Positions 1 through 39,238 of a stretch of DNA of 39,238 bases are shown piece after piece. The position numbers were made by a program, and so were the translations under genes. The stretch spans positions 1-39,238 of the forward strand of contig JBEIQV010000001.1 in the NCBI GenBank assembly GCA_040376335.1, in the 5' to 3' direction. The notes below the pieces were generated by a model that saw only the letters and a list, made by a program, of their open reading frames with translations, was not told the origin of the DNA and searched no databases. The number at the start of each line of letters is the position of its first letter. Position 1 is the stretch's first letter. The stretch is from Verrucomicrobiia bacterium. GTDB lineage: Bacteria > Verrucomicrobiota > Verrucomicrobiia > Chthoniobacterales > Chthoniobacteraceae.

Positions 1-59
1 GACGAGCAACGTGCGACATTTCGGAAAGCGGCGCAGGTGCAGTATGAGGCTTTTGTAAA

Positions 60-821
60 ATGAAACGCCGCTCTGCGCTCGCCGCATTTTTCACCGTTCT
101 GATACTCGCGTGCAGCGCGACTGGCGGTCTGGCGGCGGAATCGGATGCGCTCAGCGAAGAGACTCGGGCGCAGATGCGTGCCGAATTTTCTCAGCAAATC
201 GCTGCCGCCGATGCGGCGCTGGAGAAGGACCCGCAACTCGTGCAGGCATATTCTGCACGCGGCGATGCGCGGCTTTTCCTCGGCGATTTTCGCGGTGCGG
301 TCGCGGATTTCGAGAAAATGATCGCACTCGATCCAAAGCAGGATGCGCCGCATTGGCGGCTGGGCATCGCCTATTATTTCATCGGTAATTTTTCCAAATC
401 GGCGCGGCAGTTTGAAAAATACCACGCCTATGACGGGCGCGACCGGGAAAACGGGATCTGGAAATTTCTCGCGCAGGCCAAGGCGGATGGAATCGCCAAA
501 GCACGGACCGAAATGCTCGCCTACACGCGCTTCGACCGGGAACCGTTTCCATCGCTTTACGAAATGTTCGCCGGGAAAAAATCGCCGGACGATGTGCTCG
601 TGGAGGTCGAGAAGAAGGGCCTGACGACGCAGGCTGAGGTGGTATTTTTTGCAAACTACTATGCCGGACTTGAAGAGGATCTGCTCGGAAATCGCGCACG
701 GGCGATGGAGCTTTTAGCAAAGGCCGTGGCGAGTCCGGCGGGGCGCGATGCACGTGGCGGCGCTGGCTATATGTGGCAGGTCGCGCGTCTTCATTGGGAG
801 AGGCTTCGATCCGGAAAATAA
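60..821 (+). CDS. TPR-repeat lipoprotein, function unknown
   Basis: 253-aa ORF. Signal peptide with a lipobox-like LILAC. TPR-like helical repeats (AYSARGDARLFLGDFRGAVADFEKMIALDP; HWRLGIAYYFIGNFSKSARQFEKY). Confidence 0.7.
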   Translation: MKRRSALAAFFTVLILACSATGGLAAESDALSEETRAQMRAEFSQQIAAADAALEKDPQLVQAYSARGDARLFLGDFRGAVADFEKMIALDPKQDAPHWRLGIAYYFIGNFSKSARQFEKYHAYDGRDRENGIWKFLAQAKADGIAKARTEMLAYTRFDREPFPSLYEMFAGKKSPDDVLVEVEKKGLTTQAEVVFFANYYAGLEEDLLGNRARAMELLAKAVASPAGRDARGGAGYMWQVARLHWERLRSGK

Positions 822-916
822 TCGGGCTCTGCCTGAAAGCGGTGCTGTTTTCACAACCGCTTACGCACTCATGCTGGCCATTGACTTCTGATTATAACCG
901 CCATTATGGTGCGCTT

Positions 917-1957
917 GTGAAAAGTTTCACAAAGCTCGAAACACCGACTCCCGCAACTGCCGGAGTAGATAAAACCGCCGCACTCAAACAGACCTTCGAG
1001 CTGATCAACTCCCAGCTTTATGCCGTTGAGGAGCGCATCCGTGCTCAGGCGCGTGTGTTTGATCCGGCGGTCGAGGGCTATGTCGCCTACGCCATCGAGA
1101 GCAACGGCAAGCGACTTCGCCCGGCGCTCGCACTTTTGGCTGGCGGCGCGACTGGTGCAATTGGCACCGAACACCTCGACCTCGCAGTTGTCGTGGAACT
1201 CATCCACGCCGCTACGCTCGTCCATGATGACATCCTCGACGGCGCGGACACGCGACGCGGTCAGCCAACTGCAAACGCCAAATGGGGCAACGCCCTCAGC
1301 GTGCTGCTCGGCGACTGCCTCTTTGCCCATGCGCTCAAGCTCGCGAGCGGATTCCGCAGCCCCGAGATGTCGCGCCGCATTGCTGAGGCGGCCAGCGAAG
1401 TTTGCAGCGGTGAAATCATCCAGACGCAGCGTCGTTTCGATCTGAAACTCTCGGTGCCGGACTACTACCGGATCATCGAGATGAAAACCGGCGCACTGTT
1501 CGCCGTCGCGACGGAACTCGGAGCATTCCTCAATGAGGCCGCGCCCGCCGTCATCAGCGCACTCCGCACATTTGGAATGCGCCTCGGCACAGCCTACCAA
1601 ATTTTCGACGACGTGCTCGATCTCGCCGGCGACGAAACCAAGGCGGGAAAGACGCTCGGCACCGATTTACGAAAAGGGAAACTCACACTGCCCGTCCTTT
1701 ACCTCCTGCAAAACAGCGAACCGACCGAACGCGAAGTCATCTGCAACGTCATCCTTAGCGGGACGGACGAAGAAGTCACCGCTCTGGCGCGTCGCGCCAT
1801 CCAGACAGGCGCGCTGAAAAGCGCCGTCGCCACAGGCCGCCGCATGGTTCAAGAGGCGCAGGCCCAGCTCGAAATCGTCCCAGCCGGGCGGCATCGCGAC
1901 GCGCTCACAGGGCTCGTCAATACGCTCGACGCGATGTTCGGGCAGTATGCTTCGTAG
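917..1957 (+). CDS. ispB: Long-chain polyprenyl diphosphate synthase (IspB/octaprenyl-type)
   Basis: ORF-track frame 773-1957. Both Asp-rich motifs are present (LVHDDILDGADTRRG and IFDDVLDL), plus KRLRP and GKTLGTDLRKGK. The 773 start overlaps the upstream gene, so the in-frame GTG at 917 is preferred. The start remains uncertain. Confidence 0.88.
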   Translation: MKSFTKLETPTPATAGVDKTAALKQTFELINSQLYAVEERIRAQARVFDPAVEGYVAYAIESNGKRLRPALALLAGGATGAIGTEHLDLAVVVELIHAATLVHDDILDGADTRRGQPTANAKWGNALSVLLGDCLFAHALKLASGFRSPEMSRRIAEAASEVCSGEIIQTQRRFDLKLSVPDYYRIIEMKTGALFAVATELGAFLNEAAPAVISALRTFGMRLGTAYQIFDDVLDLAGDETKAGKTLGTDLRKGKLTLPVLYLLQNSEPTEREVICNVILSGTDEEVTALARRAIQTGALKSAVATGRRMVQEAQAQLEIVPAGRHRDALTGLVNTLDAMFGQYAS

Positions 1958-2026
1958 GTCGTCTGGCGCTTCATAGTTTGACTCTATCACGGCCTTGCAC
2001 TTGTTTGATCACAAGTCCTGCCCGTC

Positions 2027-2659
2027 ATGAAGCACACCATACTTTTCCTGCTCCTGCTTTGCACCGCCACTTTTGCAGTCGAGCGCCCCAAAGGATTTCT
2101 CGGCATTAATTGGGGTGCTTCACCCGAGGAGGCAAAGCGTGTGATGCAGGCAAGGCAGGGCGTGAAATTTTCCGAGGAAGCGGATGATTATAAATTTGAA
2201 ATCACAGGAGGGACTTTCGCAGGGCAGCCGGTGGCAAAATGGATCCTCGAATTTCCCAGCCGTCAATTTACCTCCGCCACGGTGATCCTGAAAAACGAAG
2301 GCAGCGCCTCGACGCTCTACAAAGACTTTCGCACACAATTTGCCGCGAAATACGGCCCGGCCACCACGGACAAAAAACTCACCGCCAAGTCGAACAACCG
2401 ACAAATGAACAACCCCGGTGCTGTGGAAGTGAAGCCTCAACTCGGCGGCATCGCCATTTGGAAATTCGGGCCGAACTTGAAGGAGAAAAGCAACATCACC
2501 ATCTCCTGCCAGCTCGCTGACGCGAAAGGCGGCCCAGCCATGAACGACGAACAACTCGTTCTGACGATTCACTACGAAAAAAATACAGGCACAGATGCGA
2601 AGGATGCGTCTGGAGGAACCAAGTCGTCGCAGAACACTGTGAAAAAGGAAGACCTGTAA
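2027..2659 (+). CDS. Secreted protein or lipoprotein, hypothetical
   Basis: 210-aa ORF with N-terminal signal peptide MKHTILFLLLLCTATFAV (possible lipobox LLLC). No recognisable catalytic motif. Confidence 0.6.
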   Translation: MKHTILFLLLLCTATFAVERPKGFLGINWGASPEEAKRVMQARQGVKFSEEADDYKFEITGGTFAGQPVAKWILEFPSRQFTSATVILKNEGSASTLYKDFRTQFAAKYGPATTDKKLTAKSNNRQMNNPGAVEVKPQLGGIAIWKFGPNLKEKSNITISCQLADAKGGPAMNDEQLVLTIHYEKNTGTDAKDASGGTKSSQNTVKKEDL

Positions 2660-2683
2660 GCCGGACAATAATTTCACCGCAGT

Positions 2684-3379
2684 ATGAGCGCCCCCAAAAT
2701 CCGCGAACTCCCAGAACAGGAACGCCCCCGCGAAAAACTCACCAACCTCGGCGCAAACGCTCTGAGCGACAGTGAACTCATCGCCATCCTCCTTCGCACC
2801 GGACTCCCCGGCGCAAATGCCGTGGACGTCGCACGGCAGATCCTCATGCGATTCGGCAGCCTCGGCCAGCTCGCCCGTGCGAGCGTCACCGAACTTGCGG
2901 AAATCAAAGGCGTCGGCCCGGCGAAAGCCGTGCAACTCGCAGCAGCCTTCGGCCTCGCCACACGCCTCGCTCGCGAAACTCTCGCACGCACGCCGCTCGA
3001 CAAGCCACAGCTCGTTTATGATCTGCTCGGTGCTGAAATGCGCCAGCTCGGCAAGGAATCCCTCCGGGTCGTCCTGCTCGATACAAAACTCCACCTCCTC
3101 CGCGTCGAAGAAATTTCCCTCGGTTCGTTGAATGAATGCCTCGCTCACCCGCGCGAAATTCTCCGCCCGGCCATCCTCCACAGCGCCTACGCATTCATCC
3201 TCGCGCACAATCATCCCAGCGGCGATCCCTCCCCCAGCGAAGCCGACCGCCGGCTCACTCTCCGCATCGCCGAAGCCGCCCGTTTGCTCCAGCTTACTTT
3301 CTTCGATCACATCATTGTCGGCGCACCATCACTCGACCGCCCAGCTTACTTCAGCTTCCGCGAGGCGGGCATTCTTTGA
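2684..3379 (+). CDS. radC: RadC-family JAB/MPN-domain protein
   Basis: 231 aa. N-terminal HhH region (ELIAILLRTG, AELAEIKGVGPAKA) and the JAMM motif HNHPSGDPSPSEAD. Confidence 0.9.
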   Translation: MSAPKIRELPEQERPREKLTNLGANALSDSELIAILLRTGLPGANAVDVARQILMRFGSLGQLARASVTELAEIKGVGPAKAVQLAAAFGLATRLARETLARTPLDKPQLVYDLLGAEMRQLGKESLRVVLLDTKLHLLRVEEISLGSLNECLAHPREILRPAILHSAYAFILAHNHPSGDPSPSEADRRLTLRIAEAARLLQLTFFDHIIVGAPSLDRPAYFSFREAGIL

Positions 3380-3442
3380 ATGACGGATGACGAATGACGA
3401 ATTGCACAGGCGCACGTCATTCGTCATTCCTCATCTGTCATT
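3379..3442. repeat. Inverted array of RATGACG heptamers forming a 13-14 bp hairpin
   Basis: Three tandem forward heptamers AATGACG/GATGACG/AATGACG (3379-3399), then a 15-nt spacer. Four reverse heptamers follow: CGTCATT, CGTCATT, CCTCATC, TGTCATT (3415-3442). 3387-3399 is the perfect reverse complement of 3415-3427. The array lies between the radC stop (3379) and the lpxA start (3452). Confidence 0.8.
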
Positions 3443-3451
3443 CGCAATCCC

Positions 3452-4261
3452 ATGCTCCATCCCACCGCCATCATCCATCCGCAGGCCCAGCTTCACCCGA
3501 GTGTGAGCGTCGGGCCTTACGCCGTCATCGAGGGAGCCGCTGTCATCGGCGAAGGATGCACAATTTCCGCCCACGCGATCATCGGTGGTCACGTCTTGAT
3601 GGGAAAAAACAACACCATCGGCCACGGCGCGATCATCGGTGGAGAACCGCAGGATTTTGCTTTTAAGCCCGAGGTGAAAAGCCGTGTCGTCATCGGCGAC
3701 GGCAACCGCATTCGCGAATACGTCACCATTCATCGCGGCACCACCGAGGGCAGCGAGACGGTCGTCGGCAATGGCTGCTTCCTCATGGCCGGGGCGCACC
3801 TCGCGCACAACGTCCATCTCGGCAACCACGTCATCCTCGCCAACAACGTCCTGCTCGCCGGCCACGTTCATGTCGGCCAGCGCGTATTCATCGGGGGCGG
3901 CAGTGTTTTTCATCAATTCGTCCGCGTCGGCGACTACGCCATCTGTCAGGGGCTTTCGGGCTTTGGAAAAGACGTGCCGCCCTACGTTCTCGCAGCGAAT
4001 ATCAACGGTGTCGCAGGGCTGAACGTCGTCGGACTCCGCCGCAACGGCTTCACCGCCCCGCAGCGCGCAGAAATCAAACGCGCATTCGACCTCCTCTACC
4101 GCTCCGGAAAAAACACCACACAAGCCCTCATCGCTTCACAAGAAGAAGAATGGACAAACGTGGGCCGCACATTCTGGGACTTCATCGCTGGCGCAAAAAA
4201 ACGCGGCCTCTGCGATCTCCTCGCGACCCGTCGCGGAGGTGAAAATAAAAGTGAAGAGTAG
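3452..4261 (+). CDS. lpxA: Acyl-ACP--UDP-N-acetylglucosamine O-acyltransferase
   Basis: 269 aa. N-terminal IHPTA-like start (MLHPTAIIHPQAQLHPSV), continuous hexapeptide left-handed beta-helix repeats, and a helical C-terminal domain typical of LpxA. Confidence 0.88.
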   Translation: MLHPTAIIHPQAQLHPSVSVGPYAVIEGAAVIGEGCTISAHAIIGGHVLMGKNNTIGHGAIIGGEPQDFAFKPEVKSRVVIGDGNRIREYVTIHRGTTEGSETVVGNGCFLMAGAHLAHNVHLGNHVILANNVLLAGHVHVGQRVFIGGGSVFHQFVRVGDYAICQGLSGFGKDVPPYVLAANINGVAGLNVVGLRRNGFTAPQRAEIKRAFDLLYRSGKNTTQALIASQEEEWTNVGRTFWDFIAGAKKRGLCDLLATRRGGENKSEE

Positions 4262-4368
4262 ATTCGCCCAGTAGCAGCCGACGCGCAGCCAAGACGTGCT
4301 TGGTGTTCGATGTGAAGTTCATATTGCATTCAGGAACTCCGCACTTAGGGTGAATCTGCATTCTGAAA

Positions 4369-4650
4369 ATGACACCTGCACTGCGAAGCATTCAACTGCG
4401 CCGATGGACGATGATTTTCACGTTCATTCTGCTCCAGTTCCTTGGTGTTTCTGATGCCTCAGCAGTGCAGTCTTACAATCCCAGAAAAGCGAATCTTGGC
4501 AGTTACAAGCTGAAGAACTCATCTTTGCTGAGCACGAAGCGACTCGAAGTAAGCAGGCCTAAACGTAAATTGCTTGAGCGATCCGAAGCGGTGCAACCTT
4601 ATCACCTAAAAAGTCGTCGGCAGAGTGCATCGCTCGTCAGACGCCGCTGA
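4369..4650 (+). CDS. Small basic secreted protein, hypothetical (may be non-coding)
   Basis: 93-aa ORF in a visibly lower-GC convergent gap. Possible signal peptide MIFTFILLQFLGVSDASA and a Lys/Arg-rich tail. No homology recognised. Confidence 0.25.
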   Translation: MTPALRSIQLRRWTMIFTFILLQFLGVSDASAVQSYNPRKANLGSYKLKNSSLLSTKRLEVSRPKRKLLERSEAVQPYHLKSRRQSASLVRRR

Positions 4651-4686
4651 TTTTTAGCGCGTATTGCGTGGGCTCCCCGAATTCGA

Positions 4687-5928
4687 TTAGAATGCGATCA
4701 CGCGCTGGGCGCGTTTTGCCATCATGCGCAACAAAAGCAGCCATAGCGCTAGGCCCAATGGGAGGACTGCTGGCAACGCGATGAGTTTCTCCTTAAAAAT
4801 GTAGACCGCAGTGGCGAGATAAGCGGCCTCTGTGAGGACGACAATTAAAGCCATGTGCGTCGCTTTTCCGCGCGTGAGCCATGGAGAAACCGAGGCGACT
4901 ACGAGAACAAGCAGCCAGTCGAACCATTCGCCGACGCGGTGCGGATGTGCGTTAGATTGTATGGTTGCGAGGGCTGCTGCGGTAAATTCGCCGGATGAGA
5001 TCTTTTCCCCCACGGGTGTGATGATTGTGCGGGCTGATGGGTCGGTGCGCGCGAGGTAGAGAAGTTTAGTTTTGAAATAATCCGGAGGACTGGCGGTGGC
5101 CTCACCTTTATCTGTCTGCTCGCGTGTGAGCACGAGGTTGTCGAAAGTTGATCGTGTAAATGGCACTCCGAAATTCACGAGCATCCGGCCTGCGTCATCA
5201 ATCGGCACACGAACGCGTGGGCCAATGGAAATATGGGAACCCAGGACGACTGCAATTTCATCAAGCGTGACTTTTTCCCACAGCATCGCAAGTTGTAGCG
5301 CCATGGATGGGACTGGCTGTCCGCGATAGCGGAAAATAAGCGGGCATTTCCCCCGTGGGCCGGGAATTTCTGGGAGATTTACCCAGCCGGGCTGTGTGGA
5401 AAGCCGGTAGTTCTCCTCGGCCCATGCCTCGACGGCGACAAACTCGGGCACCCGGCGCAGGTCGCCGCGCACATGGTGGAGCACTGGCATGGGCTGAATG
5501 GCCTGAACGGAATCAGACTCCTGCGACCAGCCGAGACGCCCGCCTAGGACTAGCTTTGGAGCGCGGAGGATTCCGTCGTGGAGCATCCGCTCTTGCACCT
5601 CATCGCGGTCGCCACCCGCGAGCACTCCACGCTCAAAGGCGAGCACAGGCTCTATGCCAACAACAGATGGCTCGAACGGCAGCGCGGCATTAAAAAACAG
5701 GGCGAAGTCCTCCACAGCCCAGGGCCACGAATGTTTGGTGAGTGTATCGTCGTTGATTTCCACAAGCGTCACCGATGATGTGGCGCCGTTGTTGCCGAGG
5801 CGCTGTGCCAGCACGCCGCTCCACGCTTCCTCCGCCTGCACGAGCATCCCGATTGCCGCCTCGCGAATCAGCGAAGCGCCGGCAATCAGGATAAGAAGCG
5901 GGAAAAGCAGCACGCCACGGCGGAGCAT
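4687..5928 (-). CDS. CHASE2 sensor-domain membrane protein without an output domain
   Basis: 413 aa. N-terminal TM helix, then a CHASE2-like start (VTLVEINDDTLTKHSWPWAVEDFALFFNAALPFEPSVVGIEPVLAFE). C-terminal TM helices (WLLVLVVASVSPWL, LIVVLTEAAYLATAVYIF, LPAVLPLGLALWLLLL). The protein ends right after the last helix. Confidence 0.7.
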   Translation of the reverse strand: MLRRGVLLFPLLILIAGASLIREAAIGMLVQAEEAWSGVLAQRLGNNGATSSVTLVEINDDTLTKHSWPWAVEDFALFFNAALPFEPSVVGIEPVLAFERGVLAGGDRDEVQERMLHDGILRAPKLVLGGRLGWSQESDSVQAIQPMPVLHHVRGDLRRVPEFVAVEAWAEENYRLSTQPGWVNLPEIPGPRGKCPLIFRYRGQPVPSMALQLAMLWEKVTLDEIAVVLGSHISIGPRVRVPIDDAGRMLVNFGVPFTRSTFDNLVLTREQTDKGEATASPPDYFKTKLLYLARTDPSARTIITPVGEKISSGEFTAAALATIQSNAHPHRVGEWFDWLLVLVVASVSPWLTRGKATHMALIVVLTEAAYLATAVYIFKEKLIALPAVLPLGLALWLLLLRMMAKRAQRVIAF

Positions 5929-6074
5929 TATCGTGGAGGTTGCGGGAATGTGAGCGGTGCTGGAAAGGAGAAAGACGGGCCGTGCGAATGACTTTGAGCC
6001 TTTTCCGCACAGTTCGTCGCGACTAAGACCTAACAGTCGCTTGTATTACTCCCTAAGTCATCATCTCTCCGCCC

Positions 6075-8441
6075 ATGAAAACTAAAGCCACTTTCGCAGC
6101 GATCATTTTTGTTGTCGCTGTTGCGCGTGCGGGGTCGCCCAGCGTGACCTCCATGGTGCCTGCGGCTGCGCAGCGAGGAACGGAAATTGAAGTCGTTGTC
6201 AAAGGCGCAAGGCTCGATGACGCACGCACGCTGTTGTTTGACCAGCCTGGGATCGAAGTCGTCGGCATGAGTGCAGCGGAAAAGGAAAAGTTCACCGCAA
6301 AACTCAAAGTCGCTCACGGTGCGCGTATTGGCGAATATGCATTTCGTGCAGTGACCGCCTCCGGCATCTCGGATGTGCGTCTTTTCTATGTGACGCCCTA
6401 TCCTTTGCTGAAGGAGACGGATGAGGAAAAAGGAGACTCCGGCAAGACGCAGAGTGTTCCATTGGGCGTGACGGTTTACGGCAATGCGCCGGGCGAGGAT
6501 CAGGACCGTTACGAGGTGGATCTCAAAAAAGGACAACGGCTCAGTGCGGAGGTGGTTGGTGTGCGACTCTCGTCTTCGCAGCAGCAGATTTTTGATCCGC
6601 ATTTGAGCATCGCCAAGCCGGACGGCACGGGGCTCGTAACGATGGACGACTGTTCTTTCACGCAGCAGGATCCCGCTGTCAGCGTGATTGCTCCCGAGGA
6701 TGGAAAATATCGGGTCACACTGCGCGAGGCGACGAACGGCACGCAGGGTTCGAGCAATTACCTCCTGCACATCGGTAGTCATCCGCGCCCGATGGTCGCA
6801 TTTCCCGCCGGAGGGCAGGCGGGCACGGCATTGAAAGTGTTGATGCTCGGCGACGCTGGCGGAACATTTGAGCAGACGGTGACGCTGCCCGCCGCACCCG
6901 ATTCGCGCTACGAATTGCTCGCGCAAAAGGACGGGATCACTGCGCCGCAGCCGAATTTTCTGCGCGTCGTAGATTTCCCAAATGTGCTCGAAGCTGCTGA
7001 GCCTAACAACGACATCACTACGGCCACGGTTGCGACGGGGTCGCTGCCTCTGGCTTTTAACGGAATCATCCAGACGAAGGAAGACGTGGATTTTTTTAAG
7101 TTCAGCGCGAAGAAGGGGCAGATGTTTGATTTCACCAGCCACTCGCGAGAGATGCGCTCGCCGATTGATACGGTCATCAACATCCAAAATTCCAAAGGCG
7201 CAAATGTCGGCGGTAATGATGATCAAGGCGGGCCAGACAGTTACCTTCGCTGGACTGCCCCCGAGGACGGAGATTTTTTCCTCACCGTGCGGGATCATCT
7301 CAAGCGCGGCGGGCCGCTTTTCATCTATCGAATCGAAGCGCAGACCGTGCAGCAAAAGCTGCTCAGCTACATCCCCGAGACGGTGCAGAACAGTTCGCAA
7401 GAGCGCCGCGCAGTGCCGGTGCCGAAGGGAAATCGCTACGCCACACTTCTGCGCGTGAAGCGTGTGGATGTCGGCGGCGATGTGATCATCGAACCGAAAG
7501 ACCTGCCCCCCGGCGTTACTGCAAGCACGGTCAAAATGGACAAGTCGGTGGACGCAGTGCCTGTCGTCTTCGCTGCCAATACCGATGCACAGCTAACACA
7601 AGCGACGTTTGAGCTTTTGCCAAAACTTGCTGCACCGACCGATAGCGCGAAGGTTGTCTCCAAGGTCGAGCACCGCGTCGAGGTCGCGGAGAATGGCAAC
7701 CAGCGCGCATACTACGGAATCACCGAGAACACACTGGCCATTGCGGTGACAGATGAGGTGCCAGTCACGCTCAGCGTCACGCAACCAAAAGCGCCTGTCT
7801 TTCAAAATGGTTCGATGAATTTGAAAGTCATCGCCGAGCGCAAGAACGACGCGGAAGGCAAGCCGCTCTACAAAGGCCCGATACAAATCCAGCTACTCTA
7901 CGCACCGACCGGCATCGGCACACCGGGTATTGTCACCATTCCCGAAGGGCAAAACGAAGGCACTATCACTCTCAGCGCGAATGGCACCGCCGCTGCCGCG
8001 AAGTGGAAAACCTGCGTCATCGGCAGCACAGCCATGAGCAAAGGCACGGTTTGGATCAGCAGTGAGCTTTTTGATCTCGAAGTCGCTGCGCCATTCGTCA
8101 CCGGCACGCTTGTGCGCACGAATGTGGAGCAAAACAGCACAGGGAGCATGACGCTGAAGCTCGATCAAAAAGTCGCGTTCGATGGTAAGGCGAAAGTCGC
8201 CCTCGTCGGCCTGCCTCAAGGCATCAGCGCCGATGAACACGAGATTACCAAGGACGACAAGGAGGTGAAATTTACAGTCACAGCGGATGCGAAGGCACAA
8301 ATTGGCCAGCACAAGACGCTCTTCGCCTCTTTTACCTTATTGCGTGATGGAGAGCCGATGAGCAGCACCATTGCCAGCGGCGGAATTCTGCGCGTAGAAA
8401 AACCCACCTCAGCGGCGAAAATTACTGACGTTAAAAAATAA
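6075..8441 (+). CDS. Secreted protein with pre-peptidase C-terminal (PPC)-like domains
   Basis: 788 aa. Signal peptide MKTKATFAAIIFVVAVARAGS. Two PPC-type segments (GEDQDRYEVDLKKGQRLSAEV; EPNNDITTATVATGSLPLAFNGIIQTKEDVDFFKFSAKKGQMFDF...GGNDDQGGPDSYL). The C-terminal half is beta-rich. Confidence 0.75.
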   Translation: MKTKATFAAIIFVVAVARAGSPSVTSMVPAAAQRGTEIEVVVKGARLDDARTLLFDQPGIEVVGMSAAEKEKFTAKLKVAHGARIGEYAFRAVTASGISDVRLFYVTPYPLLKETDEEKGDSGKTQSVPLGVTVYGNAPGEDQDRYEVDLKKGQRLSAEVVGVRLSSSQQQIFDPHLSIAKPDGTGLVTMDDCSFTQQDPAVSVIAPEDGKYRVTLREATNGTQGSSNYLLHIGSHPRPMVAFPAGGQAGTALKVLMLGDAGGTFEQTVTLPAAPDSRYELLAQKDGITAPQPNFLRVVDFPNVLEAAEPNNDITTATVATGSLPLAFNGIIQTKEDVDFFKFSAKKGQMFDFTSHSREMRSPIDTVINIQNSKGANVGGNDDQGGPDSYLRWTAPEDGDFFLTVRDHLKRGGPLFIYRIEAQTVQQKLLSYIPETVQNSSQERRAVPVPKGNRYATLLRVKRVDVGGDVIIEPKDLPPGVTASTVKMDKSVDAVPVVFAANTDAQLTQATFELLPKLAAPTDSAKVVSKVEHRVEVAENGNQRAYYGITENTLAIAVTDEVPVTLSVTQPKAPVFQNGSMNLKVIAERKNDAEGKPLYKGPIQIQLLYAPTGIGTPGIVTIPEGQNEGTITLSANGTAAAAKWKTCVIGSTAMSKGTVWISSELFDLEVAAPFVTGTLVRTNVEQNSTGSMTLKLDQKVAFDGKAKVALVGLPQGISADEHEITKDDKEVKFTVTADAKAQIGQHKTLFASFTLLRDGEPMSSTIASGGILRVEKPTSAAKITDVKK

Positions 8442-8463
8442 CGGGGAGATTTTCTGGCTTCCG

Positions 8464-9240
8464 TTATTTCAATCCCCGGCGAAGAAGCTTGGACGTGCCG
8501 CTCACAGGATCGATCATCCAAGTCACAAAGTTTGCAGGTGCTAGTTGCGTAGGGTTTAAACCTGGCGTTTCGGTTTTATCTGTAATGTGGTGCAGTGTGA
8601 TAAACCACTTTCCGCCTGCAGTTGCCGTAGTGCCTGATCCGTTTGGTGCGAGGGAGGTAGTTCCATCGGGCATAAAGCGGAAGTAGACATAGTCGTAGTT
8701 CTTTTTTACCCCGCGAGGCAGTTCCGGGTCTTTCGGCAGCAACTTCGCGCTAAGAACGGCGCGCGATTTTTCGGGATTCGAAGGATTCGCGGCATTGGCA
8801 ATAAGTTCATCGCCCAGCAAGGAGGAAAGTGTTGTATCCTTATACGTGGCGGTATTTGATCCTACGTATCCTTTGTTCATCACGATCCCATCGGGCAGGC
8901 GTTTGAATTTTCCGGCGGGCAAAATATCGCCGGAGTCTGAAATCTCGAAAAATTGGAATGCACGGAATTGCCAAGATGTCGGGGAAGCCACGGTTTCGCC
9001 GGGTGTTTCAGGATCAGCAAAGCGATAAAAACGAAACTCCACGATGCGGCTCTTGGTGAGCGCGTGCTGGCGGGCAAGTGCGATCTCATCCGACAGCATA
9101 TTGGCCCCTGTATTCAAGCCTGAGCCCTTGAGCATACCCTTGACGGCGGGCACTGCAAAAGCGCCGATGATGCCGATGATGGCGATGACAACGAGCATTT
9201 CGACAAGCGAGAAGGCGGAGCGTTTAGTAGGTGAGTGCAT
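8464..9240 (-). CDS. Prepilin-type N-terminal cleavage/methylation domain protein (pseudopilin-like)
   Basis: 258 aa. Class III signal peptide KRSAFSLVEMLVVIAIIGIIGAFAVP. This architecture is common in Verrucomicrobia and Planctomycetes, possibly of the Verru_Chthon cassette type. Confidence 0.85.
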   Translation of the reverse strand: MHSPTKRSAFSLVEMLVVIAIIGIIGAFAVPAVKGMLKGSGLNTGANMLSDEIALARQHALTKSRIVEFRFYRFADPETPGETVASPTSWQFRAFQFFEISDSGDILPAGKFKRLPDGIVMNKGYVGSNTATYKDTTLSSLLGDELIANAANPSNPEKSRAVLSAKLLPKDPELPRGVKKNYDYVYFRFMPDGTTSLAPNGSGTTATAGGKWFITLHHITDKTETPGLNPTQLAPANFVTWMIDPVSGTSKLLRRGLK

Positions 9241-9427
9241 GGCGATTTTAAGGACTTGGGTTATGGGTGAAAAGTTGCGGGTTCTTTATTGGGTATCGAG
9301 ACGTGTGCCTAGGGATTGCATTTACTATGTAACTGCATTGATGCGCAGCAAATGATTTTTTGAAAGTGATTTTCTCGTTAGTATTTCGGCCTCGACACTG
9401 CGCGTCTATCGCAGAAAAGACGAGCGC

Positions 9428-10465
9428 ATGGAAATACTCCCCATCGCCCAAGTAAAACGCGCGGCTGCAGAAGGACGCGTTGAAGCCCGCATTCACGCCC
9501 AGATCGAAGCGCTGACTCGCAAGGACGCCAGCAACGGCAAACCTTACTTCGAGGTGGGATTCGCCGACTCGGAAGCTAAATTTTCGCTCAAAGCTTGGAA
9601 TGATTCGCCCGCGTTCTCGTTTTGCGAGCGGGCAAGCACAGGCGATTTTGTGGAAATAGCGGGCGATTTCTCCAGCAGCAAATTTGGCATTGAGTCGAGC
9701 CGCTGGACGGTGCGTGAACTGAAAACCGAGGAGCGCGATACGTTGCTAGCCGGTTCGCAGACGTTGCGCGACAAACAGGCTGACGACTTTGCGTTTATCG
9801 AGCAAAGCGTTTTCGCGCTCAATGATCCGCGCCTCGCTACCTTGGGCCGGGCGTTTCTCGCGGAATTTGGCGAGCGCTTTCGCCGTGCGGCTGCGGCTCG
9901 CAATAATCATCACGCGCGTCGCGGGGGACTGGTCGAGCACGTTGCGCAGATGATGCGCTCCGCCATCGCCATCGCGGGAGTCTATCCGCATTTAAACCGC
10001 GACCTGCTCGTGGCAGGAGTGCTTTTCCATGACTGCGGGAAGATGTGGGAAAACCAGCTCCCCGCCGAGGGCTTCACGATGCCGTATAATGAAACTGGCG
10101 AACTGCTCGGCCACATCACCATCGGCATCGAACTGGTGAACAATCTCTGGCGAAAAATGACAACAAGCGACGAGTGGAAAGCGTGGCTCCCGCTCGACCC
10201 GGCGAGCGAAGATGTGCGCCTACACCTGCTCCACCTCATCGCATCGCATCATGGGGAACTGCAATTCGGCAGTCCCGTCGTGCCGAAGACGCCCGAAGCG
10301 ATCGCGCTTCACTACGTGGACAATCTCGATGCGAAGCTGGAAATGTTTGCCCACGCCTACGCAAATGCGAAGCCGCTCGCAGCACGCATCCAGGAAAAAG
10401 TGTGGCCTCTGCCCGGCAACGAAGTGCAGCCGCTGGGGCATTTTCCGGCACCGGTATCGCCGTAA
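9428..10465 (+). CDS. OB-fold + HD-domain phosphohydrolase (YhaM-like 3'-5' exoribonuclease family)
   Basis: 345 aa. N-terminal OB-fold region (KPYFEVGFADSEAKFSLKAWND) and an HD domain (GGLVEHVAQM...LFHDCGK...ASHHG). Confidence 0.78.
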   Translation: MEILPIAQVKRAAAEGRVEARIHAQIEALTRKDASNGKPYFEVGFADSEAKFSLKAWNDSPAFSFCERASTGDFVEIAGDFSSSKFGIESSRWTVRELKTEERDTLLAGSQTLRDKQADDFAFIEQSVFALNDPRLATLGRAFLAEFGERFRRAAAARNNHHARRGGLVEHVAQMMRSAIAIAGVYPHLNRDLLVAGVLFHDCGKMWENQLPAEGFTMPYNETGELLGHITIGIELVNNLWRKMTTSDEWKAWLPLDPASEDVRLHLLHLIASHHGELQFGSPVVPKTPEAIALHYVDNLDAKLEMFAHAYANAKPLAARIQEKVWPLPGNEVQPLGHFPAPVSP

Positions 10466-10478
10466 ATATAGCGCAGTA

Positions 10479-13400
10479 TTATGAGGTGAAGGTGAACGCC
10501 GCCCGGTTGCCTGTTACGCTGCTGACCACCTTCGCGAGGAGGAAGCCATCCAGCGGCTTGCCGGTGCCGGGGCTCGCCGTCGCGCCGTCGTAAGTGCCGA
10601 GACCATCCACATCGTAGCCGATGAGGTCCGCCTTCACATTGCTCACTTTTTCGGCAGCGCCGAAAATACCCGAAGCATTCGCTGCCGCACCAATCGCCGA
10701 GATCTGCCGCGCGACCACGCCGGTCACGCTGCCATTCACACCCGCAGTCGTGCCTGCGCCACCGCGGCCCACGAAGAGTCCCTGCTCATGATCCAACTCA
10801 TTGAACGCACCTAGTTTCGTGACGCCATCGGTCGGTTTGCCGATGAAGCCTACCGTGCGGACATTCAAAACATTTCCACCCTTGCCGCCAAAGCCGCCCG
10901 CGCCGTTGGAGTCACCACCATTGCCAGCGATGATTGCACTGATGGAACTGAATATATCTTTCGTAAGAGCGATGCCGTTCACATCTCCACCCGCGCCGCC
11001 TTTGCTGGCTACCCCGCTGGCAGTGCCGCCGTTACCGGCGAAAAGGACGATGGGTTCGCCGAGTGTCGTCTGCACACCCGTATTATCCAATCTGCCCGTG
11101 GGAGCATTGAAAGTAAGCCCCGACAAAGCGCCGCCGACACCGCCTGCCGTGATGCCATTACCACCATCGCCAGCGTCAACGACGATCGCGTTGTCGAACA
11201 CGCTCGAAACAGTCGCTAACGTGCTCGATTTCACCGCGCCGCCCGCGCCGCCCTTGGCGCCCGCGCCGCCATCACCTGCGATTGCGTAGAGCAGTCCGAA
11301 TTGCACGCCGAGGCTCAAGCCGGAAATTTCACCGCCCTTTCCTCCTTCGCCGGTCCCGCCCGTCCCACCGTTCCCGCCGTAGAATTCCGCACCTTCAAGC
11401 AGTGTGGTCCCGATGAAAATAGCAGCGGAATCGGAACTCGAATCCAGTTCGCCGAATCGCGCGTTATTCGCAACAAGGCCCGAAACGCCGCCACCTGCGC
11501 CACCTTTAACTGAGCCGTTACCGCCGCTGCCGCTGGTGACGCGTAGCGGTGTCAAATTTGCATTATTTGGGGGAGCCACGAGCACATCGGGATCGAATCT
11601 TGAGATGCCTACGAATCGTCCGCCAGTGAATGTGCCGCCATCTCCTCCATTCCCCGCCGAGCCGTTCCCGCCGTTGCCGAGGAAAATGTCAGCGACCGCA
11701 TAGGCAGGAATCACGCTACCATTCTCATGGCTCTGGTCATGCACGACAGTCAGCTTCAAATTCGTCGAACCGCCGCCCTTACCTCCGACGATGCCGTTTC
11801 CACCGTCGCCCGTTGTGAGTGAAAAGCGGAATGTGCTGTCCACGTGGGCATCCGTTTTGGGCGGTGCTGCCAGCGGGTTTTCGTAGGAGCGATCCGGCGG
11901 ATCCACGACGATCGTGGTGTTTTGTGCAAAGCCGCCTGCGCCGCCCGCACCTCCCGTCGAGTCGCCGCCATTTCCTGCGGTGATTTCGGCGGAGTAATTG
12001 GATTCGATTTGTTCGGCGTCGTCATCGCTAAGGAGCGTGTATTTCAGACCCAGAATGCTGCCTCCCGCGCCACCCGCAAATTTACCAACGGTCGCGTCGC
12101 CACCATCACCAGCCCTGACGACTAAATTACCACCTTTGTCGAAAAAAGTGGCACCGCTCACGCTGCCACCAGCGCCGCCAACGGCACCTTTGCCGTTTCC
12201 GCCCATGCCCGCAGTGGCGCTGAGTTCACCCGTTTTTAGCGAGGCAGTGATTCCGTTGATTCCACCACCTGCGCCACCGGACGCCGTCTTGCCGCCTGTT
12301 CCCAACGGAGATCCGCCATTACCAGCGATTAAAACGAGCGTGGTCTCCGCCTCGACTTTGGGAACCACAAGCTGACCCGAAGGCGTGATGAGCGTTGCCT
12401 GATTCGTCACGCTGCCGCCTGCACCACCGCCGCCATTGTTCGCGTCGCCACCCTGGCCCGCTGTCACGCTCACATCGGTCGCAATTGCATTCAGGCCGAT
12501 GATGCTACCGCCCGCGCCGCCTTTGCCAGCGAGGGTTCCCACATCAATGCCTGTGCCACCATCACCACCAAAGAGGAACACGCGCTTGCCTGTGAAAGGT
12601 AGCGAGAAATCCGCGAAGTCCGCACCATTCAGACTGAATGAAACCTGATTCAGCGCAGCACCGAGTGCCGCGTAGCCCTGGAACGCATCCGATGCATTCA
12701 CTGTCACAAAATTTTTCAACGGATTCAGCGACGCAAGGCTGAGCGGTGCGCTCCACGTAAGCGTGGGATCCAGGGGATCAGGACCACTGGTGACGCTGAA
12801 TTGGTCAATGCGCGAGCTGCCGCCGCTGCTGAACAGCACGGAGAGTCCGTCCGGCGTGGACGCATCTGCGTCGTGCGTGAAGTGCACGACCGTTGCTTTG
12901 CCGGTGGCGGGTAGAGCAGGGGCGTTGAGTGTTACCAGATCTGTTCCGCTGACATTGAAAACACGCAGGTCGCGCCCACTCGAACCCACCGCCGCCAGCA
13001 CCTGCTCGCTGAAATCCAAGGCGAGCTGGCCCACACCGCCAGGGACTGCTAGACCGGTATCGTAGAGCAGCAATGCACCACCGCGGATGCTCCCAACGTG
13101 CCCGTCCTTGAAGCCAATGAATACGTTGAGGTTTCTCGGATCGTTTCCGTAAGCGATGGTTGTAGCTTCCGATGGATAGATACCGAGATCTGCGCCGACC
13201 TCCCAGATTTCACTACTGAGGTCGACGGACAAAATCGAGACAACTTGATGCACGATCGTTTTACCCGGACGCACTTCGACGAGCATATAATCCAGCCCGC
13301 TGCTGCCACCGAATTCCGCAGGAATAATGAAGGACGGCGTGAAGAGGTAATTAAATTTCTGCACGCTGTAAGTGCCGACGATTGTGTTAAAAAAACTCCC

Positions 13401-14759
13401 TCCACCCTGATTGTTGAAGATGCCAACGCTGTTGTCGTTTTTGTAGGAGACGTAGATGTCGAGTTTTCCGTCGTGATCCATGTCGGCGATCGCGACATCG
13501 GACGGCGTCGATCCGGATGGAGTAATAAAAATTTCGTCTACGTTATTCTCAACGTGCTGAACAACCGGTGTGAAGTTGGTGCCCGTGCCATCGTTCTTCA
13601 TGATCACCATTTTGCCGGTGGCCGTGTCCACGATGAGCAAATCATCCACGCCGTCGCCGGTGAAATCCGCAGAGCGGATGATGCCGCCCGTCGTGGTGAG
13701 ATTTGTAAAGTTGCTCGTGATAAGGCTGCCACCCGCACCCGCAGGCGCACCGTTGCCGCCGTTGCCGGCGTGGAATTCGTAGCGCGTGCTGTCGCTGCGC
13801 ATTTCGAGCAGACGCAACGAGCCGCCATTACCGCCTTTCCCACCACTGCCTGCGCCACCATTGCCAGCGGTAAAAAATACATTACCGACCGAGCTTTCCT
13901 CCACCACGGTCGCGATATCGCCGCCCTTGCCGCCCGTTTTGCCATCGGCACCGCTGCCGGTCTTGAGATAATAGCTCGGCGTGCTGCCGTTACTCTGTGC
14001 ATCCAGAAATGCGCTCTTGATCGTGATGTTGGTGATATCGCCGCCGGGTGCGCCGGCCTTGAGCGGATCAGGCGCGGAACCGCTCGGGTTTCCTCCTCCT
14101 GTAAAAATTTCCAGCTCCTTGCCAATCCCGATGACGGCATTTTTCAAACCGGCACCAGCCTTCATCAACGCGCTCGTTTTTGTGAAGGTGAATTCATTCT
14201 GTATTCCGGCAGTGAGCGGATTCACATCGAAGCCGATGCTGCTCACCACATTCCCTGTGTTCAGCGCGTCGGACTCCGCATCGAATACGCCGTCGCCTGT
14301 ATAGATGCCTTCGATCTGTCCGTTGATGTTCAGATTAGCCGCCGATCCTCCGGTGATCAAATAGCGGAAGCCACCCTTTTGTGTGGCGAATTGCGTGGTT
14401 TTCAACCCGGCGAGATCATTCGGGAGCAGGATATTTCCGTCTTCGCCGTTGACGGGATCGCCATCCGAATCGCTGAGCCGTCCATCCGGCCCGAGATTGC
14501 CCACGATGTCACCCAGCACATCACCCGTGATCTGAAAATTTGCACCTTGGCCAAAAGACACGCTGGCGATGTTTCCATCCTGATACCAAACGATAACCTG
14601 ACCGGCGAGAACCTTGACGAGTGTAACGCTGTTATCGCCCAGTGACATTTCGCCGGTGGCCGGATTTCCGGTGCCGAGAAGATTGGGGCCGTTGACGAGA
14701 ATTGCTGGCGCGATGCGGGATTCGAGGGGTTCGATGGAAGAGCGGATAGGGCGTTTCAT
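10479..14759 (-). CDS. Giant secreted glycine-repeat / FG-GAP (VCBS-like) exoprotein
   Basis: 1426 aa. N-terminal MKRPIRSSIEPLESRIAPA. Central FG-GAP-like segments (DFTGDGVDDLLIVDTATGKM; ADMDHDGKLDIYVSY). Dozens of GNGG/GxGGxGG repeat units are spread over about 900 aa (TAGNGGAGSGGKGGNGGSL; AGDGGAGAKGGAGGAV). Confidence 0.85.
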   Translation of the reverse strand: MKRPIRSSIEPLESRIAPAILVNGPNLLGTGNPATGEMSLGDNSVTLVKVLAGQVIVWYQDGNIASVSFGQGANFQITGDVLGDIVGNLGPDGRLSDSDGDPVNGEDGNILLPNDLAGLKTTQFATQKGGFRYLITGGSAANLNINGQIEGIYTGDGVFDAESDALNTGNVVSSIGFDVNPLTAGIQNEFTFTKTSALMKAGAGLKNAVIGIGKELEIFTGGGNPSGSAPDPLKAGAPGGDITNITIKSAFLDAQSNGSTPSYYLKTGSGADGKTGGKGGDIATVVEESSVGNVFFTAGNGGAGSGGKGGNGGSLRLLEMRSDSTRYEFHAGNGGNGAPAGAGGSLITSNFTNLTTTGGIIRSADFTGDGVDDLLIVDTATGKMVIMKNDGTGTNFTPVVQHVENNVDEIFITPSGSTPSDVAIADMDHDGKLDIYVSYKNDNSVGIFNNQGGGSFFNTIVGTYSVQKFNYLFTPSFIIPAEFGGSSGLDYMLVEVRPGKTIVHQVVSILSVDLSSEIWEVGADLGIYPSEATTIAYGNDPRNLNVFIGFKDGHVGSIRGGALLLYDTGLAVPGGVGQLALDFSEQVLAAVGSSGRDLRVFNVSGTDLVTLNAPALPATGKATVVHFTHDADASTPDGLSVLFSSGGSSRIDQFSVTSGPDPLDPTLTWSAPLSLASLNPLKNFVTVNASDAFQGYAALGAALNQVSFSLNGADFADFSLPFTGKRVFLFGGDGGTGIDVGTLAGKGGAGGSIIGLNAIATDVSVTAGQGGDANNGGGGAGGSVTNQATLITPSGQLVVPKVEAETTLVLIAGNGGSPLGTGGKTASGGAGGGINGITASLKTGELSATAGMGGNGKGAVGGAGGSVSGATFFDKGGNLVVRAGDGGDATVGKFAGGAGGSILGLKYTLLSDDDAEQIESNYSAEITAGNGGDSTGGAGGAGGFAQNTTIVVDPPDRSYENPLAAPPKTDAHVDSTFRFSLTTGDGGNGIVGGKGGGSTNLKLTVVHDQSHENGSVIPAYAVADIFLGNGGNGSAGNGGDGGTFTGGRFVGISRFDPDVLVAPPNNANLTPLRVTSGSGGNGSVKGGAGGGVSGLVANNARFGELDSSSDSAAIFIGTTLLEGAEFYGGNGGTGGTGEGGKGGEISGLSLGVQFGLLYAIAGDGGAGAKGGAGGAVKSSTLATVSSVFDNAIVVDAGDGGNGITAGGVGGALSGLTFNAPTGRLDNTGVQTTLGEPIVLFAGNGGTASGVASKGGAGGDVNGIALTKDIFSSISAIIAGNGGDSNGAGGFGGKGGNVLNVRTVGFIGKPTDGVTKLGAFNELDHEQGLFVGRGGAGTTAGVNGSVTGVVARQISAIGAAANASGIFGAAEKVSNVKADLIGYDVDGLGTYDGATASPGTGKPLDGFLLAKVVSSVTGNRAAFTFTS

Positions 14760-14897
14760 GGCAGGTAAATGAGCTGATTTGGATCTTTCGAAGCTGTGGC
14801 TAAAGCAGGGGCGATGCCTGCTGCGCTCACATCAGGGGCGACATGGAGAGGAAAACCGTTCGACAGCTTGCGACTCTGTGCGTAGCGATCTGCTTCC

Positions 14898-15707
14898 ATG
14901 TTTTCTAAACCGGACAGCGCACTCGTCATCGTGGGCCACGGCTCCACACTGAATCCCGACAGCAGCGGGCCAACGTGGGGGCATGCGGACGCCATCGCGC
15001 AACTCGGTGCCTTCGGCGAAGTGCACTGCGCATTTTGGAAAGAAGAGCCGAGCCTGCGGCAGGTGCTCCACTGTGTGAACAAGCGCGAGATTTACGTGGT
15101 GCCGAATTTCATCAGCGAGGGATATTTCACGCAGACAGTGATCCCGCGCGAACTCGGTCTGGACGGTCCACAAACGAATGTCGCCGGACGCACGGTGAAA
15201 TATTGCGCGCCAGTCGGGAGCCACGAGCGCATGACAGATTTGCTTTTGAAACGCGCGGCAGCGGTCGCGCCCGGCGTGCCGCCGAAAGAGACGAGCCTTT
15301 TCATCGTCGGGCATGGCACTGGGCTAAACGACAACTCCGCCGTGGCGGCGAAGCGCGAAGTCGAACGCATCCGCGCGCTCGGAATTTTTGGCGAGGTGAT
15401 TGCTGCGTATATGGAAGAGGACCCGTTCATTGCTAAATGGGACGAGCTTTCGACTCAGCCCAATGTGGTCGTAGTGCCTTTCTTCATCGCCGATGGATTG
15501 CACAGCTATGAAGACATCCCGGTTCTACTCGGCATCGCCAGCACATCGCCTGGCGCGGCGAGTGCGACTGGCGCAGGAGTCTTTGCGCAAAACCCGTATC
15601 GCCTGCGCGGGCGGACGCTTTTTTACGCAAACTCGATTGGCACCGAGGAAGGATTTGCGGAGGTCATTTTGGATCAGGTGGCGGCGTTCGATACAGCAGC
15701 GGCGTGA
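14898..15707 (+). CDS. cbiX: CbiX-type sirohydrochlorin chelatase, two-domain form
   Basis: 269 aa with two CbiX-like halves, each starting with a xxIVGHGS/T motif (LVIVGHGSTLN; LFIVGHGTGLN). The second half has the VVPFFIADGLH motif. Confidence 0.75.
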   Translation: MFSKPDSALVIVGHGSTLNPDSSGPTWGHADAIAQLGAFGEVHCAFWKEEPSLRQVLHCVNKREIYVVPNFISEGYFTQTVIPRELGLDGPQTNVAGRTVKYCAPVGSHERMTDLLLKRAAAVAPGVPPKETSLFIVGHGTGLNDNSAVAAKREVERIRALGIFGEVIAAYMEEDPFIAKWDELSTQPNVVVVPFFIADGLHSYEDIPVLLGIASTSPGAASATGAGVFAQNPYRLRGRTLFYANSIGTEEGFAEVILDQVAAFDTAAA

Positions 15708-16333
15708 TGATGGATATAAACGCAGCACTCGCCGACTGGCTCGATAAAGGCGGACTACAAATCGGGCAAATCACCATCGCAAAATCAGCCGATGGCTGGG
15801 AACTGCACCACACCGACGACATAGGACGCGAAGACCTCCAGCTTTACACAAAATCCGCCGATGCGCGCCAACTCGCGAACCTTGATGGCGCTGGTGCCTA
15901 CCGCGCGCTGAAAACCGCGCCAAATCTTCGCCACGGCTGGCGGCTTGTGCTGCCGGATGTTGCGGCGGTGCGCAGCGCGCTGGATGCTTTTTACCCGGCT
16001 ATGATCGGCGTGCAGCTCGCGCGCGAACGCGGCGAACTAACTCCAGTAAATTTGCGCGATACGCTCGCACGACAGACGGGGATGTATCGCGTGACTCAAA
16101 AACTCACCGACGAACAAGCGCAGTCACTCATCGCCAGCTCGTGCCGATGCGATGGTGGATGTTTGAAAATAATCCTCTGGCGCATCTCGGAGGAATTGCC
16201 GGTGAACTCACTGCCTGCTGAGAAATTTACCGTGCGCGGTGGAAATGAATGGCCGCTTCTTTGCCACGAAGCCTGCAATATTCTCGTGGCAGGCGCGAGG
16301 AAAGTGGTGAAGGGGGAGCCGAAAGAAGGATGA
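15704..16333 (+). CDS. DR2241-like protein commonly paired with CbiX (tentative)
   Basis: 209 aa. The start overlaps the cbiX stop (GTGATGATG at 15704-15712). Cys-containing C-terminal region (SSCRCDGGC...LLCHEACN). The family assignment is from memory of the CbiX-DR2241 pairing and is not verified. Confidence 0.5.
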   Translation: MMMDINAALADWLDKGGLQIGQITIAKSADGWELHHTDDIGREDLQLYTKSADARQLANLDGAGAYRALKTAPNLRHGWRLVLPDVAAVRSALDAFYPAMIGVQLARERGELTPVNLRDTLARQTGMYRVTQKLTDEQAQSLIASSCRCDGGCLKIILWRISEELPVNSLPAEKFTVRGGNEWPLLCHEACNILVAGARKVVKGEPKEG

Positions 16334-17547
16334 TTCTCCGCGCTCGCACCGTCATCACAAACACCGGCGGGCCCATCGAGGATGGCGCGGTCGCCATTGT
16401 CGGAAATCGGATTGCGGCTGTCGGTGGTTTTGATGAAATCCGAGCGGCATACTATGGCGAAACGACGGATCTAGGCGAGCAAGTGCTGATGCCGGGGCTG
16501 GTGAACGCGCATTGCCATCTCGATTACACGATGATGCGGCGCGCGATTAATCCACAGCGCACTTTCACGGAATGGATCATCCGTATCAACGCGCTCAAAC
16601 GCAGCCTGGATAACAACGATTATCGCGATGCAATCGCCAAGGGTTTCGCCGAATTGAAACAATGGGGCACGACGACGGTGGCGAACATCGAATCGTTCCC
16701 CGAATTGCTCCCGGATATGCCGCCGCCGCCCATCCGCACATGGTGGTTTTTTGAAATGATTGATGTCCGCCATCGCCTCGCTGGCGAGGAGACGATTGCC
16801 GGCACGCTCGGATTTTTTGATCAGCGCCCCGACTGGCTTGGTGGTTTCGGCCTCAGTCCGCACGCGCCTTACACCGCTAGTGGTAAACTCTACGAACTCA
16901 CAGCGGATACGGCGGAAAAACTGGGGATGCCAGTGACCACACACGTCGCCGAATCGCGAGAAGAGTGGGAGATGTTCCGGGAAAAACGCGGCGAACTGCA
17001 CGAGTTCATGCAAAAGCTCGGGCGTTGGATGTTCGACAACCAGGAGCAACGCACGCCACTCGCACACGTCGCCGCACACGCCCGCCTCGGTCCACGATGG
17101 TTGCTTGCTCACATGAATGAACTGGACGATTCGGACTTCACGCTGCTCGCCACGATGCCCCAGAAACCAAGCATCGTGCATTGCCCAGGCAGTCATCGCT
17201 ACTTCCGCCATACACGATTTCCGCTCACGAAACTGCGCAGCATCGGCGTGAACGTCTGCCTCGGCACCGACAGCCTCGCGAGCACACTCACACTCTCGAT
17301 GTTCGATGAAATGCGCATCCTCGCACGTCAGGAACCACAACTCGATCCATCCGAGATTATAAAAATGGCGACGCTAAACGGCGCAATGGCGCTCGGAATC
17401 GAGGCGGGAAAAATTGCGCCGGGCGCGCTGGCCGACTTGATCGCGCTGCCGCACGCTGATAATGCGCGTGAAGTCCACGCCGCCGTGATCGAAAACCGAG
17501 AGCCCGTCGCGTGGATGATGCTCGATGGAAAAATCCTTTCCCAATAA
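16330..17547 (+). CDS. Amidohydrolase-superfamily deaminase (MTA/SAH or aminofutalosine deaminase-like)
   Basis: The ATG at 16330 overlaps the upstream stop (ATGA). Metal-binding motifs NAHCHLDY, HVAES, LAHMNEL and LGTDS are present. Confidence 0.85.
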   Translation: MILRARTVITNTGGPIEDGAVAIVGNRIAAVGGFDEIRAAYYGETTDLGEQVLMPGLVNAHCHLDYTMMRRAINPQRTFTEWIIRINALKRSLDNNDYRDAIAKGFAELKQWGTTTVANIESFPELLPDMPPPPIRTWWFFEMIDVRHRLAGEETIAGTLGFFDQRPDWLGGFGLSPHAPYTASGKLYELTADTAEKLGMPVTTHVAESREEWEMFREKRGELHEFMQKLGRWMFDNQEQRTPLAHVAAHARLGPRWLLAHMNELDDSDFTLLATMPQKPSIVHCPGSHRYFRHTRFPLTKLRSIGVNVCLGTDSLASTLTLSMFDEMRILARQEPQLDPSEIIKMATLNGAMALGIEAGKIAPGALADLIALPHADNAREVHAAVIENREPVAWMMLDGKILSQ

Positions 17548-18538
17548 CATGCTCCGCATCCTCATCACCCTGCTCCTACTCGGCGGGATGAGCTTTGGTG
17601 CGACGAAGAAATCTTCCAAGTCGTCGAAGGCTTCTGCCTCTAAAACCGCACATAAAAAGTCGCCCCCAAAGACCACGACAAAAAAGCCAGTCGTTAAAAA
17701 AGCAGAACCTCCACTGCCCCCACCTGCCCCGCTCGCACCGGGCGAACTGCCACTCGCTGCCCGCTCCGCGCTTTGTCTCGATTTAAAAACCGGGAAGGTG
17801 CTTTACGAAAAAGAGGCGGACGAAATGGAATATCCGGCGAGCGCCACGAAAATCCTCACAGCGCTTCTAGTGATCGAAGCTGGTGATCTCGATAGACTCG
17901 TAGAGGTCCAGATCGAGGATACAAAAGTCGAACCAAGCGCGTTGGAATTTAAGCCCGGCGAAAGCTACGCACGGCGTGATCTGCTTTACGCACTGCTACT
18001 CAAAAGCGCGAACGACGTGGCTCTAGCGCTGGCTCGCGACAACGCCGGCAGCGTCGAAGCTTTCGCTGAAAAAATGAACAAGCGCGCAGAGGGACTCGGT
18101 GCCAGTTCCTCGCACTTCGTAAATCCCCACGGACTGCATGACCCCCACCATTTTACGACAGCACGCGACCTCGCAGCCATCGCGCGTGCAGCGATGCAGG
18201 ACGAAACCTTCCGCGAAATCGTGAGCACTTTGGAAAAGCGGATGATGCGCGGCGAAGAGGAGGTTTTACTGCGCAATCATAACAAGCTGCTCGGAAAACT
18301 GCCTGGCTGCACAGGGATCAAGACAGGCTTCACGCGGCACGCGCAGCAAGTTCTCGTCAGTGGCGCGATGTGCGAGGGGTGTGAGGTAATTTCAGTCGTT
18401 CTTCACACAAACAAACCCGGTATTTGGGAAGACTCAAAGATGCTGCTCACAGACGGACTGGAAAAACTCAAAGCACCCGGGGACACAAATGCTGTTCCAG
18501 CCGAAACGAAGAGCGCTAGTGGAGCTGACTCGAAGTAG
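17525..18538 (+). CDS. D-alanyl-D-alanine carboxypeptidase (peptidase S11, PBP5/6-like)
   Basis: SxxK (SATK), SxN (SAND) and KTG (KTGFT) motifs. Signal peptide MLRILITLLLLGGMSFGA. An alternative start at ATG 17549 would remove the overlap with the upstream gene. A Lys/Pro-rich linker follows the signal peptide. Confidence 0.85.
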   Translation: MEKSFPNNMLRILITLLLLGGMSFGATKKSSKSSKASASKTAHKKSPPKTTTKKPVVKKAEPPLPPPAPLAPGELPLAARSALCLDLKTGKVLYEKEADEMEYPASATKILTALLVIEAGDLDRLVEVQIEDTKVEPSALEFKPGESYARRDLLYALLLKSANDVALALARDNAGSVEAFAEKMNKRAEGLGASSSHFVNPHGLHDPHHFTTARDLAAIARAAMQDETFREIVSTLEKRMMRGEEEVLLRNHNKLLGKLPGCTGIKTGFTRHAQQVLVSGAMCEGCEVISVVLHTNKPGIWEDSKMLLTDGLEKLKAPGDTNAVPAETKSASGADSK

Positions 18539-18703
18539 AACAGGTGTATCACTTTAGGTTAGCGGATACCGTTCAGGGTTTATTGCGGCGCTTTCTAAAA
18601 TGAGAATTCCCCTCCCGCATTTTTGCCTTTCCATTTCTCAGCTCTGAAATAGTCTCATTTCCGCGACACCCCATCGCAAACAGCCCAACCAACCATTTCA
18701 GCC

Positions 18704-20083
18704 ATGGCAAAAATCGTCATCATTGACGACGAACCGAACATCGTCGAACTCGTCGTCACCGCCTGCAAAGAACTCGGTCACGAAACGTTTCCTTTCGTCA
18801 ACAGCGCGAAGGCTCTGGAACAACTGCAGAACATCGCACCGCAACTCGTCATCTCGGACATCAAGATGGGTAAAGTTGACGGATTTGAAATTCTGCGGCG
18901 GATCAAAAATTCCGTGGAAAATTGCGAAGTCATCTTGATGACAGGCTTTGGTAACGAGGAGATCGCTGAGAAAGCCATTGGAGAAGGTGCGCGTTACTAC
19001 ATCCGCAAGCCTTTCAAAATTGCCGAAATGCAGACGCGTGTGAAACACACGATAGAATTCACCGACACGGCCAAGGAGAGAGACACGCTCAAGAAAGTGG
19101 TGAAGCGTGCGACGAATCCCGAAAATATCATCGGCACTTCGCAAAAAATGGACGGGGTCTATCACCTCATCCGCAAAGTTGCCGACACGGACTCTACGAT
19201 TTTGATTCAGGGCGAAAGCGGCACGGGCAAAGAGTTAGTCGCACGCGCACTTCATTTCAACAGCAGCCGACAGCACCAGCCGTTCGTCGCGATCAACTGC
19301 TCCGCTCTACCGGAAAATTTGCTAGAATCCGAATTGTTCGGTCACAAAAAAGGCGCGTTCACCGGTTCGGTGGCGGACAAGGCAGGGCTCTTTGAAGAAG
19401 CGGAACGCGGCACTATTTTTCTCGATGAAGTGAACTCAATGGCGCTCTCTTTGCAGACCAAGCTGCTGCGTGTATTGCAAGAGCGCCAGCTCCGCCGGGT
19501 GGGCGACAACAAGACAGTGCCCATCAACGTGCGCGTGCTCGCAGCAACCAACAGCTCGCTGCTGGAATTGGTGAAGGAGGGGAAATTTCGCGAGGATCTT
19601 TACTACCGGCTCGCGGTAATCCCGATCGAGATGCCTGCACTGCGCGAGCGCACGGAGGACATCCCATTGCTGGTGCAGCACTTTTTGAAAAAGACCACGG
19701 CTGGCGGCGGGCCTGGAGTAAAGATCGAGCCGAAAGCCGTCGAGGCGCTCCAGACTTATTCATGGCCGGGGAATGTGCGTGAATTGGAAAACGCCATCGA
19801 GCGTGCCTGTGCGTTATGCGACGATGCGATCATCCGCATCAGCGACCTACCTCCGCAAGTTTTGAAAATGTCCTGCGCTGGAATCGGCGAGAGCGGAGGG
19901 GCTATGCCGGTGGGTAAAAAGCTCGATGATTTCATTCACGAACAAGAGCGGCGGTTCATTGATGAAACGATCAAGGCAAACGCCGGAAACCGCGAGAAGG
20001 CGGCGAAAATGCTGGGCGTGAGCATGGCGACGCTTTACCGGAAAATTGATGTGAAGACGCCGAAGACAGCCAAGGCAAAATAG
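18704..20083 (+). CDS. Sigma-54-dependent response regulator (NtrC family)
   Basis: 459 aa. Receiver domain (LVISDIKMGKVDG). AAA+ domain with Walker A GESGTGKE, ESELFGHKKGAFTGS and Walker B IFLDEV. C-terminal Fis-type HTH (AAKMLGVSMATLYRKI). Confidence 0.9.
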   Translation: MAKIVIIDDEPNIVELVVTACKELGHETFPFVNSAKALEQLQNIAPQLVISDIKMGKVDGFEILRRIKNSVENCEVILMTGFGNEEIAEKAIGEGARYYIRKPFKIAEMQTRVKHTIEFTDTAKERDTLKKVVKRATNPENIIGTSQKMDGVYHLIRKVADTDSTILIQGESGTGKELVARALHFNSSRQHQPFVAINCSALPENLLESELFGHKKGAFTGSVADKAGLFEEAERGTIFLDEVNSMALSLQTKLLRVLQERQLRRVGDNKTVPINVRVLAATNSSLLELVKEGKFREDLYYRLAVIPIEMPALRERTEDIPLLVQHFLKKTTAGGGPGVKIEPKAVEALQTYSWPGNVRELENAIERACALCDDAIIRISDLPPQVLKMSCAGIGESGGAMPVGKKLDDFIHEQERRFIDETIKANAGNREKAAKMLGVSMATLYRKIDVKTPKTAKAK

Positions 20084-20109
20084 CCTGAGTAAGCTGCGCT
20101 GACATCCCC

Positions 20110-21042
20110 ATGCGTCTCGATCAGCCGCTCGTTTTCCGCCCGCTCTACATGGAGCGGATTTGGGGTGGACGCCGCTTGGCAGAGAAATTTGGGCGTCCGC
20201 TTCCAGATGGCGCGCCCATCGGAGAAAGCTGGGAACTTGTAGATCGTGAGGACGCTCAGAGCGTAGTGGAAAACGGCCCTCTTGCCGGAAAAACATTGCA
20301 CGAACTTTGGACCACGTTGCGTGAACCGATTTTTGGGTCTGTGGCGGATTCGCCGCGATTCCCGTTGCTCGCAAAAATCCTCGACGCCCGCGAGACGCTC
20401 AGTGTGCAGGTGCATCCGCCAGCAAGCATGGCAGGGGAATTGAAGGGCGAACCGAAAACGGAAATGTGGTTCCTGCTGGATTCGGAGCCTGACGCAGAAT
20501 TGTTCGCGGGATTCCGGAGCGGGACTACGCGTGAAAAATTTGAACTAGCTCTTGAGGAAGGACGCACGGCGGATTTGCTGCACCGGCTGCCTGTGCATGC
20601 GGGCGATGCGATTTTCATCCCGAGCGGACGCTGCCACGCCATCGGTGCCGGCTGCTTTATCGTAGAGATGCAGCAGAACAGTGACACGACTTACCGCGTT
20701 TTTGATTGGAATCGAGTCGGTCTCGACGGAAAGCCGCGCCCGCTGCATCTGCGCGAGTCGCTGCTTTCGATTGATTTCACCGACCACGAGCCATCTCTCG
20801 CCCAACGTGAAGGAGAGAGCGTCGTGAGGTGCGAGTATTTTAAAGTCGAACACTGGGATCTCGAACACACTCGAACGGACACCAGCGCGGGTTGCGCGAT
20901 TTTCACCCTGCTGAGTGGTGCGCTCACTTGTGGCGGATTCACTTTCAAAGCTGGTGATTTTTTCCTGCTCCCCGCCACGACGACGAACCGCACGCTTGTG
21001 CCGACACTGCCGTCAACAAGCGTGCTGCGAACGACGCTTTAG
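20110..21042 (+). CDS. manA: Class I mannose-6-phosphate isomerase (cupin)
   Basis: 310 aa. Motifs RIWGG, GESWEL, LSVQVHP, EMWFLL and CHAIGAG are typical of short type I PMI. Confidence 0.8.
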   Translation: MRLDQPLVFRPLYMERIWGGRRLAEKFGRPLPDGAPIGESWELVDREDAQSVVENGPLAGKTLHELWTTLREPIFGSVADSPRFPLLAKILDARETLSVQVHPPASMAGELKGEPKTEMWFLLDSEPDAELFAGFRSGTTREKFELALEEGRTADLLHRLPVHAGDAIFIPSGRCHAIGAGCFIVEMQQNSDTTYRVFDWNRVGLDGKPRPLHLRESLLSIDFTDHEPSLAQREGESVVRCEYFKVEHWDLEHTRTDTSAGCAIFTLLSGALTCGGFTFKAGDFFLLPATTTNRTLVPTLPSTSVLRTTL

Positions 21043-21046
21043 TTGG

Positions 21047-21352
21047 CTACGGGGCGAGTTTGCGCAGATATGTGAAATTGTAGAGCCCAGTGGCGTGTCC
21101 ATCTCCCCACGTCGGCTGGATCGCGTAGCCGCCGATCAAATTCCAACCGCGCAGCTCGAAACTCGACGGCTGATACTGCACCTCGGGCGCGAGCACATTG
21201 CCGAGCGCATCCGGTTCGCCGCAGCATGCTGCACACGGGCAGGAACGGCGGAGCGACTCAAAAGTAATGTAGGTCTCTCGCCCATCGCTCCACGCGATGG
21301 CGAGTTCGTTGCCAATAGTGGCGATGTTGTTCGGAGTAAGGCGCTCGTTCAT
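21047..21352 (-). CDS. DUF971 family protein
   Basis: 101 aa. LAIAWSDGRETYITFESLRRSCPCAACCGE is the characteristic DUF971 core. The start abuts the yggS stop with a 0-nt gap. Confidence 0.8.
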   Translation of the reverse strand: MNERLTPNNIATIGNELAIAWSDGRETYITFESLRRSCPCAACCGEPDALGNVLAPEVQYQPSSFELRGWNLIGGYAIQPTWGDGHATGLYNFTYLRKLAP

Positions 21353-22120
21353 TTAGTCATCAAAGCCGGTTGCCTCCGGCTTCCAAGCCTTACCGCTTCG
21401 CTCTCCAAAAATAGCCGTCCCCACCCGCACAAGCGTCGCCCCTTCTTCGATGGCCACGCAGAAATCACCGCTCATTCCCATTGAGAGCTGCGGTAAGGGC
21501 ACGCGAAACTCCGTCTGCAAACGATCCCGCAACTCACGGAGTGCGATGAAAAAACTGCGCGCCATTTCCGCCTTGGGCTGCGGGGGAGGAATGCACATCA
21601 GGCCGTCTATATTCAGACGACCCAAAGCCAGCAACTCCTCCATCTGCGCACGCAAAAGATCCGGCGCAAAACCAAACTTCGTCCCTTCTCCAGCCACGTT
21701 CACTTCCACCAACACGTGAGGAAAAGCACCGCACTCGCCAGCGATACGATCAATGTAGCGAGCCAACTCCAAAGAATCCACGCCATGCAGCATCTCGAAC
21801 AATGGCAGCGCATGGCGGATTTTATTTTTTTGCAAATGCCCGACGAAATGCCAGCGTGCCCGTGCCGGAATGAGCGGTATCTTAGCACGTGCCTCCTGCA
21901 CGCGGCTTTCACCAAAAATCAACTGCCCTGCATCCAGCGCTTCAATCACCGATTCGGGCGGATGAGTTTTCGATACAGCGACGAGGGAAATTTCTTCAAC
22001 TTTTCTTCCTGAACGAGATGCGGCATCAGCCATTAGGCCGCGCACAGCGTCCAAGCGGTCAAATAATGAGTTATTATTCACTGTATTTTGTATTATTTGT
22101 CTGTTCAGTAGCAAACTCAC
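21353..22120 (-). CDS. yggS: YggS-family pyridoxal-phosphate homeostasis protein
   Basis: 255 aa. LVAVSKTHP (PLP lysine), HFVGHLQKNK, LSMGMSGDF and VRVGTAIFG. Confidence 0.9.
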   Translation of the reverse strand: MSLLLNRQIIQNTVNNNSLFDRLDAVRGLMADAASRSGRKVEEISLVAVSKTHPPESVIEALDAGQLIFGESRVQEARAKIPLIPARARWHFVGHLQKNKIRHALPLFEMLHGVDSLELARYIDRIAGECGAFPHVLVEVNVAGEGTKFGFAPDLLRAQMEELLALGRLNIDGLMCIPPPQPKAEMARSFFIALRELRDRLQTEFRVPLPQLSMGMSGDFCVAIEEGATLVRVGTAIFGERSGKAWKPEATGFDD

Positions 22121-22137
22121 AGCATAGCTATCGTATT

Positions 22138-22161
22138 ATTACGTAGAAATAACTGCGTAAT
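22138..22161. promoter_or_regulatory. Candidate LysR-type operator dyad in a divergent promoter
   Basis: ATTACG-N12-CGTAAT perfect dyad in the 76-bp AT-rich gap between yggS (-) and the LysR gene (+). Confidence 0.3.
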
Positions 22162-22196
22162 AAATCCTTCAAACTCACCATAAACCTTCAAAAATA

Positions 22197-23081
22197 ATGT
22201 ATATCGATTCATTCAAAGTCTTCTGCGACCTAGTCAAAACCAGCAGTTTCTCAAAGTCCGCAGTGCTCAACAACATCACCCAAAGTGCGGTCAGTCAGCA
22301 AGTGCGCAGCTTGGAAATTCGATTCGACTGCACGCTCGTTGAGCGCGGACGGCGCAATCTTTCGCTCACTCCCGAAGGCCTTGCCTTTCATAAGACATGC
22401 GAAAAAATAATTTCTGTCTGGGATGATTTCGAAGCACGACTCAAGGAAATCAAAAATGTTGTTGAAGGCGAGGTTCGTGTGGCTTCGATCTACAGCATCG
22501 GGTTGCACGAATTACCAGCACGCCTGAAAACTTTTAGCGACAAAAACCCGGATGTGCACGTGCGTGTCGATTACTGCCGTTCACAGCAGGTGTATGAAAT
22601 GATTGAGTCCGGCAAAGCCGATCTCGGCTTGGTGGCTTATCCTGCAAAACATTCGGGCGTCCTGTTTGAAGTTTTCGATGAAGATCATCTGGTGTTGATT
22701 TGCCATCCGAAGCACCCATTGGCCGCAAAGAAGAAAGTTTCACTGAGCGCGCTCAAGGGAGAGAAGTTCCTCTCTTTCGATCCTGAATCGCCCACACGTA
22801 AAGCCATTGATCGATGCCTGCGTGACGCCCAAGTGAAGGTCGTGAACGCTGGTGAATTCGACAATATCGAAACAGTCAAACGCTCAGTCGAAATCGAGAG
22901 CGGCATCTCCATCGTGCCTTCGCACTCGATAAAGCAGGAGGTGAAAGCTGGCCGACTCGTCGCAGTGGAAATAGAGGGTCAGAAACTAACGCGTCCGCTA
23001 GGGCTTGTTTACAGCCGCACGCGTCCCCGTCCCGCGGGCCTGAAAGAACTGATCGCTTCGCTCAAGGAGTCCGCGAAGTAA
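22197..23081 (+). CDS. LysR-family transcriptional regulator
   Basis: 294 aa. N-terminal wHTH (FSKSAVLNNITQSAVSQQVRSLE) and a C-terminal substrate-binding domain. Confidence 0.9.
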   Translation: MYIDSFKVFCDLVKTSSFSKSAVLNNITQSAVSQQVRSLEIRFDCTLVERGRRNLSLTPEGLAFHKTCEKIISVWDDFEARLKEIKNVVEGEVRVASIYSIGLHELPARLKTFSDKNPDVHVRVDYCRSQQVYEMIESGKADLGLVAYPAKHSGVLFEVFDEDHLVLICHPKHPLAAKKKVSLSALKGEKFLSFDPESPTRKAIDRCLRDAQVKVVNAGEFDNIETVKRSVEIESGISIVPSHSIKQEVKAGRLVAVEIEGQKLTRPLGLVYSRTRPRPAGLKELIASLKESAK

Positions 23082-23126
23082 CTCCGATCTTTTCATTCGA
23101 GGCCCGTGTCTGCTTCTTTAAACACC

Positions 23127-23981
23127 ATGGAAGCAAACATCGGCATCATAGGCGGCAGCGGGCTTTACCAAATCGAGGGACTCACTGACGTCTGCGAACA
23201 CCAGTTGGAGACGCCTTTCGGAAGACCCTCTGATGCAATCATCGGTGGAAAACTCGGCGGGCGGCAGGTCTTCTTTTTACCAAGGCACGCGCGTGGGCAC
23301 CGTATTTTGCCGCATGAACTTCCGCACAAGGCAAACATCTGGGCTTTGCGCTCACTAGGCGTGCGATTCGTTGTGTGTGTGACTGCCGTGGGTTCGTTGC
23401 AGGAAAAATATGCACCACGACACATCGTGCTTCCGTCGCAGTTTTTTGACCGCACATCGCAGATTCACACATTCTTCGGCGCTGGAATCGTCGCGCACGC
23501 CTCATTTGCAGAACCGATCTCTGCGGCATTGCAGCAGATCATTTTCGAGGAAGGAAGCGAGCTAGGCTGCACGATGCACAAGGGTGGCACCTATGTGAAT
23601 ATGGATGGTCCGCAATTCAGCACACGTGCAGAGAGCGAGACGAATCGAAAGCTTGGCTTCGACGTGATCGGCATGACCAACCTCGCCGAAGCAAAGCTTT
23701 GTCGCGAAGCAGAAATCGCCATGGCAACACTCGCTATGATCACCGATTACGACTGCTGGAAAGTCGAGGAGGAACCAGTGACTGCGGAGGCCGTCATCTC
23801 CCATCTGCTCGCCAATGCGGACACTGCCAAACGCATTCTAGCCCGAGTGGTTCCGCGCATTCCAACTACGGCGGACTGGCCGGAGCATCGTGCGCTGGAC
23901 ATGGCGCTAGTGACTGACCGCAAGCTGTGGCCGGCGAAAACTGCGGAGAAACTCAAACCAATCCTCGGGCGCTTTTTGTAA
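23127..23981 (+). CDS. mtnP: S-methyl-5'-thioadenosine phosphorylase
   Basis: GIIGGSGLY, FLPRHARGH, MTNLAEAKLCREAEI and ITDYDCW. The ATG at 23127 is preferred over the GTG at 23106. Confidence 0.9.
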   Translation: MEANIGIIGGSGLYQIEGLTDVCEHQLETPFGRPSDAIIGGKLGGRQVFFLPRHARGHRILPHELPHKANIWALRSLGVRFVVCVTAVGSLQEKYAPRHIVLPSQFFDRTSQIHTFFGAGIVAHASFAEPISAALQQIIFEEGSELGCTMHKGGTYVNMDGPQFSTRAESETNRKLGFDVIGMTNLAEAKLCREAEIAMATLAMITDYDCWKVEEEPVTAEAVISHLLANADTAKRILARVVPRIPTTADWPEHRALDMALVTDRKLWPAKTAEKLKPILGRFL

Positions 23982-23990
23982 ATTAGTGCA

Positions 23991-24010
23991 AGCGGCACCG
24001 CTGGTTTTTT
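23991..24010 (+). terminator. Weak intrinsic terminator candidate after mtnP
   Basis: AGCGG-CA-CCGCT short stem (23991-24002), then GG and TTTTTT (24005-24010). The stem is short and the loop is tight. Confidence 0.35.
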
Positions 24011-24014
24011 CGGC

Positions 24015-24830
24015 TTATTCGACAGCCGCAATCATCCGCGTTGCCTGTGCGGCGGCGCGCACGTTGTGGACGCGGAAAATTTGCGCGCCACGCAGCATTC
24101 CGCTCACGAGACAGGCGATGGTGCCCGCATCGCGTTCCGGCGCGGGCAGGCCGAGCACGGCGCCGATGACTGTTTTGCGCGACACTGGCAGGAGCAGCGG
24201 ACGGCCAAAGTGGTGCAGCCGTTCCAACTCGCGGTAGATGCGCAGGTTGTCGTCTCGCTGTTTCGCGAAATCTATGCCGGGGTCGAGAATCGTTGCCTCG
24301 CGTGGCACGCCCGCTTTTTCCACGAGTGCGATTTTTTCTGAGAAGAAGTCATCGAGTCGCGCCATCACGTCATCGTAGCCGACGTGCGTGTGTGCGACTT
24401 TCGGCTGGCCCACTGTGTGCATGATGAGCAGCGCTGCGCCCGTGTCGGCGCAAATGCGCGCATTCTCGTCGTCGGGCAGTGCGCCGATGTCGTTGAGGAT
24501 GTGACCGCCGCGCGGCAGCACGCGACGCGCGACGCCGGGCCGCCATGTGTTGATGGAAAGCAAAGTCGGATCGTCCCAGCGTTCGATGAAACGCAGCAGT
24601 TGCGACGCTTCCTCCTCCTCGGGGATTGGGCCGCGATTGGTGCGCGCGCTTTCGGCCCCGATGTCCACGATGTCCGCGCCGTCGGCGACAAGCTGCCGCG
24701 CTTTCACCACCGCTGCTTCGATGTCCGTGATGCCGTCGCCGGAGAACGAATCCGCGACCAGATTCACAATGCCCATGATGAGCGGACGGCGTGGAAAAGT
24801 GATCGTGTGGCCGCGAGCGAGGAGTTTCAC
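24015..24830 (-). CDS. folP: Dihydropteroate synthase
   Basis: IMGIVNLVADSFSGDG, DIVDIGAESARTNRG, LLSINTW and ILDPGIDFAK. The GTG at 24830 overlaps the upstream gene's TGA (GTGA), so it is preferred over the track start at 24890. Confidence 0.9.
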   Translation of the reverse strand: MKLLARGHTITFPRRPLIMGIVNLVADSFSGDGITDIEAAVVKARQLVADGADIVDIGAESARTNRGPIPEEEEASQLLRFIERWDDPTLLSINTWRPGVARRVLPRGGHILNDIGALPDDENARICADTGAALLIMHTVGQPKVAHTHVGYDDVMARLDDFFSEKIALVEKAGVPREATILDPGIDFAKQRDDNLRIYRELERLHHFGRPLLLPVSRKTVIGAVLGLPAPERDAGTIACLVSGMLRGAQIFRVHNVRAAAQATRMIAAVE

Positions 24831-25639
24831 GGCAGCGGCACGGTGGAGCGTTTGCGGCGCGTGAAACGCAGCGTCTCCGTGTAGCCGCAAATTTTTGCCA
24901 GCGCCGCAGCCTCCACGAAACGCGCGCCCACATCCCCAGGCGTGTGAGCGTCGGAGCTAATCAGAATCGGCACGCCCGCCGCGTTTGCGAGTTCAATGAA
25001 TTCACGTGCCGGATATTGCTCGGCGCATTCCTTTCGCCAGCCAGCGGTGTTGATTTCGTAGGGCACGCCTGACTCCGCAAGCGCGGCAATCGCGCCGTCG
25101 TAGTAGCGTCGCAAGTCGCCCGCCGGATGAATGCCAAATTTTTTCGGCAAATCTGGATGCGCCACAAAATCAAACAGTCCACTGCGAATACACTGCGCAT
25201 AGAGCCGCCAGTAGCTCGCCCAGATTTCCTCCGCTGCGCCGCCCGTGTGACGGCTGAGATACTTTGGATTATCCACCTCCCAGCCCTCCGGCAGATAATG
25301 GACGCTGCCGATGAGGTAATCCCATTCCGCCATACCCGCGAGTTCTTCGATCCACTTTTCTTGTCCGGGGATGAAATCACATTCCAGCCCGAGCTTGATG
25401 TTGAGTTGCGGAAATTCCGCGCGCGCCTTCGCGACTTCGTCGAAATAGCGCGGCAAATCCTCGCGCAACATCCGCCAGTCATCGAACGGTTCCGGCATCG
25501 GATTGTGATCCGCAAAACCCAGTTCCCCCAGACCGCGCTCCACCGCCGCACGTGCATAATCCACTGGCCACCCCTCCGCATGACGGCAGAGCGGCGTGTG
25601 CGTGTGGTAATCAGCAAGATTGGTGAGCAGCGAAGGCAC
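24827..25639 (-). CDS. HisJ-family histidinol-phosphatase (PHP domain)
   Basis: 270 aa. DYHTHTPLCRHA, GFADH, GSVH and SSDAH metal-binding motifs. Confidence 0.85.
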   Translation of the reverse strand: MPSLLTNLADYHTHTPLCRHAEGWPVDYARAAVERGLGELGFADHNPMPEPFDDWRMLREDLPRYFDEVAKARAEFPQLNIKLGLECDFIPGQEKWIEELAGMAEWDYLIGSVHYLPEGWEVDNPKYLSRHTGGAAEEIWASYWRLYAQCIRSGLFDFVAHPDLPKKFGIHPAGDLRRYYDGAIAALAESGVPYEINTAGWRKECAEQYPAREFIELANAAGVPILISSDAHTPGDVGARFVEAAALAKICGYTETLRFTRRKRSTVPLP

Positions 25640-25839
25640 AAGCCGTCTCTACGCTCCCGCCGCCCCACAGGCAACGCCGCACTCTGATCGCCCTTTTAAG
25701 TGATGCCCGGCAATGCTGGTTGACCCTTTGAAGGACTGGGACGAGTGTAGCTGGGATTTGTTCAGGGCCGCTCGCCATTTCGGGTGAGGCACCGGTCGCT
25801 GCTGTGGTGAGGCGGACAAGAATCCGGGAACTGCTGCCT

Positions 25840-28122
25840 ATGAATACACTGACCAATACCAAACACATCGCCTTCGTCGGCGATTACGTGCCGCGACGCT
25901 GCGGCATTGCCACTTTTACAGCGGACATTTGCGAGGCCATCGCTGCGGAGTTTCCGCAGGCGCAGTGCATCGTGGGGTCTGTGAATGATCGGCCCGAGGG
26001 ATACGATTATCCATCGCGGGTGCGGTTCGAGATTGATGAGCAGGAGTTGGATTCCTACCGGCGTGCAGCGGAATTTTTGAACATCAACAACGTCGAAGTC
26101 GTTTCCGTGCAGCACGAGTTCGGCATCTATGGCGGTGCTGCGGGCGCACACTTGCTCGAGTTTCTGCGCGAGGTGCGAAAGCCGGTGGTCACGACGCTGC
26201 ACACCGTTCTCAGCGAACCGAACAGCGATCAGCGTGCGGTGATGGAGCAACTCAATGTGTTCTCGAATCGCTTCATCGTAATGGCCGAGCGTGGGCGAGA
26301 TTTGCTGATGAGCGTTTATGGTATCGCGCCGGAGAAAATAGATCTCATTCCACATGGCGTGATTGATATGCCGTTCATTGACTCGAATTTTTACAAGGAC
26401 GTCTTTGGCGTGGAAGGAAAGACGGTGCTGCTCACCTTTGGTCTGCTATCGCCGAACAAGGGCATCGAGCACGTCATCGAGGCGCTGCCGGAGATTCTCA
26501 AGCGGCATCCACAAATCGTGTATCTCGTGCTCGGCGCGACGCACCCGCATTTGCTGGCGCGCGAAGGCGAGGCGTATCGTGAAAAACTGGAGCGTCTCGC
26601 GGAAACGTGCGGCGTGTCGGAGCAGGTAATATTTTACAACCGCTTCGCAACGATCGAGGAGTTGAAGGAATTCATTGGCGCGGCGGACATTTACATCACG
26701 CCGTATCTCAACGAAGCGCAGGTCACTTCCGGCACGCTCGCTTACACGTTCGGCGCCGGGAAGGCGATCATCTCCACTCCGTATTGGCACGCGCAGGAGT
26801 TGCTCGCAGGCGAGCGCGGTTTGCTGGTTCCGTTTCGGGATTCGGCGGCGATTGCAGAGGGCGTGAATCATTTTCTCTCGAACCCGACTTTGATGACTGC
26901 GATGCGAAAGCGTGCGTGGAAAGCAGGGCGCGAGATGATCTGGCCGGTCGTCGCGCGGCGCTACATGGAGAGTTTCGAGCGTGCGCGCGCGAGCCTCAGC
27001 GTGCCGTCGGTGGAAACTGTAGCCGTCCGCACTATCGAGCACGCGAACTATCCCGTCCCGCCACTGAAGCTCGATCATCTGCTCAAGATGAGCGACCACA
27101 CGGGCATCTTTCAGCACGCGATCTACAACGTGCCGAACTACCACGAAGGCTATTGCACCGATGACAATGCGCGTGCGTTTATCTTCACCGTGCTGCTGCA
27201 AAAAATGGAGGAGCCGCAGCCGGAGATTGAGCGGCTGGAAAGCAGCTACCTCGCGTTCCTGTGGTATGCGTTCGATGCGAATACGTCGCGCTTTCGCAAC
27301 TTCATGAATCATCACCGGCAGTGGATCGAGCGTGCCGGCTCGGAGGACAGCCACGCACGCGCGCTATGGGCTGTCGGCACAGCGCTCGGGCGCTCGCGCA
27401 ACGAAGGACATCGCAATCTCTGTGCGCTGCTTTTTCAACGCGGACTGCCGCCGGTCGCGCGGTTCAGTTCACCACGTGCGTGGGCGTTTGCGTTGATCGC
27501 GATTCACGAATATCTGCGCACTTTTTCCGGTGACCGCGTGGTGGCGAAAATGCGCGACCTGCTCGCGAGGAAACTCGTGGCTTTGTATCACACAAATGCA
27601 TCGTCGAACTGGCAGTGGTTCGAGCGCATCGCTACCTACGATAACGCCAAACTCTCGCACGCACTGATCCTGAGCGGTCATTGGACTTCCAACGGCGAAA
27701 TGCTCGATATCGGACTCAATTCGCTGCGTTGGCTGCTCGAAGCGCAGACTGCGGAGGGTGGTCACTTCGCGCCGATTGGTTGCCACGGATTCTGGACGCA
27801 TGACTGCGAGCGTGCGCGTTTTGATCAACAACCGCTCGAAGCACACTCAATGCTCTCCGCTTGTCTCGAAGCGTTCGCTGTCACGCGGGATGACTACTGG
27901 CACCGCGCAGCGCGCAGTTGCTTCGAGTGGTTTCTCGGTCGAAACGATCTCGGCCAGTCGCTCTATGATCCGACGACAGGCGGTTGCCGCGATGCGCTGC
28001 TGCAGGATCATCTCAACCAGAATCAGGGCGCAGAATCCTCGCTGGCCTTCTACCTTTCCCTCGCCGAACTCACACACGCAGAAGGCGTGCAACCCGCGAT
28101 CCTGCCGATATGCGCAGCTTGA
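25840..28122 (+). CDS. GT4-family glycosyltransferase with a ~370-aa C-terminal extension
   Basis: The ATG at 25840 (MNTLTNTKHIAFVG) is preferred over the track start at 25804. GT-B fold features are present (VVSVQHEFGIYGG; LLTFGLLSPNKGIE; ITPYLNEAQVTSGTLAYTFGAGKAIISTP). The C-terminal half is Trp/His-rich with no recognised motif. Confidence 0.85.
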   Translation: MNTLTNTKHIAFVGDYVPRRCGIATFTADICEAIAAEFPQAQCIVGSVNDRPEGYDYPSRVRFEIDEQELDSYRRAAEFLNINNVEVVSVQHEFGIYGGAAGAHLLEFLREVRKPVVTTLHTVLSEPNSDQRAVMEQLNVFSNRFIVMAERGRDLLMSVYGIAPEKIDLIPHGVIDMPFIDSNFYKDVFGVEGKTVLLTFGLLSPNKGIEHVIEALPEILKRHPQIVYLVLGATHPHLLAREGEAYREKLERLAETCGVSEQVIFYNRFATIEELKEFIGAADIYITPYLNEAQVTSGTLAYTFGAGKAIISTPYWHAQELLAGERGLLVPFRDSAAIAEGVNHFLSNPTLMTAMRKRAWKAGREMIWPVVARRYMESFERARASLSVPSVETVAVRTIEHANYPVPPLKLDHLLKMSDHTGIFQHAIYNVPNYHEGYCTDDNARAFIFTVLLQKMEEPQPEIERLESSYLAFLWYAFDANTSRFRNFMNHHRQWIERAGSEDSHARALWAVGTALGRSRNEGHRNLCALLFQRGLPPVARFSSPRAWAFALIAIHEYLRTFSGDRVVAKMRDLLARKLVALYHTNASSNWQWFERIATYDNAKLSHALILSGHWTSNGEMLDIGLNSLRWLLEAQTAEGGHFAPIGCHGFWTHDCERARFDQQPLEAHSMLSACLEAFAVTRDDYWHRAARSCFEWFLGRNDLGQSLYDPTTGGCRDALLQDHLNQNQGAESSLAFYLSLAELTHAEGVQPAILPICAA

Positions 28123-29569
28123 CCATCCATTCTACGGGCATCGCCCTCCGGCCCAATAACGCCCGCGTGCTCATCCGCCCATTCATCCCGGGAGACACGG
28201 CGCGCATCGTCAATATTCTCGGACGCGCGCTTGCGCTCAGCGAGGCCGAGATCGAGGAACAACTGGTCGCCGTCACCGAGGATTTCGGAACGCGGCATTT
28301 GAATCTCCGCACTTTCTGGCGTCGTCATTTTGATCGGGTGAAAGGATACGTCTTCAGCGGACGTCCGCTCTCCGAAGCCCGGCAGCTCTACATCGGCGCG
28401 CTTTTTCCGGTGAATATGCGCTCGAATCCGCCGCGCTTTTCAATCCCTCCATCGTGCCGCATCCGGATCAATCCGGTCTCGCCGAGGGCGAGCTGCGTTT
28501 TATTCTCAGTCTACGTGCGACCGGTGAGGGACACATCTCGTCCATCGAATTTCGCACCGGCATCATCCATGCCGATCACAGTATTACGATGGAAGAGCCG
28601 TCACGATTCGTCACGGCACCGAAGCTGAATCCGAATCCGACTTACCTCAAAACTGCATTCCTTCACAAATTGATGGAGATGGGTTTCGAGAATGACTGGT
28701 CGGCAGCCGTCATGACGTCGCTTGGAGACAACTTCACACTTAGTGAACTTGAAACAGCCATGCGTCGTGCGGTGCGAGGTGCCGGGCCGCTGCCGCGTGA
28801 AGTGCAGCGCACGATGGAGTGCGTGCGATGGCTCGCGGAGTCGAACTACGAAGTTCACTTTGATCCATCCGTCGCCGTCTCGGAGCGCATTATTTTCCCC
28901 GTCTCGTCGAACGAGAGCAACGGAATGGAGGATGCCCGCTTCGTGCGCTTCATCGAAGACGACGGCAGCGTGATCTACTACGCGACATATACGGCCTACA
29001 ATGGTCGCGCGATTCTCCCGCAGCTTCTCGAAACCACCGACTTCCTCAGCTTCCGCGCCCGAACGTTGAACGGACGCGCGGTGCAAAACAAAGGCATGGC
29101 TTTTTTCCCGCGCCGCATCGGCGGGCGCTTCGCCATGATCTCGCGACAGGACGACGAAAACCTCTTCCTCATATATTCCGAGAATCCCCATTTTTGGAGC
29201 GACCCGCAGTTGTTGCGGCGTCCATGTCATTCGTGGGAGGCGGTGAAAATCGGTAACTGCGGATCGCCGATTGAAACCGAAGCCGGCTGGCTCGTCATCA
29301 CGCACGGCGTCGGTCCGATGCGCAAATACTGCATCGGCGCGATGCTGCTCGATTTGGAAGATCCGAGCAAAGTGATTGGCGAACTCGAAGAACCGCTCCT
29401 TCGTCCCGAGGGCAATGAGCGCGAGGGCTACGTGCCCAATGTCGTCTATACCTGCGGCGCGCTCGTGCATCGAGGGCAGTTGATTCTTCCCTACGGAATC
29501 AGCGATGTGACGACGAAAATCGTAACTCTGGAAATCAAAGCACTCCTCGCCGCCTTTACCCGTTATTGA
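28110..29569 (+). pseudogene. GH130-like glycosidase/phosphorylase (DUF377-type), frameshifted at a T5 run
   Basis: The N-terminal 98 codons are in the frame of ATG 28110 (MRSLTIHSTG...QLYIGALF). The remainder is in the -1 frame (SGEYALESAALFNPSIVPHPDQ...SNGMEDARFVRF...YYATYTAYNG...). The switch is at TTTTT 28402-28406. On either side of the switch the alternative frame reads as Arg/Pro/Ser-rich junk. Confidence 0.7.
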
Positions 29570-29576
29570 GTCGCGA

Positions 29577-29795
29577 TTAGACCGTGCTCAGGACGCGGGG
29601 CTCCGGGGATTTTTCGAGGGCGGTTTCGTTGGCGGCGATGCCGAGGAGGTTTTTGGCTTCAAATTCCTTGCACCAGCCTTTGATTTCCGTGTCGTTGAAA
29701 ATTTTCCCGAGCACGCGGCGGAGCAATCCTTTCAACGAAGGATTTTCGAGTTCGCTGAGGCTTTGGATGGCTTGCTCTTTGTAGCGTTCGTCATC
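29577..29795 (-). pseudogene. Orphan 3' fragment (last 70 codons + TAA) of the DUF116-polyprenyl synthase gene
   Basis: The minus-strand translation is DDERYKEQAIQSLSELENPSLKGLLRRVLGKIFNDTEIKGWCKEFEAKNLLGIAANETALEKSPEPRVLSTV*. It matches the C-terminus of the 36882-38663 gene at 68 of 70 residues. There is no start codon, and an in-frame stop lies immediately upstream at 29796-29798. Confidence 0.85.
29578..29790. repeat. Left copy of the 213-bp direct repeat bounding the zor islet
   Basis: Hand alignment to 36883-37095 gives 196/213 identical with no indels. Similarity stops abruptly on both sides. Confidence 0.9.
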
Positions 29796-29835
29796 TTAGA
29801 ATTCTATAGAACGAACAATCTGCTCGCAATTCGCT

Positions 29836-31695
29836 ATGGTTATGCGAAGCCGCGATAACTTCCTCATGGGATTTTCACTCCAGCTATTCACGGACTTGCG
29901 TTTTGTATGGGCCTGCGTGGGTTTCCTAACCACGCTTGCTTTGGTGACTGGTGCGCTTTGGTTGTGGCGCTGCCGTCAGGCAATAACGGCATTGAAAAAA
30001 GCGCGCATCACTCTCGCTGGGAGTTCGGGGCAGACCGAGTTTGCGGCGGATTATCACGGATTTATTGAGCGAATTCGGGGAGCAGTCAGACGCGTGCCGG
30101 CATTTCACGAGGCTTGGGAGCGGTGGGAACGGATTCTCCAGTCGTTCCAAAGAGCGGATGGTAAGCAGGTAATTTCCGCCGAAAAGCCAGCGAGCGATTT
30201 TTTCACTCTCGCGGCTTGGGAGCGGAGCATGGCTATGCACTGGTATCGCGCGCTGCCAAATTATCTCGTGGGGCTGGGGCTGTGTTGCGCGTTTCTCGGT
30301 GTAGTCGCTGTGATCCAAGGCGCTGCAACGAGCCTTCAAACCGCACAGCATGTTGCGCTTTCTCCGGAAGAAATCGCGCAATACAAGGACAAGCCGTCTG
30401 AGGCAGCGGGTTATCTAGCTGCAAAGGTTGCTGCCATGCAAACGGAAGCATTGCGGAGTCTTCTGGATGCGGCATCGTTCAAATTCGTCACCTCGCTCGT
30501 AGGCGTCGCGATGTCGCTGGCCTACTCGCTGTTCTTTCGCTGGCGGCGCATCAACGTCGAACGCCACATCGCGGACTTGGTGGCTGATTTGAACCGCCGG
30601 GTTTTCATGTTGAATCCCACGGCGCTACTGCTCCAAATCCGCGAGGAAAACCAGCATCAGACGGGATGCTTGGAGACGATGGCAACGAACGTCGGAGTGG
30701 CTGTCGGAGAGCAGTTCACGAAGGCAACGCAGGTGATGGGGGACGCGCTTTCGCGGCTGGAAGCCACTGTGCAGGCAATGGGGGCGCAGATGGGCGAAAA
30801 GACCGATGCGATGAAGCAGGCGATTGACGGCATGAGCGGCGGGATCGTCGAGACAACCTCGAAAGATCTCGAAAAACTTGTGACTGCCGCAGTTGAGTTG
30901 CTCAATACAACGCTCAAACAGCACCTCGAAGAAGTGGCCAACGCCTTGAAAGATACCGGTGTAGAAATCGAAGCTGCGCGCTTGGCGTTTGGCGAGGTGC
31001 TCGGGCACGCGCGAGTGGTGCGTGGAGAGTATGCCACGCTGGCGGAGGAAATCCAGGCACGCACTAGCGAGGTGAGCGAACTGCTATTGAAAGCTGAGGG
31101 TGAAGTAGAGACAAGACTGCGCGGCGCGGTGACGGCCGCGGAGGAAATCCAAACAGCCCTTGGCAAGGCGGCGGAGAGCGCATCGGGCATGGATTCTCTT
31201 GGTGCGGGACTGGCTAAGGCGGCATCGGCGGTGGAGAGTGCCGCGACCAACTGGCAGACGATGGGCGAGGATTTCAGCAAGCTCACGCTCGCAAATGGCA
31301 ACGCATCCGAAACGGTGCGGGCGGCGATGGAATCGCTGCGGGCGCATTGGGAGGCGCAGGGGGCGAGGATCGGCGAAATAGACACCCACCTCGCGGCGAC
31401 GATTGGCGCGGTTCAGCAGCATTTTGACGGTTACGCGCTACGACTGCGGGAATACACGACGGAACTGGATTCACAGCTCGGCCGTGCCGTGGGCAGCTTC
31501 AGTGCGGTGATTGAGTCGCTCAGTGATGCACCCGAGCGTTTCGGAGATGCCGGAGCGCAGTTGCAAAAGGCCGCGCAAAACGCCATGAGTGCGCTGGAAC
31601 CGCTCCGCAAACTCGATGGCCTCGCCGCCGCAATTTCCAAATCGGCTGACGCCTTGCGTGCGGCCATTCCTGAAGCACAAGAACCTCAGCCGTGA
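29836..31695 (+). CDS. zorA: ZorA-like MotA/ExbB-type channel protein with a long helical tail
   Basis: 619 aa. TM helices FVWACVGFLTTLALVTGALWLW, YLVGLGLCCAFLGVVAVIQGAA and FVTSLVGVAMSLAYSLFF, then about 350 aa of Ala/Glu/Leu/Gln-rich helical sequence. First gene of a 4-nt-overlap operon. Confidence 0.75.
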   Translation: MVMRSRDNFLMGFSLQLFTDLRFVWACVGFLTTLALVTGALWLWRCRQAITALKKARITLAGSSGQTEFAADYHGFIERIRGAVRRVPAFHEAWERWERILQSFQRADGKQVISAEKPASDFFTLAAWERSMAMHWYRALPNYLVGLGLCCAFLGVVAVIQGAATSLQTAQHVALSPEEIAQYKDKPSEAAGYLAAKVAAMQTEALRSLLDAASFKFVTSLVGVAMSLAYSLFFRWRRINVERHIADLVADLNRRVFMLNPTALLLQIREENQHQTGCLETMATNVGVAVGEQFTKATQVMGDALSRLEATVQAMGAQMGEKTDAMKQAIDGMSGGIVETTSKDLEKLVTAAVELLNTTLKQHLEEVANALKDTGVEIEAARLAFGEVLGHARVVRGEYATLAEEIQARTSEVSELLLKAEGEVETRLRGAVTAAEEIQTALGKAAESASGMDSLGAGLAKAASAVESAATNWQTMGEDFSKLTLANGNASETVRAAMESLRAHWEAQGARIGEIDTHLAATIGAVQQHFDGYALRLREYTTELDSQLGRAVGSFSAVIESLSDAPERFGDAGAQLQKAAQNAMSALEPLRKLDGLAAAISKSADALRAAIPEAQEPQP

Positions 31696-32579
31696 ACGAA
31701 CCATCCGGCCAACACGACGAAGCGGAGGAAAACTACTTCATCTCGCTCAGCGACCTCATGACCGGCGTGGTCTTCATCTTCGTGATTCTGCTTTGCGCGT
31801 TCGCCTTTCACTACCAGAGCGCCCAACGCGACGCTGACTCGAAAGCGAAAGACTACAATGATGCCAAAGCAAACGCCGATGCTGAAAAAAAGAAGGCGGA
31901 TAACGCACAGGATCTGGCAAACGAAGCGACAGAAAAAGCCAAGGCTGCAGAGGCGGATGCGAAAGAGAAAGGGCGGAAGATTGACGCGCTCAGTAAGCTG
32001 CTGCGCGACCGCGACAATGCCCTGCGCGTGATCCTGAGCGAACTTGTGGACAAGCTTGCGGCTCGCGGAGTCCGTGTGATGTTCGACCCGGCGACGGGTG
32101 TCATTCGTCTGCCAGAGGAGCTGCTTTTCGATCGTGGCAGCAACATCCTGAGCGAGAGCGGACGGCGTGGCCTTTCGGTGTTGGCGGAGGAAATCGTCCC
32201 CGTCCTGCATCGCGGTTGCGCAGAAGGCTCCACTTTCCGGCTCGAAGCCGTTTTCATCGAAGGCCACACTGACGCCGATCCGATTCGTTCACCGCGCTTC
32301 GCGGACAACTGGGATCTCTCCGCCGCACGCGCGACGAACACCTATCGCACGCTCACCGCGGCCAAGCCTGAGCTGGAATCCTTCCGCAATCCGGGCGGGC
32401 TCCGTGTCATCGGCGTGAGCGGCTACGGCGAGAACCGTCCCGTGGCTCCGAACGACACGGATGCAAACAAAAAGGCGAACCGCCGTGTGGACTTGCGGTT
32501 CCTCATGGCGCGCCCGACAGATGCCGAACTCGAACGCGCACGGCGGGAAATTGATGGACCGCCAAAGCCCGAAAAGTGA
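31692..32579 (+). CDS. zorB: ZorB-like MotB/OmpA-family protein
   Basis: 295 aa. MotB-type N-terminus with conserved Asp (YFISLSDLMTGVVFIFVILL). A charged Lys/Ala/Asp/Glu linker. OmpA-like peptidoglycan-binding domain (IEGHTDADPI...NWDLSAARATN...GYGENRPVAPNDTDANKKANRRVDLRF). The GTG start overlaps the zorA TGA. Confidence 0.8.
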   Translation: MNEPSGQHDEAEENYFISLSDLMTGVVFIFVILLCAFAFHYQSAQRDADSKAKDYNDAKANADAEKKKADNAQDLANEATEKAKAAEADAKEKGRKIDALSKLLRDRDNALRVILSELVDKLAARGVRVMFDPATGVIRLPEELLFDRGSNILSESGRRGLSVLAEEIVPVLHRGCAEGSTFRLEAVFIEGHTDADPIRSPRFADNWDLSAARATNTYRTLTAAKPELESFRNPGGLRVIGVSGYGENRPVAPNDTDANKKANRRVDLRFLMARPTDAELERARREIDGPPKPEK

Positions 32580-34018
32580 CCGCCATGCCGTCGCCTCTCG
32601 CCGTCCAGTTGCAATCGCTGCGTAGAAGCCTCCACTCTCGCGAAGTGCAGCCATTTCCCGTGCGCGCTCTAACGGCTGCCGTGAATGCGCTCGGTGACTG
32701 TGCGCTTGCGGAACCTCCGCCGCCACACGACCGCCTCGCCAAATTGTTTGAAAACATCTGCGCACAACTCTCCGCAGGCGTGCCTGTGGTGGAACTCAGC
32801 AAATCTGAGTGGCTGGATGCACCGTGGCTAGTGTTCGAACGCTGGAATGAGCGCGCCTTTGTAGAAGTAGGCGCGTTTCGCAATGGATTGTCGCTGGCGG
32901 CGGGTGCAAGCGCGATGGTGGGCAGGCGGTGTATCTACGTATTTCTCCGCGACTACGACCCGGAGGCTGCGCGTATTACTGCGCCGCTAGGACTCGTGAT
33001 TAGTGACGCTCTACAAGCCGGACACGAAACGCTTGCGGCGTGGGTAGAGCGAAGTCGGCAATTCCGCCATTTTGCGCCCGATGGTGGGCCGCCGGCTGTC
33101 GTGGAACAGTTGCGTTCTTCTCGTCCCGAAAAGCCGGTGACACATCATTTCGAAGATGTCGGAATCAGCGGCCCACTCGCACACGGCGGCTTTTCGTTTG
33201 GGATGCTACTCGCATGGTGCAGTCGCGCACACGAGCGTCCTTGGGAAAATCAGGAAATCATTGAGAATTGGATGACTCAGTGTTCCGGCCCAATGGCGGG
33301 TAGAGAGTATCGAGTTGTTGAGCGTCTTTTATTACCGTGGCGCTCCGAAGACCCCGCCGGAGAATGGAGAACACCGCTACTCTCTTGGCTGCAAGAGCGA
33401 TACGGTGATCCTCGTGATGCTGTTGCAGGCGTTTGGCCGCAAGTGGACGCGGAACTTCGTGATGTCGCTGTCCGCTGGCTAACGCTACAAACCATCGAAG
33501 GATTTTTCGAGGCGCTTGACGATTATGCACGTCGGCGCGGAGATGATGCGATGCGGCAGCAATGGCCATTTCGCAAAGCATTCTGGCTTGCATACTACCG
33601 CCGTGGTGTCGTTCTTGATGCCAAGGCCGCAGTCGGGCGTGATATGGAGGAATGTCTTGGTTGGCAATCGCTCAAGTCACGATTTGGAAACCGGCTTGCG
33701 AAGCTCGAAAAGTTTGAATCAAAGCAATCCGCACTCTTCCTCAAGCTCCGTGGCCTCTTGGTGTTTGTCGGCACACACAATGCGAAATGCCGCCTTTGGG
33801 ATGAGGCGTCCCCGCATGCTCCAAATCTTCGCAGAACCTCGTTTCACTACTCTGAAATCATCGCGATCCCGCGCACAGATTTACTTGTGGATGGGTATGC
33901 TAACGAGACGGGTATTGCCCACATGGGCGCAGAAAACGGAACGTGGCAGCGTAAATTACGCGACTTCCTGCGCCAAAGGATCGGCGTCTCGATTCCTGAT
34001 ACTGAACTGATGCCATGA
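32576..34018 (+). CDS. zorC: ZorC-like protein (EH-signature-family candidate, divergent)
   Basis: 480 aa, soluble, with no catalytic motif recognised. The call rests on position and size between a MotB-like and an SNF2 gene, plus the WPFRKAFWLAYY...LVFVGTHNAKCRLW region resembling the ZorC core. There are 4-nt overlaps on both sides. Confidence 0.55.
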   Translation: MTAMPSPLAVQLQSLRRSLHSREVQPFPVRALTAAVNALGDCALAEPPPPHDRLAKLFENICAQLSAGVPVVELSKSEWLDAPWLVFERWNERAFVEVGAFRNGLSLAAGASAMVGRRCIYVFLRDYDPEAARITAPLGLVISDALQAGHETLAAWVERSRQFRHFAPDGGPPAVVEQLRSSRPEKPVTHHFEDVGISGPLAHGGFSFGMLLAWCSRAHERPWENQEIIENWMTQCSGPMAGREYRVVERLLLPWRSEDPAGEWRTPLLSWLQERYGDPRDAVAGVWPQVDAELRDVAVRWLTLQTIEGFFEALDDYARRRGDDAMRQQWPFRKAFWLAYYRRGVVLDAKAAVGRDMEECLGWQSLKSRFGNRLAKLEKFESKQSALFLKLRGLLVFVGTHNAKCRLWDEASPHAPNLRRTSFHYSEIIAIPRTDLLVDGYANETGIAHMGAENGTWQRKLRDFLRQRIGVSIPDTELMP

Positions 34019-36885
34019 CATACGACCTCAATTCAGAAGGCTTTCTCCTACGCAACAACGGGCAGCCTTTTTCTCAATGGGCGATAGACGCCAAACCCGT
34101 TCTCAGCGCCGCTTGCGCAACTCTTGCGGCACTTGCCGAGGAAAGCAGCTCGGAGCTTCTGCGTGACGGAGATTCAGGCTTTCTCTTGCCCCATGCAGAC
34201 GCTGCCGCATTGCCGGAAGCGGAAGCTCGAGCCCTGGGATTGCCTCAACGGTCGCCGTTCAGTTTGAGCATTCAGCATCGTGGAACGTTGGCGTCGCCGG
34301 ACTTTCGATTTCAACATCAACTCTTCAACGATGGTCGCCCGCTCATCGGGCCAAGGCGAGTCGGCTGCGTCATTCAAACAGGAGCGCAATCATGGCGATT
34401 GAGCTCCGCACATTTTGCCCTGCTCGATGGGATGGATGCGCTCAACGGTGGGCTCATAGGCTCAATGGAAGAGCGGATGCGAGTGTTTGCACGCTTTGAG
34501 CAGTTCCTCTCACAGCAGGCGCGTGATTCAGTAAATGTCAGCGGCTATCTTGCGGCGACGCATGTGGCGGTAGCCGGGGCCTTTTCGCTGCGGCTACGCG
34601 TGAAGGATGGGCGTTTTCGACTTGAACCGGTGCTGCACGCAAGCACGGCGACAGAAACGGACACACCGCCCGAGTTACTCCCGCCAGAGCAGCACAAAGA
34701 GTTCATCCGAACTCACGAAGCCGGGCGAGGGCGCTTTGCGCTCGGCGGCTCGCATTTTCTCGTCATTGAGGAAGACATGCAGCGTGCGCTAGACCTCGTA
34801 GCGGAGGTTCAGAAAAAGGACGACGGACACCAGACGGACTTCCTGCGCAATCCGCGTGCTTTTCTCCGTGCAGAATACGGTGATGCGCTACCGGAGGAAA
34901 CACTGGACGCTCTATTCGTGGAGACCCCTCAGTATTTGTCTGATCGCGTGAAAGGCATTGGGCTTTGGGACCCGCCGATCATTCCATGGGTGAAGTTGCC
35001 TGCGAATTCATGGCTACCACCGGAGGAATCTGGAATCGATTTTGGCGGCGTTCGCGTTGCGGTGCCGACTGCGCAGACAGACGAGATTATTCAGCGAGTG
35101 GAGCAGGCAATCGCGAGTGGAGATCCGGAGGTTGAAATCGGCGGGCAGATGGTTCCGGCAACTCAAGCGACGCTCGCGGCTTTGGAAAAAGTGAAATCGC
35201 TGGGTCAAACACCGAGAGAGCAAATCGAGCGCGAACAAAGCGCTACCACTGATCGCACCGTGCTTTTGATCGAGCGCGACTTTGATGATGCCGGCGCTGC
35301 GACTCGTCGCAGGAGCCGTGAGAGTGCGACCGATTTGTGGCTCCCTGTCGGCTTGCGGAGCACTTTAAAGCCACATCAGGAAACCGGCCTTCGCTGGCTG
35401 CAAACAACATGGCGCGAAGGCCGAAGCGGTGTGCTGCTTGCGGACGACATGGGCCTTGGCAAGACCCTACAATGCCTCGCTTTCCTCGTCTGGCTGCGGC
35501 ACGCACGGCCCGAGCGTGCGACGAATGAAGGCGGCTTCCTCATCGTCGCGCCAACGGGCTTGTTGCGAAACTGGGAGCAGGAATTCACGCAGCATCTTGA
35601 TGAAGCGGGACGCCGTTTGCTCGGCCCGCCACTCCGAGCTTACGGAAGTGACCTTGCACGGCTGCGAGTCGGTGCGGGCAATGACATCGTGCGCGGTGGC
35701 GTCTCGCTACGGACAGACGAAATCGCAAGTGCCGGATGGGTGCTGACGACCTACGAGACGCTGCGAGATTACCATCACAGCCTGGGGACGATTCGCTGGC
35801 AGGTGCTCGCCTTTGACGAAGCGCAGAAAATCAAGACACCCGGCACGCTCGTGAACGAAGCCGCGAAGGCGATGAACGCAGACTTCTCTCTAGCGCTGAC
35901 CGGCACGCCGGTAGAGAACCGCTACGCTGATCTGTGGAGTATCGTGAACACCGTAGACCGAACCGCACTCAGCGCTATCGGCGGAGGCTCCCTCTTTGAA
36001 TTCAGTGCGAAATTTGAGGCAGAGCCGGAAGATTCCGCGCTCCGCGAACTTCGCAACCATCTCACAGAACCAGCAGCCAGCGCGCTCATGCTGCGGCGGA
36101 TGAAACACGACATCCTCGAAGGACTGCCGCCCAAGACAGAACACAAAGCTCCTGCCGATATGCCGCCAGACCAAGCGCGACTTTACGCGGAAGCGGTGAA
36201 TCGAGCCCGCAGCATCCGCGAGCGCGGGATGATGCTCAAAGCCTTGCAAGAGTTCCGCGCAATCTCCCTGCATCCGTGGTTGATGAATGCGGAGGAACCG
36301 CCGGACATTTCTGCCCTCGCCGCGTGCTCTGCGCGAGTTGCGGAATGCTTTCGCGCCCTGCACCACATCCGCGCTCGGGGAGAAAAGGCACTCGTGTTTG
36401 TGGACTCACGGCGGATGCAAAAGTGGCTGCGCATCGTGATGCCATCGGAATTTGGCCTCGCTGAACCTCCCTCGTGCATCACCGGTGAAGTCCCCGGCGC
36501 ACGGCGTCAGGCTATAGTAAACGCCTTCCAAACCTTACCGGCCGGATTCGCGGTAATCCTTCTCTCGCCCCGTGCTGCTGGAGTCGGTCTCACCCTCACA
36601 GCGGCGAATCACGTCATCCACCTCGACCGTTGGTGGAATCCCGCCGTGGAAGATCAATGCACCGACCGCGTCTATCGCATCGGCCAAGAGAAGGCCGTGC
36701 AAGTCTGCCTCCCAATTGCACGCCACCCCGACCCACACCTCGCTGACATCTCTTTCGACCTCACGCTCGACCGCCTCATGCAGCGCAAGCGCACTCGCAG
36801 TCGCGACTTGCTCAATCCACCCGTGGAGACGGCGCAAGATACCGATGAGCTTTTCCGCAGTATTTGCGGACAATTGCCGAGCTAG
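34015..36885 (+). CDS. zorD: ZorD-like SNF2-family helicase
   Basis: 956 aa. About 440 aa of N-terminal region with no recognised domain. SNF2 motifs follow: LKPHQETGLRWL, LLADDMGLGKTLQ (motif I), VLAFDEAQKIK (motif II) and LALTGTPVENR (III). The helicase-C region reads LLSPRAAGVGLTLTAANHVIHLDRWWNPAVEDQCTDRVYRIGQ. Confidence 0.82.
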   Translation: MTYDLNSEGFLLRNNGQPFSQWAIDAKPVLSAACATLAALAEESSSELLRDGDSGFLLPHADAAALPEAEARALGLPQRSPFSLSIQHRGTLASPDFRFQHQLFNDGRPLIGPRRVGCVIQTGAQSWRLSSAHFALLDGMDALNGGLIGSMEERMRVFARFEQFLSQQARDSVNVSGYLAATHVAVAGAFSLRLRVKDGRFRLEPVLHASTATETDTPPELLPPEQHKEFIRTHEAGRGRFALGGSHFLVIEEDMQRALDLVAEVQKKDDGHQTDFLRNPRAFLRAEYGDALPEETLDALFVETPQYLSDRVKGIGLWDPPIIPWVKLPANSWLPPEESGIDFGGVRVAVPTAQTDEIIQRVEQAIASGDPEVEIGGQMVPATQATLAALEKVKSLGQTPREQIEREQSATTDRTVLLIERDFDDAGAATRRRSRESATDLWLPVGLRSTLKPHQETGLRWLQTTWREGRSGVLLADDMGLGKTLQCLAFLVWLRHARPERATNEGGFLIVAPTGLLRNWEQEFTQHLDEAGRRLLGPPLRAYGSDLARLRVGAGNDIVRGGVSLRTDEIASAGWVLTTYETLRDYHHSLGTIRWQVLAFDEAQKIKTPGTLVNEAAKAMNADFSLALTGTPVENRYADLWSIVNTVDRTALSAIGGGSLFEFSAKFEAEPEDSALRELRNHLTEPAASALMLRRMKHDILEGLPPKTEHKAPADMPPDQARLYAEAVNRARSIRERGMMLKALQEFRAISLHPWLMNAEEPPDISALAACSARVAECFRALHHIRARGEKALVFVDSRRMQKWLRIVMPSEFGLAEPPSCITGEVPGARRQAIVNAFQTLPAGFAVILLSPRAAGVGLTLTAANHVIHLDRWWNPAVEDQCTDRVYRIGQEKAVQVCLPIARHPDPHLADISFDLTLDRLMQRKRTRSRDLLNPPVETAQDTDELFRSICGQLPS

Positions 36886-38663
36886 ACCGTGCTCAGCACG
36901 CGGGGCTCGGGAGATTTTTCCAGTGCGGTTTCGTTGGCCGCGATACCGAGGAGGTTTTTGGCTTCGAATTCCTTGCACCAGCCTTTGATTTCCGTGTCGT
37001 TAAAAATTTTTCCGAGCACGCGGCGGAGCAATCCTTTCAAAGAAGGATTTTCCAGTTCACGGAGGCTTTGAATGGATTGTTCTTTGTAGCGTTCGAGGAG
37101 GTCGGTGCAGCGCTCCACTGCGCCGAGATCGCGATAGAGTTGCTCGACTTCGGCAATGCCCGCAGTGCTCGTGCGCGACCACAATGCGCTGGTGATTTTT
37201 CGATGCTCGCACTCGGCGCGTTCGTGTGCGGTGGCGAGGAGCAGGCTGGGGCGGAGGCCGGCGATATCGCTGGTGTCGGCGGTCTGGCCGAGGTCGGCGA
37301 GGTCGTCGCGGATTTGGTAGGCGATTCCGAGTGCTTCGCTATAGGCGTGCAGCACGTCGCGCACGGTGTCGTGTGTTTCGACGCCCGCAAACAGCGCGCC
37401 GATGCGCAGCGCGACCTCGAAAGCGGGAGCGGTTTTCTTTTTGAAAATATCGAGCACTTGTAGGCTCGTGAGCACATCGGGCTGGCGTGCCCAGACGAGT
37501 TCCGCACCCTGACCACGGCTGAGTTCGCGCTGGCCTTCGGCGGCGACGAGGAGCATTGCGGCGCGTTGTTCGGCGGAAATTTCGCACGCGCTCAGTAGGC
37601 GGTAGCCTTCGCCGATGAGCAGGTCGCCGATGTTCAATGCGACGGGGACGCCGTGTTCTTCGTGCAGCGTTTTTTCGCCGTAGCGCGTGGCGTCGCCATC
37701 TTCGATGTCGTCGTGAATGAGCGAGGCTTTGTGGAAGCACTCGACGGCGATGGCGGCGCGCTTGAGGTCGTCGGGTAATGTGGCGTTTGGACCCGCGAGT
37801 GCGCGCCATGCGGCGACGGCGAGGAAGGGCCGCCAGCGTTTACCCGCACGGGTGAGCCACTCGCGCGCGATGCGTTCTGTTTCGCCCTCGGCGGGGCCGA
37901 TGAGCGCGGTGAGTGATTCGCTGGAAAACCACGAGTCCACTTCGCTGCGGAGCGTGCCGAGATCGAGGCGGCGCGTGGAATCGTCGGCGGTGAGGTGGAT
38001 GTAGTCCCACACCCAGTCGAGATCCACGGTCGTATCAATGCAGTCGTCTTGCAGCAGCGGCACGGCGACGCCGGGAATGGCGGCGGCCTCCATGTAGGGG
38101 AAGCTGCGCTCCAGCACGCTGAGGCACGAAATGCCGACGATGGCCTCGATTTGCCCTGTCTGGATGAGCGACATCACGATGGCGCTACCCTCGGCGACGA
38201 GCACCGCGTAGCCGAGGCGCTCGGCTTCGTTTTGGAGATCCTGAATCGAGCACTGGCCGCATTGTTTGCACAGCAGGCCGAACTCATCGAACGGCGCGGG
38301 GCATTTGCTTTCGAGGCGCAGGCATTTCGGCATGAGCAGCAGCCGGCGCTCGAACGGCACGGCGGCGAGTTGCTCGCGCCACAGCTCGTTGTTGATCAAA
38401 ACACCCACGTAGTCGCGGTAGATGGCCGCGCAGCCGATGCGCTGGACGAGGCGATCTGCGTGCTCGCCGAGTTCCGCGAGCGGGACGGGTGGCGTGGGGC
38501 AAAACTCCGCGACGTAATTCCGCACCGCGTGCAAAATCGCTGTGCGTTCCTCGATGGTCTGCGGGATGTTTTTCTTCGGCTGACGAAAACGCGGCGGAGC
38601 CACCGGCTTCGGGAGCGAAAGTGAAATGGGCGGCACTGGCTGGCGCTGCGATTCAGTGGACAT
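36882..38663 (-). CDS. DUF116-like Cys-rich domain fused to a polyprenyl synthetase domain
   Basis: N-terminal half: LLLMPKCLRLESKCPAPFDEFGLLCKQCGQCSIQDLQNEAERLGYAVLVAEGSAIV...GISCLSVL (DUF116-like). C-terminal half: GKRWRP, ASLIHDDIEDGDATRYG (first DDxxD) and AYQIRDDLADL (second DDxxD). The ATG at 38663 is preferred, because the track start at 38777 is a TTG only 3 nt from the upstream stop. Confidence 0.8.
   Translation of the reverse strand: MSTESQRQPVPPISLSLPKPVAPPRFRQPKKNIPQTIEERTAILHAVRNYVAEFCPTPPVPLAELGEHADRLVQRIGCAAIYRDYVGVLINNELWREQLAAVPFERRLLLMPKCLRLESKCPAPFDEFGLLCKQCGQCSIQDLQNEAERLGYAVLVAEGSAIVMSLIQTGQIEAIVGISCLSVLERSFPYMEAAAIPGVAVPLLQDDCIDTTVDLDWVWDYIHLTADDSTRRLDLGTLRSEVDSWFSSESLTALIGPAEGETERIAREWLTRAGKRWRPFLAVAAWRALAGPNATLPDDLKRAAIAVECFHKASLIHDDIEDGDATRYGEKTLHEEHGVPVALNIGDLLIGEGYRLLSACEISAEQRAAMLLVAAEGQRELSRGQGAELVWARQPDVLTSLQVLDIFKKKTAPAFEVALRIGALFAGVETHDTVRDVLHAYSEALGIAYQIRDDLADLGQTADTSDIAGLRPSLLLATAHERAECEHRKITSALWSRTSTAGIAEVEQLYRDLGAVERCTDLLERYKEQSIQSLRELENPSLKGLLRRVLGKIFNDTEIKGWCKEFEAKNLLGIAANETALEKSPEPRVLSTV
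36883..37095. repeat. Right copy of the 213-bp direct repeat (functional 3' end of the fusion gene)
   Basis: See the left copy. This copy is contiguous with the intact ORF 36882-38663. Confidence 0.9.
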
Positions 38664-38780
38664 TGGTGAGGACGTTAGCGGCTGTGTGCGACAATCCGCA
38701 AGGGCGGAGGTTTCTTTGCGCGGGAGCGCAAAGAATCTGTTTGTCCCATCCGTCGAGCGCTGCGGCGCATAAGCCAACCG

Positions 38781-39238
38781 TTATGCGAGAATGGATTTCA
38801 CGAGCATGCCGTGCACGTCGGTGAGCCGGAAGTAGCGGCCTTGGAATTTGTAGATGAGCTTTTCGTGATCGATGCCCATGAGGTGCAGCATCGTCGCGTG
38901 GAGGTCGTGGACGTGGACGCCGCCTTCGACGATGTTGTAGCCGTAGTCGTCGGTTGCGCCGATAACGGCGCCGGGCTTCACTCCTCCGCCCGCCAGCCAG
39001 ATGCTGAAGCAGCGTGGGTGATGGTCGCGCCCGTAGTTGTTGCCGCTCATTTTGCCCTGACAGTAAGCGGTGCGTCCGAATTCTCCGCCCCAGACGACGA
39101 GCGTGTCGTCGAGAAGGCCGCGACGTTTGAGGTCGGTGATGAGCGCGGCAGAGGCCTGATCGGTTTGTTTGCACTGGCGGGTGATTCCGCCGACGACATC
39201 GCCGTGCTGGTCCCAGCCTTGGTGGAAGAGCTGGATGA
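38781..39238 (-). CDS. DUF1501 domain protein (sulfatase-like), 5'-truncated by the window edge
   Basis: The frame stays open to the window end. Translation: [14 protein letters not shown]...[44 protein letters not shown]...[17 protein letters not shown], the classic DUF1501 C-terminus. Confidence 0.88.

Follow-up and report, generated by a model that had tools for sequence, protein, structure and literature searches.

A Zorya defense cassette between duplicated gene ends at a variable site in Chthoniobacteraceae

A Zorya operon set inside a gene tail

A freshwater Chthoniobacteraceae bacterium carries a four-gene anti-phage Zorya operon set inside the tail of a housekeeping gene. We analyzed the locus within a 39,238-nt stretch of DNA (hereafter, the window), in which the following features were identified.

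28110–29569, plus strand: GH130-like gene (mannoside phosphorylase family; Pfam PF04041, NCBIfam), the left neighbor of the hot spot
29570–29576: native 7-nt spacer between two convergent stop codons, also present in the empty sites L001 and L168
29577–29790, minus strand: left copy, orphaned 70-codon gene end and a TAA stop, collinear with the empty site L001
29791–29835, plus strand: 45-bp leader from the orphan end to the zorA ATG, forming the left border of the cassette
29791–36881, plus strand: the cassette as a unit (zorABCD block, 7.1 kb, 7091 nt)
29836–31695, plus strand: zorA (PADLOC ZorA1 models, E = 2e-33)
31692–32579, plus strand: zorB (PADLOC ZorB1, E = 4e-71; Pfam OmpA)
32576–34018, plus strand: zorC (PADLOC ZorC1, E = 3e-58; Pfam EH_Signature)
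34015–36885, plus strand: zorD, a complete SNF2 helicase of 956 aa (PADLOC ZorD1, E = 1e-294)
36882–37095, minus strand: right copy, working 70-codon gene end and a TAG stop, joined directly to the gene body
36882–38663, minus strand: DUF116 and polyprenyl synthase fusion gene (Pfam PF01976, PF00348), the right neighbor of the hot spot

PADLOC assigned zorABCD to Zorya type I, with matches to type I models for all four genes. Together with the Pfam domains of their products (OmpA, EH_Signature, SNF2-rel_dom, and Helicase_C), these matches predict the full set of a MotA-like ZorA, a MotB/OmpA-like ZorB, an EH-signature ZorC, and an SNF2-helicase ZorD. The operon resembles known type I systems in its complete gene set, in the order and common direction of the genes, and in their overlapping open reading frames (ORFs), and from its genes we predict a defense system. 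It differs in its 956-aa ZorD, in which Pfam found no Mrr-like nuclease domain (PF04471); this domain is present in relatives of roughly 1100 aa and is absent in 950-aa relatives too. The C-terminus of the window ZorD is complete, its LFRxxCG motif and short tail agreeing with those of relatives.

The insert contains no genes other than zorABCD and is trimmed tightly: 45 bp precede zorA, and 0 bp follow zorD. The TAG stop of zorD (36883–36885) doubles as the opening three bases of the right copy, and it overlaps the fusion-gene stop. The GC content of the cassette (0.586, vs. 0.575 in the remainder) indicates a host-like composition. A promoter and terminator scan of 29300–30000 yielded nothing above shuffle expectation on the zor strand. 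An IAxxEQxxR stretch in the leader, overlapping the zorA start, shows about 55% nucleotide identity beyond the inner repeat boundary; we considered it as residual homology and judged it to be chance.

Both neighbors are core genes. The GH130-like gene, 486 aa long in relatives and 99% identical in L001 and L002, is frameshifted in the window at about 28401 (a T5 run, vs. T6 in L171 and L001). The fusion gene encodes 593 aa from an ATG at 38663, and a 593-aa gene was also called in L002, L170, and L171. An exact look-up showed the window's fusion protein to be not on record, and a metagenome scan for close relatives gave a best match of only 84% amino-acid identity.

Pfam scans of all large ORFs detected no integrase, transposase, or other recombinase in the 39-kb window, and no terminal inverted repeats join the cassette ends or occur elsewhere in the window. 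Having neither transposase nor inverted repeats, and flanked by a duplication of 213 bp, the insert does not qualify as a DNA transposon or insertion sequence. The preliminary description, made from the sequence alone, had spoken of an incoming element with a gene's 3′ end as its target, a claim to which these results lend no support. We also rejected a viral vehicle, as IMG/VR viral contigs contained no close ZorD (best 39%) and no 35-mer of the gene end, nor did these searches turn up an extrachromosomal copy.

The two gene ends and their relatives

The cassette is flanked by direct repeats of 213 nt (29578–29790 and 36883–37095; start-to-start spacing 7305) that align without gaps at 196 positions (92%), and there is no second long repeat in 27000–39238. 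Both encode, on the minus strand, the last 70 codons and the stop of the DUF116–polyprenyl synthase gene, with TAA on the left (TTA at 29577–29579) and TAG on the right (CTA at 36882–36884). The left copy is an orphan: it lacks a start codon, and two codons upstream its reading frame meets a TAA. It begins 8 nt past the stop of the GH130-like gene (29569), a native-looking spacing that recurs in the empty sites. The right copy joins the intact 593-aa gene without a break. The alignment, the coding content, and the state of each copy had been read from the letters in the preliminary description, and realignment and translation reproduced them. Identity between the copies includes 15 bp at the inner edge and internal tracts of 35 and 29 bp.

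The two copies are separated by 17 coding differences spread over 16 codons. The Nei-Gojobori method counts 15 as synonymous and two as non-synonymous (A/S in codon 7, S/R in codon 12), the same tally as the earlier count of 14 synonymous changes plus three within two codons, and the resulting dN/dS is 0.03. In 100,000 neutral simulations with 17 random changes, the number of synonymous changes averaged 4.3 and peaked at 13, short of 14 in every run, giving the observed excess a probability below 1e-5. Neutral decay of one copy only, with six to nine changes of which at most one is non-synonymous, has a probability of 3e-5 to 4e-3.

Independent assemblies support this arrangement. The Logan contig L161 covers 29667–36944 at 99.96% identity, the k141 contig L170 contains zorD, the right copy, and the fusion gene, and the ENA scaffold L171 shows the full succession of GH130-like gene, orphan end, zorABCD, and fusion gene. 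The search for the junction of zorD with the gene end, suggested earlier, thus found it again in other assemblies. The repeat is not an assembly artifact, an alternative raised at the outset, because the junctions, with their copy-specific SNPs, are reproduced in three independent assemblies.

The cassette is missing from four relatives. Two of them (L001 and L168) show the empty site that had been predicted, with the GH130-like gene 7–8 nt from the gene stop and the 213 bp present once. Homology to the empty site stops at 29790, marking 29790|29791 as an illegitimate junction. In the other two (L002 and L169), the fusion-gene stop codon is the site of an unrelated insert, which contains two small ORFs with no Pfam or NCBIfam match and has a displaced remnant of only about 27 nt. 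The site therefore occurs in three states (empty, two-ORF insert, and zorABCD), and its two duplication lengths, 213 bp and about 27 nt, are a better fit to random illegitimate joints than to one recombinase core. None of 160 loci with the fusion gene has zor or a second C-terminal copy. The closest other zor operons (about 80% DNA identity) lie at other loci, where they have no flanking direct repeats and no gene fragment.

Counting the stop codon, the left and right copies differ at 18 positions, a distance at the top of the range among single-copy orthologs (9–16). At 10 of the 18, both states occur in single-copy relatives. Private variants number three in the left copy and five in the right (positions 20, 25, 43, 55, and 85), the latter found in no other sequence. 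Because these 10 differences are polymorphisms also in other strains, the two copies are two functional population alleles and not the outcome of decay after duplication. This agrees, as does the dN/dS, with the earlier proposal that both evolved as working ends in different lineages. The closest allele to the left copy is that of L168 (nine differences, vs. 18 for the right copy). The left copy and both immediate flanks are most like L168, with the right copy as the outlier, which weakly favors the left copy as the resident gene end; to that extent its earlier designation as the displaced ancestral end stands. Against L168, the last 150 nt of the fusion-gene body have four differences and the 214-nt right copy 18, a weak contrast, and a donor tract in the gene body beside the right copy was discarded when sliding-window divergence from L001 and L002 showed no clear block.

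L171 represents a second zor-bearing lineage (L171–L176). It aligns collinearly with the window, with one gap, and its junctions are identical, suggesting that the junctions formed once. Within the cassette (29791–36881), there are 47 mismatches in 7091 nt (0.66%; 99.3% identical), one of them, at 29804, being the single mismatch in the leader. Divergence is 5.05% in the left flank, 5.1% in the left copy (11/214), 8.4% in the right copy (18/214), and 4.3% in the gene body; in L171-type scaffolds, reads or k-mers tie only about 50 bp beside each border to the cassette with certainty, and sequence farther out may come from strain chimeras. The first flank mismatches lie 12 bp (left) and 30 bp (right) from the cassette borders. 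On the right, mismatches occur 30–42 bp from the zorD stop, and the adjacent 1,080 bp of the cassette has none. The two copies of L171 itself differ at only three sites. L170 is identical to the window over 33489–37796; beyond that point come stretches of 49 and 85 bp with eight and 11 mismatches, respectively, making short imports visible.

Judging from these alignments, the cassette is probably the only DNA recently common to both zor-bearing lineages. A surrogate end moving with the cassette should match its conservation and does not, which suggests that no gene-end copy travels stably with it. The earlier picture of an incoming element supplying a surrogate 3′ end is upheld in that one end is complete, the other is orphaned, and the two are allelic; its right copy, though, is not conserved with the cassette. 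Likewise, the extent first given for the inserted DNA (29791–37095) holds structurally as 29791–36881 plus one gene-end copy, with the qualification that population alleles can be exchanged for either copy's sequence.

How the cassette may have entered

The locus is a clear and fairly ordinary scar of the entry of a defense cassette into a genomic hot spot. From its anatomy, the empty site, the allelic differences between the copies, the lack of mobility genes, and the contrast between cassette and flank divergence, we infer the type of event, the donor, and the order of events. Our preferred explanation, which we hold tentatively and at slightly less than an even chance, is a single integrase-independent, homology-anchored insertion-duplication at a variable hot spot, the flanks of which were later overwritten by short-patch recombination.

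Under this explanation, the zorABCD block would be an integrase-less defense cassette between two convergent core genes in a recombining Chthoniobacteraceae population. It would have entered once, through one homologous junction in the 3′ part of the DUF116–polyprenyl synthase gene and one illegitimate junction at 29790|29791, with homology-facilitated illegitimate recombination (HFIR) or one-ended repair of a double-strand break as candidate routes. The donor DNA would come from a related strain in which zorD already adjoined the fusion-gene stop. The event would leave a complete gene end beside zorD and the resident last 213 bp orphaned beside the GH130-like gene. Later, homologous recombination in short patches, with co-occurring and in many cases zor-less strains, would repeatedly overwrite the flanks and, independently, each repeat copy. 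Imports would end at the cassette border because those strains have no cassette homolog, and the cassette itself would be altered by mutation alone. Such independent overwriting would explain why the window copies carry two functional population alleles whose differences are almost all synonymous.

The junctions have the form looked for in an HFIR product, as the right side runs into the gene in frame and without a break, homology on the left ends abruptly, and there are no mobility genes. Orphaned 3′ ends arising by integrase-free, homology-anchored displacement have been proposed for T6SS/Rhs loci (PMC5361080), and the spread of integrase-less hot-spot islands via flanking homology has been proposed for Pseudomonas (PMC10250203). 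Several points count against our explanation. A donor locus, with zorD adjoining the fusion gene and another left neighbor, was not found, and none of the 160 fusion-gene loci has zor. The near-identity of the two L171 copies (three differences) needs an extra assumption, namely, no overwriting since the event, a donor nearly identical to the recipient, or gene conversion. Recombination would have to be very frequent for both flanks to be overwritten to within 12–30 bp of the borders in at least one lineage. The possible strain chimerism of the L171-type scaffolds beyond about 50 bp from each border also counts against it.

We regard as unlikely, yet deserving of serious weight, a site-specific integrative element of the e14/phage 21–icd type, whose attP would carry a surrogate 213-bp gene end. 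A recombinase would cross over at the inner repeat edge within a short core, CGAACGCTACAA (gene positions 1–12, invariant across all strains); the element's integrase would since have been lost or would act in trans, and in the L171 lineage the surrogate would later have taken on the host allele by conversion. The two copies are identical over their first 15 bp, as they are over the longer internal tracts, and left copies from the two lineages begin to differ at position 13, as would fit crossovers within the first 12 bp, but the putative core is only 45 bp from the zorA ATG and neither window nor cassette has a recombinase gene. The arrangement of a working gene with a surrogate end, insert, and displaced orphan follows the classic order (icd/icdC flanking e14; PMC13626634), and the window's right copy is an outlier against L168-like flanks that the left copy fits; between lineages, however, that right copy differs at 18 of 214 positions, compared with 0.66% for the cassette. 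The failure to find the gene-end 35-mer or a close ZorD in viral contigs, the lack of such repeats around related zor operons, and the different duplication length of the other insert at the site (about 27 nt) also speak against an element of this kind.

RecA-dependent Campbell cycling would work without a recombinase. Recombination between the repeats would release a circle bearing the cassette and one hybrid repeat, and the circle would re-integrate by a single crossover at the gene end of a zor-less strain, regenerating the flanking repeats. Direct repeats of 213 bp with 92% identity and a 35-bp identical tract can support such recombination. When the copies were compared with L001 and L002 alone, their private variants resembled a reciprocal mosaic (right-private at gene positions 1–94, left-private at 130–214) with a breakpoint in the 35-bp tract. 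Adding L168, L169, and L171 turned this mosaic into ordinary shared polymorphism, with the left copy L168-like throughout, and we dropped it as the main model. Cycling by a single crossover also predicts that the two copies jointly hold one complete donor repeat as conserved between lineages as the cassette, a segment that does not exist, and neither a circle junction nor a hybrid empty site was seen. We consider it improbable.

It is also possible, if very doubtful, that the cassette alone is mobile. In that case 29791–36881 would insert at the same two nucleotide positions in different hosts by a staggered-break or template-switch process, duplicating the host's 213-bp end each time, and one window copy would later have been overwritten by an import. 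If true, this would be a site-directed insertion-duplication, break- or replication-based, of a sort not described for defense islands. It would account for cassette-only sharing, with the recently shared DNA coinciding exactly with the cassette, whose borders are sharp to 30 bp or less, and for L171's near-identical copies, which are unlike those of the window; the tight trimming (45 bp before zorA, 0 bp after zorD) is in keeping with it. But there is no enzyme and there are no terminal repeats, the 18 differences in the window require an extra import coextensive with the repeat, close zor relatives elsewhere lack duplications, and the case rests on two lineages only. We know of no precedent for a 213-bp target duplication.

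Finally, duplication in place followed by mutational divergence, with the left copy decaying as a pseudogene, could suit the L171 copies, only three sites apart as in a young duplication, but is already contradicted for the window, where 15 of 17 coding differences are synonymous (rejecting neutral decay), 10 of 18 differences are common to other strains, and only three variants are left-private; we give it, together with an artifact that three assemblies with copy-specific SNPs oppose, almost no credence.

Comparison with known systems

The closest formal parallel is the insertion of e14/phage 21 at icd in Escherichia coli, where an insert in the 3′ end of a housekeeping gene likewise lies between a complete gene end and an orphaned C-terminal fragment. 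According to PMC13626634, citing Hill et al. 1989, icd and icdC differ, like the window copies, mainly at synonymous sites and in a couple of conservative residues. Unlike our cassette of four defense genes with no recombinase, e14, a cryptic prophage of 15 kb, encodes its own integrase and is excised upon SOS induction, and the surrogate copy in the window, in contrast to that of an e14-type element, is not conserved with the insert between lineages. The locus is a warning for sequence-only reading: Synonymous-only divergence between repeats need not mean that one copy came with the insert.

T6SS effector–immunity, Rhs, and CDI loci share with our locus one homologous anchor, one illegitimate joint, orphaned resident sequence, and the lack of an integrase (PMC5361080; PMC3240628). 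There, toxin tips and immunity genes are displaced within one gene family, whereas here the inserted DNA is a defense operon and what is orphaned is the tail of an unrelated metabolic gene, through an event that we reconstruct from its presumed products.

The site also resembles the cDHS of Pseudomonas aeruginosa and the defense-island hot spots of E. coli, which hold variable defense content between core genes without mobility genes (PMC10250203, PMC10121019); it differs in being a 7-nt gap between convergent genes, in Verrucomicrobiota. How hot-spot defense systems without mobility genes are acquired and spread is an open question. Here, the readable scar of one event can be compared with an unoccupied site in relatives, with another occupant of the site, and with a further lineage carrying this cassette, which is nearly clonal (0.66%) within flanks diverged by 5%–8% up to its borders. 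These offer a natural test system for distinguishing homology-anchored illegitimate recombination from border recombination or other processes. The published hot spots are said to leave no scar; this one has a measurable scar in the form of a duplicated gene end.

The Zorya cassette and its flanking gene ends

One pair of long repeats, and only one, is present in the region, at 29578-29790 and 36883-37095. The two copies align without gaps and are identical at 196 of 213 positions; both code on the minus strand for the final 70 residues of the protein encoded by the intact gene beside the right copy, which carries DUF116 and polyprenyl_synt domains (Pfam) and which we refer to as the fusion gene. 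The arrangement is as follows.

28110-29569, plus strand, GH130-like gene
29577-29790, minus strand, left copy, an orphan gene end
29791-36881, zor cassette
36882-37095, minus strand, right copy, the working gene end
36882-38663, minus strand, fusion gene

The left copy starts 8 nt past the GH130-like gene stop and ends in TAA; it lacks a start codon, and its reading frame is closed by a stop two codons upstream. The right copy ends in TAG. The 17 coding differences between copies comprise 15 synonymous and two non-synonymous changes (A/S and S/R; dN/dS = 0.03), and 100,000 trials placing 17 substitutions at random never reached 14 or more synonymous changes. The repeat is real and beyond chance, and what the preliminary description reported of it, its coding content, the orphan left copy and the neighbors holds in every element. 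Plus-strand open frames of 60-66 codons lie antisense to the gene end in both copies (29584-29784 and 36889-37071); these probably arise incidentally from GC-rich codon usage and are not genes. The window also has a second, stand-alone polyprenyl synthase gene at 773-1957 (Pfam PF00348, E = 2.5e-68).

A 45-bp leader and a complete Zorya type I operon, recognized by PADLOC, separate the copies; the GC content of this cassette matches that of the host. The right copy opens with the three bases of the zorD stop codon, which overlaps the fusion-gene stop, and the ZorD C-terminus is complete judged against relatives. Independent assemblies reproduce the junctions: a Logan contig (L161, ERR12084903) covers 29667-36944 at 99.96%, including the variants that distinguish the copies on either side; a k141 contig (L170) contains zorD, the right copy and the fusion gene and matches exactly up to 37796; and an ENA scaffold (L171), from a different sample, reproduces the complete arrangement. 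The repeat architecture is thus not an assembly artifact, an explanation these contigs contradict.

The closest zor operons elsewhere encode ZorD proteins 75%-94% identical in amino acids to that of the window, at a DNA identity of at most about 80%. They lie at unrelated loci, and no flanking repeats were found around them.

L162, 1-6619, zor operon
L164, 6317-12883, zor operon
L166, 6047-12760, zor operon

One operon of this set adjoins Uma2, PPIase, rpoZ and smpB; the remaining ones follow downstream of rho and pyruvate phosphate dikinase and vary in their right neighbors. Several contigs of 7.2-7.7 kb stop close to the operon borders, a hint that junctions vary between strains there as well. 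The Mrr-like nuclease domain PF04471 is absent from the window ZorD (34015-36885) and its 950-aa relatives and present in relatives of ~1100 aa; the absence may define a nuclease-less ZorD subgroup. In two more distant relatives (L010/L011), a 1065-aa SNF2-like ORF (about 13019-16216) follows the fusion-gene homologue ~1.3 kb downstream; it is 32% identical to ZorD across the helicase core and might be another defense gene at the equivalent position.

States of the site and origin of the two copies

Two Chthoniobacteraceae MAGs in a species-level genome collection code for the fusion protein at 98% identity. The preliminary description had predicted an empty site with one 213-bp copy, and this is present in two relatives. 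In L001, window segments 19580-29790 and 36882-39236 collapse onto one continuous stretch with a single copy, and the fusion-gene and GH130-like stops are 7-8 nt apart; a short ENA contig (L168) is alike. Two further relatives carry another insert of about 520 bp at exactly the site of the zor cassette (L002, 12466-12994; L169, 660-1187). Because all three forms were found, the site has three population states.

The second insert holds a pair of small ORFs (71 and 84 aa) that overlap, point the same way and are arranged like a toxin-antitoxin pair; neither has a family match in Pfam or NCBIfam. The insert starts within the last codon of the fusion gene (GTC TAG to GTG TGA), and a decayed stretch of about 27 nt from the displaced gene end follows it; both independent insertions thus left a displaced end, of 213 nt and about 27 nt, respectively. 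Its two versions are ~10% divergent, unlike the near-clonal zor cassette. The GH130-like gene codes for 486 aa in L171, L002 and L001 and is split in the window where a T run at 28395-28410 is one nucleotide short (T5 vs. T6), through a genuine frameshift or an assembly error; the 371-aa ORF at 28454-29569 is only the downstream part, with the same stop, 29569, as in the preliminary description.

We compared the window's two copies with those of four single-copy relatives and L171. Both states occur in other strains at 10 of the 18 differing positions (stop codon counted), with five variants private to the right copy and three to the left (one non-synonymous, two synonymous). Single-copy orthologues differ from one another at 9-16 of 214 positions, against 18 for left versus right. 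These shared states and distances indicate that the copies are two alleles belonging to the variation of a single recombining species cluster and not a decayed duplicate, supporting the earlier proposal of purifying selection in separate lineages. L168 is nearest to the left copy (nine differences) and to both immediate flanks, and the right copy is farthest from it (18 differences), which weakly favors the left copy as the resident end.

A second zor-bearing lineage

The ZorD cluster holds variants 99.1%-99.6% identical to that of the window, with the same C-terminal tail, on contigs (L171-L176) whose junctions are the same as the window's. Since the junctions are identical in two lineages, they appear to have formed once. 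The four zor ORFs of each lineage are all intact.

Mismatches between the window and L171 (segment, mismatches/positions, divergence)
Left flank, 91/1801, 5.05%
Left copy, 11/214, 5.1%
Cassette 29791-36881, 47/7091, 0.66%
Right copy, 18/214, 8.4%
Fusion-gene body, 68/1568, 4.3%

There are zero mismatches from about 35800 to 36911. The nearest flank mismatches, at 29778 (12 bp from the border) and 36912 (30 bp), are physically linked to the cassette, as they lie within one read or k-mer of the junction. L171's own two copies differ at only three sites. A gene end travelling with the cassette would be expected to match its conservation, and in these alignments it does not. By geometry, a donor of copy-zor-copy structure that entered an empty site through a simple double crossover would have to bring in a repeat-length or more of its own repeat; therefore, neither zor lineage could be the other's direct donor without further events. 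Fusion-gene divergence from L171 and L001 is uneven, about 7%-9% in 37000-37600 and about 1%-2% in 37800-38400, which could reflect an import mosaic or differing constraint on the polyprenyl synthase and DUF116 parts.

Entry and maintenance of the cassette

One junction runs seamlessly through the gene, and the left one joins non-homologous sequence abruptly. Recombination that is anchored in homology at one end and closed by an illegitimate joint at the other would be expected to leave this anatomy. The cassette may have entered in this way, anchored in the fusion gene and finished illegitimately on the left. A joint within the gene's 3' part would be harmless, as incoming DNA brings a complete end, and one within the GH130-like gene would do harm; this would explain two different inserts with orphan ends of unequal length. 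L170 is identical to the window over 33489-37796 and then shows eight mismatches in 49 bp (38778-38826) and 11 in 85 bp (39075-39159), clusters that look like short recombination imports and point to patchy homologous exchange in the population. Imports from zor-less strains would overwrite either copy only up to the heterology border, giving the sharp cassette/flank contrast and two unrelated alleles in the window. We hold this whole history tentatively, as possible but a little short of probable; the near-identity of L171's copies and breakpoints so close to the borders are not fully accounted for by it.

An e14/icd-like integrative element, its recombinase lost or acting in trans, would agree with the architecture (PMC13626634) and with the right copy being the outlier, but we consider it unlikely: the surrogate end is not linked to the cassette, and no recombinase is found in the window. 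Apart from the four zor genes, Pfam searches of all sizeable window ORFs gave domains of housekeeping type only, and no integrase, transposase or phage genes; neither tRNA genes nor an inverted repeat joining the cassette ends were found, and IMG/VR held no close ZorD and no gene-end 35-mer. Consequently, the earlier reading of an element that targets the gene and supplies its own surrogate end is not supported, owing to the missing recombinase and a gene end less conserved than the cassette, whereas its empty site, orphan end and separate-lineage alleles stand. RecA-dependent circle cycling of the cassette was attractive against two references but lost support once more were added, leaving it improbable. 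A cassette-only mechanism duplicating 213 bp of host DNA at each insertion seems very improbable, and in-place duplication followed by decay is contradicted by the mostly synonymous differences and the polymorphisms common to other strains.

How integrase-less defense cassettes are acquired and kept can be studied here in a tractable natural case. Homology-anchored illegitimate recombination, the entry route we tentatively prefer, has been shown experimentally in several bacteria (PMC3240628) and was invoked for orphaned 3' ends at T6SS/Rhs loci (PMC5361080), which the orphan end of the fusion gene resembles, likewise with one seamless and one abrupt junction. The e14/icd architecture (PMC13626634) is also like that of the window, which differs in having neither a recombinase nor a cassette-linked surrogate end. 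The locus thus combines two known kinds of structure, the hot-spot defense island and the insertion that displaces a gene end.

Follow-up and report, generated by a model that had tools for sequence, protein, structure and literature searches.

The zorABCD genes and their products

The window, by which we mean the whole 39,238-nt stretch of DNA that was analysed, contains four tightly linked open reading frames (ORFs) on the + strand, in the order zorA-zorB-zorC-zorD. The initial annotation had described these four same-strand ORFs with their coordinates, junctions, and motifs, all of which proved exact when verified base by base. Each of the four has homologues at E < 1e-30, and they are therefore real genes rather than chance ORFs.

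The first gene, zorA (29836-31695), encodes a MotA/ExbB-like motor subunit of 619 residues. The three transmembrane (TM) helices and helical tail initially assigned to it are borne out by hydropathy, which places hydrophobic segments at residues 23-41, 144-162, and 215-233; the helical cytoplasmic tail that follows is about 380 residues long and has only one proline between residues 241 and 565. In alignments, the homologues of ZorA begin at the position of Met11 of the window protein, so that 29836 and the ATG at 29866 are equally likely starts. The loop between TM2 and TM3 carries a lineage-specific insertion of 26 residues, at about nt 30337-30414. A profile of the ZorA clade matches the solved structures of E. 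coli ZorA (EcZorA; 8qyy and 8qyd, 1e-13) and of Shewanella ZorA (8vvn_C, 1.7e-12). The score with the NCBIfam model ZorA_1 is 100 bits, versus a cut-off of 190. In EcZorA, residues E86 and E89 belong to a Ca2+-binding site that links the motor to the tail. In the profile alignment, these residues stand opposite R96 and R99 of the window protein, and an acidic pair, E95 and E98, lies one residue off and is absent from the clade relatives.

The zorB gene (31692-32579, + strand) meets zorA at a GTGA at 31692-31695. Its product, of 295 residues, has an N-terminal TM helix, a linker, and an OmpA-like peptidoglycan-binding domain. The channel Asp, D21, is encoded by the GAC at 31752-31754 and lies within LSDLM, just as first read. 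The alignment with EcZorB (8qyd_F) covers the TM region (query residues 7-47, chain residues 12-53), and the offset of 5 puts D21 opposite D26 of EcZorB. Residues 45-96 make up the linker, a charged segment of about 50 residues that is rich in Ala, Lys, Asp, and Glu. The OmpA-like domain, also part of the initial reading, has the motifs GHTD, NWDLSAARA, and NRRVDL and is matched by Pfam OmpA at 1e-09 (39 bits; cut-off 27.2). The closest solved ZorB is that of Shewanella (8vvn_B, 2e-22), and the PADLOC family ZorB1 matches the full length of ORF2 with 238 bits.

The third gene, zorC (32576-34018, + strand), is 480 codons long as an ORF, and its product is by homology an EH-signature DNA-binding protein. 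The zorB/zorC junction is a GTGA at 32576-32579. The initial annotation took the 4-nt overlaps at the three junctions as evidence of translational coupling along the whole operon. The tetranucleotides GTGA, GTGA, and ATGA are indeed present, but at zorC the overlap probably does not mark the start. The true start is most likely the ATG at 32585, 5 nt past the zorB stop, and not the GTG at 32576 in the overlap: all 19 ZorC homologues start at the position of Met4 of the window protein (MPSPL...), and the public gene call has 477 residues. A search for contigs encoding the 480-residue, GTG-start form of ZorC found nothing; the recorded product is the 477-residue, ATG-start form.

The proposed similarity of ORF3 to ZorC holds at the level of family and of fold. 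The Pfam family EH_Signature (PF15611) matches at 2.9e-27 (96.5 bits; cut-off 27.5), PADLOC assigns the protein to ZorC1, and a ZorC profile aligns residue by residue with EcZorC (8r68_A, 7.4e-06). The AlphaFold model has a pLDDT of 85.5, and in a Foldseek search its sole significant PDB match is EcZorC 8r68 (6e-08, probability 1.00). Arg333 and Trp337 are conserved and correspond to R335 and W339, the network partners in EcZorC. Val398 (33767-33769) stands opposite Glu400 of EcZorC in the profile alignment, and His401 (33776-33778) is nearly invariant. For His443 of EcZorC an equivalent was sought: the profile alignment stops at residue 405 of the E. coli protein, and a search with the C-terminal 108 residues returned chance WD40 and kringle matches only.

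The fourth gene, zorD (34015-36885, + strand), meets zorC at an ATGA at 34015-34018 and encodes an SNF2-family effector of 956 residues, an ATPase and, by homology, a nuclease. The SNF2 helicase motifs named at the outset are in place: Walker A, GLGKT, is residues 480-484 (nt 35452-35466), and DEAQ is residues 601-604 (nt 35815-35826), equivalent to residues 730-733 of EcZorD. Glu523 (within 35569-35583) corresponds to EcZorD Glu651, the ATP-ribose Glu, and motif VI, QCTDR, is at 36655-36669. The Pfam families SNF2-rel_dom and Helicase_C match at 2e-45 and 4e-15, and the residue-level alignment with EcZorD (8qy7) has an E-value of 1.9e-84. The zorD gene ends in a TAG that shares bases with the stop codon of the convergent downstream gene (CTAG, 36882-36885).

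The insertion site and the proposed route of acquisition

The operon is bracketed by a direct repeat of 213-214 nt whose copies are 92% identical (29577-29790 versus 36883-37095). The right copy (36882-37095, - strand) is the functional 3' end of an intact DUF116-polyprenyl-synthase gene (36882-38777), which is convergent with zorD. The left copy (29577-29790, - strand) is a non-functional, displaced copy of the stop of that gene and the 70 sense codons before it; on the minus strand it reads ERYKEQAIQSL...RVLSTV and the stop codon, with a stop in front. This left copy directly adjoins the native GH130 sequence, and the sequence of L001, a relative that is about 95% identical, continues unbroken through it into the GH130 side. 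In L001, the site is uninterrupted and empty. The repeat bounds a unit of 7305 nt that holds a self-contained Zorya cassette of about 7.1 kb, and both junctions recur in two independent assemblies, L081 and L143. The early suggestion that the operon sits in an inserted islet is thus demonstrated by the flanking repeat and the empty site, and the operon was inserted recently, as a self-contained cassette. In a second relative, L002, a different small cassette occupies the same junction, with a remnant repeat of about 10 nt.

Two ORFs make up the L002 cassette; by layout only, they look like a toxin-antitoxin pair, and searches of Pfam and PADLOC gave no match for either.

Between the left repeat and zorA lies a leader specific to the cassette (29791-29835, or to 29865 if zorA starts at Met11; + strand), in which the palindromes AGAATTCT and TTCTATAGAA overlap. 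L081 and L143, which are independent contigs, carry exactly this leader, and alignment of the leaders of four cassettes revealed no common motif. A promoter scan of the + strand upstream of zorA found no sigma-70 consensus promoter. The zor operon runs in the same direction as the GT4-GH130 genes upstream of it, from which it could possibly be transcribed by read-through.

Inside the repeat-bounded unit, only the four zor genes are found, with no recombinase, tRNA, or Rfam element, and the window as a whole contains no integrase. The neighbours are housekeeping genes (glycosyltransferase, GH130, polyprenyl synthase, DHPS, PNP, LysR, and similar), and there are no other defence matches in the flanks. 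The two repeat copies differ by 15 synonymous and 2 non-synonymous changes, a pN/pS of 0.039; if half of the changes were neutral, the probability of three or fewer non-synonymous changes would be 0.005. Since the copies differ almost only synonymously and the unit is without a recombinase, we propose that the cassette most likely entered by insertion-duplication (Campbell-type) recombination, or by recombination with DNA of a related lineage. Compared site by site with L001 and L002, the repeat copies show a mosaic pattern, and the relatives do not tell the incoming copy apart. In three-way divergence profiles, the 3' half of the polyprenyl-synthase gene evolves faster in all pairs, and no donor tract therefore stands out clearly outside the repeat. 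A search for a donor found Zorya in 0 of 80 orthologous polyprenyl-synthase loci.

Related Zorya blocks occur in two other contexts with local direct repeats, of 34 and 238 nt, and no recombinase or integrase was found in the repeat-bounded units of the related loci. Bracketing direct repeats were detected at 5 of 39 Zorya loci versus 0 of 61 controls. The repeats are 88-92% identical along their entire length, with no short identical core. For the repeat at locus L085, the called ORFs look spurious, no Rfam family matches, and folding as RNA gives no significant result (z = 0.07). The cassettes have themselves exchanged zorC or zorD alleles and are thus mosaic; some are nearly identical and differ only by an imported zorC allele. 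Positive selection was considered as the origin of a hypervariable patch in zorC and was rejected: with pS close to saturation and a dN/dS of 0.06-0.36, the patch points to an imported allele. A search for a vehicle gave no ZorC match in phage records and two distant ones only in plasmid records. A metagenome scan with the single ZorC protein returned no relatives, and an alignment-based scan returned mostly distant type I loci (25-35%). We put forward, tentatively and as the less probable outcome, that in this clade the block of four Zorya genes may act as a mobile cassette without a recombinase, one that would pass from one related genome to another by insertion-duplication at the 3' ends or terminators of genes already there, leaving local repeats of 34-238 nt, and would then exchange zorC or zorD alleles. 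If general, this would be a little-described way for single defence systems to reach housekeeping loci outside defence islands.

The arrangement also calls to mind a cis-mobilisable element without a recombinase of its own, inserted by a site-specific recombinase supplied in trans, with its att site at the 3' terminus of the polyprenyl-synthase gene. As in 3'-end islands, the gene's 3' end is exactly where the repeats start, and they restore the gene; L002 has its different occupant and short remnant repeat at the same junction; and the leader palindromes adjoin the repeat boundary. A single att specificity, however, fits poorly with three unrelated targets and repeats of 34, 213, and 238 nt, the repeats have no short identical core, and an integrase is missing from the window and from the repeat-bounded units of the other loci. 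We consider placement in trans unlikely, at perhaps one chance in a handful, and prefer homologous or insertion-duplication recombination for the window cassette.

Identity and predicted activity of the operon

The best PADLOC family of each ORF is the matching type I Zor protein, with E-values of 2.3e-33 for ZorA1, 3.8e-71 for ZorB1, 2.5e-58 for ZorC1, and 1.2e-294 for ZorD1, in keeping with the type I Zorya assignment made from the letters alone. Among the Pfam families expected at that stage, OmpA, EH_Signature, SNF2-rel_dom, and Helicase_C match above their gathering cut-offs; MotA_ExbB (PF01618) does not match ZorA. The proteins match solved Zorya structures, namely EcZorD 8qy7, the E. 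coli and Shewanella ZorA and ZorB structures, and EcZorC 8r68, the last both by profile and by fold. The NCBIfam Zorya equivalogs all score under their curated cut-offs, and ZorC is missed entirely by them. Residues whose roles in ZorB, ZorC, and ZorD were established in E. coli (PMC11946911) are kept, that is, D21 of ZorB, R333 and W337 of ZorC, and DEAQ 601-604 and E523 of ZorD. All four ORFs are intact, both in the window and in L143. The zorABCD quartet moves as one block, in at least five unrelated genomic contexts. The host belongs to a freshwater lineage of the Chthoniobacteraceae, in the Verrucomicrobiota, and so to the PVC group, as had been supposed. Taken together, these observations lead us to conclude, with a probability of about 0.9, that the window contains a complete type I Zorya anti-phage operon in a Chthoniobacteraceae chromosome, acquired recently as a cassette. 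The system is genuine but divergent, and of a kind already known.

Might the system, although derived from Zorya, be inactive or functionally altered in this lineage? Such a reading would invoke a ZorC without its signature Glu, an operon with no promoter of its own, or frameshifting in zorA. Glu400 and His443 of EcZorC are both essential in E. coli, where E400A abolishes defence (PMC11946911), and the window has Val398 at the position of the former; the promoter scan, as noted, was negative; and in L081, a population variant, a 1-nt indel in a G-run at 30738 splits zorA. Against this, the reading frames are uninterrupted in the window and in L143, and read-through from the co-oriented GT4-GH130 genes could supply transcripts. 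Val is found at the Glu400-equivalent position in most members of the clade, with intact four-gene operons across 48-81% ZorC identity, and Glu is kept in three close homologues and in distant ones. The dN/dS of zorC is 0.02-0.36 along the gene and 0.02 for codons 301-400, purifying selection acts strongly on the 3' half, and the other residues of tested role are conserved. We therefore regard loss or alteration of function as quite improbable. A further reading, weaker and also less probable, is that a ZorC subclade may function without the "E" of the EH signature.

That ORF1 and ORF2 are ordinary MotAB, TolQR, or ExbBD stator paralogues beside an unrelated helicase, with no defence system present, is effectively refuted by the Zor model and structure matches and by the gene context: the top named NCBIfam models for ORF2 are indeed the flagellar MotD and MotB (86 and 73 bits), and its periplasmic domain does match MotB and PomB structures, but these scores are far under the cut-offs of 283-301 bits and are exceeded by the full-length ZorB1 match, ORF1 lacks a MotA_ExbB match yet matches ZorA models and solved ZorA structures, ORF3 and ORF4 are ZorC and ZorD and travel with the pair, and no flagellar, Tol-Pal, or TonB genes are found in the window, as the initial annotation had noted.

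Proposed mechanism and comparison with known systems

The mechanism that we propose for the window operon as type I Zorya is drawn by homology from the experimentally dissected systems of E. coli, Serratia, and Shewanella. For phage defence, the 5:2 stoichiometry, and ion coupling, the extrapolation is from proteins that are only about 15-40% identical, and the reference data on ZorA5B2 rotation, recruitment of ZorC and ZorD, and phage protection are those of PMC11946911 and PMC11890865. Once phage injection perturbs the envelope, the OmpA-like domain of ZorB, whose channel Asp is D21, would anchor to peptidoglycan. The motor would then turn, and the long coiled-coil tail of the ZorA pentamer would relay the signal to the cytoplasm. 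There, ZorC, a DNA-binding protein with an EH domain, and ZorD, an SNF2 ATPase/nuclease subject to autoinhibition, would be recruited and would break down the entering phage DNA on the spot, leaving the cell alive.

With this operon, type I Zorya, known from experimentally characterised systems, reaches into a divergent branch found in freshwater Verrucomicrobiota, one that the E. coli-centred NCBIfam models miss and PADLOC catches. With its empty site, scar, alternative occupant, and swapped zorC allele, the locus is an unusually clean record of the entry of a defence operon into a housekeeping locus. Its natural variants, namely Val398 of ZorC, the charged ZorB linker, and the shorter ZorA tail, offer a way of testing how universal the E. 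coli model is.

The E. coli system and that of the window share the zorABCD order, the channel Asp and OmpA-like domain of ZorB, the 3-TM motor and long helical tail of ZorA, the EH_Signature fold of ZorC, and the SNF2 core of ZorD, with DEAQ and the equivalent of Glu651. The sequence identity to the window proteins is low, and the NCBIfam equivalog cut-offs are not reached. ZorA has 609-619 residues in the window and 729 in E. coli, and its tail is shorter; scaled from the ~70 nm reported for E. coli, the window tail would be roughly 50-55 nm long. ZorB, in contrast, is longer in the window, 295 residues with the charged linker versus 246. ZorC has 477 residues versus 560, with Val in place of Glu400, and ZorD has 956 versus 1080, with about 110 residues fewer between the N- and C-terminal domains. 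The Ca2+-site residues of EcZorA are not aligned to acidic residues of the window protein.

The type I ZorAB of Shewanella sp. ANA-3, of known structure (PDB 8VVN; Mariano et al., Nat Commun 2025; PMC11890865), belongs to the same 5:2 motor family as the window pair, as judged from the sequence of the latter, and has the same peptidoglycan-binding domain. The window ZorB is longer by about 46 residues in the stretch that joins the TM helix to the periplasmic domain (residue 89 of the query corresponds to chain residue 43), and the Shewanella ZorA, at 696 residues, is longer than that of the window.

The other 5:2 motors, MotAB/PomAB and ExbBD/TolQR, share the ZorB-type TM Asp and OmpA-like peptidoglycan anchor, and the periplasmic domain of the window ZorB matches MotB and PomB structures at 1e-16 to 1e-09. 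In contrast, their A subunits have no long cytoplasmic tail, they have no ZorC and ZorD partners, and their genomic context is different. DpdE and DrmD of DISARM have an SNF2 ATPase core in common with the window ZorD, although their PADLOC matches (1.9e-78 and 5.7e-22) are far below that of ZorD1, and no Dpd or DISARM partner genes are present around the operon.

As for the insertion itself, some genomic islands integrate at gene 3' ends, and Campbell-type integration and homology-facilitated illegitimate recombination are also known. Unlike the 3'-end islands, the window cassette has no integrase, tRNA target, or fixed att core, and its relatives vary in repeat length and in target. What the cassette shares with both those islands and Campbell-type integrations is a block with direct repeats of its target's 3' end on both sides and a target gene that is restored.

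Operon layout and family membership

The initial annotation placed a type I Zorya operon of four co-directional ORFs in this window, and the ORF map agrees exactly: zorA (29836–31695, 619 aa), zorB (31692–32579, 295 aa), zorC (32576–34018, 480 aa) and zorD (34015–36885, 956 aa), all on the + strand. The junction tetranucleotides GTGA, GTGA and ATGA, the Asp21 codon of zorB at 31752–31754, and the ZorD motifs GLGKT (35452–35466) and DEAQ (35815–35826) were each verified directly in the sequence. ZorA had been described as three transmembrane segments plus a helical tail; hydropathy analysis finds three hydrophobic segments at residues 23–41, 144–162 and 215–233, followed by a tail of ~380 residues with a single proline within positions 241–565. 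For zorC, the ORF stands but the 480-residue start that overlaps zorB is probably not the one used: the first residue of every ZorC homologue falls at Met4, and the product has 477 aa in the public gene call, which puts the probable functional start at ATG 32585, 5 nt past the zorB stop. ZorA homologues start at the position of Met11, and adjustment of the zorA start to ATG 29866 is likely. Apart from these two likely adjustments, both the initial observation and its interpretation are correct.

A consensus promoter was looked for upstream of zorA and not found; read-through from the co-oriented upstream GT4-GH130 genes is possible. Just inside the left repeat boundary, at 29793–29812, are the overlapping perfect palindromes AGAATTCT and TTCTATAGAA, flanked by GTTCGT...ACGAAC. 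L081 and L143, two independent contigs with the same cassette, have this sequence unchanged; it could be an operator, a recombination site or chance. Within zorA, a GGGGG run at 30734–30738 is GGGG in L081 (1068–1072), which splits zorA into two ORFs there. Assembly error, population variation or a phase-variable homopolymer could each account for the difference.

The best PADLOC match of each protein is the corresponding type I component: ZorA1 (2.3e-33), ZorB1 (3.8e-71), ZorC1 (2.5e-58) and ZorD1 (1.2e-294). The expected Pfam domains are found in ORF2 (OmpA), ORF3 (EH_Signature, 96.5 bits against a cut-off of 27.5) and ORF4 (SNF2-rel_dom and Helicase_C); MotA_ExbB, predicted for ORF1, is not matched. 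Structural homologues point the same way. ZorD aligns with E. coli ZorD (8qy7) at 1.9e-84, and ZorB with Shewanella ANA-3 ZorB (8vvn_B) at 2e-22, E. coli ZorB being aligned across the TM helix. A five-sequence ZorA clade profile matches E. coli ZorA (8qyy, 8qyd) at 1e-13 and Shewanella ZorA at 1.7e-12, and a 20-sequence ZorC profile matches E. coli ZorC (8r68) at 7.4e-06. The sole significant Foldseek match of the ZorC AlphaFold model (mean pLDDT 85.5) is also 8r68 (E = 6e-08, probability 1.00, TM 0.45/0.53).

The proposal that ORF1 and ORF2 are ordinary MotAB, TolQR or ExbBD paralogues fails. MotB-type NCBIfam models score ORF2 at 73–86 bits against cut-offs near 300, the four zor genes co-occur in several unrelated genomic contexts, and the neighbouring genes are of housekeeping type. 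None of them belongs to a motility, Tol or Ton system, an absence that the initial annotation had noted. Elsewhere the window carries the usual chromosomal genes, among them a sigma-54 activator, PMI, a YggS-like gene, LysR, PNP, DHPS, GT4, GH130, LpxA, RadC and another polyprenyl synthase. PADLOC gives no further match in the remainder of the window, so this Zorya is a solitary insertion rather than part of a defence island. The LysR-family regulator gene (22197–23081) lies under a local GC dip at 22001–23000 (0.475 versus ~0.57), and this segment is unusually similar to that of the close relative L001, with 1–3 differences per 100 nt.

The insertion scar and its empty site

The operon was acquired as a discrete cassette. 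It is bracketed by a direct repeat of 213–214 nt, 92% identical and 7305 nt apart, both copies of which encode, on the − strand, the last 70 residues of the DUF116-polyprenyl-synthase protein. The intact gene ends in the right copy (36882–37095), and the left copy (29577–29790) is a displaced fragment with a stop codon before it. At 36882–36885 the zorD stop (TAG, +) and the convergent polyprenyl-synthase stop (TAG, −) share the palindrome CTAG, so that the last sense codon of zorD closes the cassette and leaves no room for a terminator. The GC content of the cassette (0.586) is similar to that of its flanks (0.571).

Orthologues of the polyprenyl synthase with 98% identity occur in L001 and L002, two MAGs of Chthoniobacteraceae, a Verrucomicrobiota family in the PVC group. 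L001 is ~95% identical to the window across 12.5 kb, and in it the polyprenyl-synthase 3′ end joins the convergent GH130 gene directly. This clean empty site, with the bracketing repeat, substantiates the earlier reading of the operon as an inserted islet. Both junctions are reproduced in independent assemblies from other samples, L081 (99.96% identical) and L143; therefore, the arrangement is not chimeric. L002, also ~95% identical to the window, carries a different 525-nt insert (12466–12990) exactly at the polyprenyl-synthase/GH130 junction (equivalent to window 29570–29577), which makes this junction a recurrent insertion point. The two short ORFs of that insert, of 71 and 84 aa, overlap in a layout that resembles a toxin-antitoxin pair but match no Pfam or PADLOC family, and ~10 nt of the native gene end remain at the junction. 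L002 also has a separate 630-nt AT-richer insert (9993–10623, window ~38723–38773 equivalent) that lies upstream of the coding region of the polyprenyl synthase. This insert, which neither the window nor L001 has, codes for a 148-aa zinc-ribbon/membrane-like protein.

The repeat copies differ at 18 positions including the stop codon, yet only 2 amino acids differ. In the 70 sense codons, 15 differences are synonymous and 2 non-synonymous (pN/pS = 0.039); had half the changes been neutral in a pseudo-copy, three or fewer non-synonymous changes would have P = 0.005. Thus, for most of their divergence the two copies were functional coding sequences of separate lineages. The two possible histories are that a relative supplied one copy along with the cassette, or that recombination with a relative replaced one of the two copies afterwards. 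Among 80 orthologous loci, none has Zorya at the polyprenyl-synthase gene and so none qualifies as a donor.

Allele exchange and repeat-bounded cassettes elsewhere

The cassette of L143 (1–7173) occupies the same site and is 100% identical to that of the window across ~5 kb, except for one tract of ~2.1 kb at window ~31,560–33,700. Protein identities are 99.2% for ZorA, 96.3% for ZorB, 80.9% for ZorC and 99.6% for ZorD. In this tract synonymous divergence is near saturation (pS 0.6–0.74) and dN/dS is 0.06–0.36; local positive selection is rejected on these values, and the tract is therefore an imported distant allele. The right repeat copy of L143 differs from the left copy of the window at 3 of 54 nt and from the right copy at 7 of 54, so the repeats themselves are being exchanged. 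The converse mosaic is seen in L083 (1–6620 versus window 30400–36885), with ~68% nucleotide identity in zorA–zorC and ~90% in zorD, in an unrelated context (Uma2, PPIase, rpoZ and smpB downstream), which suggests effector gene exchange between cassettes. In every comparison the fastest-evolving part of the cassette is the central helical domain of ZorC.

Among the 39 retrieved Zorya loci that have both flanks, bracketing direct repeats are present in 5 and inverted repeats in none; among 61 control pseudo-cassettes of equal size in unrelated loci, direct repeats occur in none and short inverted repeats in two. Two further contexts within the window's clade are of this kind: a 34-nt terminator-like repeat brackets the block in L084 (ZorC 63% identical, between PPDK and an RNase-H-like gene), and a ~238-nt repeat of 88% identity does so in L085 (ZorC 59% identical). 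Direct repeats also flank two distant type I Zorya loci: in L096 (5996–6147 and 17813–17964) they are 152 nt long and 96.7% identical, and in L123 (112–203 and 8675–8766) 92 nt long and 95.7% identical. The former unit also contains an McrB-like AAA protein and an McrC-like protein, the latter a 400-aa protein of unknown function. L087 and L088 (48% identical, adjoining a type I R-M system) have no bracketing repeat of this kind. No repeat-bounded unit contains a recombinase or tRNA gene. Because targets and repeat lengths vary, a single site-specific integrase is less likely than insertion-duplication (Campbell-type) or homology-assisted recombination. The window's ZorC clade was not found in phage records, and plasmid records gave only two, with distant ZorC relatives.

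Comparison with the model Zorya systems

Judged by its profile scores, the operon is a divergent Zorya branch: the NCBIfam equivalogs all fall under their cut-offs (ZorA_1 100 versus 190, ZorB1 32 versus 400, ZorD 354 versus 1500), and ZorC is not detected at all in that search. ZorA is shorter, 609–619 aa versus 729 in E. coli and 696 in Shewanella, and its TM2–TM3 loop has a 26-aa insertion, TAQHVALSPEEIAQYKDKPSEAAGYL (30337–30414, residues ~168–193), private to the window lineage among five aligned ZorA proteins. The tail contains internal ~32-aa repeats at 31042–31168, the DNA repeat being spaced 96 nt, and the L083 tail (324–1436) has one extra ~45-aa unit; tail length therefore varies among close relatives by repeat gain or loss. 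Between its TM helix and OmpA-like domain, ZorB has ~46–50 extra Ala/Lys/Asp/Glu-rich residues, a probably helical linker of ~50 aa (residues 45–96, 31824–31979) that is absent in E. coli ZorB and ~46 aa longer than the same region of Shewanella ZorB. Clade relatives keep its length but not its sequence; the linker may let ZorB reach further towards peptidoglycan. ZorD has 956 aa versus 1080 in E. coli.

Residues tested as essential in E. coli (PMC11946911) are, by alignment, mostly conserved: ZorB D21 corresponds to EcZorB D26, ZorD DEAQ 601–604 to EcZorD 730–733, ZorD E523 to EcZorD E651, and ZorC R333 and W337 to EcZorC R335 and W339. In contrast, Val398 aligns with EcZorC Glu400, with which the EH signature begins and whose E400A change abolishes defence in E. 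coli (PMC11946911); three close ZorC homologues and the distant ones retain Glu. Three residues past Val398, His401 is nearly invariant in the family but Gly in E. coli. The EcZorA Ca2+-site residues E86 and E89 align with R96 and R99, with an acidic pair shifted by one residue. The differences show no sign of decay: each ORF in the window is complete, and the conserved half of zorC has a dN/dS of 0.02.

All four proteins belong to the family and most of the tested catalytic residues are conserved. The mechanism is extrapolated from work on the E. coli, Serratia and Shewanella systems (PMC11946911, PMC11890865). By that model, ZorA5B2 would be a peptidoglycan-anchored, ion-driven motor sensing envelope perturbation at phage entry; the signal would pass through the ZorA tail, and the DNA-binding ZorC would be recruited together with ZorD, an autoinhibited ATP-dependent nuclease, to destroy the invading DNA locally. 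The system is a divergent new member of a known, mechanistically characterised family reported to be widespread in Gram-negative phyla, and the core finding is thus of modest interest. What this member adds to the known systems is a resolved insertion history, a recombinase-free, repeat-bounded cassette pattern, allele swapping and a few natural variants at positions essential in E. coli.
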